DNA of 58,320 nt, from positions 1 through 58,320 of IMG/VR virus record IMGVR_UViG_3300033149_003373; one strand, 5' to 3'. Source of the stretch: a virus (taxonomy: Duplodnaviria > Caudoviricetes). Below the pieces are notes generated by a model. It was not told the origin of the DNA, did not search any database, and saw only the letters and a program-made list of their open reading frames with translations. This document shows positions 1 to 58,320 of the stretch, piece by piece; the first letter of the stretch is position 1; every line of letters starts with the position of its first letter. A program made the position numbers and the translations under genes.

Positions 1-114
1 TAAGACTATGTTTAATAAGACATAATTTTTATTTGGAAAAAGTTGTTGAAGAACTTCAAGAAATAGAAGCTTAATTTTTTTATTTTCTTATTTTATAATT
101 ATATATTAAAGGCG
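1..114. repeat. Terminal direct repeat, left copy (circular assembly overlap or terminal redundancy)
   Basis: Bases 1-114 are identical to 58207-58320; the 3' end of ORF 57993..58280 is repeated at the window start. Confidence 0.97.
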
Positions 115-119
115 ATTTA

Positions 120-2488
120 ATGACAGAAAGAGATAAATTACTTAAAAAATATAATAAGATATGTGATAAATTAGAGCAATTAAATGAAGAAGCCTTTAAT
201 TTAGAAAAAGCAATAGCAAGATGTGATTAAATGGAAGAATCTAAATTAGATAGAAAATTAAACGATGAATTATGTAGATGTCTTGAATGTGGTGAATTTT
301 TTTACCAAGAAAGAGATTTAGAAATTTGTGATAATTGTATAGATAAATTTGACACGGATAAACTCTTTAAATTACATGATAAAAACGAATTAGATGCTTT
401 AGATTTTAATGAATCTAAATCATTTAGAGAAAGATTCAGGTTGTGATTAAATGAAATGTAGAGAATGTAATAAAGAACTATCTACTTATGATTATGGTTA
501 TTATTGTTCTAATGTGAAATGTAAAAACTATGATATAAATTTTGAAGCTGTTGAGTGTGATTAAATGAAAATAACTTTAGAAGAAATGGAAGAACAACTT
601 ATTGATTTATGTGAAGATAATGAAATAATGATAAAAGCTATTAAACGATATTTTATGGCAATTAATGACAAAGAAACAGAAACTATTGAGCTTGATATGA
701 ATTATTTAATTAAAGGTGAGTAAATGACAACAATAAAGATATTCAGTAAAGAAACTAATAAATGGCTTGATAGTAGAGAAATTGAGAAATTACTTGAAAG
801 TAGTTTATTGGATTATGAATTTGAAGTAAGAATAGGTGATTAGATGAAAATATTAAATGTAATAGCAAATGATAACCATACAGAAATAGAAGTAGAATTT
901 ATAAAAAATGGAAAAAAAGCTATGTTTAGCTATGATTTAGTTAATTCAGAAATAATGGAATGTAGCTATGATGAAGATGATAAAGACGATATATATGAAG
1001 AAATACATAATTGGAGAGATAAACATATAAATTTTGAAACTTCTATTAAATTTGATGGTAAAGAATTATAGGTGATATATATGGAAAGTATTGAAACAAA
1101 ATTAAAGATAGAATTTGAAACCACTATAATGGACACATTTTCTAGTGAGTTCAAATTAAATGAAAAACATAAAGAAATAGCTATTGAACAGCACATTCAA
1201 GATTGGTGTGAAGAACATGGAATAGATAGGAATGATGTTGAAATAATAGGTGATTAAATGATATGTCCAAAATGTAAATCAGAATTTGACTTTGAAGTAA
1301 TTGGTAAAAGAAAATATTGTCCAAGCTGTAATTTACAAATTAGAAACTAATAAAAAGGTGATGAAATGGAAGAATTACAGCAATTTATTAAAAATATGTG
1401 ATAAAGTGAAATGTAAAATATGTAATAAGAAAGCTATTTGTTTTAGACTTATTTATTTAGATGGAAAAGAAACTATTATTCATTTATGTAAAAAGTGTAA
1501 GAGTTTAGATGATAATGAAGTGATTAAATGAGACTAATTAAAAAGCTATGTTTAAGTATGTTTTGGAGTTTTCTTTTTGTCTTAACTATATTTCTTGTAT
1601 ATTCATTAATTGTATGGATTAATCCACTTACACTTTTAACATTAAGAAATTTCATTTTGTTAAGAGTTTATACTTTATTTTGGATATTTTTTGTTATATT
1701 TTTCTATATGGGGTATGATTAAATGACTAAATTTTGTAAAGATTGTAAATATGCAAAAAAGCCATTATTGGATAAAATATTCTTTTCTGGTAATGAATTT
1801 CTTAAATGTAAACACGAAAAAGCAATTAGACCTAATAATACAGAAAGTGATGATTATAGTTTTTTAGTCGATGGTAAAAGAAATAAGAAGAAAGAATACT
1901 ATTATTGTAGCAGTCAAAGAATGTTTGGTTGTGGAAAAGAAGGTAAGTATTTTGAAAAGAAGTGATTAAATGAAAATAGAAGATTTTGAATTAATGATAA
2001 ATAAAGCAAAAGCTAATACACTAAGTAAAATTAGTGGAGAAAGAGAATTAACTGATAAAGAATTAAAGCAAATGAAAGAGTATATATCTCAAATGACAGG
2101 TGAGTAAATGGATTGGGAAAAAATACAAGAAAAACAACAAATGTTAATAGAAGAATTGTTTAAAGACGCTACTTTAAAAGAAGTTGAAAAGTTAAATAAA
2201 ATATTAGAATATGAAAGAGAATTAACATTATTAGAGGGGTAAAATATGAATTTAGAAGAATATACAGAACTAATTAAGGAAATTAAATCTAAAGTTAAAT
2301 CCAATCCTTTAACTATCTGTATTCTTGATAATATGTCAAAAGATAGAAGAATGCAAGAAATAAATGAATCAAAGAATATGCCATCTAAAAAACAAATAGA
2401 TTTTATAGAAGCTTTAGGCATAAAAACTAAAGAAGAAGCAAGTAAATTAATTGGAGAGAAATTAAAAGAGAATGGTAAAAATGGCTAA
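120..2488 (+). other. Tightly packed cluster of small hypothetical early genes (several CxxC Zn-ribbon peptides, acidic peptides, one 2-TM protein at 1528..1722)
   Basis: Abutting short ORFs (e.g. 231..446, 844..1071, 1723..1965, 2246..2488), most preceded by (G)GTGATTAAATG junctions. Confidence 0.7.
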
Positions 2489-2840
2489 AAGAAATAAAAA
2501 CCCTAAAATAACTACATTTGATTTTCCTAAAGATAAATGGAAAATGGATATTGGTTGTGTTTTAGCTCTTAAAACTAAATTAAATACAAATATTAGAGGA
2601 GGATTAGAATTTCAAGAAGAAATAGATGGAGAAAACTTAAAAATAATATTAAATAAGCATGTAAAAGGAGAAAAAGTGTTTATTGGAACTGATTATTTGA
2701 GTTATTTAGTTAAATTCCTAAAGAAAAATAAGATTGAAAGTATAAGTATGAGTGTAATTAGAGATTATCCAATCATGTTTACAGGAAATAAAGAAGGTAA
2801 AGAATTTAAAATGATTGTATCTCCAAGATATGAGGAATAA
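2481..2840 (+). CDS. PCNA-like sliding-clamp fragment (about one domain)
   Basis: C-terminus DYLSYLVK...SISMSVIRDYPIMF...FKMIVSPRYEE resembles the archaeal PCNA end (EYL..I.K...D.PL.L...F.LAPRIEE); only about 120 aa. Confidence 0.55.
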   Translation: MAKRNKNPKITTFDFPKDKWKMDIGCVLALKTKLNTNIRGGLEFQEEIDGENLKIILNKHVKGEKVFIGTDYLSYLVKFLKKNKIESISMSVIRDYPIMFTGNKEGKEFKMIVSPRYEE

Positions 2841-2851
2841 AAGGTGATTAA

Positions 2852-4880
2852 ATGTTTGAGAATTTGAAAAAAGAAGCAAGAAAAGAATTAAACCCAATAA
2901 ATGAGAAATTAGACCAGATAATAAAGCAGAATGAAGAAATATTAAAGAAGTTTAAAGGAAAATATACAGAAAATGAATTAATTGAATTAAGACAGAAAGT
3001 ATTGAAAAAATTAAAAGATAATTTAATAGAAGGAAAATACTTTGGTCAAAAATATACAGAAAAACAAACAGATGAAATAATACATAAGCCAAGCTGGGTT
3101 ATACTAAATAAAGTAATAGAAATAACAGCAGAAATAAAGCAGTTAAGATGATTAAATGCATGAAGTAGATAAACATGGGAGTATCATATTCTATTGTGAT
3201 AAATGCACAACAAAAATAGAAAGATTTCACCCATGTCAGCTTAACGTTCCAATTAAAGAAACAAAAAGAGTAGTATGGACTTATGATTTATGTGATGAAT
3301 GTGCTACTAAATTAGAAAAAATAATTAAAGGTGAATAAATTATTATAAAAAACATAAAAGATAAGTGATTAAATGAAACAAATACAAAATAAAGTCCTTT
3401 TTATTTTACATAGTATTGTATTAATTTTATTAATTTTTGCTTTATTTTTATCTGTTAAAATGTATTATTTAGCAATTAAGCTAAATTATAATTTAATTTA
3501 TGATATTATTATAATATTTTTAATTATTTGTAGCTTTATTATTAGTTTCTTGTGGTTTATATTTAATTTTAAAAGGAGAATAAGATAAAATGAAGATTAA
3601 GAAAGAGAATATCTTGTATTTAATCATTGGAATTTTTCTTTTTATTCAATTTATTTTATTTTTTAATTGGATAGGATGTTTTAATGGGGTTGTGGAATAT
3701 TTGGGTTTAGGAACTTTTTTGGTATCAATTTTATCATCTACAATAGGATTTTTTATAGGAGTTTATATAATTGGTGAAACAATAAGTGATATATATGATA
3801 TTAGATTTTTTAAGACCAAAACTAGATAAATCATATGTTATAGAAATTGTATTTAACGATGGAAGAAAAATTGAATATGGTTTTTATGATGAAAAAACAG
3901 CAAAATCAGTAATAAAAGAAATACTCTCTCAAATGAAGAAAAAAACTGTATGTATTAAAAAAGATTATCAATCATTCCATTTTTTGTATTTTAAAACAAA
4001 AGATATACGAAGTATTAGAACTAGACTATATTTTTGGTGATTATATGAATTGTAGAAGATGTGGCTCTGATACGGAGTTAAAGAAATATCATAAGACAAA
4101 GAAATCAATATGGGAAAAGAGACAAATAATAACATTAGGTGGTAGTGGAAAACCACAAACAAAAGTAATTAATATAAAAAGAAAAATAAAATCTGCTATT
4201 CCTAAGTTTAGATATGTATGTAAAGATTGTAAGAGAAGGAGAAGATGGCGATAAAATGGATAAATACCAGAAGAAAGCTAATGAAATAATAGAATTAGTA
4301 GAAGATACAATAATGGCTTCTAATCCAAGACTACATAAAATGAAATTTAAGGGAGATACACTTTTATACGGAGAGCCATATTATGATTTAGAAGATGAAA
4401 TTGCAGAGATGTTAAAGAAAGAAGAAATGTGTAAAATGATATGGACTAAAGAATATGGAAGTATTAGATTGTTAAAATGTATAACACATGACCAAATAAT
4501 AACTGATGAGAATGGGACTATGTTTGATAATAGATGTGTTAAGAAGTTGATTGAATGATATGCCAGATATGTGAAGAAAATACATCAGTATTAACCAGAC
4601 AAATAGAAGTAGATGTAGTAGGAAACATATATACTATACATTTATGTGAAGATTGCGACCATTTAACTAATAATGAAATACTAGGAGGAATAATAAATAA
4701 AGAAGGTATATTGCATGATTATTTCTAAAGCAAAAGAGAAAAGAGATATTACTCTATGCAGATGTGATAGACTATTTACAAAACCTATTTTTGGGAAGAA
4801 AACTAGAGATAAAATAACCAGAATTGAAGCTTTTTGCTCTAAACATTGTAGAAAAAGATATGGATATAAACCAATTTAAG
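2852..4880 (+). other. Cluster of small hypothetical genes (coiled-coil 2852..3151, Zn-finger 3156..3338 and 4045..4254, membrane proteins 3373..3588 and 3590..3829)
   Basis: Contiguous ORFs with SD or stop-start overlaps; CxxC pairs; hydrophobic stretches. Confidence 0.65.
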
Positions 4881-4888
4881 TGATAAAA

Positions 4889-5461
4889 ATGTTAGAAAAA
4901 TTGACAAAAAAACAAGAGAAAATAATGGAACAAACAAGGAATGAATGGCTTAAAATGTTGTTCTCTGGAAAAACAAAATTTAATGAAACAGAAGCTAAAA
5001 AAGGAATTAAATGGCTATATGAATTTTCAAATCTTAAATCTCCAAAAATAGTAATAGTAGATTCACCATTTTCAGCACAGAAAAAAGCTAATGAATTAAA
5101 TAAAACAAAGAAAAAACATTACGAATTCAGCGTATATGGAAATATAGGAGATTATGGATGGGTTAGTTTCTATGACTTTTTCACAAAAATAGGCATACTA
5201 AAAGACAATAATTTTGAGAAATTTAAGAAACTATTAAAATCAGGAATATATGACATGATACAGTTTGATGAAGTATGTATAGTATGCAAACTTCCATCTA
5301 AAATAAGATACATAAAAGAAAATGGAAAATATGTAGTTCATTCATATAAAAAACATGCAATAGAATGGGAAGATGGATTCTTTCTAAATGGACTAAAAGG
5401 GGAATTATCAACAGAAAACTTAAAAGATTTCATAAATCGTAAAGTTGTTGATAATTTATGA
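4889..5461 (+). CDS. DUF6745-like protein lacking the usual internal tetrapeptide-repeat segment
   Basis: Motifs LTKKQE...EW, GIKWLY...PKIVIVDSP, GWVSFYDFF, EVCIVCKLP, HAIEWEDGF match my recollection of this family. Confidence 0.6.
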   Translation: MLEKLTKKQEKIMEQTRNEWLKMLFSGKTKFNETEAKKGIKWLYEFSNLKSPKIVIVDSPFSAQKKANELNKTKKKHYEFSVYGNIGDYGWVSFYDFFTKIGILKDNNFEKFKKLLKSGIYDMIQFDEVCIVCKLPSKIRYIKENGKYVVHSYKKHAIEWEDGFFLNGLKGELSTENLKDFINRKVVDNL

Positions 5462-5659
5462 AGCAAGTTAATGGAAAAATAGATACTAAAGTCTTTGACA
5501 AAATCTTTAAAAAAGTCAATCATCAAGCTATTTTTGAAGTCAATGCTATATGCTATAATAGATTCTAACATCCATTCTAAAGTATGGTTTAAACTAAAGT
5601 CTCAAGTAAATCATAACATTTATAGAAAAGTAAAAGAAATAGTTAGAGGATGGGTATGA
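5458..5659 (+). pseudogene. MKQV-family small protein frameshifted by a 7-bp tandem duplication
   Basis: TGCTATA at 5544-5550 and 5551-5557; removing one copy gives a 64-aa ORF with ATGA overlaps at both ends. Confidence 0.7.
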
Positions 5660-5832
5660 AACAAGTCTTTAGTGAAATAAATATCCAAATTTCTTCTAAA
5701 ATTAGAGCTGAACTATTTACTAAAATAGATTTAATTACAATTTATGATGTCAGATTACAAATCTGGAAGGTAATTAATTATAAAACATATAATAAATTAT
5801 CGAGAGAAGTAAGAAGAAATATAAGAAGGTGA
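5656..5832 (+). CDS. MKQV-family degenerate tetrad-repeat small protein
   Basis: Starts MKQV; hydrophobic residue roughly every 4th position. Confidence 0.65.
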   Translation: MKQVFSEINIQISSKIRAELFTKIDLITIYDVRLQIWKVINYKTYNKLSREVRRNIRR

Positions 5833-6938
5833 TAAATATAACTATACAAATTAATCATAAGCAGTTAGAAAATCTAATTGTAACATATTATCAGAAAAAT
5901 ATGCCACTTTTTGTTCATGGAACATTTGGTATTGGTAAATCACAATCTTTTTTAGAATCATCTAAAAGATTAGCTAAAGAACTTAATTTAGAGTTTTCAG
6001 ACAATATAAAAGATATAAATGACGAATCTAAATTTATTTTGATTGATATAAGATGCTCGGAGATGGACAGTGTTGATATTAGAGGATTGCCACACTTTGA
6101 AGGAGAAGGTAATGGTAAAAAAACTAAATGGTTTACTCCAAATTGGCTTCCAATAAAAGGACAAGGTATTATATTCTTAGATGAGTTTAATTTAGCCCCA
6201 CCATTAGTTCAAAAATCAATGTATGAATTAATATATGATAAAAGATTAATCGGTGGTCAATATATGCTTCCAAAAGGATATTCTATTTTCTGTGCTGGAA
6301 ATTTAGACTCGGATAAATCAGACATCTTTAACATGGCTTATCCATTACTAAACAGGTTAGCTCATGTAGAATTGTCAATACCATCAATAGAAGAATTCAC
6401 ATCATGGTCTATTGAAAATGAATTAGACTCCAGATTAATAGCATTTCTACAAGACAGACCATCATTATTACATAGATTTGAAACTAACTTAAAAGATAAA
6501 GCCATGCCTACTCCAAGAACATACGAGTTTTGTTCAAATCTGATTAAAGGTGTAAAAGATATAGATGAAATAAGGTTAATGGCTTCTTCTGTTATAGGTG
6601 AAGGAACAGCAACAGAACTTCATGGATTTCTAAAATTACAGAGAAATGTAGATATAAAAGAAATAATAGCAAATCCAGAATCAATAAATGATATAACAGA
6701 AATAGATTTGAAATATGCAGTAGTTTCACGCTTGTCAGATGAATTTAGGAAAGAAAAGAAGATATTTGAGCCACTAATGAAAGTATGCAAATATATGCAA
6801 CCAGAATTTTCAGTATTATTACTAAAGTTCATGGTTAAACAATGTGGAAAATCTGATTTTCTAAAAAGAATGAAGAAATCTAAAGCATGGAATGAAATAA
6901 GTGCAAAATATACAAACTTGGTATATCCAGAAGGATAA
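5829..6938 (+). CDS. MoxR-like AAA+ ATPase (AAA_5 type)
   Basis: Walker A GTFGIGKS, DIRGLP, Walker B IIFLDEFN, sensor AGN, arginine finger LLNRL, PTPRTYE. Confidence 0.9.
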   Translation: MINITIQINHKQLENLIVTYYQKNMPLFVHGTFGIGKSQSFLESSKRLAKELNLEFSDNIKDINDESKFILIDIRCSEMDSVDIRGLPHFEGEGNGKKTKWFTPNWLPIKGQGIIFLDEFNLAPPLVQKSMYELIYDKRLIGGQYMLPKGYSIFCAGNLDSDKSDIFNMAYPLLNRLAHVELSIPSIEEFTSWSIENELDSRLIAFLQDRPSLLHRFETNLKDKAMPTPRTYEFCSNLIKGVKDIDEIRLMASSVIGEGTATELHGFLKLQRNVDIKEIIANPESINDITEIDLKYAVVSRLSDEFRKEKKIFEPLMKVCKYMQPEFSVLLLKFMVKQCGKSDFLKRMKKSKAWNEISAKYTNLVYPEG

Positions 6939-6940
6939 AT

Positions 6941-8683
<1,743 letters not shown>

Positions 8684-8687
<4 letters not shown>

Positions 8688-9578
8688 TTTCTATGTATGC
8701 TGTTGGTGAGTGTGTTTGTAATGATGGAAAAACAAAAATACTAATGCTAGAATCAAAAATTGGAAAATGTAAAGGTTGTGATGAAGAAAAAATAGTTTTC
8801 AGAGGAATTGATTATAAAAAAACTAAACGTTTTTGTGTATGGTTTTGTAAAAAATGTAGAAAAGATATGTATAAAAATTTTAAAACCTTCAAGACTAAAA
8901 AAGAAGCAGAGGGTTATATATTTGTTGAAAGTTTATAATTATGTATTCAATTCTAAATTGTTATGGTTATTATCATATAGAAAAACACGATATTGGTATT
9001 TGTGGTTTTTGCTTTAAGAAAAAGAAAGTATGGAAAAGTATGTATTATACAACAGATGGAAAGAAATATTTTAAAAATGGAACTTATGCATGTAAAAAAT
9101 GTATAGATGCTAGAGAATGGGAAAGATTAGGAAAAGTTAAAACAATAAAAGAAGCAAAAGAAGTTATAAAAAGAGCATTATTTGTTGATTCATTATGAAA
9201 CCTATATTTGAGAAAACATTTGATAAATTAGCAGTAACGAAAGAAGATAAAACAGAAGAAAGAAAGGAAATAGAGTTTGGGTTGGGGTTAGTAGATAAAT
9301 TTAAAGATTCAAATTTTCCTACAAAAGCACATCTTAAACCATCTATGATATACTCTAAAAAATGGATATTTAAAAACGATTTTGGGATATCAGTTGTAAG
9401 AGGATTCGGCACTTATGGTTCTGAAAAGAAACTATTTGAAATAGCAGTATTATATAAAGGAGAGTTACATTTTAACAATCCAATAGCTAATGGAGATGTA
9501 AAAGGATATTTAACAGAAAAAGATGTGTTGAAAATAGGAAAAAAGATAGCAAACTTATCAATATTAGATTTTTTATGA
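8684..9578 (+). other. Three small hypothetical genes (two Cys-rich Zn-binding: 8684..8938, 8941..9198; plus 9195..9578)
   Basis: CxxC pairs; C-termini FVESL, FVDSL, ILDFL. Confidence 0.7.
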
Positions 9579-9588
9579 GTTGATATAT

Positions 9589-9804
9589 ATGAAACAAGTA
9601 AATTCTCAAGTCAGTTCTCAAGTCGGGTCTCAAGTCTGGTCTCAAGTCAGGTCTCAAGTCAGGTCTCAAGTCAGGTCTCAAGTAGATTCTAAAATCGTGA
9701 ATAGTATAGATTATAAAGTCTATAATAATATCTGGGTTAATCTATTGCATCAAGTCAAGCATCAAATATTAAGACAATTAAAAATAATACTTGAGATGAA
9801 ATAA
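9589..9804 (+). CDS. Second SQVx-repeat protein (7 units at 9604-9687, then a degenerate tail)
   Basis: MKQVN(SQVx)7SKIV...; same 12-bp unit as 7147-7470. Confidence 0.8.
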
Positions 9805-9828
9805 AAGAAGTTAAAGATGTGTGAATAA

Positions 9829-10107
9829 ATGGATATTCCAGACAGATTTAAAATAACTAAAGATGATATAATTATAGTGAGTATAGGAGATGAAAATCAC
9901 CCTCCAACAGATGACCAATTAAAACGAGCAATTAGAGATTTTTCAAAGGAATTTAAGAAATCAGGTATAAGATTCAAAGAATTATTCATTCTTCCGTATT
10001 ATATAAAAATATCAGCCATATTTGAAAAGAAGAAATGTAAATGTGGTCAAGAATTTATAGTTCTATCAGAAGATTTCATAAACAAAAATATTGTAGATAA
10101 TTTATAA
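9829..10107 (+). CDS. Hypothetical protein ending DFINKNIVDNL
   Basis: ORF with GTGA SD; C-terminus shared with 4889..5461. Confidence 0.65.
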   Translation: MDIPDRFKITKDDIIIVSIGDENHPPTDDQLKRAIRDFSKEFKKSGIRFKELFILPYYIKISAIFEKKKCKCGQEFIVLSEDFINKNIVDNL

Positions 10108-10117
10108 GCTGATTCTA

Positions 10118-11032
10118 ATGGAATATAAAGAAACAAGTGATATAAATAGCATTAAGGGTAGAGAATCGGCTTGTGATAGTGAACACTCTAAATCTTTATA
10201 TAAAATAAAGAAAATGGTTAATGAAAATATAGAAAAGAAATTTACAAAATTAGAAGATTATTTGAAAGTATTAAGAACATCTAAAAAGATTAACTCCTTA
10301 TTTATTGTAAGTAAAGCAGGATATGGCAAAACGACCTATGTTATATATTTTCTAATGAAAGCAGGTCTAAAACCAAATAAAGATTTTGTATTAATAAATA
10401 CTCACACATCTCCTTTATCATTATATTCAACACTAATGAATAATTCTGAAAAAGTTCTTATTTTTGACGATATGCCTAAACTATTCAGAGATGAAATGTC
10501 TAAAAATCTATTCTTATCAGCTTTATGGTCTCCAACAGATAAAAGAATAGTTAATTGGAATTCTATAATAACTATGAAAAATATGGATTTACCTAAGAAA
10601 TTTATATTTAATGGAAAAGTAATAGCTTTGCTTAATAAGATACCAAAAGATATGGAAGCAATAATGTCAAGATGTATGACTTATGAAATGAATATACCAA
10701 GAAAACAAATAATAGAATTAATACAGGAGATAAGTAAAGTATCAAATATACCAGAAGAAGTAGTTAAATTTATAAAAAATAATACAGACTTATCACATGA
10801 ATTAAGCATAAGAACTTTAATTAAAACATTTGAAATATATAAAACATCAGATAATTGGAAAGAAATAGCATTAGAACAATTAGAATCATCTAATGAAATA
10901 AGAGTAATAATGAAATATATAAATCTGTCTGTAAAAGAACAGATACAAAAGTTTGCAGAAGAAACAGGATTAAAACGTGCTTCTTATTACCTTTACCGAG
11001 CAGAATTAAGAAAACGAGAAAAAGGATTATGA
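10118..11032 (+). CDS. AAA+ ATPase with SRC motif and C-terminal HTH-like segment
   Basis: Walker A SKAGYGKT, Walker B LIFDD, sensor LLN, MSRC, SIRTL; ends FAEETGLKRASYYLY. Confidence 0.8.
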   Translation: MEYKETSDINSIKGRESACDSEHSKSLYKIKKMVNENIEKKFTKLEDYLKVLRTSKKINSLFIVSKAGYGKTTYVIYFLMKAGLKPNKDFVLINTHTSPLSLYSTLMNNSEKVLIFDDMPKLFRDEMSKNLFLSALWSPTDKRIVNWNSIITMKNMDLPKKFIFNGKVIALLNKIPKDMEAIMSRCMTYEMNIPRKQIIELIQEISKVSNIPEEVVKFIKNNTDLSHELSIRTLIKTFEIYKTSDNWKEIALEQLESSNEIRVIMKYINLSVKEQIQKFAEETGLKRASYYLYRAELRKREKGL

Positions 11033-11084
11033 ATGTAAATATTAACTTAACATTTAAATTTATCATTTTCTATAGTAAAACCTC

Positions 11085-11117
11085 TCTTTTATTTAAACTT
11101 TACATTTAAATAAAAGA
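11085..11117. terminator. 13-bp inverted repeat between convergent genes
   Basis: TCTTTTATTTAAA-N7-TTTAAATAAAAGA; function inferred from position only. Confidence 0.4.
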
Positions 11118-11161
11118 AGAAAAGACCTAATAAATATATAATTTAAACTTAAACTTAAGAT

Positions 11162-11437
11162 TTATGTTTTGAAAATACGAGAACCATTCATTCCTCTTTG
11201 ATTTTTAAATTTTATATTATCTACCTCTTTAGACACCTTTCCCATCCATTTTAAGGCAGTTACTCTTGAAATATCATATCTCATTTCTACTTCTCTTGTA
11301 GTAATAATTGTTTTTTTATCATTTATAAAATCATTTTTAAATTGCTCATATTTTTCAGAGAACTTAAACCCCCTATTTAAATTCTTTAATTCTTTTAAAA
11401 TATCTTCAAGAAGGTGTATTATCTTTTCATCACTCAT
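11162..11437 (-). CDS. Winged-helix DNA-binding protein
   Basis: ITTREVEMRYDISRVTALKWM HTH followed by a beta-wing. Confidence 0.7.
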   Translation of the reverse strand: MSDEKIIHLLEDILKELKNLNRGFKFSEKYEQFKNDFINDKKTIITTREVEMRYDISRVTALKWMGKVSKEVDNIKFKNQRGMNGSRIFKT

Positions 11438-11627
11438 CTTTCATCTCCCTCACTAGCTTAATAACATCTATATCCACAAGCAATAATCCATGTTGTTTGC
11501 TGTTTATAACTGCTGTATTGTCTTTTAATTCTTCTAAAATTCCAACACTAAATAAATCTTTTCCATTTTCAATTCTAGAGAAACCAATTTTCTTATTAAC
11601 TAATCTTTCTAATAATTCTTTATTCAT
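11430..11627 (-). CDS. Sm/LSm-fold-like small protein
   Basis: LERLVNKKI...GILEELKDNTAVI...LLVDIDVIKLV pattern; 65 aa. Confidence 0.5.
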   Translation of the reverse strand: MNKELLERLVNKKIGFSRIENGKDLFSVGILEELKDNTAVINSKQHGLLLVDIDVIKLVREMKDE

Positions 11628-11725
11628 TATATCTACCTAAATAATGATATATCTTTTGATGTGATAATATTTAAACTTAATTTAAAGGCAAATTTAAGGC
11701 AATTATATTTTGTATAATACATAAC

Positions 11726-11733
11726 TTTATATA
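11726..11733 (+). promoter_or_regulatory. Archaeal-type TATA box for the rightward unit starting at 11769
   Basis: TTTATATA in the divergent intergenic gap 11628-11768. Confidence 0.55.
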
Positions 11734-11768
11734 TAGTTAAGTATAATAAATATATATAAGGCGAATAT

Positions 11769-12161
11769 ATGAATTATCAACAAGCTGTAAAGATGTTAAG
11801 AGATGCAGGATTAATAAACATAAACAAACCAGCATATTCTTTAAGGAATTTTAATAAAGTAGCTTTTCATGGAAGATTTAACGAAACACCAAGAACATTT
11901 CTTATAAAAGCTATGGTATGTAAGGAAATACATGACAGAGGAGACCATTTTATTTCTGAATTTGAATTAAGAAACAGAAAAATAGATGTGTTTCGTATTA
12001 TGAATGGAGATTTTGCAAAATATGAAGTAGCTACAAATCCTATTAAAGAACTGTCTAAAAAAGAAGCATTAATTCCTGGAATGGAATTTACAATAGATTT
12101 GAATAAACTACCTTCAACAAAGAAATTAGAAAAAGCAGTTAAGAAGATGATATTATGTTAA
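11769..12161 (+). CDS. PD-(D/E)xK-like nuclease-fold protein
   Basis: FISEFEL..RKIDVF...KYEVAT pattern. Confidence 0.45.
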   Translation: MNYQQAVKMLRDAGLININKPAYSLRNFNKVAFHGRFNETPRTFLIKAMVCKEIHDRGDHFISEFELRNRKIDVFRIMNGDFAKYEVATNPIKELSKKEALIPGMEFTIDLNKLPSTKKLEKAVKKMILC

Positions 12162-12348
12162 AATGTAAAGAATGTGATAAAAAAGCAGAGTATATATTTG
12201 ATGGATATTCTTACTGCAAAAAATGTCATGATAAATTGAAAAAGGGTTGGAATAGAATAGCAGATGAAAATATAAAAGAATTAATTAAAGAAAAAAATAA
12301 GAGATGATATTATGAGAAAAAGAATAGAAATAGAGGTGTGGTGATTAA

Positions 12349-12609
12349 ATGACTGAATTAAAAACAATGAAGGATTTTAAAGAAGGATTTGACGAATTAG
12401 ACAGATTACAAACAACAAACAAGGCACATGCTGATTATTTGTTCAGAGAAATCAGACAAGAAGCTATCAAACAAATAAAAGATTTATTTGAAAAAAATAA
12501 AACAGCAAAAACAATGCAAGATAGACAAGAAGCAATATGGAATGAAGCAGTAATAAGATGGATTAAACACTTTTTTAACATAAAAGATGAAGAGGTTTCT
12601 AATGACTGA
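12349..12609 (+). CDS. ELKT.KD...FFNI family hypothetical protein, copy 1
   Basis: Shares start, middle (QEAIK) and end (HFFNI.DEE) with the next gene. Confidence 0.75.
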   Translation: MTELKTMKDFKEGFDELDRLQTTNKAHADYLFREIRQEAIKQIKDLFEKNKTAKTMQDRQEAIWNEAVIRWIKHFFNIKDEEVSND

Positions 12610-12898
12610 AGAATTGAAAACTTTGAAGGATATTGAAATAGAATTAAAATTTACAGGTAAAGAAGTTAAAGAATTAGGAATTACGTTTTCAGATATGAAA
12701 AAAATGGATTATATAATGGGACAAAGAGATAATCAAATTAAAGAAGAAGTTATTAAATTAATTAAAAATGAAGTATTTTGGGATGAAGAACAAATGCCAA
12801 GAGAAATAAAAAATACAATGGAAGATTGTTCACCATGTCAAGTTGCAGAAGACGTATTAAAGTGGTTTTTCAACATTACAGAAGAGGAATTGAAATGA
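12602..12898 (+). CDS. ELKT.KD...FFNI family hypothetical protein, copy 2
   Basis: MTEELKTLKD...KEEVIKLIK...WFFNITEEELK. Confidence 0.75.
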   Translation: MTEELKTLKDIEIELKFTGKEVKELGITFSDMKKMDYIMGQRDNQIKEEVIKLIKNEVFWDEEQMPREIKNTMEDCSPCQVAEDVLKWFFNITEEELK

Positions 12899-13021
12899 AA
12901 AAGAAAGAAGCAAAAACATTACTAGATTATATAAAGAGTTGTGAAACTGAAACAACAGCATGGCTATGTTACAATGAAACACGACATCTAAAACAAATGA
13001 TTAAAGATATGGTGAATTAAA

Positions 13022-13533
13022 ATGACTAAATTGATAAATACCATGATTGTTGAGAAAGCAGATGGAAACCTATGGATGAAGCAGGTGTATTGCTCAACTT
13101 GTGGCACTTATAGAGACAGAAAACCTATACCAATTAAGGATAAACCACCAAGATGCAGGTATTGTAAAAGAATAATGGAAATTAAATGGGAAAATATAGG
13201 AGATAAATTAGACCATAGTGAATATTTTAGTGATAGTAATGCAAGAAGAATGAGGAGAAAACGATGATAGTAATTTCAATTAAAAACCATCTTAATTTAA
13301 TAAGAAATAATACGGATTTACTTACAATACCAGTTATATGTAATAACTGTAAATTTAAAACTCTATTAGATTCTGTTTTGAAGATACATGAAAGTATTAC
13401 ATATACAGGTGATAGAAGTAGTGGACCAGAAATAAAATGTCCAAAATGTCAAAGTTCATTTATAGCAGTTCATAAAGGATTTGAAAAAGAATGGAATTCA
13501 ATTATAACAGTTAATGAATTATCAAAAGAGTAA
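13022..13533 (+). other. Two Zn-ribbon proteins (13022..13267, 13264..13533)
   Basis: Paired CxxC motifs in each. Confidence 0.7.
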
Positions 13534-13588
13534 TTTATAGGTGAAATAATGTCTAAAAATAAGAGAAGAAAAAAGAGAGGTGAGAGAA

Positions 13589-13690
13589 ATGGTAAAAGGA
13601 GTTCCTAAGAGAGATTCAAGTGGCAAAGGAGTTGGAGCTAACAGAGGAAGAGGAGGATGTAATCCTATAAGAAGAAAAGGAAAAAGGTGA
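13589..13690 (+). CDS. 33-aa Gly/Arg-rich basic peptide
   Basis: MVKGVPKRDSSGKGVGANRGRGGCNPIRRKGKR with GAGGTGA SD; below the ORF-track cutoff. Confidence 0.6.
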   Translation: MVKGVPKRDSSGKGVGANRGRGGCNPIRRKGKR

Positions 13691-13695
13691 GATAA

Positions 13696-13833
13696 CTGAA
13701 ATTTAAGTTAGGAAAGGATGAAATATATAGATGTGAAAAGTGTAATTGTTGGATAACAACTAAGAAAGTGTTTGAAAAGCATGGAAAACATAAAATTAAA
13801 AAATACAATTTAAAAGATATAAATAAAAGGTGA
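13696..13833 (+). CDS. Small Zn-finger protein, probable CTG start
   Basis: GGTGA-N5-CTG; in-frame TAA immediately upstream; CEKC...H..H. Confidence 0.5.
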   Translation: MKFKLGKDEIYRCEKCNCWITTKKVFEKHGKHKIKKYNLKDINKR

Positions 13834-13837
13834 TTAG

Positions 13838-14176
13838 ATGGAAGATAAAAAAATAAATGAATTTGAGGAAGCTAAAGCAGAAGAAGGCGATTGGAAAGAA
13901 GCAACAGGAGACGGAGGAGGATTCTGGTTTCCTGAAAAAGATGGAGAAACTCTGGTAGGAGAACTGAAGGCAATAAAAGAAGGAAAGTATGGAGATATAT
14001 ATGATGTATATATTTCAGAAACTAAGAAAATAATGACAGTTCCTACTTCAAAATACCTTCAAATGAGAATACATAAGGACAATATTGGAATGGAAATAAA
14101 GATATTGTTTGAAGGATGGGGAGAAGCAGAAGGAGGTAAAAACGCTCCTAGAAAGTTTAAAGTTTGGTTCAAGTAA
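13838..14176 (+). CDS. Putative OB-fold ssDNA-binding protein
   Basis: GFWFPEKDGETLVGEL..IKEGKYG...EIKILFEG...FKVWF; aromatic beta-rich pattern; followed by a T-rich tract. Confidence 0.5.
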   Translation: MEDKKINEFEEAKAEEGDWKEATGDGGGFWFPEKDGETLVGELKAIKEGKYGDIYDVYISETKKIMTVPTSKYLQMRIHKDNIGMEIKILFEGWGEAEGGKNAPRKFKVWFK

Positions 14177-14766
14177 TTTTATTTTTATTTTTTTTCATAT
14201 TTATAGGTGAGTAAATGAAACAAACAGTTAATTGGCAGATAGATATTGGAAAAATATTAGCAGTTGTTTTAGCTGGATTATTAGCATGGAATGGATTAGC
14301 TTATATGGATGTTCAAGAAACACAAGCAAGAATAGAAGATAAGCTAGATAAAATACCAATAGAAAAAGAATGTATTTGTGACGAATCTGGAAAAATGTAT
14401 GAGATTAATTGGTCAGAATGGGAAATTATAACAATACCATTAGTTATTGGTGGGAAATAATGTACCCAAAAAGTATGTATAAGAAAATAATAGATGCAGG
14501 AGAATTTAAACAAGGATATACACAAGATATTGAAATGTATATTTTAGAAGCTGCTGAAGGATATCCAATAAAGTTTTGCATATCTATGAGGTCAGATACA
14601 AATAAAGTATCTTTCAGGCAAAATGATTTAAGCAAATTAAGAGAAATTATATTTCATTTATCTAAAATGTATTATAACATAGTATCAAGAAAAGGAAGTA
14701 AAGAATCAATGGTAGATTTTACTGATATGTTTATAGAAGACTTAAAGAAGAAAATGAGTTGAATAA

Positions 14767-15270
14767 ATGATAAAAGATTATTTAATAATTCTATTTTTTA
14801 TTTTAACTATAGTGTTATCACTACAATACTACACAGACAATTATAATAAAATTATACTGATAAACGATACATTTGAGAACATGACAGGAGAAATATATAG
14901 ATATGAATCTTGGGAAGTTTCTGGTTTTGTTATTAATATAACCGATAACATAACACTTTTAAGGAAGAGATGTAATTGTGGAAATGAAACAATAGGATGT
15001 CATAAATGGTGGAATAACAACCCAATAGGAGAGATGTGGTTATATGCTCAGAATGATTCAAGATATGCACCTCAGTTATACAGCACATGCAACCACGAAT
15101 CATATCATGTAATTCTGGATTATCCTACAGAAGAAGAAGTATGGGGAACAAGTGTAGAACATCAATATATCCTCAACCTTACTCCAAACACACATTTTCC
15201 TCATTGCAGATGGATTGTTGAAACCAGATACAACATAACCTTCGAGCCTCATTATACATATCAAGGGTGA
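14767..15270 (+). CDS. Membrane-anchored protein with HExxH motif
   Basis: N-terminal hydrophobic helix, NHESYH, several NxT/S sequons. Confidence 0.55.
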   Translation: MIKDYLIILFFILTIVLSLQYYTDNYNKIILINDTFENMTGEIYRYESWEVSGFVINITDNITLLRKRCNCGNETIGCHKWWNNNPIGEMWLYAQNDSRYAPQLYSTCNHESYHVILDYPTEEEVWGTSVEHQYILNLTPNTHFPHCRWIVETRYNITFEPHYTYQG

Positions 15271-15274
15271 TTAG

Positions 15275-15370
15275 ATTAGAAAATGCCCAGCATGTAATTC
15301 AACTCGCCTTAAGAAAAATGGAAACATTACTTGTTGTTCTAGATGTGGATATACTCATAAGAAATATTGA
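15275..15370 (+). CDS. Zn-ribbon peptide with ATT start
   Basis: GGTGA-N4-ATT; RKCPACNS...CCSRCGY; in-frame TAG directly before ATT. Confidence 0.6.
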   Translation: MRKCPACNSTRLKKNGNITCCSRCGYTHKKY

Positions 15371-15733
15371 ATTGAAGTATCGAAATCTATATATACTAAT
15401 GAAAACGATATATAAGTATGAAAAGAAAAGTAAAATCAAAGAAGAAAAATACAAAAAGAAAAATAACTAAACCAACAACCAGTAATATTAAATTAGATTT
15501 TTCAAAAAAGAAAAAAGTTGATTATTCAGATAAAAGAGATGAAACATTTAATACAAATCCAGATTTTCAAATAGTATGCTGGATGAGAAAGACTGCTTCT
15601 GGAAATATAATTCTTTCAGAGCCAGAATCGTATGAAGTATTAGGACATACATCATTTAATATGTTTAGAAGATTTGCAGGAGGACAGATAAAAGCATGTC
15701 CTTTTAGTTTAAGAGTAAATAAAGAGGGTTAAT

Positions 15734-15967
15734 ATGATAAAGACAAATGCAAGAAAAGTTCTTAATATAATAAATAAATCAGAAGGAATTAACGTATATG
15801 CTTTAGCTAAAGAATTAGACCTTAGTTATGTTACAACAAGAAAATGGGTAGGTTATTTAGTAGAAAATAAATATATAGAAACAATATCAAAAAAGGTTAA
15901 AAATAGAAAAACATGGGCATTAGAAATAACTGATAAAGGTAAGAAATTACTTGAGGTTACAGAATAA
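15734..15967 (+). CDS. Winged-helix transcription regulator (MarR/ArsR-like)
   Basis: INVYALAKELDLSYVTTRKWVGYLVENKYI...EITDKGKKLL. Confidence 0.85.
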   Translation: MIKTNARKVLNIINKSEGINVYALAKELDLSYVTTRKWVGYLVENKYIETISKKVKNRKTWALEITDKGKKLLEVTE

Positions 15968-16020
15968 AGGTGAGCTAGATGGGATGGGCTAAGGAAATGA
16001 TGAAAGGAGGAAAGAAAGAT

Positions 16021-16251
16021 ATGACTGAACAAAAAGAATGTGATTGGGAAGAGTTTTTAACAGCTGATGAATATTCCAAAGAGCAGATTAAACAAGTTAT
16101 CTCCTCTCTAAAGAAAGAGCTTGATAAATTTGAAAGCAAATGGAGAAAGAAACACATGAAAGATAAATACGTTTCAATTCCTGAGAATTTATGGGATGAT
16201 TTAGAATTAATATTCAAAAAGTTCGGAGTTGTTGAAAATGAGAAAAAGTAA
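16021..16251 (+). CDS. MTEQKEC-family protein (short middle)
   Basis: MTEQKEC...ISSLKKEL...IFKKFGVVE; paralogous to 51937..52410 and 52511..52816. Confidence 0.75.
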   Translation: MTEQKECDWEEFLTADEYSKEQIKQVISSLKKELDKFESKWRKKHMKDKYVSIPENLWDDLELIFKKFGVVENEKK

Positions 16252-17343
16252 ATGTAATCATAAAGAAAAAATGAATGATGGATATTGTCCAAAATGTCAT
16301 GAAGAATTTTATCCATCATTTTAATTAAAAAAGGAGTTGAATGAAATGAAAGATAAGAAAAATAAATTAGGAAGAAGTATGGCTTCTTTATTGACATTAG
16401 TAGGTATTTTCTCGTCAATATTTGGAAGTTTTCTAAATGATAAATTATTAGATGTAGGACTTACTATGTTAGTATTAGCAGTAGTATTTTATTTATTTAG
16501 TATATATGAGAGGTAGTTTAATGGGTTATGAGTTTGTTAAAGTAAAAAGAAAATTCAATACATATAAATGCAAAGAATGTAAAAATATAACCTTTTTTAA
16601 AATGCTTAAATGCCACTTCTGTAATTCAGAAGTAGAAAGGATGAAAAGAAATTATATTGGAAAAACAAGAAAAAGTAACTTAAAACATCATCCTACTTGG
16701 GAAGTGATATAAATGTTTGGATTTGGAAAAAAAGAAGAAATTAAATATAAGGAAGAACTATTTTATAGTATATTTTTTACTTTGAATGAAAATGATTATA
16801 CCCAATCAAAAGAGTTTAAACAGAAAGCAGATGCAGAAAATTACAAGACTAGATTAAGAAACGAGATAGCAAAAAATAACTGGGTTAATATAAATGGAGT
16901 AGATGTTCGTTCAAGTGCAATTATTAAAATAGAATTATGTGAAGGTATGAGGAGAATAAGGATTGATTAATATGAAATGTAGTTCATGTGGTAAAGAATT
17001 CAGAGAAGATGAATTAGATGAAAATTGCTTATGTAATGATTGTTCTTTTGGTGCAGGAATGCTTATTGGAGTAAGTGATTTTGGTCTTGAAGGTGCTATA
17101 TTTTAGGTGGTTAAATGACAGATTTTACTGCTTTTGAAATGGGAGAATCTTCTAGGTTCTTTCCAACTGAATTAACTCTCTCATACAAAGATGGGAAAGA
17201 AGTAACCTATATTTTAGAACCACATATTTTAGTTCCTGAAGAAAATGAAATACCACAAGTTGAAGACTATTTTTTACTCAAATATTTATCTATACAAAAG
17301 ATAGTAGAAAATCAGATGAATGAACCAACTGAAGAGGAAGAAT

Positions 17344-17598
17344 ATGAAACTAGAAGAGAAGGCGAGGAAGCTAATAAGAGAAAATGAGGTTAAACTTGAT
17401 TTGAATAATTTCAAAAACTCAAAAATATACTTTACAGTAAAAGGAAAATATTCAGTAATAAAAAACCATAAAGGATATTCATGTACTTGCTTTTATTCTT
17501 CTGTTAAGAGTAAAATGTGTTCGCATATACTTGCTGTGAAAATGATAATAGAAAATAAATATAAGATGGAGAATATATGGGAGCATCTAAAGAATTAG
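17344..17598 (+). CDS. SWIM zinc-finger protein
   Basis: YSV...YSCTC...MCSHILAV (CxCx(n)CxH). Confidence 0.8.
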   Translation: MKLEEKARKLIRENEVKLDLNNFKNSKIYFTVKGKYSVIKNHKGYSCTCFYSSVKSKMCSHILAVKMIIENKYKMENIWEHLKN

Positions 17599-17818
17599 AT
17601 TTAACAGATGAATTTTCAATATATAAAATAAAGTTTAGATTTATTGGTTGTTTCATAACTAACGTAAAGATAAAAAGAAAAAAAGAAGATAATTGGGAAA
17701 ATGTAAATATAAAAGATTTTGTTATGTTTTTAATGACACATCTAAATGAAAAGGATAAGGCAGATATAATATCAGAAACATCTGCTGAAATAGTAGTAAA
17801 TAATTTATAGGTGATTAA

Positions 17819-18376
17819 ATGGGAGCATTAAGTTTCAACGCAGTAGAAATTCTGCCAAGCCTGTTAGACAAGAGCAAGACGCAGACTATTAGACCTCTAT
17901 TTGAAACAAAACCAATAAAAGTCAGACAAATAGGAGATGAAATCGGAAAACCTGTTGGAATTCTTTACAAAGACAAAAAACCACGCTTCAAAGTAGGAGA
18001 CAAAGTAAAGCTCTATTGGAAGATGAGAGATAAACACAAATGGTGGCTTTATGAAAATAGAAAAGGTTTGATTAAAATTACAGGATGTATTGACGAAGAA
18101 TCTGCTTGGAAAGGTTATCAAGGAGTTATGCCATTTTGTACAAAAACAATTGTATTCAATAAACTTCTCGGAGAAGTAGAAATAACAGAGGTTTTTTCAG
18201 ATGAATTTGTTATAGAACAAGATGGTGGATTAAATATGATACATACTTCTTTTGGTTCAGAACTATGGGAAAGAGATGGATTTAAAACAATAGATGATTT
18301 AGGTAATTGGCTTGACAAAAATTATGATTTATCAGAACCTAAGAGATTCTGTGTTTATATGTGGAGATGGTTATAA
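17819..18376 (+). CDS. ASCH/PUA-like domain protein
   Basis: LSF...LLDKSKTQTIR, FKVGDKVKLYW, LGEVEITEV, RDGF motifs. Confidence 0.75.
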   Translation: MGALSFNAVEILPSLLDKSKTQTIRPLFETKPIKVRQIGDEIGKPVGILYKDKKPRFKVGDKVKLYWKMRDKHKWWLYENRKGLIKITGCIDEESAWKGYQGVMPFCTKTIVFNKLLGEVEITEVFSDEFVIEQDGGLNMIHTSFGSELWERDGFKTIDDLGNWLDKNYDLSEPKRFCVYMWRWL

Positions 18377-18595
18377 TGGAAAAGGAATATGAGTTTTGGA
18401 TTGTTTTGAACCATAAAAATGGAAGAGTTAGAACAACTAGCAGAAAACCTAAAAGGACATCTCCATGGGAATTAGTCATTAAAACAAATATAAAAGTTGA
18501 TGCTCCAAAAGACCAGGAATTTCAGGCAAAAGGAAGCATAACAATACCTCCTGCTAAACTTAATGAAATGTTTATTGAAGCAATAGAGGATAAAG

Positions 18596-18841
18596 ATGAA
18601 TAATATAGACTGGAAGTATTCTAAAAGAGGTAAACCTAAGAAGAGAATTATAGAAACACTTGAAAAAGAAACATTATCGAAAACTAAATACCAGATGAAA
18701 AATATTATATTTCCTGAATCTAAAGCAAAAAATGCATTCTTTTTAGTTTCTAATATAAAGACACTTCTGGATGAAAAAAAGATAGAAAAAACAAGACTTG
18801 GAAAATTTCTTTTCTATAGACTTAAACGCCAGAATAAATAG
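18596..18841 (+). CDS. Winged-helix-like protein (last rightward gene)
   Basis: IIETLEK..LSKT...NIKTLLDEKKIEK....LFYRL. Confidence 0.5.
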   Translation: MNNIDWKYSKRGKPKKRIIETLEKETLSKTKYQMKNIIFPESKAKNAFFLVSNIKTLLDEKKIEKTRLGKFLFYRLKRQNK

Positions 18842-19502
18842 TAATTTCTCCTTCTTTTTCAAGTTGTTTGATAGCATCTTTAGCTTTTGTAGATTTAGGC
18901 ATAATCATCATATATCCCATTTTCTCTATATTGACAATATTCTGGTTTACCATATAGCTTATATCTAATTTATTTATTTTAACATCAGATGTTTTTGACA
19001 CTTCTACGAGCTTATAATATAGCTCAAGCATTTTCCTGTATTCCTCTACATCTCCCTTTATCATATTTTTAGTCTTTTCAAGAGCATTTTGAATCTGAGT
19101 TATTTTATTTATAGAAGGAATAGAACCACTTTTTTTTATTTCAACATAATTTGCTTCTAAATCACTTTCTAATTTATCAAGCCACTGCATTATTTTTTCT
19201 TCATAATCCCTCATATTATCCATAACTTTGAATAAATGGTCAAGAATAGATTTCATTTTTTCTGTTTTTTCCTTTAATAAATTTTGAACAACTTCATTAG
19301 AATCTATAGTAGGAACTATATCTGATTCAGCAGCATATACAGGCAGTCTTGTAAATTCCTTATTTACAACCTTATTTAATGTGGTTGGGTCTATTTTTCT
19401 TCCAAATTCTTTTTCTATTAATTCAGAAATTTCTTTAAATGAACTACCTTTCAACCTTTCTTCTACTAGCCGTTTCACTATTTCTGGAGGTATCATACTC
19501 AT
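18822..19502 (-). CDS. HTH plus coiled-coil protein (candidate terminase small subunit)
   Basis: GSSFKEISELIEKEFGRKIDPTTLNKVV HTH then long heptad-rich helices. Confidence 0.45.
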   Translation of the reverse strand: MSMIPPEIVKRLVEERLKGSSFKEISELIEKEFGRKIDPTTLNKVVNKEFTRLPVYAAESDIVPTIDSNEVVQNLLKEKTEKMKSILDHLFKVMDNMRDYEEKIMQWLDKLESDLEANYVEIKKSGSIPSINKITQIQNALEKTKNMIKGDVEEYRKMLELYYKLVEVSKTSDVKINKLDISYMVNQNIVNIEKMGYMMIMPKSTKAKDAIKQLEKEGEITIYSGV

Positions 19503-19507
19503 GTTTA

Positions 19508-19687
19508 TCACTTATTTTTATTCTTTATTAAGTTTTTCAGGAAGTAAAGCAAAAATCCAATCGGAATAGTATATTTTACTGTTACTTCTTCTGGAAGTTG
19601 TGCAATGAATGATATAATGCTTGGAGCAAGCACAATAACACCATTTAGTAACGTTTTCCAGATTCCTGTTTTTAGACTATATGACAT
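19508..19687 (-). CDS. 59-aa two-TM membrane protein, holin-like
   Basis: MSYSLKTGIWKTLLNGVIVLAPSIISFIAQ...IPIGFLLYFLKNLIKNKNK; GGTGA SD; downstream of the tail genes. Confidence 0.5.
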   Translation of the reverse strand: MSYSLKTGIWKTLLNGVIVLAPSIISFIAQLPEEVTVKYTIPIGFLLYFLKNLIKNKNK

Positions 19688-20054
19688 ATTTTCACCTATA
19701 AATGAATTACCTTCCTTGTTTATATAAGCATCAAAACATCTAATTTATTGTATAATCTTACAGTTTCCTACTTTAAGTTTGTTTGCTTCTTCAGGAGATA
19801 CTGTTATAAATACATCTTTTCCTTCCTTCATTACAATTCCATTAACTTCCATTTTTATCACTCTCATTTAAACTATTCGTCATCATCATCACCTTTATAA
19901 AACTCTTGCATAAATTTTATTTCATATATTTTACAAGAATCTAGTCTAAATTCATGTGCATTTTCTTCTAAATCAGTTGGATAATTGCACATATGACACC
20001 AATTCCTAAATAAGTTACATTCTTCTTTATATGGACACAATTCTCTCATGTTAA

Positions 20055-21503
20055 TCACTTGTACAATATACATAAACTATCTAACTGAGTAGTTGCTGAA
20101 TTTATTTTAATTTTTATTTTTAATTGTTTTCCTGTAGATGAAAATGTTAATAATTCATTTTTGTCAATAGATTCATAACTAATTCCATTATCATTAGACA
20201 GCCAATACTCTGTTCCTTCTAAACCACTTCCAGTAACTATTATTTGTGCCTGTGTTATATCAGCAGTAGCTATTCTTGATGCACTTGTAAATGTTCCGCT
20301 TCCACCAGATGATATTAAAAATCCTTCTGATACAGATGTTCCATCATGAGAATCAGTATTGCCGTCATCATTGAAATCTAAATTATATGAATATCTCATC
20401 TCATATTGATTTACAATATCAGACTGTTCCTGTGCTGAAACATATCTGGATTTCATAACACTTGACAAATCAACTCTTTCTTTTTCTATAGTTACTATAG
20501 ACTGAGGAAAGCCGTCATATTTATGTTCCACTTTTATGACTTTATAAGCAGATGGAGCTACTGTATTTGCTGGGTCGCTTATTCTTAATAATTCTCCTGC
20601 TTCAATACTTGGCAGCATAAATGAAGTTAAGTCTCCAATAATAGGAGGATTAATTCCAATTGTCAGTTCTGCTTCTGCTCTTTCTTTTACCTGTTCATAT
20701 GTTGTTAAGTTAGTATCACTTACAATCATTTCTTTTAACCCATGAGTATCTTGGCTGTCTGTATCTTCTGCTGTATGCATAAGAGTTGTATTTTCTAAAG
20801 GCTGACCATATACTATTATCCTGTTTCTTACCTGAGATATATCTTCTCCGAAATCACTTGTTTCAAATAAATTGTCATTATGCACAACAGCTTCTTCTGT
20901 ATTCATTACACTTTTAGCTTCAAAGAAATGAAAATCTAAATCTGCATCTGCAAAAAAATCAAATCCAGCTCTGTCACATAAGTCTTTAAAACAATCCATA
21001 AGTGGTTTCTGAGACCATTTAATTGTTACATTTGTAGTAGATGTAGCTACATTAGTATAGGTAAAACCAGATAAATAGGTGTCAATTAAATCCTTAAAAA
21101 TAACAGAAGCTTCTATATTTGAATAATCTTTAGTAACAGTAACTTCAAGTATCTCACCAGCTTTGTGTCTTCCTTTTAATACAATATTATTATGCTGACC
21201 AGATATTTTATCTATTTTACCTGTAAATCTTTTGCTTGTAGGTGTGCCATAATCAATATACAAATAAACAGTATTTCCATTATCCCATACATAAGAATAT
21301 TCTTCATTTCCATTATCTATAGTAACTGTAAAATCTCCTACACCTGATGTAGCTTGTTTTATAAATGAAAAATCTGTTACATTATCTGTTACATTATCTG
21401 TAGTGCTGTCTGTTCTAATCACTTCTATTTTATAATCTGGGTGCTCCTGTGGTGGGATAAAAACATGAATTGGAATTCTTCTAACATTTACTGCTACTGG
21501 CAT
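20055..21503 (-). CDS. Tail hub / baseplate-hub-like protein
   Basis: Position after tape measure; FTGKIDKI, FDFFADADLDFHF, VRNRIIVYG, YKVIKVEH patterns of hub proteins. Confidence 0.7.
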   Translation of the reverse strand: MPVAVNVRRIPIHVFIPPQEHPDYKIEVIRTDSTTDNVTDNVTDFSFIKQATSGVGDFTVTIDNGNEEYSYVWDNGNTVYLYIDYGTPTSKRFTGKIDKISGQHNNIVLKGRHKAGEILEVTVTKDYSNIEASVIFKDLIDTYLSGFTYTNVATSTTNVTIKWSQKPLMDCFKDLCDRAGFDFFADADLDFHFFEAKSVMNTEEAVVHNDNLFETSDFGEDISQVRNRIIVYGQPLENTTLMHTAEDTDSQDTHGLKEMIVSDTNLTTYEQVKERAEAELTIGINPPIIGDLTSFMLPSIEAGELLRISDPANTVAPSAYKVIKVEHKYDGFPQSIVTIEKERVDLSSVMKSRYVSAQEQSDIVNQYEMRYSYNLDFNDDGNTDSHDGTSVSEGFLISSGGSGTFTSASRIATADITQAQIIVTGSGLEGTEYWLSNDNGISYESIDKNELLTFSSTGKQLKIKIKINSATTQLDSLCILYK

Positions 21504-21512
21504 TTAATCACC

Positions 21513-24500
21513 TCACGTTACATCTGCACTGCATATTGTTCCTACTCCACATGCTCTTAATGACAGATAAGGCTGCCATAGATACCATTGAGTAGTTCCT
21601 GAACAATAATAATCAGACCAGAACCATAAACCAAATGTAGGAGAAGTTTCAGTTTGATTCCATTTATGCTCACTCCATGAATTTTTAGTTACAATACTTC
21701 CATTGGCTTTTGAATTATCTGTGCTTACAGTTAAGTTTACACAATTATATGAATCATTGAGATAAATTGAGAAATTAAATAAATTATCCCACGCCTGCGG
21801 AGTAATATTTAGAATAGGGTCATCTGATGTCTGACCATATGGAGTTACATTCTTACTTGTAGGTGTATTAGGTATAAATTCAAAATATTGTGTAGCATTT
21901 GGAAATGAATAATTCCATTTGCTCCATACAACATCTAAATTTAAGTCAATAGATTTGTTTGATTGTGTTGATGCAAATACTGTATGGTTTGCTGTTCCTT
22001 TATATTTCAAAAACATATTATTGATATTTATAGTTGTATTTGTTTCTGATGTTATTTCAATAGGTATTTTGCATCTATTTGTTTCATATGGACTTGAAAA
22101 TGCATCAAACTTTATTTCATGTGAAGTTAATGTTCTATTAAATATTTTAAGTTCACCTATTGTTCCATTAAGGAATTCATATTCGAGTACATAGGATAAG
22201 AAATAACTTCCAATTGTTATATTTTCAATATTCAATGGTGACATTTCTTTGACATAAGACGTATCTATAGCAATTCCATTATAATATCCTGTAAAGTCTT
22301 GATGTGTGTTATTAACTTTTTCTATTGTAAGAGCAAAGTGCCTAAAAACATCTTCTTCGTGACTTGTAGAAGTATTTAAAAAACGCACTTTTCTATCATC
22401 TGATACATTTCCATAGGTTGCTTTGAATCCTACATTTTTGCCTTTTTCACTAATACCAATTAAAACACCATTAGAAGTTTCATTATTAATAATAAACAGA
22501 TTCATTGATTCACTAAATTCAACATATGATTTCATGCTTAACTGCATTGTTATTGTACAATTTTCTTTACATAATGATGAACCAGAATAATTCATTGAAG
22601 AATTTATTCCATTAAATTCTGCTGTTTTGTTAAACAAACCATTTGGAATATTAATTGAATTATTTGATAAATTAAAACCGTGATATATGTCTGCAAATCC
22701 ATTTTCAAAATTCCATTCATAATCTCCTTTATTTTTCCAACAGCTATTTTTACTAAAGTTAATAAATGGTGTAGATGACACATTTATTTTATTATATGTA
22801 TAATTAACTTCAAACCATGTAATATTTATTCCACCAGCACTTTGTGAACCAATTCTTATAGGAATAGCACAATCTAATGATGAAGTAGGACATAATGTTT
22901 CATTATCTAAATACGACTGAATATCACTAATTCCTAAATCTATTGTAACAGGAGCTACGTTAGTTGAGTTAAATATTCCTGTATAATTATAATTTATATT
23001 TCTGTCATCTCCTGTATCAATAGTTAAATTACTTACAGTATTTGAATAAGTAACTCTTACACTAGAAACATTTACAACTCCATTTCCAGTTGCAAATAAT
23101 TGGAATGGAACATAACATAGGTCATCTGTACAACTATCAATATAAGTTTGTATCTGTGAAATATTTAATGTAACGTTCTGTGTGTAATCAAGTGAACCAC
23201 TCATATTGTATGTATCTGGAGATTTTTTATCAATAGTTATTCTAATATCATCTGGATATTCAGTATAATTAAATGTCAGCCATGCTTCTGCTATATTTCG
23301 ACAATTTTGGTCTCCAGTATCAAAGAATCGAATACTACCATCTTTTCCATGACTTGTGTCTAAACTATACCATACAGGAGCAGTATTTGGACTTGAAGTT
23401 TTTGACACTCCATCCCATGTATTTGTGATTGCACAAGTTATATGAAGAGCAGCAACCATTATTGATGTAGCATTTGGTAATTTTGTATTATTAAAATCTG
23501 CATATAGATTCTCACCAGCTAAATGATTCACAGAAGTATATGTACTGGTGTCATTATCAAAAACATATTCTGGATTTTGAAGTGTGCCTTCCTTCCAATA
23601 AGATGTTGGATTTCCTCTCATATCTACAAAATAATTTCCTTCTTGACTTCCTGTTAAATTAAGTGAAGCAGATAAAATTGTAGAACCTTTTGGAATAAGT
23701 AATTTAAATGTTAAATTATTTTCTTCGTTTTCTTTTCCTGTGAAATTCAATATATATGAAGTTAAATAAGATGCCATTATTTTATTAGTTGTCATTGTTC
23801 CACTATCAAGAGAATCTATTGTCATATTTGCTTCTGTAACTGTAACATTTCTAGGCAAAGTAAATGTTATTATTTCAATTCCAGAATAGTTAAATGTGAC
23901 ATTTTTCATTGTTGTATTTATATCGAAATAATCTAAATTAATAGTAGAATCATCCATATTTCCTAATAACTTATAATCTGTTATTCCATCCAAACCAACA
24001 TCTATTCCTACATTCTTTGAGTTATTAACAAGACTTATAATATTAAATTGACCTGTAGAAAATTCACTTCTGTTATCAATATCAAAAAAGAAGACAGAAG
24101 GAACATTTGTATTGATAGTATGGTTTTTACTGTTGTATGAATTATTTAATATCCAAAATGTATTTTCTGAAGATATTGTAGTAAAATTATATTCCACTAT
24201 TTGATTAGCACAAGTAAAGTTTTCACCAAATCCAAAAGCATCTAAAGATAAACATACTTCAACATCAGTATTAGATATATTTGCTCTTATTGTAGATACT
24301 GTTCCTAATTCATATGTTGTATTTGATTTAACACCATTAAGATATATATCTGGCAGTGTAACATAAGAAGCTACAACAGAATTCTTATATTCAGTTCCAG
24401 AACTGTCATTAACATATACTGTAATGTTATTTGCTCCTAATCCAAGTAATATTGTTGTATTGTCTGTGAAAATTACTTTACTTGAAACATTCCAATACAT

Positions 24501-27083
24501 TGCTTCTTCATAAAATCTATTACTATCTGAAGTCCTGCTTCTTATAGTTTCATATTCTGTTCCATTATAACACGACCATTGTATTTCATTACTGGTTGCT
24601 ATTGGACATCCTGCTCCGTTGAGTTTCACTCTAAATTGTAAAGGATTTTGACTCCAGCAATTCGGAAGCATTGACAAATTTATTGTTGCATCTACATCTT
24701 TTATTTGCCACTTACTTGAACTTAATGCTGTTTGTGGTTTTGTATAATTTATGTAAAAATAAGAAATATTATAACATGCTGGTGCTGTTGCAGTAGACCA
24801 ATTACCATCTATTGCATTATTAGGATTTGTCCAGTTAGCTGTGTCATTAAATGTCCATCCATAAACACCTGTGCTTAATCCACCACAGCTTGTTGATACA
24901 TTTGCAAATTCCTGATAACAATATTCAGTTAATCCTCTGTCATTAGTATACCATCTTGTATCTTCAGTAGCACTTGTAGTTACATCTAATGACTGGTTTG
25001 CTTTACTATAAGTTGTATTTGTTGGTTTAAGTATGGTAACTATTATTGGGTCTGATGGTTTTGTTTGTGTAGGATTAACAAGTATTTCATCTTGGTTTGC
25101 AATATACAATCCCCAATAATTTGTCAGATTGTCTATTTTAGATTGTGATGTTGAACCTGTTACATAAGCTCTCGTTATAAAACTCATGTTTCCATAAATA
25201 TCGCTACCTGCTTGATTTGCACTCATTGGCTGGCATCCAACAAAACTATTCGCTGAATATCTTATTACAGTCTGATTTCTTGTTGTATTATAGACTATTC
25301 CATAAGCTATATTTGAAGCATCTAAAAATGCACCACACTGTCCTCTTGTTAATGGGTCATAATAACCTTCTGATGTTGTCGTCGTATTAAACGGGGCAGC
25401 TGTAGAAGCACCTGCTGTGTTGTTTGGTGTTCCGAAGTTGTAAAGAGATATTGTACTCCATGGTGTCCTTATCTGCATTTGCTTCATAGGTGAGTAAGCT
25501 GGATAATAGTGTAGCATTTCAGTATAGACACCGCCTTCGGTTACTGAACAATTCATTACAACAAGCATAGAAAAGTTGTATTTCACTATACAAGTACCTA
25601 CACTTGATACAAGAACATTAGCTCCTGTCCTGTGCAACCCTTCTATGCCATTACCTCCGGCATTGTTTCCATTGTCGGAATTTGAAATATATTGAGATGT
25701 TGTTATTAAACCACCTGTGAAAAAGTCAGAAACATGCGTGTTTGTTATGTTGTTTGCCTTTACCTTTAGGTCTGTCGTATAATCAAACCTATCAACTTTT
25801 GTGTAATTATAGTAAATACAATAGGATATATCCGAGTTTACTGTGCCGTTTGGTATTATAACAGCTCTTGCAAGAGTAACATGACCTGATGCATTTTGTG
25901 TCCATGGAACAAATGCTGATGGTAATTCAACACCACCTTCATTACATCTACCACTTGCAACTCTCATAGACTCGTTATATGGTATGACATCCAAAGAAGA
26001 AAAATCTATCCATCTTGTTATTGGTGTTTGATTTTCAGCATAAGTAAATCCATCTACACTTATATTTATTTCAGTAGCATAATCAAGTTCAAATGCCCAA
26101 CTTCCCCATTCTGAATGTTTAAAACTTTTTCCAGAAATATTTACAACAGGAATCCATTCTTTGTCATTTGAAAATCCTATTGCCCATTTTCCTCGTACTT
26201 CCACATCAAATTTTGAATTTTTTGGAAGAATAATTGTTTTTCCATTCATAATTTCAATATCTTCATATACAATTCTATCAAAATCTTTACCATCTTTTGT
26301 TTCACATATAGTAGTTGATGGTACATTTAATATTTTTATAGATGTTATTGTTCCATCTTTTCCTTTACGATTTTCTAATGTAGCATAGAAAGTATCTTTA
26401 TTGATTTCCATGTCCCAAGATTGAGTCTGAAATGTAAACAGTGCATATCCTGACCCGATACTTCCTTGTGTTTTAATTAGTTTGACAAAAAAATCATCAG
26501 ATGAATAATCATTTAATTGTATTCCATGCCATGTAGGGTCAATAGATTCAAATCCCCATTTTATATCACCAAATATATCATTTCTTAATGTTTCAAATTT
26601 AATCTGATAATCTTTTCCTTTTCTAAAAGCTACTGAATATTTTACATTTCCAGTATTATCAGGAGCACCACACCATGTACCTGTACAAGGTTTAGTCATG
26701 TTTATATATCTCCAACCAGAACCCCAGCTCCTATACATTTTTATTTCTTGAATTGGAACATCAGTATAAAATTCCCATGACTCATTTGCATATAAAAATA
26801 TATCTGTATTAGCAGAAAAATTAATGTATGCATAACACCTTTCAGACATATTGACAAATGTTCCATCTTTCATTTTTATTTCAAATATATCATTAGTATC
26901 ACCATCATTATTCCAATCCGTTCCAAAACAATACGAATCTCCAGAATAAGATGTTATAGTAATTGCTCCAATAGCTGATAAGTAAAGAAATATTCCAATT
27001 ATAGTAGGTACAGTAATTCCAGTTACAGCTAAATATTTTACAATTCTTTTATGATAAATTCTTTTACTTCCTTTAGTAGCCAT
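21513..27083 (-). CDS. 1856-aa membrane-anchored surface glycoprotein/adhesin with LamG-like domain
   Basis: N-terminal TM helix; very many NxS/T sequons; FRHFALT...YYNG...LNGTIGELKIFNRTLTSHEI LamG signature. Confidence 0.75.
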   Translation of the reverse strand: MATKGSKRIYHKRIVKYLAVTGITVPTIIGIFLYLSAIGAITITSYSGDSYCFGTDWNNDGDTNDIFEIKMKDGTFVNMSERCYAYINFSANTDIFLYANESWEFYTDVPIQEIKMYRSWGSGWRYINMTKPCTGTWCGAPDNTGNVKYSVAFRKGKDYQIKFETLRNDIFGDIKWGFESIDPTWHGIQLNDYSSDDFFVKLIKTQGSIGSGYALFTFQTQSWDMEINKDTFYATLENRKGKDGTITSIKILNVPSTTICETKDGKDFDRIVYEDIEIMNGKTIILPKNSKFDVEVRGKWAIGFSNDKEWIPVVNISGKSFKHSEWGSWAFELDYATEINISVDGFTYAENQTPITRWIDFSSLDVIPYNESMRVASGRCNEGGVELPSAFVPWTQNASGHVTLARAVIIPNGTVNSDISYCIYYNYTKVDRFDYTTDLKVKANNITNTHVSDFFTGGLITTSQYISNSDNGNNAGGNGIEGLHRTGANVLVSSVGTCIVKYNFSMLVVMNCSVTEGGVYTEMLHYYPAYSPMKQMQIRTPWSTISLYNFGTPNNTAGASTAAPFNTTTTSEGYYDPLTRGQCGAFLDASNIAYGIVYNTTRNQTVIRYSANSFVGCQPMSANQAGSDIYGNMSFITRAYVTGSTSQSKIDNLTNYWGLYIANQDEILVNPTQTKPSDPIIVTILKPTNTTYSKANQSLDVTTSATEDTRWYTNDRGLTEYCYQEFANVSTSCGGLSTGVYGWTFNDTANWTNPNNAIDGNWSTATAPACYNISYFYINYTKPQTALSSSKWQIKDVDATINLSMLPNCWSQNPLQFRVKLNGAGCPIATSNEIQWSCYNGTEYETIRSRTSDSNRFYEEAMYWNVSSKVIFTDNTTILLGLGANNITVYVNDSSGTEYKNSVVASYVTLPDIYLNGVKSNTTYELGTVSTIRANISNTDVEVCLSLDAFGFGENFTCANQIVEYNFTTISSENTFWILNNSYNSKNHTINTNVPSVFFFDIDNRSEFSTGQFNIISLVNNSKNVGIDVGLDGITDYKLLGNMDDSTINLDYFDINTTMKNVTFNYSGIEIITFTLPRNVTVTEANMTIDSLDSGTMTTNKIMASYLTSYILNFTGKENEENNLTFKLLIPKGSTILSASLNLTGSQEGNYFVDMRGNPTSYWKEGTLQNPEYVFDNDTSTYTSVNHLAGENLYADFNNTKLPNATSIMVAALHITCAITNTWDGVSKTSSPNTAPVWYSLDTSHGKDGSIRFFDTGDQNCRNIAEAWLTFNYTEYPDDIRITIDKKSPDTYNMSGSLDYTQNVTLNISQIQTYIDSCTDDLCYVPFQLFATGNGVVNVSSVRVTYSNTVSNLTIDTGDDRNINYNYTGIFNSTNVAPVTIDLGISDIQSYLDNETLCPTSSLDCAIPIRIGSQSAGGINITWFEVNYTYNKINVSSTPFINFSKNSCWKNKGDYEWNFENGFADIYHGFNLSNNSINIPNGLFNKTAEFNGINSSMNYSGSSLCKENCTITMQLSMKSYVEFSESMNLFIINNETSNGVLIGISEKGKNVGFKATYGNVSDDRKVRFLNTSTSHEEDVFRHFALTIEKVNNTHQDFTGYYNGIAIDTSYVKEMSPLNIENITIGSYFLSYVLEYEFLNGTIGELKIFNRTLTSHEIKFDAFSSPYETNRCKIPIEITSETNTTININNMFLKYKGTANHTVFASTQSNKSIDLNLDVVWSKWNYSFPNATQYFEFIPNTPTSKNVTPYGQTSDDPILNITPQAWDNLFNFSIYLNDSYNCVNLTVSTDNSKANGSIVTKNSWSEHKWNQTETSPTFGLWFWSDYYCSGTTQWYLWQPYLSLRACGVGTICSADVT

Positions 27084-27088
27084 TTTAA

Positions 27089-27556
27089 TTACCTGTCTGT
27101 ACCTATTCTTAATGTCATAATAACATCATAAACTTTGTTAGTATCAGAAGGATTCTCTTGTCTATTTTCAGTTATTTGAACTTTATCAAAATTAACTTCA
27201 TATGTATCTCCAGCATATGTTAAAGTGACAGTTCCTCCATATGTAGTAATATATCTAAAATTGTCTTTATGCTGTTTTGCAGTAATAGAAGTAGCTCCTT
27301 GTTTTCCATTAGTTATATGACCAGTTATAATAAATGTATCTTCATATTTTCCAATATCAACTATTTTTCCCGGACTTGGAGATTCTGTGCCTCTTTTAGT
27401 TCTTGTTGTTATATTTGGTATTCTTTTCAAATCTTTTGTTATAGCTTCTTCTACTTTAATATCCTGAATAGTAATTACAATAGCAGTAGCTCCAACTGGA
27501 GTAGGTGGTGCTGATGCCTGTGCTGTTATAGTTTTTGATAATGTTATATCTGCCAT
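27089..27556 (-). CDS. Distal-tail (Dit)-like protein
   Basis: Immediately after tape measure; IVDIG...FIITGHI...YDVIMTL pattern. Confidence 0.5.
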   Translation of the reverse strand: MADITLSKTITAQASAPPTPVGATAIVITIQDIKVEEAITKDLKRIPNITTRTKRGTESPSPGKIVDIGKYEDTFIITGHITNGKQGATSITAKQHKDNFRYITTYGGTVTLTYAGDTYEVNFDKVQITENRQENPSDTNKVYDVIMTLRIGTDR

Positions 27557-27561
27557 ATTAA

Positions 27562-29004
27562 TCACGCTGCTACTAACCTCTTTATATCTGAAACTACTCT
27601 GTCATTATTATCTCTAAGCATTCTTTCTAATTCTGTTTTATCTCCTGCACCTGATATATTATAAGTTGCATAAAAATTTACAACATTTTCAGTTCCCCTA
27701 CCATGGATTCCTTCAAATCTTTCTCCACCATGTCCAATCATTGGAACAGGTTCTCCAAACCTTCCTGGAACTACACCACCATGTTGAAGAGTTACGCCTC
27801 CACCTCCACCTCCACCTCCATACATTGCACCTCCTGTAATACTACTCATAGCATCAGCAATATTTTTAAAGAAGACTCCACCAACACCAATAGCACCACC
27901 AAGTAATGCAGCAGCACCACCTGCTACTGCACCAATACCACCAGCAATAGCACCACCAATTCTAGGTAAAAGTTGAACAACTAGTCTAATTACAGGTAAC
28001 CCTGCTAACCATTTTAAAAAATTAGGAATAACTAACATTATAGTTGTTTTAACACTTTTTAATTTCCATGCACCAGCAGTTGAAAAGAAATTAACAAAGA
28101 TAGAACCTAAAGATGCAATAAGACGTGCTGTTGTCTTTACACTTCCTTTTAACCATTTACCAGCAGTTGAAAAGAAATTTTTAAAAGTGCTTCCGAGTGA
28201 TGTTGATAAACCAGCTTTTGTATTTACACTTCCTTTTAACCATTTTCCTGATGTTGCACCAAAAAATTTAGCTGCTAAAGCACTGTATGCTATATCAAGA
28301 CCAACAGTTGTTACAACTCCTGCTACTGCACCACCTACAGGACCAAGTTCTCCTATCGCCTTAAAAACATCTCCAATTGCTTTTCCAGCAGGACCAGCAA
28401 TTCCAAGAACTTCACCTATAGCTCCTCCAAATTCTCCAAGTAAAGCACCTACAGCACCAGCTATAGGAATTCTCATAGAAGGAAATACCATTGCTAATGA
28501 TGAAAGACCAAGTATAAGTTGTCCAACTGTTTGCATTACTAAACCAGAAGCTTGACCAAATAACATCAGTTGTCCCAAAGATTCTTTTGTTGAATCTGAT
28601 AAATCAAAAAGACCGTCTATAACTTTATAGATTCCATCAGCCATTGGTTCAAGTGCTTCAAAGGCTATAAGATTTAATGATAGATTTAACATTTCTCCAA
28701 TTCCAAGCCATTCAACTGCTTGACTTGTCATTTGACCAAACATTCGTGTTACAGCCATTCCCATAAACATTATTCCAAGTTGTTCCATTCTAAATCTTCT
28801 TGCATTCTTTTCCATTCTTCCAAGGACATCTCTCATTTTCAATCCTCGTTTAGAAACACTATCCATTATTTTACCTGTTTCATCTACAGTAATACCTAAT
28901 TTTCTTAATTTTCTTTCACTCATATCTATTTTTGCAACATCTGCTAATGCTTTTATAATTATTTTTACTTCATGTGCAGAACCTATTCTCTGACCAGCCG
29001 CCAT
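27562..29004 (-). CDS. Tape measure protein (short, 480 aa)
   Basis: Gly/Ala-rich amphipathic repeats, hydrophobic segments, LQHGGVVPG..GEPVP...HGGE end motif; follows the chaperone genes. Confidence 0.8.
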   Translation of the reverse strand: MAAGQRIGSAHEVKIIIKALADVAKIDMSERKLRKLGITVDETGKIMDSVSKRGLKMRDVLGRMEKNARRFRMEQLGIMFMGMAVTRMFGQMTSQAVEWLGIGEMLNLSLNLIAFEALEPMADGIYKVIDGLFDLSDSTKESLGQLMLFGQASGLVMQTVGQLILGLSSLAMVFPSMRIPIAGAVGALLGEFGGAIGEVLGIAGPAGKAIGDVFKAIGELGPVGGAVAGVVTTVGLDIAYSALAAKFFGATSGKWLKGSVNTKAGLSTSLGSTFKNFFSTAGKWLKGSVKTTARLIASLGSIFVNFFSTAGAWKLKSVKTTIMLVIPNFLKWLAGLPVIRLVVQLLPRIGGAIAGGIGAVAGGAAALLGGAIGVGGVFFKNIADAMSSITGGAMYGGGGGGGGVTLQHGGVVPGRFGEPVPMIGHGGERFEGIHGRGTENVVNFYATYNISGAGDKTELERMLRDNNDRVVSDIKRLVAA

Positions 29005-29225
29005 TATCTTCTCCCTCCTTTTTTAGATTTTTCATATTCTTTTCTATTAGAGTCACTTTCTTCATTTAATCTATTCATTAAATTAACAAATGCGGGAATT
29101 TTCATCTTCCCAAATTCTTCAGGAGAAATATAGCCAAATCTCCTGCAAAAAGAATAATGACAATCAATTAAATCAACATCTTGATTTTCTTGTTTAATCT
29201 CCTGTAGTTGACTTGGCATTGTCAT
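29004..29225 (-). CDS. Tail assembly chaperone, second part (gpT-like)
   Basis: FGYISPEEFGKMKIP motif; directly upstream of tape measure. Confidence 0.6.
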   Translation of the reverse strand: MTMPSQLQEIKQENQDVDLIDCHYSFCRRFGYISPEEFGKMKIPAFVNLMNRLNEESDSNRKEYEKSKKGGRR

Positions 29226-29610
29226 TTTTAGCCACCTTTTCTTTTATATTTTTTATAGATTCTACTTTCTTCTTGACTTCTATATCTTTTGTTTCTTCTG
29301 GTATATTTGCTTCAAACATTCCATTCATGCAAAATGAAAAATTAGATGATATAAATTTTTTCAGAGTATCTTCATCTGCATCTGTTCCTTGTTTCATAGA
29401 TTCTAAAACCAATTTATTTATTACGTTTATTTCTTCTTTATTCAATATATCTAATAACTCTTCTGGTTTTTTGCCTGTAAATTTTTTAACTAATTCGAAA
29501 TACTCTCCATAGTATTCTACAGGTAATGAATGAAATTCAAATTCATCATCACATATTTTCTTAATTACAGGTTTCCCTATATATCTTTCAAATGCTTCCT
29601 TGTTTGTCAT
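29194..29610 (-). CDS. Tail assembly chaperone (gpG-like)
   Basis: Acidic, IC.DEFEFHSL pattern; position between tail tube and tape measure. Confidence 0.6.
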   Translation of the reverse strand: MTNKEAFERYIGKPVIKKICDDEFEFHSLPVEYYGEYFELVKKFTGKKPEELLDILNKEEINVINKLVLESMKQGTDADEDTLKKFISSNFSFCMNGMFEANIPEETKDIEVKKKVESIKNIKEKVAKNDNAKSTTGD

Positions 29611-30402
29611 TCTCATCTCCTCCTTCATATCCAATTAAAATCTTTCTTCCGTCAAGCATTGTTTTGTATATGGGTTTCTTTTCTTTTTCCCCAAACAATG
29701 CTTTTTTTATCATATCAATTTCTTTCAGTATTTCTTCTATTATGCTTAATATCTCGTCATACTTTGCATCAAATTGACCATAAGTGTCTATTAAATGAGT
29801 TAGCAATAAACCATAATCTCCTTCATAATCTCTATTAGCCCAATCAATAAACATTTTCTTATGCTTTCTTCCAACTCTTCCAATATATAACGCTTTCTGA
29901 TTATCTTTCAAACATTTCACTACAACATCTCTCGGATTTGTTTCTTTCAGTATTTTATTAAAATCATATTGTGTATTTGCATCATTCATAATACATCACT
30001 CCCTGTATTATCTTTAGGGTCTTTTAGCTTTCCCATTACTTGTAGATATACAAAACCACCTATTTCTGGCTGTTCTTTTTCAGGTCTTTTTTCTATTTTT
30101 TTCATGTCAACATATTCTAATGGAGTAACTTCGCTGATAGTTTTCTTTATATCATCCATTTTTTCTACATTTTTTTCATTTGTATCAACATGCCCGATAC
30201 AGTCAAGATGTTTTATATCTCTTAGGAATTCATCAGCTACTTCTGACTTTATTCTAATATCATATAGTTTAATTTCACATGGAAAAGGTCTGGTTGTGCC
30301 ATCACGGAGTATACCTTTTAGTGGATATTCTCTTTTTCTCATCCAATCCACAAACTTTTGATGCGTCTCAGGCATTGTATCGACCATTAAAATTAAATGC
30401 AT
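29588..30402 (-). other. Two hypothetical proteins (29588..29989, 29986..30402)
   Basis: Coupled ORFs in the late operon; no motif recognised. Confidence 0.7.
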
Positions 30403-30413
30403 TTCTTTTCACC

Positions 30414-31031
30414 TTAACTCCATAGTTGACCTAGAGATGTTACACCCAATGATGCAAGACTTAATGTTGTTGTACCATCACTTGATTGCCATTTTATGTT
30501 TGGATTCCCATCTTTTGTGTATGGTGCTACTATAAATTTTGCTGTACATTTTAGTAGTCCATCTGTAAATGAAACCTTTGAAGATGTCAATCTGGCATTA
30601 AGTACAATTAATCTCCTTGCTGTACTTCCTATACTTACTGCACCATTGCCAGCAGTTACACTTGCTTCATCAGTCCACATTATAGCTAATCCATATTTTT
30701 CCCTGTTTCTGCTTACATCAGATTCAAGAGGTTCTGTACTGTCCCAATTAGTATCTGTTGTGTTAAATAATTGTTCCATGCCAAATGCTTTGTCTGAACC
30801 AACTACTGTATCAATACTTGTTGGATAAAGTTCTACTGTAATTGTTGTTACTTCTTCTGGACCTAATTTTTCAACTCTTCCACCTGACAGTGTAGCTACA
30901 TATTCTACTGGTTTGTCTCCTTGGTCAATATCAATAGTCTCAGTTGAACTAACAAAGTCTATACTTGCACCGCCTACTGGTGCTACTGAAACCAAAGCTA
31001 ATCTTGTCCATGAACTTGGAAAATCTGCCAT
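30414..31031 (-). CDS. Major tail tube protein (putative)
   Basis: About 205 aa, S/T/V-rich beta protein at the canonical position; no sheath gene seen. Confidence 0.65.
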   Translation of the reverse strand: MADFPSSWTRLALVSVAPVGGASIDFVSSTETIDIDQGDKPVEYVATLSGGRVEKLGPEEVTTITVELYPTSIDTVVGSDKAFGMEQLFNTTDTNWDSTEPLESDVSRNREKYGLAIMWTDEASVTAGNGAVSIGSTARRLIVLNARLTSSKVSFTDGLLKCTAKFIVAPYTKDGNPNIKWQSSDGTTTLSLASLGVTSLGQLWS

Positions 31032-31157
31032 TCCTATCACCTTTTATTTACAAGGAACATTATCAGTCAGTTCCAGTTCGTGCCACTGTCTTAGGACTTT
31101 TCTTGACTTCTTTCTTTGGTTCTTCAATAATTCTTCCATCTATTGTTTTTCTCATAT

Positions 31158-31646
31158 TTATCGTCTCACAATTCTATCAGCTAATCTGTTTACTTCTTGG
31201 TTTATTTTTGATTCCATACCCCTTATAGAAGGCTCTATAAACGGGGTATATTTTTTTACCCAAACTGTTCTTGATTTTCTTGTCATTAGATGACCATAAA
31301 GCGGAGTTCCTGCTCTTCCTTGTTTTCTTAACATTTTTGCTGTTACTGCATGAGGTTTAAATCCATATTCCTGATAAAGGTGATATGGTCTTTTTAGTCT
31401 TCCGCCTACTGAAACTTCCCATCCTTTAGTATTTCCTTTTTTGAATCTTTTGACAACTATTGACTTCTTTAAAGCTCCTCTTCCACTTTTCATATGTGAT
31501 GTTCTTATTCGCATTCTTCTTGCTAATTCTTTTGCCAATTTATGTGTAGTTTTAACACCTTCTGGTGATATTCTTTTTTCAACTTTTCTTAAATATTTTT
31601 GAGTTTCTTTTAATCCTGTAATATTTACTCTAAATCCTGCTGGCAT
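31158..31646 (-). CDS. HK97 gp10-like neck/tail-completion protein
   Basis: NITGLKE, GALKKSI, YHLYQEYG, PFIEPS motifs; basic. Confidence 0.8.
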   Translation of the reverse strand: MPAGFRVNITGLKETQKYLRKVEKRISPEGVKTTHKLAKELARRMRIRTSHMKSGRGALKKSIVVKRFKKGNTKGWEVSVGGRLKRPYHLYQEYGFKPHAVTAKMLRKQGRAGTPLYGHLMTRKSRTVWVKKYTPFIEPSIRGMESKINQEVNRLADRIVRR

Positions 31647-31648
31647 AT

Positions 31649-32122
31649 TTAAGTCCCCAGATTATGCACAAAAAACCCGCCAAATGTAATTATGGTTTCA
31701 TGTGTCTTTATTCCTTCTATTGTTAAAACATCAGTATCTTCTGTTACTATTTCTGAATCATGAAGCTGTTTATCGTTTCTTAAATTAGATGTTACTGCAC
31801 CATTAAATATTTCATATATTTCATCTGTAAGAGTATTATTCTTTTCAGCAGCTTTATCTCCAGCAGTATAAACAATAATATCCATATTCCAATTTACTTT
31901 AACTTTTCCATAAGTAAATGGTTCTGTATCAATTGTTGGCTTGTCATAAACAATTATTGGGAAATCAGTCTTACTTAAATTTACTATTTGTGGAAATGCT
32001 GAATGATTCCAGACAGTTATAGTTCTTACAGGGTCTTGAGAATCAGTAATAGAACCAGTGATAAGGCTATACATTGCTCTATAAATGTCACGCCTAATAC
32101 TTTCCTTTAACACAGCAGTTAT
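31649..32122 (-). CDS. Tail terminator-like protein (start uncertain: ATA 32122, GTG 32113 or ATG 32236)
   Basis: FPIIVY...MDIIVYT...LTDEIYEI pattern; position among connector genes. Confidence 0.6.
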   Translation of the reverse strand: MTAVLKESIRRDIYRAMYSLITGSITDSQDPVRTITVWNHSAFPQIVNLSKTDFPIIVYDKPTIDTEPFTYGKVKVNWNMDIIVYTAGDKAAEKNNTLTDEIYEIFNGAVTSNLRNDKQLHDSEIVTEDTDVLTIEGIKTHETIITFGGFFVHNLGT

Positions 32123-32205
32123 GTAAATCACCGATACACGAGATATTCTAAACTGAAAAGATACACAATTCAGTTCTGCTATAAGTATATTGTTTTCATT
32201 TGTTA

Positions 32206-32220
32206 ATAAATGTACTATTA
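32206..32220 (-). promoter_or_regulatory. Repeated 15-bp candidate late-promoter motif TAATAGTACATTTAT
   Basis: Exact second copy at 50425-50439, same strand, both upstream of late genes. Confidence 0.45.
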
Positions 32221-32868
32221 GCTTTCTCTTCTGCAAAATACTTCATAATGAGACCATCTTGCACCAGAATTAGGACTTCTTGTTTTTATTACTTCATTTA
32301 TTTTATATGTTAAGCTGTCATAAACAACTCGATTTCCTATTTTAGCATATTTTTTATTATAGTCATTTGTGCTTATTAATAAGATTAAATCTCCTAATTG
32401 AAGACCACCTAATTCTCTTGTTTCTCCTACTTCACTAATTATTTCAGCTATTGTATAAATTAAATAATCAACTGAAGAAGTTGAAGTATGCCCATAATCA
32501 TCTGTACTTACAGTTACATTTTTTATAACAACATTTTCTCCTCTTTGCTCAAGTAAATTTTCCATATCAGAAGCATTATCAACAATTAAATCAGATTCAA
32601 AAGTTCCCTGACCAGAAGCTATTATAAATCTTACTATTCCAAATCTGCCATCAGTAGAAAACGCTTTTATATGAACTTCATCATCTTCTTCCCATTGAGT
32701 ATCTAAATTGCCCAAATCAAGCATATATTCTCCAGCAGTGTTTATATCACAGCTTGTAGATTCACCCTTTGTTGTGTTAAATACATATGCTGTTCCTCCT
32801 GTCAAAAGAGTAGATTCATCACTAAAATATATGTGTCCACTACAAGGAAAAGGAGTCAGCGGTGCCAT
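32218..32868 (-). CDS. Beta-sandwich domain fused to head-closure (stopper)-like domain
   Basis: N-half paralogous to 33810..34424; C-half GENVVIK...DDYG...IGNRVVYDSLTYKINEV. Confidence 0.55.
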   Translation of the reverse strand: MAPLTPFPCSGHIYFSDESTLLTGGTAYVFNTTKGESTSCDINTAGEYMLDLGNLDTQWEEDDEVHIKAFSTDGRFGIVRFIIASGQGTFESDLIVDNASDMENLLEQRGENVVIKNVTVSTDDYGHTSTSSVDYLIYTIAEIISEVGETRELGGLQLGDLILLISTNDYNKKYAKIGNRVVYDSLTYKINEVIKTRSPNSGARWSHYEVFCRRES

Positions 32869-32872
32869 TTAA

Positions 32873-33571
32873 TCACCTACCATAGTATCCACCTATCATT
32901 GGTGCAACATCAAATCCTGGTATGACTAATCTTGTAAGTACATCTGTTTTTGTGTGATGCAGAGGATTACTTTTAATTTCATTTATAGTTTCAAGATATT
33001 TGTCATAAAATACAGTATAAGCTTCAGACTGTCTTGAAACCCTCATTTTTCCTGCTGCAAACTGTTGAACCTTTTTGACATCTATTCTAAGAAATCCAAG
33101 AGAAGCAGCCATATAAGATGTGGCTAATACAACCAAAGGATGTGGTGTTGACATATCTACTGGAGAATAATGATATGTAATATAGAGTCTGTTTCCGCTT
33201 GATGGTGCAGATGAAAGAGTTATTTTCCCGTTATTAGCATCTATACTTGATACAGTAAGTTCAGTTTCTACTCCTCCTGGAGCTACCTGATAAACAGTTA
33301 CATCTGATGTGTCTACATCTCCATCATCATCTGCATCTCCTATAAAATACTTTTCCCATGTTTGAACATAATATTCTGTATTAGAACCATTTATTTCATT
33401 CTCTCTAGTAGAATCAATATATTTTACTTCTTCACGAACTTCTTTTACTTGTATATCAGAATTAATTTTTCTTGTTGCGTGAGTTATTAATATAGCTAAA
33501 TCTACATCAGTTATTTCACTTGTTGTTAAGCCTGAAACAGACCTCGTGTTTGTTGTTGTGCAATATGCCAT
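32873..33571 (-). CDS. Head-tail adaptor protein with inserted beta domain
   Basis: MAYCTTTN.R...LITHATRKINS...LATSYMAA typical adaptor pattern. Confidence 0.65.
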   Translation of the reverse strand: MAYCTTTNTRSVSGLTTSEITDVDLAILITHATRKINSDIQVKEVREEVKYIDSTRENEINGSNTEYYVQTWEKYFIGDADDDGDVDTSDVTVYQVAPGGVETELTVSSIDANNGKITLSSAPSSGNRLYITYHYSPVDMSTPHPLVVLATSYMAASLGFLRIDVKKVQQFAAGKMRVSRQSEAYTVFYDKYLETINEIKSNPLHHTKTDVLTRLVIPGFDVAPMIGGYYGR

Positions 33572-33589
33572 AATAATCGCCCATAGTAA

Positions 33590-33805
33590 TTACCTTCTTC
33601 TGCTTTTATTAATATTCATATTAGGTATTTTTGCTTTAGTTTTTGGAACTGCTTTTTTAACTTCTATTTTCTCCCATCCTGATTTACAGTAATCATATCT
33701 TGTTTTATCTTTATTAATATAGCATCTTTTAGCAGTTTTATTTACGTCATAACAAAACAATTTCTTGTCTTCATCTTCACAATAATGTGTTGCTTCTTTA
33801 GCCAT
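33590..33805 (-). CDS. Small Cys-rich protein, paralog of 41910..42269
   Basis: THYCE.E..K.FC......RCY.N..KT..DYCK.GW shared. Confidence 0.75.
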   Translation of the reverse strand: MAKEATHYCEDEDKKLFCYDVNKTAKRCYINKDKTRYDYCKSGWEKIEVKKAVPKTKAKIPNMNINKSRRR

Positions 33806-33809
33806 TTAA

Positions 33810-34424
33810 TCACCTTTCACTATAAGAATAATTACCAACATCATATATAGTAGTAACTGTTATATCACCATTTGAATCAACATCTCCTAAATTATTTGAA
33901 GCACCTGTTGACATTTCTTGAACTGTTGAATTTGCTGCACCTCTTATTAAATAAAATCCACCTCTGAATAATACTCCTTTTCCTAAATTAATAGGTTGTG
34001 TTACACTTGCTGCTACATTTACCTGAAGTTTCATTAGATTTGTATCTCTTTCTATAAAGCAGAATGTTCTTGCAGTTGCATTTGTAGTGCATATTGCTCT
34101 TTTCAAAACACAGGTACTAAGTGGCATATCTCCTGGCATGAAAAATAAATCAACTTCCCATGATGACTGAGATGTAGCTAATTTACATACTGCAACAGCA
34201 TGTTTATGGTCTTTGTATGCAGTTATATAAACGAAATCATTTGCAGCCCATTGTGTCGTGAATCCACCTAAATCTATTGTAAACTGTCCACTTACATCTG
34301 TAGTAGCAGTTTCTTGTTCTCCTTTAGTGTAATTTCTAACTACAACTGTAGCTGATGCTACTGCTGTACTACCATCACAATCATATAAAGTTCCGCTCAC
34401 GGGACAAGGTGTATTTCCTGCCAT
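33810..34424 (-). CDS. Beta-sandwich (carboxypeptidase-regulatory-like) virion-associated protein
   Basis: PVSGTLY...ATVVVRN..KGE...TTDVSGQFTIDL. Confidence 0.5.
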   Translation of the reverse strand: MAGNTPCPVSGTLYDCDGSTAVASATVVVRNYTKGEQETATTDVSGQFTIDLGGFTTQWAANDFVYITAYKDHKHAVAVCKLATSQSSWEVDLFFMPGDMPLSTCVLKRAICTTNATARTFCFIERDTNLMKLQVNVAASVTQPINLGKGVLFRGGFYLIRGAANSTVQEMSTGASNNLGDVDSNGDITVTTIYDVGNYSYSER

Positions 34425-34489
34425 TTAATCACATCTTAATTTTTCATAATAATTCCATAATTGATTTCCTTTCTGAAATGACATAATAA

Positions 34490-35221
34490 TCAACCTATAT
34501 ATTTCCATTCTCCTCTATAATCTTTTTTATATTTTGGAGTTAATTTGCCTTTTGGGTGCCTTATTTTTGGGTTTCTGTGTTGTATATCAATATCATGGTA
34601 TCCACGAATTGAAGGATGTTTGTGTTGTCTTGCTATTTCCCCACTTCTTTTTTGATAGAATTTTACTCCTGTTCCTGCTGCTGCACCACCAATTAACAAT
34701 GAAGCCAATACTGTAATTATCAATGTTTCTAATCCTTGTTCTGGACATTCACCATCTGGACAAACATCACAAACATCACAAACATCACAATCTTCACATA
34801 TAGGCTTTTCTGGAGCAGTTACATCTATATTACATTTATCATCTTTTATTATTAATCTTTCTCCATAATCAAGTGTTTTTAGAACACTACATGGAATATC
34901 AAAAGAAAAATACTGAACTGGTGGAGGAGCACCTAAATATGTAAATTCTTTAATAAAATCTTGTGATGTAACTCTAAAAGTATCTCCTTCTGAATATTTA
35001 GATATAGTGTTTGCCCAGTCTACATTATATTCACATCCATCATTTGTTAATCCTGATAATGTTTCTCCTGTTCTTGTATTTGTAATAGATACTACTACAC
35101 CTGAACATGGTTCAGATACTATTTTAGCTACTATAGGTAATGGGGTCATTAAAGCAAAAGATATCGAACCCATTGCTAAAACTAACATAAACATTGTTAA
35201 TATCTTGTATCCATTTTTCAT
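34490..35221 (-). CDS. Type I membrane protein with Cys-rich stalk
   Basis: Signal peptide, same beta domain, CEDCDVCDVCDVCPDGECP, TM helix, basic His-rich tail. Confidence 0.7.
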   Translation of the reverse strand: MKNGYKILTMFMLVLAMGSISFALMTPLPIVAKIVSEPCSGVVVSITNTRTGETLSGLTNDGCEYNVDWANTISKYSEGDTFRVTSQDFIKEFTYLGAPPPVQYFSFDIPCSVLKTLDYGERLIIKDDKCNIDVTAPEKPICEDCDVCDVCDVCPDGECPEQGLETLIITVLASLLIGGAAAGTGVKFYQKRSGEIARQHKHPSIRGYHDIDIQHRNPKIRHPKGKLTPKYKKDYRGEWKYIG

Positions 35222-35231
35222 CTAATCACCA

Positions 35232-37379
35232 TTAATCTCCTACAGGTTTTGTTATTTCATAATTTGCTGTTATATTCATCATATTTACCCATACTGCTCT
35301 TCCTTTTGGAACTGATGTTTCATTCCAATATGTAAATCCACATCTATGACTGTAATATTTTGATTCATTAGCTGCTGGGAATGTCCAATATTTATCTCCT
35401 GTTTTTTCATTACAAAAGTCCATTAAACGTATAGTATTATTGAAAAATCCTACTTGATTCCATCCACCATTTGTTATATTTGAAAGATTATATGATACTG
35501 TTGTGTCACCAAGACCAACATATCTAATTAAATTTGCTGTACTGTTTACATATACATATATTGCATCCCCTTCTCTTACTTTTGTTGCCTGACCTGTTGC
35601 AGTTCCTTTAATCCATGATGTATAATTTCCTGCTGTGTTATTATATATTGATACATGAGTTATATAATAACTGTAATTTCCAATTCCCCCAAGAGTTGTA
35701 TTATGTTGAGCCATTATTAGATTCCATGAGTTTGCTACAAGAGTTACTTTAGTCCAGTTTGAATAATTTAATGCACTTGAAACACTATTTGCAGAGTCAT
35801 TTACTCTTGTTTCTACTTTAAATGCACCTTCTCCATGAACCATGTCTGATGTAATGTCAAATGAACAAGTCCTATTTGCACTTGCAGTCTCGTTGAATGT
35901 AGCACTGCTTGAATTGTAAACTCTTGTTCCCTGAGTTCCGTATATTGTTATTGAACATCCATCTACAAATGAAAGTGCGTCTGAATATACTATGCTTATA
36001 TTTCCAGTCATGTCTGTACCATTCCAATTAGTATAATTCAAACTTGCAACATTATTATATGTTGGTCCTGTTCCATCAACAAGAAGATTTACTATTGTCA
36101 TATTTCTTCTAATATCAGCACCATTACTGAACTCAATTGTTATGTTATGTCTTGCATTATTTGTTAATGTTATATTGAAAAGGGTTTTAGTATTGTTCAA
36201 GATAGTTGTATTTAGGGTAACTATTCTTGTAGTTCCACTGTCAGAAAAGACTTGAATAGTTATATTTCCATATTGACTACTATTTGCCTGAACAACAATT
36301 TCTGGAGTAGTGTCAGATGTATTTGTTCCATTTAATGGAGATATTAATGTATAAGTAAAACTGCTTATGTTTATAAGAACTGTACTCGAATTTGTACTTT
36401 GTGGTACAAAAACATCATCAACTACTTCTGCTGTTACATACCAAGTTCCATGCCTTAAATCGGTTCCAGATAAATTGAAATGTGTCTCTGTTCCATTTAG
36501 TATAGTTGTATTATGGCTTAAAATTACTTCAGATGTATTTCCTCTTCTTACATATATTGTTAATGTTAGATTTGTATCTTCTGTATCATTAGCAGATATT
36601 CTAATTTCTGGTGTTTGGTCTGTAGTGTTTGTGTTATTTACAGGATAAGTTATAGATACTACTGGTGGGTCTGTATCTATATTTAACCTTCGTGCTGATG
36701 CATTAAATAACAAATCTGCACTATCACCAAATTCAACTATAATATCATATGTTCCATTACCTAGTGCTGTCATGTTAAAACTCGTTTCAGTTCCATTTAG
36801 TATTGATGTATCAATTATGGCTTGAACAGTTCCACCTTTATTTGTATAGAATGTAAGAGAAATATTAGTCAAAAATGTACTATTTGCACTTACTTTGATT
36901 TCAGGAGTGAAATCAGTTGTATTTGTATTATTTACAGGATTTGATATGATATAATCATATATTTGTCCAAGTGTTACTGTATAATTACCAAGTGTTTGAT
37001 TAGCTCCTAAAGAAGATGTATTTATTCCTGTAACAACCCATTCAAATGTGCCATTTCCTAAACCAGTTACATTAAAAGAAGCATAATGTGCTGTTGCATC
37101 TGTACCATTTACAACCATTGGAAAATCTCCAGAATTTCCATCTCCAGAAATATTATAAACTTTAAGAATAGGAATAGAAATCAATGATTCATTTGATGTG
37201 AAATTTACATTAAAATAACCGTCATTTCCATCTGTTGAATAATTGCTTAAATTCGCAGGACTAGGAGAAACTGCTGCTAGAGTAATTCCAGCACCAGCAA
37301 ATGATAAACTTACAAAGAAAGCTAAAACTACTACAGTAATACCGAACATTAAATAAGCGGGGACGATTTTTCCTTTCAT
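35232..37379 (-). CDS. Secreted Ig-like-repeat glycoprotein (S-layer/adhesin-like)
   Basis: Signal peptide; three repeats of P.N.TNT.D.TPEI...ILN.T.T.FN; more than 40 NxS/T sequons by manual count. Confidence 0.75.
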   Translation of the reverse strand: MKGKIVPAYLMFGITVVVLAFFVSLSFAGAGITLAAVSPSPANLSNYSTDGNDGYFNVNFTSNESLISIPILKVYNISGDGNSGDFPMVVNGTDATAHYASFNVTGLGNGTFEWVVTGINTSSLGANQTLGNYTVTLGQIYDYIISNPVNNTNTTDFTPEIKVSANSTFLTNISLTFYTNKGGTVQAIIDTSILNGTETSFNMTALGNGTYDIIVEFGDSADLLFNASARRLNIDTDPPVVSITYPVNNTNTTDQTPEIRISANDTEDTNLTLTIYVRRGNTSEVILSHNTTILNGTETHFNLSGTDLRHGTWYVTAEVVDDVFVPQSTNSSTVLINISSFTYTLISPLNGTNTSDTTPEIVVQANSSQYGNITIQVFSDSGTTRIVTLNTTILNNTKTLFNITLTNNARHNITIEFSNGADIRRNMTIVNLLVDGTGPTYNNVASLNYTNWNGTDMTGNISIVYSDALSFVDGCSITIYGTQGTRVYNSSSATFNETASANRTCSFDITSDMVHGEGAFKVETRVNDSANSVSSALNYSNWTKVTLVANSWNLIMAQHNTTLGGIGNYSYYITHVSIYNNTAGNYTSWIKGTATGQATKVREGDAIYVYVNSTANLIRYVGLGDTTVSYNLSNITNGGWNQVGFFNNTIRLMDFCNEKTGDKYWTFPAANESKYYSHRCGFTYWNETSVPKGRAVWVNMMNITANYEITKPVGD

Positions 37380-37391
37380 CTATATCCCTCC

Positions 37392-37808
37392 TTATCGGTG
37401 TTTAACGTATTCTATATATGCTACGACCCCTGGCATGTTTGCACCTGAATTGTTCTCAAATTTTTCAAACGTAAGTGTATCGCCTGCATTTAACTTGTTA
37501 TTGCTTACAGAACCGAAGTCTATGAAGTCAAATTGTGACGCATCTACTCCACTTGAGAAAGTCTTTGTCACAATTACTGCAGTTCCACTTCCGTCTGGAC
37601 CTTTGTTTTTGAATCTTAGTCCAAAGTTGTCGGTTGCTGCTCCTGTTACATCGTCATCAAAAATGACGCCACATCTTACTATTTTGCAGGCAAATGGTGC
37701 TGCCCAAAAAGCATATTCATCTTTATTTGTTGCTGTTAGAGCTGAAAAACCTTGAGTTGTTGTTCTGGCAAATCCATACCAAAATCTTCCTTTGTTTTTT
37801 ACTGCCAT
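37392..37808 (-). CDS. Putative capsid decoration/cement protein
   Basis: Directly after capsid gene; AP..CKI...L.AGDTLTF beta-jelly-roll-like pattern. Confidence 0.45.
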   Translation of the reverse strand: MAVKNKGRFWYGFARTTTQGFSALTATNKDEYAFWAAPFACKIVRCGVIFDDDVTGAATDNFGLRFKNKGPDGSGTAVIVTKTFSSGVDASQFDFIDFGSVSNNKLNAGDTLTFEKFENNSGANMPGVVAYIEYVKHR

Positions 37809-37916
37809 TTATTTTACCTCTTGTATATTCTAAAGACTAAAAAGTCTTATTGGGATTAAAAAAATATATCCCGAAACAAAAAACATTACTTTTTTCGTTA
37901 TTCTATTTTTTCCAAT

Positions 37917-40088
37917 TTATTCATCTGAAACTACCATTCTAGCGATTGCATCAGCATGTATTGCAGATGATGCATATGCCATAGACAATTTCATTCGGAC
38001 TTGGTCAGTTGATGGGAAGTCAAATACAGTTATCTGAGGTTTCAAGCCAAAGACTTGAGCACTGCAAACTCCTGCTTTTACCATTCCACAAAGATGTCCT
38101 GTGACATCCATTGTTACATTGCTTCCAGCAACATCAATATATGTATTTGTTGTTGCGTCAAATCCAGGAACCTTAGTTGTGCTTACAACTTTTACGTCAA
38201 GGTATTTGCCAATTTCTCCGTTCAGAACTACTTCATTACTTCCGTATTCTGCTGCGTTTGTAAATTGTGTTTCGTTCTGAAGTGCTTCTTCCTGCTCTGG
38301 TGCCATGAAGAAGACGAATGGCTCTCCTGGTGTTGGTTCCCATGCATTCTTTGCTGTTCCAGACAGTGTCCATGTGTTTGAGTTCCAGTAATAACCTCTT
38401 GTTGACATCAAAAGTCTTCTTGCTTTCTTGAACATCTCTGTTGTTAGGATGTCTCCTGAGTCAAGGCTACTGTTTGCATTTGTTGCATCTCCACCAAATA
38501 TTGTTTGTGCACCTCTTACAGTGTTTGTCATTGCTGTAGGTTCGGTGGCTGTTCCAGACGTTGCTGTTCCAAGAACTGCATCTCTTATGTTTGAATCTAT
38601 TGAGTTTTCGTGTTTGTATGCTAATTCTTCTCTCATATACTGGATTTGGTTAAGGGCACTTGTTCTTATTGCATGGTTGGATATTGCAATACCATAGTTC
38701 AGTCTTGTTGGAGTTATTTTCTTGCCGTCTGCTGTATCTGGGTCTGTCCAATCTATCTCGCTTCCAGCAGCAAATTCTGCTGTTGAAGATTCCCAGCTTG
38801 AGTCATCCAGATATGTTGTCCTATAAGGAACTACTATTTCGTTATTTCCAGTAGGAATTGTATACTGAGTGGCTACTTGTGCAAATCTCATCCTTTCTTT
38901 TGCTGCATCAATTGCCTTTCTTAGGAATTGAATTGGCTGTAATGGATAAGTTGCTGCAGAAAACTGAGTACCTCTTACAGTTGATGTTGTAGTTGCTGTA
39001 GCAGATAGTTCAAAGTTTCTTAGTCCGAGTGGGTTTGTCTTAGGTTGCATACTGAGTTCAAGAACAATAGGAGAACTAAGTCCTCCGCCTTGTAGATACT
39101 CTAACATTCCAACATCTACATCTTCATATCCTGTTGCATTTACTTTTGTTGGAGGAGTTGCTTCTGGATTCATGGAAACTTTGTTTCCTTTTTCTCTTGC
39201 AGCAAGTTTTTGTTCTACAATTTTCTCGATATTTTTCTCATTCTGCATTAGATTCCACGCCTTAAGAACTTCTTTGAATGAAGCATCTGGGTGTGCCTTT
39301 AAGAAGGAATTAGCAAAAGAAGAATAATCAGAACTTAACATGCCGTTTTCTTCAAACTTTTTTATCATTTCAGCGTGTTTTATTCTATTTTCTTCTGCAT
39401 CGTAATCTCTTTTAGATTTGCTGCTAACAACTTCAACTTTAGGTTGAAGTGCCTCTTTAGTTTCCTCAGTTTTTGGTTCCTCAGCCTTTGGTTCTTCAGG
39501 TTTTGGTTCTGGCTTTGGTTCCTCTTTTGGTTCTTCAGGTGTGGTTTCTGGTGTTTCGCTAGGCTGTTCGTCTAATTTTTCTGTGTTCATTATATCACCT
39601 ATATTTTGCCTAAGTATGAAAAAAGTGTTTGGAATTAAATCTACTCCTTTTTGTACTTTTGATGAATTTAGAAATGTTGTCTGACATGCTGGTTCAACAA
39701 CAAGAGACCAATTTTCAATACTAAAATTCTTTACACTTCCATTACTTCCTTTTCCAAGTATCTTCGGGCTTATTCCAAATTTTGCTCCAAGAAGAAGTGC
39801 TTTTTGTGCTTCTGAATTTGAAATTAATAAATCACCAATAATTGAATTTTCATCTAAACGAGGATTTTCTACTTTTCCTATGAAGTTTTTAGCTAATGTA
39901 TCCTGATGGTCAAAATAAAGATACCTTGTTTTTTCATTATCCCAGTCAGTTCTTTTGAAAGCTTCTGAAAGTTCATAATCATCATAAAACCAATCATTCC
40001 ATACTCCGCTTGACATTATTGGATGATTCTTTATTTTAAGAACTTGAATTCCATTTATATTTTCCAAACTAAATTTTCTATTATTCAT
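37917..40088 (-). CDS. Prohead protease - scaffold - major capsid protein fusion (HK97 fold)
   Basis: N-term SSGVWN, LYFDH, FGISP, WSLVVEPAC (protease-like); PEEPK-rich linker; C-term FFMAPEQ...LNGEIGKYLDVKVV capsid motif. Confidence 0.85.
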   Translation of the reverse strand: MNNRKFSLENINGIQVLKIKNHPIMSSGVWNDWFYDDYELSEAFKRTDWDNEKTRYLYFDHQDTLAKNFIGKVENPRLDENSIIGDLLISNSEAQKALLLGAKFGISPKILGKGSNGSVKNFSIENWSLVVEPACQTTFLNSSKVQKGVDLIPNTFFILRQNIGDIMNTEKLDEQPSETPETTPEEPKEEPKPEPKPEEPKAEEPKTEETKEALQPKVEVVSSKSKRDYDAEENRIKHAEMIKKFEENGMLSSDYSSFANSFLKAHPDASFKEVLKAWNLMQNEKNIEKIVEQKLAAREKGNKVSMNPEATPPTKVNATGYEDVDVGMLEYLQGGGLSSPIVLELSMQPKTNPLGLRNFELSATATTTSTVRGTQFSAATYPLQPIQFLRKAIDAAKERMRFAQVATQYTIPTGNNEIVVPYRTTYLDDSSWESSTAEFAAGSEIDWTDPDTADGKKITPTRLNYGIAISNHAIRTSALNQIQYMREELAYKHENSIDSNIRDAVLGTATSGTATEPTAMTNTVRGAQTIFGGDATNANSSLDSGDILTTEMFKKARRLLMSTRGYYWNSNTWTLSGTAKNAWEPTPGEPFVFFMAPEQEEALQNETQFTNAAEYGSNEVVLNGEIGKYLDVKVVSTTKVPGFDATTNTYIDVAGSNVTMDVTGHLCGMVKAGVCSAQVFGLKPQITVFDFPSTDQVRMKLSMAYASSAIHADAIARMVVSDE

Positions 40089-40154
40089 ATAAGAATATTA
40101 CCTTAAGTTGTTCTTATATGTAACATTATTCCTTTGTTTATTTAAAAAATATAA

Positions 40155-41081
40155 TTATACAGGATGATTAGAACTCATTTTCTCTAAATAGTTATAAACT
40201 GTTTTCATGCTTAGGTTTAGTTTTTTACTTATATGTTTTATAGAGCACGTTTTTCTTAAATTATATATTTCTTCCATTTGCTCTATATTTAATTTTGGCA
40301 TTGCACCTGGTCTTAAGAATTTTACAAATTTCCATTTATTATTAGAATCTTTATAAAGTCTGAAATATCCTTCTATTGAAAAATTTCTAGATGATTTTAA
40401 AACAAGTATAATTCTATTTTCTCCAAATGAAGATACTGAGTAAATTCCATTTGATAATATTTTATATTCTCCATCTTTGTTTAATCCTTCAAAAAACATC
40501 CATTCTTTTGACTGAGGATGTTTAAACATGATATTATCATTTTCTTCGGATATTGCTATTCCTTCAACCATTCCGTCAAGATTATTATTTTCAAATATTT
40601 CTCTTGCGTTTTCATAACTCATTATTTTTTTAGAAAAGTCTTTTGGTATGAATAATCTCAAATCTTTATGAGTAGTATTATCTTTTTTATGTTCTTGAAT
40701 AACAAAAGGCATCCATAATTTATGCTTATGTATTTCTCTTATTTTGTTAAATAAGTTTTTTGAAACATCTATAGAATCTGTTTCATTTCCTTCTCGTTTT
40801 AAATTGAATATTCTTATTTCAGTAAAAACGACAGAATCAGAAGAATCTAAATTTTTAATTATGCATGAATTTATGTTATTAAGTTCAAATATAGATGAAA
40901 AGGTTTTTTTAAGTTCTTCTTTTTTAAATACCAGACTATATGGTGCTGGAAGTATATTTTCGTCATATTTTAATTTATTAAGAAAAACAACATCATCTTT
41001 CTTTAGAAAGTTTCTTTTTTTGAGTTCAAGATTACAAACAATTCTTTTTTTGAGTTCAAGATTTATTGTATCATTCAGCAT
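40155..41081 (-). CDS. Degenerate ligase C-part + LigD phosphoesterase-like domain + HTH
   Basis: FVIQEHKKDNTTHKDLRL, HPQSKEWMFFEG, ILSNGIY...EGYFRL...WKFVK; C-term IKHISKKLNLSMKTVYNYL. Confidence 0.6.
   Translation of the reverse strand: MLNDTINLELKKRIVCNLELKKRNFLKKDDVVFLNKLKYDENILPAPYSLVFKKEELKKTFSSIFELNNINSCIIKNLDSSDSVVFTEIRIFNLKREGNETDSIDVSKNLFNKIREIHKHKLWMPFVIQEHKKDNTTHKDLRLFIPKDFSKKIMSYENAREIFENNNLDGMVEGIAISEENDNIMFKHPQSKEWMFFEGLNKDGEYKILSNGIYSVSSFGENRIILVLKSSRNFSIEGYFRLYKDSNNKWKFVKFLRPGAMPKLNIEQMEEIYNLRKTCSIKHISKKLNLSMKTVYNYLEKMSSNHPV
41012..41063. repeat. 22-bp direct repeat with 30-bp period (NLELKKR twice)
   Basis: TTCTTTTTTTGAGTTCAAGATT at 41012-41033 and 41042-41063. Confidence 0.9.
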
Positions 41082-41913
41082 TTTTATCACCTATAGATTC
41101 TAATGTAGTTGTATCAGCCTGTTTTATTACAATTTGAGATAATTCATTTAGAAGGGTTTCTAGTTTTTCTATTTTTTCATTTGTCTTTTCAAATATGGTA
41201 TTGAAAGTATTGTTTTTAGAAATATTCATTAATTTAATTTCATCTAATTTCTCTTTAAGGAGAGTTTTCTGCTCAGTTGATATTTTACCAGATAATGAAA
41301 ATATTTCTTTATTTATTTCATTTATATTTTCATTTACCTTTTCTTTCATATCTGTAATTTCATTAGTATATTTCTGCATCTGATTAGGTCTTTCTTCCAT
41401 TAATACTTTCATCATTAAAACATCCTTCTTTATTTTACCTGTCATTGAAGACAAATCATTAATTGTTCCAATATTTTCAATTGATATAGAATCTATTTTA
41501 GTTTTAAGATTTGATATTGCATCTATTATATTTTTCTTTTCATCAGTTGTCCATATATCCTTTATTATTGTTTTTCCACTTACAACAGGTCCTCCTGAAG
41601 CTGCTCTTTTAAAGAAATTCATTCTTACTACCTGAAATGATTCAGAACCAACAGCACTTGTTCCATCAGAATATGATGCAGAAAATTTGGCAATATAATT
41701 TGTTTCATCTGAATTAGCAGCTACAAAATGTTCATAATAATAAAGAGTTCCAGAAACTTGAGTCATATTTTCACTAGATACATCATTAATTACAGAATTA
41801 TTGAAATGATAAATATCTATAGTCGGAGTTCCAGATATAGTTGCTTCTTCCCCATTTTGTGCAAGAAAATGTGCATACAAAACTATTTTTGAATTTCGTT
41901 CAACTATTGTCAT
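41071..41913 (-). CDS. Beta-sandwich plus coiled-coil hypothetical protein
   Basis: GTPTIDIY...MTQVSGTLYYY N-domain; heptad-rich C-half. Confidence 0.6.
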   Translation of the reverse strand: MTIVERNSKIVLYAHFLAQNGEEATISGTPTIDIYHFNNSVINDVSSENMTQVSGTLYYYEHFVAANSDETNYIAKFSASYSDGTSAVGSESFQVVRMNFFKRAASGGPVVSGKTIIKDIWTTDEKKNIIDAISNLKTKIDSISIENIGTINDLSSMTGKIKKDVLMMKVLMEERPNQMQKYTNEITDMKEKVNENINEINKEIFSLSGKISTEQKTLLKEKLDEIKLMNISKNNTFNTIFEKTNEKIEKLETLLNELSQIVIKQADTTTLESIGDKNAE

Positions 41914-42269
41914 ATTAATTCACCATAAGTTGACATCCTGCTTCCAAATCTGCAAACTGAATCATGTAGTTTTCCTTCGCATACCCAATCCCTGCCATCT
42001 TTAATTATCACATTGTCTGGTATGAATGGCTTGTCATCTTTCACATACACTAATTCCTTCCATCCTGTCTTGCAGTAATCCCAGCTTGTCTTTTCCTGAT
42101 TCAGATAACATCTCGTACCTGCTCCATCGCTTAATTCAAAGCAGAATCGTTTTGTTTCTTCTGCTTCACAATAATGCGTCATGTCTGGTTGCATCCCTCC
42201 AAATACTGACACAACCAATGCTATTGATAATGGAATGAATGCATATTTCTGAATCTTTTCTCTATCCAT
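41910..42269 (-). CDS. Membrane-anchored Cys-rich protein
   Basis: N-terminal hydrophobic helix; paralog of 33590..33805. Confidence 0.7.
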   Translation of the reverse strand: MDREKIQKYAFIPLSIALVVSVFGGMQPDMTHYCEAEETKRFCFELSDGAGTRCYLNQEKTSWDYCKTGWKELVYVKDDKPFIPDNVIIKDGRDWVCEGKLHDSVCRFGSRMSTYGELI

Positions 42270-45004
42270 TATACAACACCACCGCTTGAATATAATTTTT
42301 TGTAGATTGGCATTCTGCTTGTTTCTATTGACTTATTAACTGTTTGATTTCCTTCCATGACTTCCGTTGTTTTGTACGTTACGTTATAAGATGTCAATAC
42401 TTTTTTGTCTAAACATTCTTTTGCATTTTCCTTAAATTTCCATTCATAACCTAATCCATTAAAATGAAGATATGAGAGAACTACTTTGCCATTATCTGCT
42501 TCTATACAAATTTGAGTTTCATTCTTGTCTGATGCCAAGAAAGCATGAGGAGAATTTGCCTGTAATGCTCCGTAATAAACTGTACCTGAAACGTTTGCAT
42601 TTCCTACGACTTGTAGTTTTTGATTTGGAGTAGATGTGCCGATACCAACACTTCCTGTTGGTTGTAAAATAATGTCTCCTGTACCTGTTATTATTGACCT
42701 ATCATCAGTAAACTCGTGATACATATTAAGATATTTATCAACAGCAGAAGCTGAACGTGGATAAACGAAAATCCCACCTCCTCCTGAATTGTATGCTTTG
42801 ACATACAAAGAAGGATAGTCACCTGCTTCTGAACTATCGCCAATATAAACATCACTGGCAACATCACCAGCGTCAATAATGAGATTTCCTCCATCCCCTA
42901 AATAATAACCATCTCGTGTCAAAATCTTTCCACCAACATCAAGTGCTACTGATGGGTTATTTGTCAAAATGCCTACAGTACTGGTTGAACCTTTTAATCT
43001 TAATAAATTCAAACCTGAATCATGTCCTTGTTCTACTGTAAATACAGACTTATCTGTAGAAAAATCATATATTTCAAAATCCATTCCTGTTCCTGCATTG
43101 CCAAATGCCCAATCCTGTGTGTTATTGGTTTTGAACAAGAATGTATATGCGTTGTTACTCGTAAGCCGATTAAATTCAATTAAACTTCCAAGTGTAGTAC
43201 TTTCTAATTTAATAGTAACAGTACCAGCTTTTTTGAGATGTAATAATTCAGTTGGAGTTGTTGTTCCGATGCCGACGTTACCTGCTGAAACAATGAGACC
43301 ACCTGCTGTTACATTAAGTCCGTTCTGGAATGTTCCGAATGTTCCTATTAATGCACCAGAAAGAGTTCCACCTGTCAAGTTTAGTTTTTGACCAGATAAT
43401 GCAAGAAATGTGTTGTTGTTTCCTGTTATCAGTGTTGTCACTGTTGTGTTATCCGCTCCTTGTTTTGTTTCTAAAGCTTCTATCTGTTCTTTTTGTGTTA
43501 CGTTGTCTGATATGACTCTTCCTGTGATATTTATGTTGTCAATAAATAAACTTCCCCATAGCCTCATCAGTCCGTTTACAAATACGTTTGTCACATTAAT
43601 GAATCCAGTTACGTTTACATTTCCTAATACTGTAAGCTTTTCCACTCCTGTCTTAGTTCCTATTGATACAGTTACTCCTGATGTGTCATTATAATTTACT
43701 GTGCCTGTTTTAGCCCACAGATTAAGAGCTGTCTGTGTTGTATTTTCAGATAGCCATGCTGCGTTTGTCATAAATATTGAAGTGTCTATACTTGCACCAT
43801 AACCGAATACTCCTGTTCTCAAGTCAATGAAACCATCCTGCCATGCTGAATCGTCTCTTCTTCCACAATAGGCATGGTGAATAACTGCAACATTATCTTC
43901 TTCTGATGGAAGCGTGAAGCTCAATGGATTGGTTTCTATGTTCATGCATCTTGCAAGTGTTGTGTATGTCTCGCTGTCAAGTGGTGCTAACTCATGCATT
44001 CTTGTGTGAACTCCCCATCCAATAGAGTAAATCAGATACCTTCTGTATTTATTGTCAGAACATAGTGTCGTATCAATACCATCTGAACAGTCTGTCAGGT
44101 TTAGTCCTGTCTGGTTTGAGTGAGTCCAATCTCCACCAGATTGGTAAACGAAATGAAGCCCATCAAACTCTGTGTTCCTTGCCTGTGATGTAACTATCGC
44201 ATTTATATATAAGTAATTTCCTGATGTCTGATTTATGCTTGGAAACGTATTCTTTTTTACATCTAATCCATTTGTAATTTTCAGATTATTAAAATTCATA
44301 ACCACTTTTGTTCTTTGTGTATCTTTCAAATTCAATAATGCATTTCCTTTTAAAACTTCTATTTCTCCGTCATGTGTATAAACATCGAATATCCTGACAT
44401 GGTCTGGTGGGTTGATTGGCAAATCATAGTATGCACTGAATGTTGTGTTAAGAAAACTGCATGAGCTGTCCATATAATAGAGTTTATGTTTGTTGTCCTC
44501 AACAGTAACCGTGCCTTCTGTCAGGTTGCAGTATGTCGTGTTTCCGTCTATATTTACTATTCTCACTATCAGGTTTGGGTATCCTACTGAAAGACCTCCA
44601 CCGTTTGTTACGTTTACGCACCCACAGTTAAGTTTGTTTGACGAGCTGTATATGATTCCAGAACCTATACTTCCGTTTATTGGCTGTCCTGACAAGTAAC
44701 CATCAACTGTTAAATTTCCTGATATTCTTCCACCTGTTAGATTGAATTTTGTTCCGTCAACAGCATAAAGTGTTATGTTGTTTGAAGTGATTAAATTATT
44801 CTGGGTGGTATTATCTGACTCCTGTCTTTGAGTTATGTTTATTCCTTCTACCAGAAGTGTGCCTGACATTGACAAATTAGTAATTCCATATACGCTGTAA
44901 ATGTTCCTCAGCCACATATCTCCTTGTGGTGTAAATAACGATGCTGAAGCTGTTCCAGATGCCAATACAAACATCAGAATAAATGCTATTATTATTAATC
45001 TCAT
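42269..45004 (-). CDS. Signal-peptide-bearing fibre/adhesin-like protein
   Basis: MRLIIIAFILMFVLASGTASA signal; repeated (N/S)VGIGT.TP..L.V units; NxT-rich; visibly more GC-rich than flanks. Confidence 0.7.
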   Translation of the reverse strand: MRLIIIAFILMFVLASGTASASLFTPQGDMWLRNIYSVYGITNLSMSGTLLVEGINITQRQESDNTTQNNLITSNNITLYAVDGTKFNLTGGRISGNLTVDGYLSGQPINGSIGSGIIYSSSNKLNCGCVNVTNGGGLSVGYPNLIVRIVNIDGNTTYCNLTEGTVTVEDNKHKLYYMDSSCSFLNTTFSAYYDLPINPPDHVRIFDVYTHDGEIEVLKGNALLNLKDTQRTKVVMNFNNLKITNGLDVKKNTFPSINQTSGNYLYINAIVTSQARNTEFDGLHFVYQSGGDWTHSNQTGLNLTDCSDGIDTTLCSDNKYRRYLIYSIGWGVHTRMHELAPLDSETYTTLARCMNIETNPLSFTLPSEEDNVAVIHHAYCGRRDDSAWQDGFIDLRTGVFGYGASIDTSIFMTNAAWLSENTTQTALNLWAKTGTVNYNDTSGVTVSIGTKTGVEKLTVLGNVNVTGFINVTNVFVNGLMRLWGSLFIDNINITGRVISDNVTQKEQIEALETKQGADNTTVTTLITGNNNTFLALSGQKLNLTGGTLSGALIGTFGTFQNGLNVTAGGLIVSAGNVGIGTTTPTELLHLKKAGTVTIKLESTTLGSLIEFNRLTSNNAYTFLFKTNNTQDWAFGNAGTGMDFEIYDFSTDKSVFTVEQGHDSGLNLLRLKGSTSTVGILTNNPSVALDVGGKILTRDGYYLGDGGNLIIDAGDVASDVYIGDSSEAGDYPSLYVKAYNSGGGGIFVYPRSASAVDKYLNMYHEFTDDRSIITGTGDIILQPTGSVGIGTSTPNQKLQVVGNANVSGTVYYGALQANSPHAFLASDKNETQICIEADNGKVVLSYLHFNGLGYEWKFKENAKECLDKKVLTSYNVTYKTTEVMEGNQTVNKSIETSRMPIYKKLYSSGGVV

Positions 45005-45267
45005 ATGAAATATACCACCTTTATTTTCATGTCATCATATAAAGCATTCAAAAATGTTATTGTTGAACTAGCTGAAAGATGACTTATAGTATAATCTCCT
45101 GAATGTAATAAAAGACCGCTTACAAATACTTGTTCTTTTTTAGATGTTGAAGTATTAGCAAGAGTTAATACTCTATTTTTTGCACCACTAACTCCTGTTG
45201 CATCTGCTCCTGTAAAGTTTTCAGGGTCTTGTATAGTTGTCAAACTTCCTGCTTTTATCATGACCAT
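45001..45267 (-). CDS. Small beta-rich virion-type domain protein
   Basis: QVFVSGLLLHSGDYT...TITFLNAL...IKVVY. Confidence 0.55.
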   Translation of the reverse strand: MVMIKAGSLTTIQDPENFTGADATGVSGAKNRVLTLANTSTSKKEQVFVSGLLLHSGDYTISHLSASSTITFLNALYDDMKIKVVYFI

Positions 45268-45987
45268 TTAATCACCCACATAATTTGCATTATAAACAAC
45301 AAATTTGCTTCTTCCTCCTGGAATTACTTTATTATTTATTTTATTTTTCAAATCTTCAGTATCTGTATTTAAATCTCCAGTTTCAAAATCATAGAAAATT
45401 AATTTTCCGCTTAATATGAATTCTTCTGAATCAGATATTTTCGATGCAGATTCTATTATATGAGGAAACATTTCTGAAATATTATTGTCTTTATGCATAA
45501 GCTTTATGAAATTCTTGGATTTTAATAAAAATGTTTCAATACCTTCATAATTTGGCTGTATAGAATATAACATATTATCACTAAATTCTGACATAACTCT
45601 TTCAAGTCTGCTTAATGTCTTTTTTTGCTCATTTATAATTTCTATTTTATTTTTAAAGTCATCACCTTCAAGAGTTTTCCATCTATTTATAGTCTCGAAT
45701 TTCTTTATCCATTGATAAGGATATTCAAATAAAGAAGTTGTATCCATTTCTGCTATTTCGTCTTCAGTGCATAAATGGAGATTCTTCCTATGATTAAATT
45801 CTTTAAAAGATAATTTTCTAGGAGGAAGAATCCTTAATGTGCCATAACACCATTCATTATCAATTAGATAGAGTTCTTTATTTACTTTATCAGACAAATC
45901 TTCATCTAATACCATAAGTGGCTGGTTTCCAAGAAACATCAATTTTGCATGATTTCCTGGAATTAGCAATGCATTATTTTTTATCAT
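45268..45987 (-). CDS. ASCH-like N-domain + degenerate ATP-dependent DNA ligase adenylation-domain N-part
   Basis: IQPNYEG (motif I KxDG position), ISEMFPHII, FILSGKL (motif III LDGE), FVVYNANY (motif IIIa FD). Confidence 0.55.
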   Translation of the reverse strand: MIKNNALLIPGNHAKLMFLGNQPLMVLDEDLSDKVNKELYLIDNEWCYGTLRILPPRKLSFKEFNHRKNLHLCTEDEIAEMDTTSLFEYPYQWIKKFETINRWKTLEGDDFKNKIEIINEQKKTLSRLERVMSEFSDNMLYSIQPNYEGIETFLLKSKNFIKLMHKDNNISEMFPHIIESASKISDSEEFILSGKLIFYDFETGDLNTDTEDLKNKINNKVIPGGRSKFVVYNANYVGD

Positions 45988-47368
45988 TTCTTTTTCCTTT
46001 GTCTGGTTTTTCATTTCCGCCTGGTTCTTTTTTGTCTTTTTCTGTTTCATCATCATCACCAATTTCTTTATTTTGTAAAGGTTTAATCCATAGACCTTTT
46101 CTTTTTGGTAAATTTTCAGTCTTTCTTATCCATTCATCTAAATCTTCAGATGGGTGAAGAAGACCAAATCTTGCATATTTTGAAATTCTTTCTGATTTTG
46201 AATCTAACTCTTGTAAAGCAATTTCATTGAATACAATTTTAGGAGGAATTAATTTTTTACCACTAGAATTTTTATTTTCAAGTTCTGCTATTCTTTCAAA
46301 TATTTTAGTTTCTATAACTCTTGATACTCCTGACATCATTTCTTTTAATGTAAGCTTTAGGAAATATTCTTGTTTTGAAAGAGTGTCTCTGTTTACTTCT
46401 CCGCCTGCTCCTGTTGCAAATGCTGAAGGAATTCCTAATCCAGTTATTTCCATATCAACCCAATAATCAAGAAATGTTCTCAAATCCTTGCTTATTTTTG
46501 GTTCTAAAAATGTGATTTTATCGTGATATTTATGTGAAAACGAGCTTCGTGCATTCATTTCTTTTAGCTCTTCTACACCTTTTTTTAACTGTTCTTCTGT
46601 TGGTTGATGCGTCTCATCTCCCATTGATACAACTGGAACAGGATTTCCAATTCTATAAGAAGCAAGAGCAAAACCTTCTTCACTTGATTTGTGCCTGATA
46701 TATGTATTATAAATAGGTTCTACAATTCCAAGTGGGAAAAAACCACTTGAATCAGAATACATCTTGAATAGAGCTATTCTTTCTGCTGGAATATATATCT
46801 GTGTTCCTAAAAGATGAACACCTTCTGGAGGTTCTATTTTTTGTTCAAGAGAAAACATATTGATAAGAGTTTGTGTATATCCTATTGGATTCTGGCTTGA
46901 ATCAAGAGCGATATTCATAGTTGAACTTCTTGCATAATCAAAAGTTTTTGCATCTATAGTATCTAAATCAACTATTTTGTTTCCATCTTTATTATGAATA
47001 AGTTCTACTGGCTGGATTCCAAACATAAAAAGAAATTTGAATATATTTTTTCTGACTTCTTCCCATGTTCTTTCTCCACCTTTTCTTCCAATATTTTCTA
47101 AAAAGTCAGTAAAAAACTTTACAGAATATTCATCTCCTTTTAATGTATAATCAACACTCATAAGAAGTTGCACCAGCTTATTTACTGAATTGAAAATTAA
47201 AGGAGATTCCATATAAACTCCTTCAAGATTTTGTCTTGGAACCCTCGAGAGAAATGGAGTTTCTCTTTTAGAAATAGGGTCTGGATTCTCAGTAGAATAT
47301 ATAGGACTTTTTAATTCAAACGTTTTCTTTGGGAAGAAAATATTGCCTAATCTAGACGTTATTGACAT
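45974..47368 (-). CDS. Portal protein
   Basis: 464 aa directly after TerL; FMFGIQPVEL, PLGIVEP, GLGIPSAF, DEWIRKTENLP patterns. Confidence 0.85.
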   Translation of the reverse strand: MSITSRLGNIFFPKKTFELKSPIYSTENPDPISKRETPFLSRVPRQNLEGVYMESPLIFNSVNKLVQLLMSVDYTLKGDEYSVKFFTDFLENIGRKGGERTWEEVRKNIFKFLFMFGIQPVELIHNKDGNKIVDLDTIDAKTFDYARSSTMNIALDSSQNPIGYTQTLINMFSLEQKIEPPEGVHLLGTQIYIPAERIALFKMYSDSSGFFPLGIVEPIYNTYIRHKSSEEGFALASYRIGNPVPVVSMGDETHQPTEEQLKKGVEELKEMNARSSFSHKYHDKITFLEPKISKDLRTFLDYWVDMEITGLGIPSAFATGAGGEVNRDTLSKQEYFLKLTLKEMMSGVSRVIETKIFERIAELENKNSSGKKLIPPKIVFNEIALQELDSKSERISKYARFGLLHPSEDLDEWIRKTENLPKRKGLWIKPLQNKEIGDDDETEKDKKEPGGNEKPDKGKRNDKK

Positions 47369-47399
47369 GAATAAATATACCTCTTGTGATTTAAATACA

Positions 47400-48839
47400 T
47401 CACGTATAGAACACTTTTCCAGTATATCCCTTATTTACGGTTGCTCCATTAAGTGCCATTCCCAAACTGAAAATCATGTCATCATGTGAAGCATTACATA
47501 CAAATGTTTCAAGACCTGTCATTGTTTTCTTAGGAACTATTGATGTTAATTCAACAAATAACTGGTCTGTAAGTATTGTGCAATTGCTGTTAGGTTTTCT
47601 TGGAATTATAATAGTTGGAACTCTTTTTCCATCAAGCATTTTTCCTTCAAATATTCTTCTTAAATTTAATAACAATCCACGCCTTGAAGTATGGTCAAAT
47701 TTCTGTCCAACTACAGGAACCTGATTCTGTCTCAATTCCTGAACAACATCTACTCCATAATTTGTTTCATCAAGCCTCATGGCAACTGGTTTGAAAATAT
47801 TATTCAATTCTAACAGCCGTTTTTTCTGGGCTGATATTGGCATTCCTTTATGACGTTCTATATGCTTTATATAAAACTTATCTCCATTACTTTCAATAAC
47901 TGTAATTACAAAATAGTCTGCATCTTTTCCACTGCTTACTGCAAAATCTACTCCAATATATACATTTTCTCCTTCACTATTGTAGCTGAATTCAAGGTCT
48001 TCATCCCATGCATCTATAACCATTTCAGGAGTAATTAGTGCATCTTCTGAACTATGCGTATTACATAAATATTCTCGGTCAAACGCAAGTGAACCTATAG
48101 ATTCTTTTATTTGTTTTAACTTTTCTATAGGATATAATTCTGGAAATATAGCTTTTCCTTTAAATATATCATCTGGCGGTGCATTTATTATTGCAGGATA
48201 TACTTTTGTAACAAACAATGGATTTGACTTTAATTTCATGGATAAATCTGCTCCATGAACTACTGTAGTAATCCCAACTAATTTCCCTTTTTTAGCAGTT
48301 ACTCTTGTCATAACATATCTTTCAAAAACTGTTCCCTGAGCAAGATTGTCTTTGTATTTAGCCACTTCATCTGAAATTAAATAATCAACATGAAAAGATG
48401 CAATATTTTCATTATATGGTTTTGAGAAAACTTTACATTTATTTGAAAGCACCAGTTCAGTCTTGCTCCATGTTGTATCGCTTTTATTTTTAGGTTCTAG
48501 GAATTGAAGAAATTCATTATCTTCAATTAAATTTCTAATCCTTTCAAGTATTCCTTTTGCTTGTGGCTCTGTTTTTGAAACAACTAAGATTTCTTTTTTT
48601 CTATTATAGAAACAAATCCATAAAGGAAACCATATACCCAAAATTAAAGTTTTCCCGTGTCCTGTAGGAGCTATAATCATAGTTCTTTCATTTTTTCTAG
48701 CCATCTCTATCCATTCTATATGGAACGGTTTTATTATTTCTCCAGACATTCTTTCTATCCAGAATGCTGGGTCTCTGCTTCCTGTTATACTAAATGTTTC
48801 AAAATTCATGTCTCCTAGAATATCTTTTGCAGTTCTCAT
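47400..48839 (-). CDS. terL: Terminase large subunit
   Basis: Walker A APTGHGKT, Walker B LISDEV, FDREYLC, RNase H-like IGVDFA and HDDMIFS. Confidence 0.95.
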   Translation of the reverse strand: MRTAKDILGDMNFETFSITGSRDPAFWIERMSGEIIKPFHIEWIEMARKNERTMIIAPTGHGKTLILGIWFPLWICFYNRKKEILVVSKTEPQAKGILERIRNLIEDNEFLQFLEPKNKSDTTWSKTELVLSNKCKVFSKPYNENIASFHVDYLISDEVAKYKDNLAQGTVFERYVMTRVTAKKGKLVGITTVVHGADLSMKLKSNPLFVTKVYPAIINAPPDDIFKGKAIFPELYPIEKLKQIKESIGSLAFDREYLCNTHSSEDALITPEMVIDAWDEDLEFSYNSEGENVYIGVDFAVSSGKDADYFVITVIESNGDKFYIKHIERHKGMPISAQKKRLLELNNIFKPVAMRLDETNYGVDVVQELRQNQVPVVGQKFDHTSRRGLLLNLRRIFEGKMLDGKRVPTIIIPRKPNSNCTILTDQLFVELTSIVPKKTMTGLETFVCNASHDDMIFSLGMALNGATVNKGYTGKVFYT

Positions 48840-49144
48840 TTAATCACATTAAAATTCCATTTTCTTTTTTTAGGATAATGTATCCAAATCTCAAATCGTA
48901 TATTTCTTTTTTTGCACCAATTTTTTATTCTTTTAAACTGTTCTTTTTCTCTTTTAGATGGATAATATTTTTTAGCTTTGCATTCTTTAATTTCTACAAC
49001 TTTCATTACTTCAGGAGAATTATCAGAAAATATAATAAAATCTGCTCCAAAAGAACCTATTGCTACTTTTGAGACGGATTCAGGGTCTCGATTAAGTGAA
49101 AGCATTTTTTTTGCCAAATATTCACTTCTATATCCTTTTCGCAT
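48836..49144 (-). CDS. hjc: Archaeal Hjc-type Holliday junction resolvase
   Basis: KGYRSEY, GADFII, VVEIKE motifs. Confidence 0.75.
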   Translation of the reverse strand: MRKGYRSEYLAKKMLSLNRDPESVSKVAIGSFGADFIIFSDNSPEVMKVVEIKECKAKKYYPSKREKEQFKRIKNWCKKRNIRFEIWIHYPKKRKWNFNVIK

Positions 49145-49273
49145 TTCAACACCTAATTAGGAGCAAGCATTATTCCTTGACCAGACATATATCCAATAAC
49201 ATATGCTTTTTTCTGATATACGTCTGTAAGGAAAACAAATGTTCCATCATCACGCACTGAAAACAAACTAGAC

Positions 49274-49582
49274 TTATTTGCTGTATCTGAACTTGAAGTA
49301 ATCAAAGACATCATTATCACTAAAGTTTATATTGCATCTCCTTCCTATATATTTGCTTGGAAATGTAACACAGCTTACTGTTCCGCCATTTATTACATTC
49401 ATGTTTCGTGTTTCTGCTTCAAAATGTTCTTCATCTATTGTTTCATCTTGAAAAGAAACTGAAATTGTTTTTCCAAGAAAAAATTTTGGAAACCTTATAA
49501 TACCTAGTTTGTTAATTACCAAGCCTCTTTTCCTGTTGAATTTCAGTGTTATATATTTTACAGTCTTGTATATTTCTACCAT
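49274..49582 (-). CDS. DUF2080/AbrB-like tandem small-domain protein
   Basis: Two repeats of V...G..G.I.FPK.(F/Y)(L/I)G(K/R). Confidence 0.5.
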   Translation of the reverse strand: MVEIYKTVKYITLKFNRKRGLVINKLGIIRFPKFFLGKTISVSFQDETIDEEHFEAETRNMNVINGGTVSCVTFPSKYIGRRCNINFSDNDVFDYFKFRYSK

Positions 49583-49603
49583 ATGTATTATACACATAAC
49601 TAA

Positions 49604-49621
49604 TATATAAAGCTTTATATA
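49604..49621. promoter_or_regulatory. 18-bp perfect palindrome containing back-to-back TATA boxes
   Basis: TATATAAAGCTTTATATA; minus-strand TTTATATA lies about 22 nt from ATG 49582. Confidence 0.6.
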
Positions 49622-49631
49622 AAAAAGATAT

Positions 49632-49811
49632 TTACTCATTTTCTATTTCTTCAAAATCAGAAAGAATATTATTTATTTGTGCTAACTCATGCTTCTCTTT
49701 ATGTCTTTTCTCTATAAGACCACATATCCCACTTGCTTGTTTTTTATTATAACCTTTTTTCATCTGGTCTTTAATACACGATGCGAAATTAGGATATTTT
49801 CCCATTGGCAT
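49632..49811 (-). CDS. Small two-Cys helical protein (possibly head-associated)
   Basis: MPMGKYPNFASCIKDQ...ASGICG. Confidence 0.55.
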   Translation of the reverse strand: MPMGKYPNFASCIKDQMKKGYNKKQASGICGLIEKRHKEKHELAQINNILSDFEEIENE

Positions 49812-51437
49812 TTGTACCACCTTTAGCAATTTTCTGTGCTTTTATAAAATGTCTGTCAATATGTATATAGACTCCTAATCCAGTAAATATGCTGATTATA
49901 AGATAAACAAAAAGTATGTCATTTGCACTTATTATATTTAAAAATACATTTGCAAAAAGCGAGAGCCATCCTGCTATGTTAAACAAACTAAGAGCAAATA
50001 AGCCATTATGGTTATACTTTTTGATTTTGAAAAATATTCCTATCCAGAACAATGCCAATATTCCAAATACTATCATTTCCATTTGTGGATGAACTATTGC
50101 TGTTTCAAATACCATATCATCATCTTTTTATTTTATCAACAAAGCTTACACCTGCTGACGCTATCATAGCAGTGATAAAATCATGATTAACTAAAAGAGA
50201 TACTGCTATTCCAATAATCACAGACCCTAGAAATCCCAGTCGGATTAATTTCTTTTTTTCCAATTTCTCTATTCTTGGAATTATAAGAGCTGCATCCTGT
50301 ATGCTCGAATCTAGTATTAGTTTTATTGAAGCACCCATTAAACCCGCTAGTACAAATACTATTGGGGTAAATACTGCATCCATATGACATAACCTAGACC
50401 CATTAGTAATTACATTAGTAGAATATAAATGTACTATTAATTTCAATATTCTAAATCATCTATATATTGTACTTTTTCGCATAAGTATTTTGCTCTTTTA
50501 ATTACCTTTAATTGTACTGCTTCTGGAATATTATTACTCATTTCTTCATCTCCTTTTCTATTCTCTTTGGTTGTCTTCCTTTGTCATCTATTGTAGGATA
50601 TTTTTTCCAATCTTTTGGTGACGATAATTCCTTGTATTTTATTTTTAAAGATTCTTCTTTTCTCTTCATAGCTTCAAGCATGAGTTCTTCTACTGTCCAA
50701 TTCTTTCCTGAATTTAGTTTCTGTTCAAGTATCTCACTTATTATTTCTTTGTCTTTCATTTATCCAACTCTTCCATAAGTTTCCTTTCTTCTTCTTTTGA
50801 AAGCAGGACTTCTTGTTTCATGTTCTTTCTTCCAATAAACCTTATTCTTGTTTTCCCATTTTCCTCATTAACTACTATTTCCATTTCACTCAACTCCAAA
50901 CTTTTTGATTTTGAAACATCTTCTTCTGTCGCAAGAGCTAAAAAGAGTATGCCAAAAAATGTAATGAACAATCCAAATATACCTAAATTACCTTTTGGAA
51001 AAAATTTAATTAATAAACAAGGTATAACAAGTCCACCAAAAATCATTCCATATTCTACTTTGTGTTTTATCATTGTCTACACCCATAATATTTATTATAA
51101 CCCAAAGCATCACGAACAATCTCTCTTAAAATCATCAAAGCTAGACTCGCAACAAACAAAATCACTCCTGAAATTAGTACATATAATAGCATGTTCAAGC
51201 CTAAAAAAGTAAGAACCGCAAAAAGTGTAATTAAACACAATCCGCCAATTATCATCTTTTCTGGTAAAAGTCTAATCTTCATTTTTACTCAACTTTCTCT
51301 TTTATGGTTGTTGCTAAATGAGTTTCTTCTTTCATTGTTTCTTTCATTAACCTGAATGTAGGAGTGAAGAGATAAATTGTAGCAATAATTAATACAACAA
51401 GTATCAGGATTATAAGACCTATCAGTTCTGTTGTCAT
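49789..51437 (-). other. Cluster of small, mostly membrane-protein genes (49789..50115, 50120..50383, 50538..50759, 50756..51073, 51070..51282)
   Basis: Multiple hydrophobic helices in four of the ORFs. Confidence 0.7.
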
Positions 51438-51949
51438 TCACTCAACTCCTTTTTGAATATCCACATCTTCATGTTTTCTAATTATCAAACTGTTGAAATT
51501 ACCTTTAGAACATTCTTCACAATGTGTGTGTTCATAACGAACATTTCCTTTAAGATAAGATGTTGTTTCAAAATGTTTTCCACAACCATCGCAAATAGTA
51601 TTTACTAATCCTATTTCTTTTAATGGCTCTTCTGGTTTTACTGGGTCATATATATAATATTTTGACTTTTTTACTATTGTTCCTGTTAACGACTTTAATG
51701 CTCCTTTTACACTTTTTACTGGTATCTTAACTTCTTCTGATATTTCCTCTGCTGTGAAAGCCTTGTCTGAATTCTTCTCTAAAAATTCTTTTACTGATTT
51801 ATTATTCACTCCCATTGCAGTCATTTTATTAAATTCTTCTTTGCTTATACTCATTCACTCAACTCCTTTTCTTAAACTCACTATAATTATGAGCTATCAT
51901 TAATAGATACACTTCTCTTATTGTTTCAATCGTCATTCACTCAACTCCT
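51435..51949 (-). repeat. Three identical 16-bp gene-junction motifs AGGAGTTGAGTGAATG
   Basis: CATTCACTCAACTCCT at 51435-51450, 51852-51867, 51934-51949. Confidence 0.9.
51438..51854 (-). CDS. Winged-helix + Zn-finger protein
   Basis: AFTAEEISEEVKIPVKSVKGALKSL; CDGC...CEEC. Confidence 0.75.
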   Translation of the reverse strand: MSISKEEFNKMTAMGVNNKSVKEFLEKNSDKAFTAEEISEEVKIPVKSVKGALKSLTGTIVKKSKYYIYDPVKPEEPLKEIGLVNTICDGCGKHFETTSYLKGNVRYEHTHCEECSKGNFNSLIIRKHEDVDIQKGVE

Positions 51950-52410
51950 CTCTTTTTGAATATGGTATTTAAAACATCTTCATAAATTACTAATCTATTT
52001 TTTCCTAACGCAACATCATGATACATTACTTCATCAAGCTCTTGCTTTAGAGAGGAGATGGCTTGTTTCTTTGCTGTCATTTTAATAGCTTCCATAATTT
52101 CACCATCAGGACATATATGAAGTTTTGGTTGACCACAAACACAAATTTCAAAAGTTTCTCTTTTTTCTTTAGTTACTATATGCCATAAAATTTTCTTTTT
52201 TTCTCCTTTTTTTTGTGCAACTAAACCATCATTATAAAGTAATTTTAAAGCAGTTGTAACATAAGATATTGCTGAACTTCTATACCTTAATTTTTTTACA
52301 ATATCAGAAACTTCTGTCCAAGTATTCCCCTCTCTAAGTATTTTCAATATGTCATGTTTCAAAACATCAACACTTCTCTCTTTGTCTTTGCATTCTTTTT
52401 GTTCAGTCAT
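51937..52410 (-). CDS. MTEQKEC-family protein with internal winged helix
   Basis: ILKILRE...VSDIVKKL...VTTALKLLYNDGLV between the family's constant ends. Confidence 0.75.
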   Translation of the reverse strand: MTEQKECKDKERSVDVLKHDILKILREGNTWTEVSDIVKKLRYRSSAISYVTTALKLLYNDGLVAQKKGEKKKILWHIVTKEKRETFEICVCGQPKLHICPDGEIMEAIKMTAKKQAISSLKQELDEVMYHDVALGKNRLVIYEDVLNTIFKKRGVE

Positions 52411-52510
52411 TCTTCAACAACTCCTTTTGGAATATCTCCGCCGACTTCACACACCGATACTTGCTGAGACTCTGTCCTTTTAGGATGAATCGACCATCAT
52501 GTGAAAACGT

Positions 52511-52816
52511 TTACGGAATTCTTCTCTTTTTAAATATGCGATTTTGTCTGTATTTAATTGCTTCTATAACATTCCTTCTGATTGCTCTTGTCATCTTTTC
52601 TTTCTCTCCTACTATTTGTTTAGTTTCATCGTAAGCATCATCTAAATCTTTTTCAAGCTCTTGCTTTAGAGAGGTGATGGCTTCTTTTCTACCTTTCCTA
52701 TAAGCTTTATCTTGTAGTAATTTCTGATAGTCTTTGTTCTTCTCTATTTCTTTCATCAACTTATCCAACTTGCTCTTTATTTTATTAAGATGTTTGCATT
52801 CTTTTTGTTCAGTCAT
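52511..52816 (-). CDS. MTEQKEC-family protein
   Basis: MTEQKEC...AITSLKQEL...IFKKR. Confidence 0.75.
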   Translation of the reverse strand: MTEQKECKHLNKIKSKLDKLMKEIEKNKDYQKLLQDKAYRKGRKEAITSLKQELEKDLDDAYDETKQIVGEKEKMTRAIRRNVIEAIKYRQNRIFKKRRIP

Positions 52817-53890
52817 TCAATTCACCTTTTTCTTCATATATTCTATCTGCCATTATTGTAATTGCAATCAAGTCAGGAAATTCTATCTTATGCTTTAGTA
52901 TTATTTCTGTTTCAGTTTTTGAGACTGAAGCTTCATATTTGTTTATTTCTCTGTTCAAATGCCTTATTTTATCTCTTATGAATCCTATTTGTTTCAACTT
53001 GTCAAATGTGTCTTTGTCTTCCAATATTTTCCTAATTTCTTTATGGTTCATTTAATCACCAATTCTACTTTCAAATTATCCAGAAGCTCGTTGAATCTGC
53101 AATCTTTGTTTTCACATTGCATCCTTGCTCCTGTATTTGAATCATAAATTACTACATTTTCTACATGACACTTAGGACATTTAACTCCTTTTACTGCTTT
53201 CCAAGTTTCAATCATCTATTCAACACCTTCTTCTTTTTTGAAACGTTCAAATTCTGATGTAAATGATTTCCAAAATAAAATCTTATTTTTTCTTGAGTCA
53301 CTAACCACAAGTGTTTCTAATTTCCTTTCAACCTTATCAGCAAATGATTTTATGACTTGTTTTCTGTGGTCTTCCATTGAAATGCATGTTTTATCTTTCC
53401 AATCTATGACATGGGTAGGCATATTCTTCTTAGCATCTTTTTGTTTTTGTTCCCAGTATTTATTTGATAATCCAGCTTGTTCATTCTTTCCATGTTTCTT
53501 GCCTTGTTCATAACCTTTTCTAAAACACTCAGTAGTATTTATTTCAAATTCATTATTTACTAAACTTTTCTCAGCTTCCTGCCATGCTTTTCTGATAGAT
53601 TCTTGCATTACTTCATTTACCTGTGAAAACCAATATTTCTTTAGTTTTAATTTTTCTAAAACTTCTTTCTTAATCTTCTCCATTGTTTGTTTTGGTATCA
53701 TACAATCACCTTAGGTTCATATCCACAATAACCGCAGAATATAAGAGAATTATATCTTGGTTTAACTAAACGACCTGTTTTACATTTACCACATCTTTTA
53801 ATTTTCATTCACTCACCTATATCCACATTTAGTGCAAACCCATCCATGCGGGTTTTGATACATCCTGTCTTTGCATTTAGGACACAACAT
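52809..53890 (-). other. Small hypothetical genes (52809..53051, 53216..53701 and several sub-60-aa Zn-ribbon ORFs)
   Basis: GGTGA SD motifs and CPKC...CxxCG motifs on the minus strand. Confidence 0.6.
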
Positions 53891-53986
53891 ATAAATCACG
53901 AAATATATTTTACGAATTCAATCTTAAAATGAAGATATGTATAAATATCATTCACGTTAAGATTGCAATACTCTTTTTGTTTGTGT

Positions 53987-54080
53987 ATGATGGAAGAAGA
54001 ACAGGTTTCAAGTCCGAGGGGAATTGACCTGTTTCTTCTATTACGCTATATCTTAGTTCAATAAGATTAACAACCATCAT
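53987..54080 (-). ncRNA. Candidate structured leader RNA (three-way junction)
   Basis: 7-bp closing stem ATGATGG/CCATCAT enclosing two hairpins; begins about 21 nt from a TATA box. Confidence 0.4.
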
Positions 54081-54100
54081 TATTATATATACTTTCCTAG

Positions 54101-54113
54101 TATATAAAGCTTT
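54101..54113 (-). promoter_or_regulatory. Archaeal BRE/TATA-like promoter for the leftward arm
   Basis: AAAGCTTTATATA on the minus strand, same as 49604-49616. Confidence 0.55.
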
Positions 54114-54269
54114 TATTTAAATAATATGGGGAAGTTTCAAGAAACCGCCAGGTGTCTTATGTTATGTAATAAGTGTAAGAGTAAAGTATTTTATAGTAAA
54201 GAAGGCAACTGGTTAGTTTATTCCTGTTCTAAGTGCGGGTATAGAAGGTCAGTATTAATTTAAAAGATG

Positions 54270-55330
54270 TTTTAACTATAGTTATCTGGAGCTTATATTT
54301 ATAAAAACTCCGAATATCTGGAGTTTATGTTATCATATATAATTATATAGATAGGTTTCCTTTAGATATTAAGAGATAGAAAACTATAATGTAGAATTTT
54401 TAAACAGTCTTAATGTATACCTTTAGAGATAAGTGAATGGTTTTTAAATAAAGAAGTAATGAGACTGAATTTCTATGATGTGGTGTGTAGTCGATGTATA
54501 TAAATTAAGTAATAAGACTATATTGAAAAACTATAGAGTAATGGGTAATCGGTGCCTTATGTACTTTTCCAATATCTATTTTCGTGAATAGCTTTTCTAT
54601 AAGATATATCATAGAATATACACATAGAATATATATAATACATATCATATCTCTTTCTCCTTTGTGGTGATAGAAACTATGTATATGTTTTATATAATTT
54701 ATATGTTATATTGTTTATCTATGTATGTATAGTATATACTCTATTATATATATTATATAAGAGTATATAACAATGTGATAAAAGTCTAAAAGTCTAATGG
54801 TTTTCTGTTTGTGTCTCTCTCTATATATTTATATTGTATAATATAGCATAGGTATTGTATAACAGTATGTATAGTAAGCATAGTAGTATAACAATGTTAT
54901 AATTGTTGTAACACAGTATCTATATCTTTTTTATATGGTATATACAATTACTCTTATGACACTACAAGAACTAGAACAATATTGTATAGACAATAACTAT
55001 AATGTAAGTATCAAAAGATATGCTTCATGTGATGCAATAATGATACAACAGGAATAATTTTTTTTGTATATGGATATAACAATGTTATACTTATATATCA
55101 CATAACATATAATACAATACCATAGAATAACTATATACCACTATGCTTAATAACCATAATAACTCTATATATTCTCTTTATATACTTTTCCTATGTATAT
55201 GTCTTATATGAGAATGATAGAGTTGTGTGATGTATATGATAACAACACAGATAACAACAACATAAAATCACACATACAAAACAATCATAACACTATAATC
55301 AATACGTATATACGATATACTGATTATAGA
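54270..55330. other. AT-rich non-coding region between divergent arms (candidate origin/packaging/control region)
   Basis: No ORF of 60 aa or more; TA-dinucleotide-rich; repeated palindromes. Confidence 0.55.
54766..55089. repeat. Three copies of 15-bp palindrome TATAACA-A-TGTTATA
   Basis: Perfect at 54887-54901 and 55075-55089; one mismatch at 54766-54780. Confidence 0.8.
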
Positions 55331-55433
55331 ACATAGGAGATAAATATGATAATAAAACTATGCAATAGTAATGACATCTATATAAAAAACACTAATAAAA
55401 AACACTTAATAATAGCTTATGATGGTGAATAAT

Positions 55434-55604
55434 ATGCTAACTGTAAATGATGTAACTAAATATAATCATAAAACTAATAAACGTATAATTACTAAAACAC
55501 TTTATATTGGTAATGTATTTTATTCTTCAAAAGGTATAGAAATAAGTAATATCAGATATGAAAAACTTAGTGAATTAATAAGAGAAGGAAAATTAACCAT
55601 TTGA
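55434..55604 (+). CDS. Small hypothetical protein, paralog of 57367..57549
   Basis: Shared VND...TN.RI...YS.KGI.IS..RYE...EL...G.L. Confidence 0.7.
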   Translation: MLTVNDVTKYNHKTNKRIITKTLYIGNVFYSSKGIEISNIRYEKLSELIREGKLTI

Positions 55605-55858
55605 AAATAAAGTGAAATATCTTATAAAAACATGAAAAAGTATCAATATAATTAACTATAAAGCCTATTCTATCCGGATAATTCACACTATGTTAAAACA
55701 CCAAATAAACACACTATAAACACTATTATAAACACTGTAATTAGAAATGGATAATATGCTTGTAATGGCCATTAGAATCATTTACTAATAAAAAGATTAA
55801 TTACCCTATAGATAAAAAGATAAAACCTACTAATAAAATGATTTAGGTATAAAAACCT

Positions 55859-56039
55859 TTTATATAAAAGCTATGGAATAGATTGCACAATACCCTATAA
55901 TTAATATATATAATATGTATAGCTACTGTATAGTAAAGACATAAACACTCTATAATATCATATATATCCTGTTATATGTTTTACTTAAGCTGTTACTTTA
56001 TGATTATCGTTTATATAAAAGCTATGTTATCTTTATATA
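55859..56039 (+). promoter_or_regulatory. Early promoter region: 17-bp direct repeat plus TATA box
   Basis: TTTATATAAAAGCTATG at 55859-55875 and 56010-56026; TTTATATA at 56032-56039. Confidence 0.5.
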
Positions 56040-56398
56040 CCCCATAAGTTAATTAATAATACCTTATGGTGAGATAAGAAAAATCTCATCAGGTAAACGC
56101 AATAAAAACACACATAAGACTTATACGATATATGTATTAATTTCATGGGATAACAGATATAAGTTATTTGGTCGCTATGCTAAAAGATAACTTGTAAATG
56201 ATGGTAAACCCACATATACACGATATTTCTTGTCTAAATAAAGACGATATTGCAAAAACAGGAAAAACATTAAAACTAAATAAATAATAGGCATAGATGT
56301 TATTTGTTTCTAAACTTTGTTATTAATCTTATATAAATTGTATGATAAGATAACCTTCAAAAGTTGTTTTATCACTCTTTTTCTATTTATCAGGTAAT

Positions 56399-56469
56399 AA
56401 AGGCATAAGCGAGGATTGATAATATACATTTTGTATATTATGGGAGTTCGGTTCTCCCTGCCCTTTCCA
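56399..56469 (+). ncRNA. tRNA-like element ending in CCA (non-canonical D and anticodon arms)
   Basis: AAAGGCA/TGCCCTT acceptor (6/7 pairs), T-arm GGGAG-TTCGGTT-CTCCC, discriminator T + CCA, 9-bp ATAATATAC/GTATATTAT stem. Confidence 0.55.
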
Positions 56470-56493
56470 TTTATAAATTAAAAGGTGATTAAT

Positions 56494-58280
56494 ATGAAAG
56501 AAATAAAAATGTGGTCTAAAACTTGTCAGAAAGCTTATGATGAGTATAGAAAACAAAGAGATGAAGAATAATGAAATGGGAAGAATTTAAGAAGAAAATG
56601 GATAAAGCAGACACTTTAGGAGATGCAGATAAACTTATAAGAAAATTAACAAAAGAACAGAAAAAAGATTTAATAAAAACATATAAGAAAATGAAAGAAA
56701 TGTCTGGTCTAACTATGCGAGATGTCTATGTTTTATCTTCAACAGAAACAGAATTAAAAATCCAAAAACTGAAAGAGTAATTTTATTTTTATTTTATATT
56801 ATATTTATAGTGATTATTCTTAATTAATGGTGATAATATGAAAGATATATGTTCAAATTGTGGAAATCCATACAATCATATAAAACATTATGTTGAGTGT
56901 TGTAATCAAATAAAAGATAATATAAAACCTATGTTTGATAATAATGGATTATTAAAGTGATAAATATGGAATTAACAAATAAACAAAAGACACATTATGA
57001 AAATTGCCCTTATGTTGAAACTTGTGAATTATGTAAATGGATAACAAAACAATTAAACTTAGGAAAAGAAATGGATGAAATTAAAATATAGTGATTATAT
57101 GAATTCTATAAACTGTTTAAAATGTAACATAAAAATGACATTTATGCCTAAGAATGATATAATCTATTGTAAATCATGTAATTATAGGATGAGGTTTTAA
57201 TTATGAGTAAAAACACGATAGAAGATTTATTAGAAACACTTGAATCTAAAACAGAAAAACAAGAATATCTTAAAAAAATGTATTTAACAACACTTCGTTC
57301 TCTTTTAATTGATGCTAATAATAGATTTGAGAAATTAAATAAATCATGTAATTATTCGGTGAGAATATGAAACAAGTAAATGATATAAGAGAAGTAGTTT
57401 ATACAAATAGAAGAATAGTAAAACCTTTAATGATAAACCATTCTGGTGGCGTTACTATACTTTATTCTCAAAAAGGAATTAAAATAAGTGAAGAAAGATA
57501 CGAAACAATGCAGGAATTGGTCTTAAAAGGCAGACTTTTTAAATTATAAGGTGATAAAATGATAACAAAAGAAGAATTCTTATATAATACTAAAGATGAT
57601 GAAGTCTTTTGTTTAATACATGAAGCTCTGTCAAGACTAAATGAACTTTATGCAGAAGAAGATAAAAAACCAATTACTATTTTAGATAAGGATATAAAAG
57701 TTATTTCTGAACAAATGATTACAAATATAAAAAGTCAGGTCTGGTTATAATGAATAAATTTTATTTTAATCTTTCAACAAAAGAGAAAAAGAAATTTAGA
57801 GAAATTGTAAATGATTTAATTAAAAACAGGAAAGCACAAAGAGATATATATAATAAAAATATAATTAAATGCCTTAATGACACTATTAAACGAATGGAAG
57901 AAGTTAAACAAAGTAAATATCCATTAAGTCATATTCAGAAAGTAAATGATTCATGTTCAAAATATATAAGCAATTTTGTTAGAGGTGATTAAATGATAAG
58001 ATTAGAGAATTTAGGAACAGTAAACAGAAATAAAGTTATTATTGGAAACTTAACCTTATGGTTTAGTTATGAAACAATAGTAGCTTTTCAAGATGAAACA
58101 GGTTTAAAATGCAGTGAAAATATATGGAGTAGAACAACAGGAAAATTATTAAACATGATATGCGATAAAAATGAAAGAATACCAAATAAAGATTTTGAAA
58201 GAGAATTAAGACTATGTTTAATAAGACATAATTTTTATTTGGAAAAAGTTGTTGAAGAACTTCAAGAAATAGAAGCTTAA
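56494..58280 (+). other. Start of the rightward early cluster of small hypothetical genes (56571..56780, 57367..57549, 57559..57750, 57750..57992, 57993..58280 and shorter ORFs)
   Basis: Contiguous ORFs with GGTGA SD; continues through the junction into position 120 onward. Confidence 0.7.
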
Positions 58281-58320
58281 TTTTTTTATTTTCTTATTTT
58301 ATAATTATATATTAAAGGCG
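58207..58320. repeat. Terminal direct repeat, right copy
   Basis: Identical to 1-114. Confidence 0.97.

Follow-up and report, generated by a model that had tools for sequence, protein, structure and literature searches.

Two head-module genes of an uncultured tailed virus as putative pieces of one ancestral polyvalent gene with a split, apparently dead DNA ligase domain

The window analysed here is a complete 58-kb viral record (58,320 nt) with direct terminal repeats. In its head module, two ORFs (ORF239 and ORF308) that each resemble a different part of an ATP-dependent DNA ligase lie between the portal and capsid genes, and a 4.2-kb block of four other genes separates them. Are these two ORFs pieces of one gene, and which of its parts are still in use? 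The first-pass annotation had proposed that an ancestral polyprotein was split by an insertion, and the ORFs, motif strings and gene layout that it described agreed with the ORF listing (Table 1).

Table 1. Features of the portal-to-capsid interval of the window, in order of transcription.
Feature	Position	Strand	Basis or remark
Portal protein gene	45974..47368	-	Pfam Portal_Mu, E 2.3e-10; upstream boundary of the module
ORF239, 239 aa from ATG	45268..45987	-	gene callers give 248 aa
ASCH-like N-domain, ORF239 residues 1-122	45622..45987	-	phmmer versus L002 giant 264-379, E 4.3e-23
N-half of ligase NTase, predicted dead (motifs I, III, probably IIIa), ORF239 residues 123-239 plus stop	45268..45621	-	homology and motif columns
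Block gene 1, 88 aa	45001..45267	-	homologue in L003/L004, E 3e-15, 42% identity
Block gene 2, 911 aa, signal-peptide or TM N-terminus, fibre-like, N-x-S/T-rich	42269..45004	-	PHROG tail fibre family, E 7.7e-4
Block gene 3, 119 aa, N-terminal TM segment, Cys-rich	41910..42269	-	homologues by BLASTP (E 5e-8 and 1e-5) and jackhmmer
Block gene 4, 280 aa, coiled-coil-like C-half	41071..41913	-	ORF only
ORF308, 308 aa from ATG	40155..41081	-	311 aa (ORF311) from upstream GTG
C-half of ligase NTase, predicted dead (motif IV region, possibly motif V), ORF308 residues 1-92	40806..41081	-	L002 730-785, E 3.6e-5
Two perfect 22-nt direct repeats	41012..41063	-	30 nt start to start; encode NLELKKR twice near the ORF308 start
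Predicted LigD-type 3'-phosphoesterase (PE) fold, variant active site, ORF308 residues 123-257	40311..40715	-	AlphaFold model and structure comparison
C-terminal helix-turn-helix (HTH), ORF308 residues 265-308 plus stop	40155..40289	-	VIA-align Z 5.0-5.6 to LuxR/GerE-type and other HTH domains
Fusion ORF, 723 aa, C-part is the major capsid protein	37917..40088	-	PHROG major head protein, E 8.7e-12; downstream boundary

Gene order at the locus and in related viruses

Besides the portal gene, TerL is also located upstream of ORF239. The capsid fusion ORF at the downstream boundary is matched by a 789-aa fusion (phmmer E 1e-248) in the closest relative, L002 (TerL 53% and MCP 56% identity), and its content is found as two ORFs in L003-L005. 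All four ORFs between ORF239 and ORF308 are on the same strand, and each abuts or overlaps its neighbours. At the ORF239 junction (45268/45267) TAA seamlessly precedes ATG, and at the ORF308 junction there is an 11-nt coding overlap (41071-41081). The largest of the four genes had been described as visibly more GC-rich, and GC is indeed higher there than in the flanks (0.36-0.37 at 42001-45000 versus 0.235 at 40001-41000 and 0.279 at 45001-46000). However, the remaining structural genes of the window have a GC content of 0.30-0.41, and thus the unusual feature is the AT-richness of the two remnants.

In L002-L005 and in 25 metagenome loci, TerL and portal are followed by a giant ORF (1099-1661 aa), or by two ORFs side by side in its place, and then by the capsid gene; the portal homologues lie directly upstream of the giant gene, and the giant ORF matches both ORF239 and ORF308. 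The portal-to-capsid interval of all distinct related contigs (15 of 15) contains such a giant protein or two neighbouring ORFs, with the domain order metallo-beta-lactamase, often Dam methylase, ASCH-like, intact ATP-dependent ligase nucleotidyltransferase (NTase), OB region, LigD-type PE and often HTH. L027-L030 carry the ASCH-like domain as a fusion to their portal protein. With ORF311 as query, an exhaustive phmmer search yielded 12 non-self matches, which include the unsplit proteins P0010 (652 aa), in which PF01068 (E 3e-30) is followed by PE-like and HTH parts, and P0007 (1467 aa), which combines metallo-beta-lactamase, Dam, PF01068, PE-like and HTH parts.

Comparison with the L002 giant by phmmer showed that the pieces are collinear: ORF239 residues 6-119 and 127-200 align with giant residues 264-379 and 609-682, the latter in its PF01068-positive part (E 1e-9), and ORF308 residues 28-83, 94-233 and 241-301 align with 730-785 (also within the PF01068-positive part, E 3.6e-5), 923-1083 and 1118-1181. 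These were exactly the five places, and no others, that the giant matched in all six frames of the window. The OB region (L002 786-922) has no counterpart in the window, which also lacks the metallo-beta-lactamase part and the ~230-aa linker of the giant, and PF01068, PF12706 and PF02086 had no match anywhere in it. Unsplit homologues are thus present between portal and capsid in related viruses, and both halves map to contiguous, collinear parts of single proteins. The proposed split of an ancestral head-module polyprotein is therefore supported: homology, collinearity and the slot shared with the giants of the relatives favour descent of ORF239 and ORF308 from a single polyvalent head-module gene, of which they would be what is left.

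As for the block, the homologue of gene 1 in L003/L004 is found on the downstream side of the capsid gene, and a large fibre-like ORF comes right after it. Gene 2 shows weak collinear N-terminal similarity to this large ORF (E 0.005 in L004 and 0.026 in L003), and resembles, in its repeat motifs, the ORF located after the gene 3 homologue in L027 (E 2.3e-5). Homologues of gene 3 lie directly after the ligase ORF in L027-L030. Gene 4 had no Pfam or PHROG family match and no homologue in the related loci. Rather than foreign DNA, the block is made up of structural-type genes that belong to this virus group and have counterparts at other places in relatives.

A ligase domain divided over two genes

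ORF239 begins with the ASCH-like domain. Pfam ASCH (PF04266) did not match the window copy; of 14 family members aligned, two were matched (best E 9e-6), the L005 giant scored 21.9 bits (E 2.9e-4) against a cut-off of 21.2, and a PDB profile search with the domain gave no significant match. The rest of the ORF contains QPNYEG, EFILSGKLI and FVVYNANYVGD, which is followed by the stop codon, and residues 124-214 match the DNA ligase structure of S. solfataricus (2hiv, E 6e-4). When a family HMM was built from 15 related viral NTase domains, ORF239 matched its positions 11-91 (E 4.7e-10) and ORF308 its positions 141-189 (E 3e-4). PF01068 had no match to the ORFs at E <= 1 or in the six window frames at E <= 10, and none of the PHROG/Pfam ligase, LigD_N and ASCH models was reached by ORF239 or ORF308. 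At the level of sequence, it is confirmed that the ligase likeness of both ORFs is beyond chance and reflects homology to bona fide NTase domains.

The Lys of motif I is the adenylated residue of ATP-dependent ligases (KxDG, and KxNG in the viral relatives). It is present in 15 of 15 relatives and replaced by Asn in the window (QPNYEG). The Asp and Glu of motif III (D.E in 14 of 15 relatives) have become Ser and Lys (EFILSGKLI), and motif IV, SEGxxxK in all 15 relatives, reads NSCIIK with the Lys alone kept; motif V is kept in 15 of 15 relatives. Judged by these residues, the ligase part is catalytically dead. The replacement of key residues in motifs I and III had been recognized before, but the accompanying assignments of motif IIIa and of a DL..LPL.ER-like stretch at the N-terminus of ORF308 (MLNDTINLELKKR) had no statistical support on their own. 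It should be noted that the 22-nt repeat near this start occurs twice in the window versus 0.02 matches expected, and that none of 100 shuffles reached two.

The break in the NTase domain falls after motif III and before motif IV. Its exact position can only be bracketed, since the 44-45 residues flanking it on each side gave no significant alignment by themselves (z <= 1.6). Between L002 and L005, the NTase parts are the best-kept (59.5% and 55.8% identity, versus 37.7% for ASCH and 43.5% for PE), whereas the window is least similar to L002 in these very parts (34% over 73 aa and 28% over 53 aa, versus 42% for ASCH and 37% for PE). These identities support relaxed constraint on the NTase remnants. 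Nevertheless, the dead halves are kept as open frames, as had been suggested: they are stop-free over 117 and 92 codons at ~25% GC, the other two frames contain 8-17 stops, and the probability of an open frame from base composition is 4e-6 and 1e-4, respectively.

A variant phosphoesterase fold in ORF308

After its start, ORF308 carries NSCIIKNLDS, WMPFVIQEH..HKDLRL, KHPQSKEWMFFEG and a C-terminal HTH. Its AlphaFold model, built from a 25-row alignment, has pLDDT > 90 over residues 100-305, and the top seven Foldseek matches were all LigD PE structures (E 3.5e-6 to 2.1e-4). By VIA-align, residues 123-257 aligned best with 3p43 (Z 12.4, 2.1 Å rmsd over 108 aa) and 3p4h (Z 12.3); PE structures scored 12.4, 12.3, 11.0, 10.7, 10.0 and 9.3, and the next unrelated fold 5.6. 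An eight-stranded beta-barrel PE fold is thus confirmed for ORF308 at the level of the predicted model. Pfam LigD_N (PF13298) had no match in the window ORF, in 10 of 10 homologues or in the five giants scanned (including L005 and L021), and a family sequence profile did not find PE structures in the PDB, so the PE assignment rests on the predicted model. The domain is a variant PE that is beyond the reach of Pfam LigD_N. For the HTH, Pfam matches of ORF308 were sub-threshold, and HTH_7 was above the cut-off in P0004 and in the L002 giant.

In CkoPE (PMC3082917), Mn is bound by His9, His15 and Asp17 and phosphate by Arg19 and His51, the latter with Tyr55 four residues on. The corresponding His/His/Asp/Arg set, previously said to be retained in ORF308, is indeed present as H131, H138, D140 and R142 (kept in 24, 23, 24 and 24 of 25 family sequences), with the spacing H-x6-H-x-D-x-R versus H-x5-H-x-D-x-R in CkoPE, and 12 further near-invariant family columns are also kept. 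At the canonical positions of the phosphate-binding His and of the Tyr, placed by spacing from the conserved W....EG block, ORF308 has Q190 and W194; the family column at Q190 contains Q in 17, E in 4, I in 2, N in 1 and H in 1 of 25 sequences, and W194 is W in 24 of 25. Thus, the PE fold anticipated by the first-pass annotation was predicted with high confidence, but the His of KHPQ does not occupy the canonical phosphate-binding position, which is Gln190. As an H78A change in MbaPE is described to lower activity to 2-6% (PMC3082917), catalysis by the ORF308 PE, with Gln for the canonical His, is not assured.

Proposed history and comparison with known systems

Compact proteins without ligase exist among the relatives. 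P0004, P0005 and P0011 match the ORF239 N-domain (E 2e-37, 8e-18 and 4e-22; P0004 with 44% identity by BLASTP) as well as ORF311 (E 5e-32, 4e-22 and 2e-9), and join the ASCH-like N-domain directly to PE-HTH. None of them matched PF01068 or was significant with the family NTase HMM (E 0.33 for P0005 and 0.18 for P0011, P0004 being unlisted at E <= 10). Ligase loss is therefore recurrent, and may be regarded as a natural deletion experiment: the ligase was lost in the window and independently in three proteins, and the ASCH-like and PE-HTH parts were kept. This pattern points to both as the indispensable parts and suggests that the virus either does without sealing or leaves it to the host.

We consider it probable that ORF239 and ORF308 descend from an ancestral giant whose ligase part was lost, with the block landing in the NTase domain and the ASCH-like and PE-HTH parts being kept. 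In this lineage, the N-terminal hydrolase and methylase part, the linker and the OB part would have been deleted and the NTase would have lost its catalytic residues. The block of four structural-type genes would have landed between motif III and motif IV, and stop and start signals would have arisen at its edges, so that the entire string would stay a single tightly packed late operon. Selection would still keep the ASCH-like domain and the PE-HTH module. ORF308 would be a Mn-dependent protein that processes or binds 3' ends and is attached to DNA through its HTH; a host ligase would do the sealing, if this is still required, and the ligase remnants would serve as non-catalytic tails. More speculatively, both proteins might be loaded into the capsid and act on viral DNA at entry, for which the portal fusion of the ASCH-like domain in L027-L030 gives indirect support.

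It is unlikely, though it deserves to be weighed, that neither ORF has a function and both are pseudogene remnants whose frames decay has not yet closed. Catalytic ligase residues and large parts of the ancestral gene are gone, the NTase pieces diverged faster than the other domains, and the GC content of the two ORFs (0.24-0.27) is the lowest in the late region; such low GC and fast divergence fit plain decay. However, both frames are fully open in AT-rich DNA whose alternative frames contain 24-46 stops, start/stop overlaps with neighbours are preserved, and the PE metal and phosphate residues and near-invariant columns persist. Moreover, the similarity of the ASCH-like and PE domains to L002 is on a par with that of more distant intact relatives, and ligase-less ASCH-PE-HTH proteins exist elsewhere.

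We give still less credit to the idea that the dead ligase halves dock, holding an ASCH subunit and a PE-HTH subunit together as a non-covalent complex through a split pseudo-ligase. The two non-catalytic halves do stay open and, with no large gap, span the NTase domain as far as motif IV or V (they align to HMM positions 11-91 and 141-189, and the 49 intervening positions face 58-68 residues outside the alignments), but all of ORF239 (single-sequence model, pLDDT 39.5) and the first 95 residues of ORF308 (AlphaFold pLDDT < 50 over residues 1-92) are modelled with low confidence, and P0004 dropped the ligase region and joins ASCH to PE directly. If true, the four-gene insertion would have turned a capsid-borne polyvalent protein into a two-subunit complex, in which a pseudo-ligase dimerisation module links the nucleic-acid-binding ASCH subunit with the PE-HTH one, and the latter would process or cap the 3' ends of viral DNA at entry. 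That the split is an assembly chimera, with the block misjoined into an intact gene, is hardly credible even for a metagenome assembly, as a misjoin would leave intact halves, whereas here catalytic residues, OB part and linker are lost, both junctions are seamless coding ones and the record carries direct terminal repeats.

Under the preferred reading, a split ancestral giant with retained ASCH-like and PE-HTH parts, the locus would be a clear case in which structural genes of the virus itself interrupt a gene within a catalytic domain and both remnants stay coding. The intact giants (L002-L022) occupy the same slot between portal and capsid and have homologous ASCH-like, NTase, PE-like and HTH parts in the same order, but they comprise 1099-1661 aa or two adjacent ORFs and contain an uninterrupted ligase, OB, metallo-beta-lactamase and often Dam methylase; the window has 547 aa in two ORFs 4.2 kb apart and a ligase that is dead by its residues. 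In the literature listings and selected passages searched, no paper describing this intact ligase-PE head-module family of uncultured tailed viruses was found. With ATP-dependent DNA ligases (PF01068, 2hiv), the window shares sequence homology over motifs I-III and motif IV, but substitutions have removed the adenylated Lys and other catalytic residues, two genes share the domain and OB is missing.

The giants of the relatives are similar to the polyvalent proteins of phages and conjugative elements (Iyer et al., 2017, PMC5512222), in which many enzymatic and nucleic-acid-binding domains are joined in one polypeptide encoded beside portal and terminase genes; fusion of a domain to the portal is interpreted there as indicating packaging and injection. 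The main text of that work does not contain LigD, and the three uses of 'ligase' there refer to RNA ligases. The window copy differs in that it is fragmented, with two or three domains per ORF kept in the slot, and no MuF domain was detected in the present analysis.

The closest known counterparts of ORF308 are LigD PE and stand-alone archaeal PE (3n9b, 3p43, 3p4h and 5dmp), whose eight-stranded barrel is matched by the model with Z 10-12.4. ORF308 shares the H..H.D.R metal and phosphate motif described for LigD PE (PMC3082917) and, as in LigD, the PE of the window's putative ancestor shared a polypeptide with an ATP-dependent ligase. In contrast to LigD PE, ORF308 has one extra residue between the two His, Gln for His and Trp for Tyr, in a compact protein of 308 aa. 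Part of the viral PE family also carries an insert of 25-30 aa after the Arg, and, unlike in LigD, there is neither a POL domain nor Ku, the setting is a viral head module and an HTH is present at the C-terminus.

Setting of the ligase-related genes

A viral polyvalent protein family is represented in the window by a decayed and split variant, whose two parts, ORF239 and ORF308, lie in a minus-strand late operon of tightly packed genes. The observation made in the first-pass annotation was confirmed, its interpretation was supported in the main points (collinearity, lost ligase residues and phosphoesterase fold), and all strings it quoted from the two ORFs are present in the window.

Late operon features, with the matching residues of the L002 giant (the multi-domain ORF of the closest related locus)
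Feature	Location	Strand	L002 giant	E value	Remark
TerL	47400-48839	-			late operon
Mu-type portal	45974-47368	-		2.3e-10 (Pfam)	
ORF239	45268-45987	-			late operon, after portal
ASCH-like	ORF239 6-119		264-379	4e-23	
NTase motifs I-III	ORF239 127-200		609-682	1e-9	
Four ORFs, 88, 911, 119 and 280 aa	between ORF239 and ORF308	-			
ORF308	40155-41081	-			311 aa (ORF311) if upstream GTG used
NTase motif IV region	ORF308 28-83		730-785	3.6e-5	
PE-like	ORF308 94-233		923-1083	2e-19	
HTH	ORF308 241-301		1118-1181	2e-5	
723-aa ORF	37917-40088	-			C-part = major capsid protein (MCP)
NTase, nucleotidyltransferase domain (PF01068); PE, LigD-type 3'-phosphoesterase domain.

The direct terminal repeats flagged by IMG/VR in this 58,320-bp record suggest that its genome is complete. 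Its completeness was put at only 44 by CheckV, and the virus is probably one without close references. No host marker was found when 20 further ORFs of the window were scanned against Pfam. The sole genome match, a 9.8-kb contig from a Chlamydiae-labelled MAG, was not taken to indicate the host. Just upstream of TerL, in the place expected for a small terminase, a 102-aa ORF (48836-49144) shows by eye a PD-(D/E)xK-like GxDFI...E.K pattern and has no Pfam match at E <= 0.001. The plus-strand arm encodes a DUF2201_N metallopeptidase and VWA-like (DUF2201) protein (7503-8687; Pfam E 1.7e-37 and 7.2e-22).

It had also been noticed that the largest inserted gene was GC-richer. This is true with respect to the 1-kb bins with the flanking ORF308 and ORF239 (0.235 and 0.279, against 0.36-0.37 for the 911-aa gene) but not with respect to the other structural genes of the window (0.30-0.41), so that ORF239 and ORF308 are the unusually AT-rich genes.

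Undivided relatives and the point of division

ORF239 and ORF308 were not matched by any ligase, LigD_N or ASCH model in Pfam or PHROGs, including a six-frame Pfam scan of the window. Word-indexed homologue searches recovered nothing beyond the query apart from one further protein (P0014); tblastn against INPHARED phages was uninformative, and single-protein IMG/VR scans with the portal, TerL and the homologous proteins P0003 and P0004 found no relatives. Related loci (4 from IMG/VR and 25 from metagenomes) were recovered by alignment-based scans only. ORF239 124-214 matched the Sulfolobus solfataricus DNA ligase 2hiv over motifs I to III (E 6e-4), and its neighbours in an ESM Atlas feature search were short viral PF01068 proteins (score 0.90). 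For ORF239, AlphaFold run on the single sequence gave an unusable model (pLDDT 39.5), and a PDB profile search with the family alignment A7 gave nothing significant.

Exhaustive phmmer searching with ORF311 gave 12 non-self matches, including P0009 (6164 aa) and P0013 (728 aa). In P0010 (652 aa), PF01068 is intact (E 3e-30) and precedes an ORF308-like domain and an HTH, and P0007 (1467 aa) has a metallo-beta-lactamase and a Dam methylase in addition. Unsplit homologues were indeed present between portal and capsid genes: where the contig was long enough, the gene order was TerL, portal, one giant ORF (1099-1661 aa) and capsid genes, and the giant matched both ORF239 and ORF308. All four IMG/VR giants contained Lactamase_B_2 and DNA_ligase_A_M by Pfam; MethyltransfD12 was identified in three of them (L003-L005) and ASCH in one. 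L003, L009 and L010 have a giant of the 1,612-residue type. Two adjacent ORFs replace the giant in, for example, L008, L011 and L013. Four other loci encode a portal with a C-terminal ASCH-like fusion (L027 1-1623; L028 2497-4170; L029 2905-4578; L030 2934-4607), followed by a 632-637-aa PF01068 ligase ORF without PE and then by a 119-aa Cys-rich homologue.

The closest relative was L002 (TerL 53% and MCP 56% identity). ORF239 and ORF308 correspond to five collinear pieces of its giant, as expected from the proposed split of one ancestral gene, and the reverse search of this giant against six frames of the window found the same five places and nothing more. The window lacks counterparts of three L002 stretches, namely the metallo-beta-lactamase (residues 1-263), the linker (380-608) and the OB region (786-922), and PF12706, PF02086 and PF01068 had no match anywhere else in the window genome.

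In a family HMM built from 15 related NTase domains, positions 11-91 aligned with ORF239 122-202 (E 4.7e-10) and positions 141-189 with ORF308 32-80 (E 3e-4), the 49 positions in between being covered by 58-68 residues without significant alignment alone. Thus, the break could be bracketed between motifs III and IV. The motif IIIa assigned earlier was recovered in part: global alignment puts FVVYNANY of ORF239 on the family motif, but the junction-proximal 44 and 45 residues (ORF239 and ORF308 sides) were not significantly alignable by themselves. From these alignments, the break most likely lies just after motif IIIa. P0008 (420 aa) opens within the NTase domain, immediately ahead of an intact motif IV (SEGAVIK), and continues with OB, PE-like and HTH regions; it represents either another natural split at a comparable point or a gene call that was cut short.

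The inserted block consists of structural-type genes that belong to the virus group itself and were moved into the ligase domain, as indicated by homologues of two of its genes and by fibre-like ORFs in related loci. A homologue of the 88-aa gene (42% identity, E 3e-15) lies downstream of the capsid gene in L003 and L004, directly preceding an ORF of 790 to >1061 aa that weakly resembles the window 911-aa protein at the N-terminus. Homologues of the 119-aa gene directly follow the ligase ORF in L027-L030, and in L027 the next ORF is fibre-like, with repeat motifs common to the 911-aa protein. No convincing target-site or inverted repeats were found flanking the 4.2-kb block.

Several other observations concern this region. 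A perfect 22-nt direct repeat (41012-41033 and 41042-41063; 30 nt start to start, 8 unrelated bases between) encodes NLELKKR twice right after the ORF308 start, adjoining the insertion junction; the window has no other copy, and 0.02 matches would be expected by chance. The 911-aa protein (42269-45004) and a 715-aa protein (35232-37379) are extremely rich in N-x-S/T sequons, and have N-terminal hydrophobic segments; their only family match is a weak one to a tail-fibre PHROG, and both may be glycosylated proteins of the virion surface. L016, from the same virus as L015, carries ~8 kb of cargo (1444-9675) between an ASCH ORF and a ligase-PE ORF: two glycosyltransferases, a B12-binding radical-SAM enzyme, a DUF1349-like protein and an 884-aa CarboxypepD_reg protein. 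Unlike the window block, this cargo sits at a domain boundary, not within a domain. With this second case, the interval between portal and capsid genes seems to be a hotspot for insertions.

A lost ligase and a retained phosphoesterase fold

Among 15 distinct relatives (a set that excludes L025, L026 and L027), the motif I Lys, motif IV SEG...K and motif V are kept in 15/15 and the motif III D.E in 14/15. The window has Asn for the motif I Lys, S.K for D.E and NSC for SEG, as the earlier description of an eroded ligase implied, and it differs at most other near-invariant NTase columns as well. Judged by these replacements, the window ligase is predicted to be catalytically dead. The NTase domain is the best-conserved part of the giant among intact relatives, whereas it is the worst-conserved part in the window. 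Nevertheless, both remnants are kept as open frames in ~25% GC DNA, as had been claimed, whereas the other two frames contain 8-17 stops over the same stretches. The predicted complex of the two ligase halves had a median score of 0.30 against a mark of 0.32. The closest relatives share 37-44% protein identity.

Relatives without a ligase were also identified. P0004 (368 aa), P0005 (416 aa) and P0011 (537 aa) match the ORF239 N-domain (E 2e-37, 8e-18 and 4e-22, respectively) and ORF311 (5e-32, 4e-22 and 2e-9), and neither Pfam nor the family NTase HMM detected an NTase domain in them; ligase loss is thus recurrent. P0004 has the order ASCH, PE, HTH. The best ORF311 match, P0003 (E 8e-42), begins inside the NTase region as ORF308 does, with a C-terminal NTase remnant ahead of PE and HTH.

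The phosphoesterase fold proposed for ORF308 was borne out by an AlphaFold model made with the 25-row alignment A4, in which residues 100-305 had pLDDT > 90 and the first 95 residues < 50. The top seven Foldseek matches in PDB were all LigD PE structures (E 3.5e-6 to 2.1e-4; among them 3p4h, 3n9b, 3p43, 3n9d, 2lj6 and 5dmp). VIA-align gave Z 12.4 against 3p43 (2.1 Å over 108/124 residues) and Z 12.3 against 3p4h, the best unrelated fold (Z 5.6) matching the C-terminal HTH. The ESM Atlas's own model of ORF311 was structurally nearest to LigD_N clusters. Pfam LigD_N recognized none of the scanned window or family PE domains, and a PDB profile search with A4 matched ligases and HTH proteins and no PE chain.

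As described for CkoPE in PMC3082917, Mn is bound by His9, His15 and Asp17, and phosphate by Arg19 and His51, with Tyr55 in contact via water; the MbaPE H78A mutant retains 2-6% activity (PMC3082917). The His/His/Asp/Arg set expected in ORF308 is present: H131, H138, D140 and R142 fit the first four CkoPE residues and are kept in 23-24/25 family sequences. The His51 position is Gln190 in the window (family column Q 17, E 4, I 2, N 1 and H 1), and the Tyr55 position is Trp194, with Trp in 24/25. The PE of ORF308 is a family-wide variant, the window copy being as intact as the copies joined to a live ligase, and the domain as a whole appears intact.

Possible function and comparison with polyvalent proteins

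For the window, homology, collinearity, the dead ligase, the modelled PE fold and the retained metal site can be considered established. The ASCH-like domain and the PE-HTH module are probably still under selection, ORF308 would bind or trim DNA 3' ends, and the ligase pieces would be passive. In the literature that was searched, we found no description of a head-module ligase-PE protein; the supplements of PMC5512222 may list such architectures. The position directly behind the portal, the fusions of portal and ASCH-like domain in L027-L030 and the analogy with polyvalent proteins, as presented in PMC5512222, raise the idea that the ORF239 and ORF308 proteins could be carried in the capsid.

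What the first reader, a model, noticed from the sequence alone, without database searches (positions are those of the whole stretch)
56399..56469. tRNA mimic with intact acceptor/T-arm/CCA but remodelled anticodon arm, heading the early operon
Seen: 71 nt with acceptor stem (one A-C mismatch), U8-A9, a short GG-containing D region without a clear stem, a 9-bp stem with 5-nt loop replacing the anticodon arm, a perfect 5-bp T stem with TTCGGTT loop, and encoded CCA 24 nt before the first early ATG. Established: RNase P, RNase Z and CCA enzyme recognise the acceptor/T-arm half. Inference: not a decoding tRNA but a processing signal for the early transcript or a decoy for anticodon nucleases or tRNA-sensing defences.
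Basis: partly seen in the sequence, partly recalled or inferred. Interest (0 to 1): 0.7.

Follow-up and report, generated by a model that had tools for sequence, protein, structure and literature searches.

The report
Unconserved tRNA look-alike in viral leader
A 71-base stretch just ahead of the first early gene of an uncultured, probably archaeal, tailed virus can fold like the top half of a tRNA but cannot decode; it may be a cut-here tag for tRNA-trimming enzymes, yet no relatives or RNA data confirm it.

Summary
The described features are all present at 56399-56469: a 7-bp acceptor stem with one A·C mismatch, U8-A9, an unpaired GG-containing D region, a 9/10-bp perfect hairpin, a 5-bp T stem with loop TTCGGTT, and U-CCA 24 nt before the ATG at 56494.

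It is not a tRNA by any standard test. ARAGORN at default finds nothing, and Rfam tRNA gives no match at E<=10. It lacks U33, R37, A58 and a D stem. The minimum-energy fold is a rod, not a cloverleaf.

The top half plus CCA is rare by chance: 13 hits in 2651 random genomes. An ARAGORN call at the 90% threshold is not rare, at about 0.5 per random genome.

No homologue of the element exists in anything I could search, so covariation cannot be tested. No RNA runs were listed.

The virus clade is rich in tRNAs, with arrays of 18-21, several with introns. One relative holds a second mini tRNA-like element of the same build between two tRNAs.

Best reading (0.4): a tRNA-derived, non-decoding "t-element"-like module in the early leader. 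Main rivals are unrelated leader or operator hairpins (0.3) and an inert tRNA relic (0.2). Interest is modest.

The parts
56329..56337 (+). TTATATAAA, a candidate archaeal TATA box. It would place a transcript start near 56357, about 40 nt before the element.
   Evidence: Read. Inference by analogy with the TATA-like motif that sits about 25 nt before the ATG of the small ORF at 54126. A sigma-70-like reading, TTGTTA-18-TATGAT at 56317-56346, is no better than shuffles.
56371..56381 (+). AUCAC-U-CUUUU, complementary to the Shine-Dalgarno region 56480-56490 (possible anti-SD)
   Evidence: MFE fold of 56370-56500: -28.7 kcal/mol, z -2.1, 6 of 200 shuffles fold at least as well.
56399..56405 (+). 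Acceptor-like 5' strand AAAGGCA
   Evidence: Pairs with 56459-56465, with A·C at 3:70.
56406..56418 (+). U8, A9 and an 11-nt unpaired D-region remnant with GG
   Evidence: ARAGORN's 'D stem' has a single G·T pair.
56419..56441 (+). Perfect 10-bp A/T-rich hairpin with a 3-nt loop, in place of the anticodon arm and variable region. It is also a DNA palindrome.
   Evidence: one of only 2 perfect hairpins of at least 9 bp in the window, against a shuffle mean of 3.7. Pair probabilities at least 0.975.
56442..56458 (+). T-arm-like hairpin GGGAG-TTCGGTT-CTCCC (G at position 58)
   Evidence: unique in the window. Ensemble pair probability is only 0.27, because 56411-56419 can pair with 56448-56456 instead.
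56459..56469 (+). Acceptor-like 3' strand TGCCCTT, discriminator T, CCA
56484..56488 (+). Shine-Dalgarno GGTGA of the first early ORF
   Evidence: The same AAAAGGTGATTA leader recurs before the ORF at 13838.
56494..56571 (+). First early ORF, 25 codons. Its stop overlaps the ATG of the ORF at 56571-56780 (TAATG).

Best explanation
The 71 nt are a tRNA-derived, non-decoding tRNA-like module, a viral counterpart of a 't-element', lying in the 5' leader of the first early message of a probably archaeal tailed virus.

Proposed mechanism; every step is inferred and none is shown:
1. The leader is transcribed from an upstream TATA-type promoter.
2. The acceptor stem and T arm stack into a 12-bp minihelix, with the GG of the D remnant touching the T loop.
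3. Host RNase P cuts before 56399.
4. A 3' activity cuts or trims at or just after the discriminator/CCA.
5. This releases a small stable RNA and leaves an mRNA that starts about 24 nt before the ATG, with a free Shine-Dalgarno sequence.

The element probably descends from one of the tRNA genes that this virus clade carries in numbers. The decoding half was replaced by a plain hairpin.
For: 1. All canonical top-half features are present and contiguous. That combination with NCCA occurred 13 times in 2651 random genomes, against once here.
2. It lies in non-coding DNA, on the strand of the gene block that begins 24 nt after the CCA.
3. It is a G+C island: 39% in a spacer of about 24%.
4. The clade is tRNA-rich. 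RF00005 matched above its cut-off in 3 of 5 larger relatives. Arrays of 18-21 tRNAs, several with 12-50-nt introns, occur in L086, L087, L089 and L092. All are co-oriented with neighbouring ORFs.
5. An independent second case exists. Relative G003 has, between two intron-bearing tRNAs, a 55-nt element of the same build: acceptor, short linker, 8-bp hairpin, abutting T arm GUGCG-UUCGAUU-CGCAC, then the acceptor 3' strand. Its MFE is exactly that three-way junction, with z -3.75 and 0 of 200 shuffles as stable. The strict descriptor found only these two elements, plus one true tRNA, in 786,611 nt. It hit twice in 400 random genomes.
6. tRNA-like elements that act as RNase P / tRNase Z signals at RNA ends are established in archaea and in plant mitochondria (passages read: PMC4326828; PMC1920247).
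Against: 1. No tRNA model accepts it. ARAGORN finds it only at the 90% threshold, where random genomes give about 0.5 hits each. RF00005 gives nothing at E<=10, while relatives' tRNAs score 35-69 bits.
2. Sequence likeness to 57 distinct tRNAs of relatives is no higher than for shuffles: best score 5.0, against a shuffle mean of 2.1 and maximum of 11. Real tRNAs score at least 16.5 against each other.
3. The MFE is a rod in which 56411-56419 pairs with the T loop and 3' T stem (probability about 0.7, against 0.27 for the T arm). The cloverleaf is 3.9 kcal/mol worse.
4. G58 replaces the near-universal A58.
5. No homologue was found: exact 21-22-mers were absent from viral, metagenome and genome collections, blastn found nothing in relatives, and the single-sequence covariance model found nothing below E = 1 outside the window. 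The one virus with a homologous early gene (L056, 51% identity) has no such element.
6. None of the 8 distinct true tRNAs listed encodes CCA, so the CCA is not a clade habit.
7. The descriptor is post hoc, and the scan is very large.
Confidence: 0.4

Rival explanations
1. The element is not tRNA-related. The region is an ordinary structured leader or control region: a perfect A/T-rich palindrome (an operator for a dimeric regulator, or a TATA-like element) followed by a G+C-rich hairpin. The whole is closed by long-range pairing that hides the Shine-Dalgarno sequence. The acceptor-like closure and the CCA are coincidence.
For: The MFE of the 71 nt and of the 131-nt context is a rod, not a cloverleaf. 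In the rod, AUCAC-U-CUUUU (56371-56381) pairs with AAAAG-GUGAU (56480-56490). The 10-bp hairpin is a perfect DNA palindrome. The whole 2.5-kb spacer is full of inverted repeats, with fold z-scores of -3 to -5. No tRNA model accepts the element. It has no sequence likeness to tRNAs. ARAGORN-level resemblance is expected by chance.
Against: Top half plus CCA occurred only 13 times in 2651 random genomes. The palindrome is not repeated elsewhere in the window: the only other match needed 3 mismatches and lies in a coding region. Fold z-scores are modest, at -2.1. The alternative helix needs three G·U pairs. A relative has a clearly tRNA-associated element of the same build.
Confidence: 0.3
2. The element is an inert relic: a former viral tRNA gene (the clade carries many) that lost its D arm and anticodon loop and is decaying without any function.
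For: Relatives carry 1 to 21 tRNA genes, including tRNA-Lys(UUU). Degenerate neighbours exist, for example L052 5925-5997 at 28.6 bits, just below the cut-off. This virus has no canonical tRNA. The element also has G58, A33 and the A·C mismatch.
Against: Decay should hit both halves alike. Here the acceptor, T stem and CCA are nearly intact, and the replaced half is a perfect 10-bp hairpin rather than a scrambled arm. There is no residual sequence likeness to relatives' tRNAs. Compact viral genomes usually delete dead DNA, which is general knowledge and was not tested here.
Confidence: 0.2
3. The element is a stand-alone tRNA mimic that acts on proteins rather than as a cut mark. It could be a decoy or sponge for anticodon nucleases, tRNA-sensing defences, the CCA-adding enzyme or a synthetase.
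For: An intact minihelix with encoded CCA. The only mismatch sits at 3:70, which from memory is the position of the alanine identity pair. The G003 element sits inside a tRNA array, where no extra cut mark is needed.
Against: No anticodon loop of normal shape is offered to an anticodon nuclease. No defence or counter-defence gene was linked to it. No data of any kind bear on it.
Confidence: 0.05
4. The element is attP: a partial copy of a host tRNA gene used for integration, like the tRNA-like gene of halovirus HF2.
For: Precedent in an archaeal tailed virus (PMC8707807, passage read).
Against: No tyrosine or serine recombinase domain in six frames at E<=1. No exact copy of the 21-nt T-arm/acceptor stretch in one genome each of 185,579 species. 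The record has terminal repeats and no flanking host DNA.
Confidence: 0.03
5. The element is a working, very unusual tRNA-Lys(UUU).
For: ARAGORN's low-threshold reading. The genome is A/T-rich, so AAA codons would be common (inferred from composition; codon counts not made).
Against: A33 and U37, no D stem, a 3-nt variable region and G58. No RF00005 match at E<=10.
Confidence: 0.02

Closest known systems
t-elements: the tRNA-like structure upstream of 5S rRNA in Haloferax volcanii, and those of plant mitochondrial mRNAs (PMC4326828 and PMC1920247, passages read; Hölzle 2008/2012 seen only as references there)
   Same: A non-canonical tRNA-like fold with acceptor stem and T arm, embedded in a longer transcript directly before the functional RNA. 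In Arabidopsis a 74-nt t-element lies in the cox1 5' leader, and the mRNA 5' end is made by cleavage at its 3' side.
   Different: Those are cellular or organellar and have mapped RNA ends or in-vitro cleavage. Here the element is viral and nothing is mapped. The plant screen used the T-arm motif GGTTCRANYCC, which this element (GAGTTCGGTTC) does not meet at A58. The encoded CCA is unlike the Arabidopsis cases, where C/CC/CCA was added after cleavage.
Canonical tRNA genes of related viruses (RF00005; for example tRNA-Met at L053 5993-6064, and the arrays in L086, L089 and L092)
   Same: Same strand as adjacent ORFs, some directly before an ORF. 7-bp acceptor, 5-bp T stem, 7-nt TTC loop.
   Different: Those score 35-69 bits and have D arms and normal anticodon loops, some with introns. 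This element gives no match at E<=10.
Mini tRNA-like element of relative G003 (L054 6148-6202, identical at L012 4387-4441); found here, not a published family
   Same: Acceptor, short unpaired linker, one 8-10-bp hairpin with a 3-4-nt loop abutting the T arm with no variable region, T loop UUCGRUU, and an acceptor 3' strand abutting the T stem.
   Different: 55 nt against 67. The linker is 4 nt against 13. It has no CCA. It lies between two tRNAs rather than before an ORF. Its MFE is the three-way junction, whereas the window element's is not. No sequence homology can be shown.
tRNA-like gene HrrHF2_450 of halovirus HF2 (attP) (PMC8707807, passage read)
   Same: A low-scoring tRNA-like gene in an archaeal tailed virus that does not fold conventionally.
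   Different: HF2 has an adjacent integrase and exact matches in Halorubrum tRNA genes. Here there is no integrase and no match.
Phage P1/P7 C4 RNA and phage T4 species 1/2 RNAs. Recalled from memory; only a search listing was seen.
   Same: Small phage RNAs with tRNA-like ends, cut by RNase P out of a longer transcript. C4 lies at the head of the operon it controls.
   Different: Those are bacterial systems with an experimental basis. No antisense target was sought here.

Membership tests
tRNA (Rfam RF00005 / ARAGORN) | Covariance-model score at or above 29 bits, or an ARAGORN default call | tested here: not met
   0 matches at gathering score. None at E<=10 in a 501-nt search or in the whole record. 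ARAGORN default and -ps95 give none.
tRNA (Rfam RF00005 / ARAGORN) | D stem, 7-nt anticodon loop with U33 and purine 37, variable region of at least 4 nt | tested here: not met
   ARAGORN drawing: a single G·T pair in the 'D stem', loop CAUUUUG (A33, U37), and a 3-nt variable region.
tRNA (Rfam RF00005 / ARAGORN) | 7-bp acceptor, 5-bp T stem with G53-C61, T54-T55-C56, A58, discriminator | tested here: inconclusive
   All are met except A58 (G here) and one A·C at 3:70.
t-element (tRNA-like processing signal) | Non-canonical tRNA-like fold with acceptor and T arm inside a longer transcript, next to a functional RNA | tested here: inconclusive
   The fold can be drawn and is rare by chance. It is not the predicted MFE, and the T arm has probability 0.27.
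t-element (tRNA-like processing signal) | Cleavage by RNase P and/or tRNase Z; RNA ends coincide with the element's ends | not testable with these tools
   No sequencing run was listed. The host is unknown.
attP-type tRNA-like gene | Integrase gene in the virus | tested here: not met
   PF00589 and PF00239: 0 matches at E<=1 in six frames.
attP-type tRNA-like gene | The 3' part is identical to a host tRNA gene | tested here: not met
   The exact 21-mer is absent from genome contigs. Only exact matches in one genome per species were sought, and the host may be unsampled.
tmRNA tRNA-like domain | tmRNA gene call with tag reading frame | tested here: not met
   ARAGORN tmRNA search: none at default or at -m -ps70. 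No RF00023 match.
mascRNA-type tRNA-like small RNA (RF01684) | Match to the family model | tested here: not met
   Not among the 10 matches at E<=10 over 56200-56700.

The most novel reading that the evidence does not exclude
This clade of A/T-rich, probably archaeal, tailed viruses maintains a class of anticodon-less, D-arm-less 'mini tRNA' RNAs built as acceptor + one plain hairpin + T arm. The window element and the G003 element are its first two members. They would act as stand-alone tRNA mimics towards host tRNA-handling or tRNA-targeting proteins, not merely as cut marks.
Probability: 0.12. Interest if true: 0.65.

Novelty: new member of a known kind. Interest (0 to 1): 0.3.

Why it matters
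If the element is real, it would show that a virus of archaea borrows the host's tRNA-trimming enzymes to shape the 5' end of its first early message, or to make a small tRNA-shaped RNA. That trick is documented for cellular 5S rRNA in Haloferax and for plant mitochondrial mRNAs. My two searches on viral and archaeal tRNA-like RNAs (listings and a few passages only) did not show it for an archaeal virus leader.

With one unconserved copy and no RNA data it stays a hypothesis. Earlier notes of this scan list better-supported cases of the same kind in other viruses, so this copy adds little on its own.

Tried and rejected
- **Exact-match scans.** The T-arm/acceptor 21-22-mer gave 0 matches in viral contigs, metagenome contigs and genome contigs.
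- **blastn of 55800-57200 against 50,697 phage records.** No match.
- **Sequencing runs.** None was listed and no RNA holder was listed.
- **TerL as a single query in viral contigs.** No relative found. The TerL alignment then gave 16 relatives at 32-51% identity among 48 loci, 43 loci from metagenomes and 1 from genomes.
- **Early-region synteny.** None of these relatives has early genes homologous to those around the element, so positional homology could not be set up.
- **Neighbouring proteins as queries.** The 95-aa ORF gave one locus, L056, without the element. The 161-aa ORF gave nothing.
- **Single-sequence covariance model R1.** It found only the element itself and its own reverse strand. 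The hits in L017 (14.2 bits, E 2.2, inside an apparent coding region), L005 (11.9 bits) and G003 (11.8 bits) are noise.
- **Two-sequence model.** MAFFT could not align the window and G003 elements in register, so none was built.
- **Relaxed mini-tRNA descriptor.** Uninformative, at 0.44 hits per random genome.
- **Other mini elements in tRNA-array gaps of relatives.** Only the G003 element turned up, plus one probable undetected tRNA.
- **Pfam and PHROGs on neighbouring ORFs.** Nothing bearing on the element. One batch failed on a wrong coordinate and was not repeated.
- **tRNAscan-SE.** Not available here.
- **Supplementary files of papers.** Not consulted.

Full report
**What the window is.** The window is a complete IMG/VR virus record of 58,320 nt. 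It has an exact 114-nt terminal repeat and about 28% G+C.
- The structural and late genes lie on the - strand from about 19.5 to 53.9 kb: large terminase at 47400-48839, portal at 45974-47368, and a 723-aa protease-capsid fusion at 37917-40088.
- A long run of small ORFs on the + strand begins at 56494 and continues over the record's end to about 19 kb.
- Between the two blocks lies a 2.5-kb A/T-rich spacer (53.9-56.4 kb). It has only two small + strand ORFs and many inverted repeats.

**Likely host domain.** The capsid protein matches a single record among 50,697 phage and virus records: an Altiarchaeum virus, at 27% identity and E 5e-8. Relatives found through the terminase carry tRNA genes with 12-77-nt introns in the anticodon loop. 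I therefore take the clade to infect archaea. This is an inference; the host is unknown.

**The observation.**
- acceptor AAAGGCA / TGCCCTT with one A·C mismatch at position 3:70;
- U8-A9;
- 11 unpaired bases with GG;
- a perfect 10-bp hairpin (9 bp with a 5-nt loop if the innermost pair is opened);
- T arm GGGAG-TTCGGTT-CTCCC;
- discriminator U and CCA;
- 24 nt, then the ATG.

ARAGORN draws the same cloverleaf with the same ends, as tRNA-Lys(UUU), but only when its threshold is lowered to 90%.

**Is it more than chance?** Three tests give different answers.
- *ARAGORN score: not significant.* At the 90% threshold, random genomes of the same size and composition gave 20 hits in 40 and 331 hits in 600. 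The window itself has a second such hit inside a coding region.
- *Covariance model: nothing.* Rfam's tRNA model gave no match at E<=10 in the whole record, while it matched in 14 of 14 control genomes. It also gave nothing in a 501-nt search around the element. True tRNAs of related viruses score 35-69 bits.
- *Top-half descriptor: rare.* The descriptor uses only textbook top-half features: a T arm with G53, TTC and C61; an abutting 7-bp acceptor with at most one mismatch; U8; and NCCA. It hit once in the window and 13 times in 2651 random genomes. Without the CCA requirement it hit 985 times in 2651.

So the top half with CCA is roughly a 1-in-200 event per genome, and it falls in the small non-coding fraction, directly before a gene. 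I wrote the descriptor after seeing the element, and the scan is very large. The figure therefore argues against pure chance without excluding it.

**Folding.**
- The minimum-energy structure of the 71 nt is not a cloverleaf. Bases 56411-56419 pair with the T loop and the 3' half of the T stem (nine pairs, three of them G·U; probability about 0.7). The T arm has probability 0.27.
- The cloverleaf costs 3.9 kcal/mol more: -15.2 against -19.1 kcal/mol.
- In a 131-nt context the flanks also pair, and the Shine-Dalgarno sequence GGUGAU is covered by AUCAC at 56371-56375.
- Both folds have a z-score of only -2.1. Unmodified A/U-rich tRNAs often misfold in such predictions (general knowledge), so this weakens the tRNA-like reading but does not remove it.

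**Relatives.**
- The nearest terminase among 26 homologues has 55% identity, on a 2-kb contig. There are no close relatives.
- Sixteen viral contigs at 32-51% identity and 43 metagenome contigs share the structural module. They share none of the small early ORFs around the element.
- None has a sequence match to the element, and none gives a match below E = 1 to a covariance model built from it.
- The one contig with a homologue of an early ORF (L056, 51% identity) has a similar A/T-rich divergent spacer but no such element.

**What the relatives do show.** The clade is rich in tRNA genes.
- There is a tRNA-Met at a local divergent point directly before an ORF (L053). There are two intron-bearing tRNAs in G003, and two in G005, one of them degenerate at 28.6 bits.
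- Arrays of 18-21 tRNAs lie next to the terminase gene in L086, L087, L089 and L092.
- This virus has none.
- The element has no sequence likeness to 57 distinct tRNAs of relatives beyond what shuffles give.
- None of the 8 distinct true tRNAs listed encodes CCA. One in L089 does.

**A second element of the same build.** Between the two tRNAs of G003 lies a 55-nt element: L054 6148-6202, identical in a second record at L012 4387-4441.
- Its parts, in order, are a 7-bp acceptor (lengthened to 11 bp by leader and trailer), a 4-nt linker, an 8-bp hairpin with a 4-nt loop, an abutting T arm GUGCG-UUCGAUU-CGCAC, and an abutting acceptor strand.
- Its minimum-energy fold is exactly this junction: -22.4 kcal/mol, z -3.75, with 0 of 200 shuffles as stable.
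- A strict descriptor for this architecture found only the window element, the G003 element and one true tRNA in 786,611 nt. It hit twice in 400 random genomes.
- Its place inside a tRNA cluster makes a tRNA origin hard to doubt.
- This shows that anticodon-less, D-arm-less tRNA derivatives exist in the clade, and it raises my odds that the window element is one. It is not evidence of homology between the two.

**Alternatives tested.**
- *Integration site (attP).* This is the accepted reading of the tRNA-like gene of halovirus HF2 (PMC8707807, passage). It is unlikely here. There is no tyrosine or serine recombinase, no matching tRNA in one genome per species, and the record has terminal repeats and no host DNA.
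- *tmRNA or mascRNA-type RNA.* No match.
- *Operator or promoter.* The 10-bp palindrome is one of only two perfect hairpins of at least 9 bp in the genome and is not repeated elsewhere. This reading cannot be excluded.
- *Promoter-like motif in the spacer.* TTATATAAAAGCTATG occurs twice, at 55860 and 56011. A variant sits about 25 nt before the ATG of a small zinc-ribbon ORF at 54126. A similar TTATATAAA at 56329 would start a transcript about 40 nt before the element. This is inference.

**Known analogues.**
- In Haloferax volcanii a tRNA-like 't-element' directly upstream of 5S rRNA is cut by tRNase Z to make the 5S 5' end. t-elements in general are substrates of RNase P and tRNase Z (PMC4326828, passages).
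- In Arabidopsis mitochondria, 74 nt of the cox1 5' leader fold into a t-element, and the mRNA 5' end is made at its 3' side (PMC1920247, abstract and passages).
- These are the closest known systems in function.
- Earlier notes of this scan list several anticodon-less tRNA look-alikes in other archaeal viruses and phage leaders, some said to be conserved with compensatory changes. I treat them as leads only. They pointed me to the t-element papers, which I then read.

**Verdict.** The element is not a decoding tRNA.

| Reading | Odds |
|---|---|
| tRNA-derived, t-element-like module in the early leader, cut by host tRNA-processing enzymes | 0.4 |
| Unrelated leader or operator structure whose tRNA likeness is coincidence | 0.3 |
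| Functionless tRNA relic | 0.2 |
| Protein-directed mimic or decoy | 0.05 |
| attP | 0.03 |
| Working tRNA | 0.02 |

With one unconserved copy, failure of every tRNA model, a competing fold and no RNA data, the finding is of modest interest.

Noticed in passing
L054 6148-6202 (= G003:C1:51647-51701; identical at L012 4387-4441): A 55-nt mini tRNA-like element between two intron-bearing tRNAs of a related virus. It has an acceptor stem, a 4-nt linker, an 8-bp hairpin, an abutting T arm with loop UUCGAUU, and no D arm or usable anticodon loop. Its MFE is the three-way junction: z -3.75, 0 of 200 shuffles as stable.
   Followed up: partly
window 53900-56400: A 2.5-kb A/T-rich spacer between the divergent late and early blocks. 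It has dense inverted repeats and short tandem repeats. A promoter-like palindromic motif, TTATATAAAAGCTATG, occurs at 55860 and 56011. A variant at 54101 sits about 25 nt before the ATG of a 45-aa CxxC...CxxC ORF (54126-54263), suggesting archaeal-type leaderless transcripts. The two downstream copies have no ORF behind them, so they may drive non-coding RNAs or a long leader.
   Followed up: partly
L086 1465-4469, L087, L089 12490-16032, L092 663-3450: Related viruses (terminase about 38% identical) carry arrays of 18-21 tRNA genes next to the terminase gene. Several have 12-50-nt introns. This window's virus has no canonical tRNA.
   Followed up: partly
window 56371-56381 and 56480-56490: An upstream AUCAC-U-CUUUU can pair with the Shine-Dalgarno region AAAAG-GUGAU of the first early ORF. 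This would close the whole element into a rod and could sequester the ribosome-binding site.
   Followed up: partly
window 56401 / 56463: The only acceptor-stem mismatch (A·C) falls at tRNA position 3:70. From memory, that is the position of the G·U alanine identity pair, and a protonated A·C wobble has a similar shape. Not tested.
   Followed up: no
window 37917-40088 (-): The 723-aa capsid protein looks like a fusion of a prohead protease-like N-terminal part with the major capsid protein. Its only match among phage records covers both a peptidase S77 gene and the capsid gene of an Altiarchaeum virus. Relative L003 has a 789-aa fused form, while L004 and L005 have separate 388-aa capsid genes.
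   Followed up: no
proteins P0004, P0007 (terminase homologues, about 800 aa): Two terminase homologues of related viruses carry intein-type domains (Hint, LAGLIDADG, intein splicing) according to the precomputed Pfam list.
   Followed up: no
window 11085-11117: A perfect 13-bp hairpin with a 7-nt loop just after the + strand ORF 10118-11032, ahead of a small - strand cassette (11162-11627). It may be a bidirectional terminator-like element.
   Followed up: no
window 13818-13854: The leader and first codons of the ORF at 13838 repeat those of the first early ORF (ATAAAT-AAAAGGTGATTA-ATG) at 85% identity over 39 nt. It looks like a shared ribosome-binding module.
   Followed up: no
L086 about 1537-1688 and L089 about 12564-12724 (- strand): A good T arm (GCGGG-TTCAAAT-CCCGT) lies in a gap of the tRNA arrays where neither ARAGORN nor Rfam called a tRNA. 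It may be an undetected long-arm or intron-bearing tRNA.
   Followed up: no
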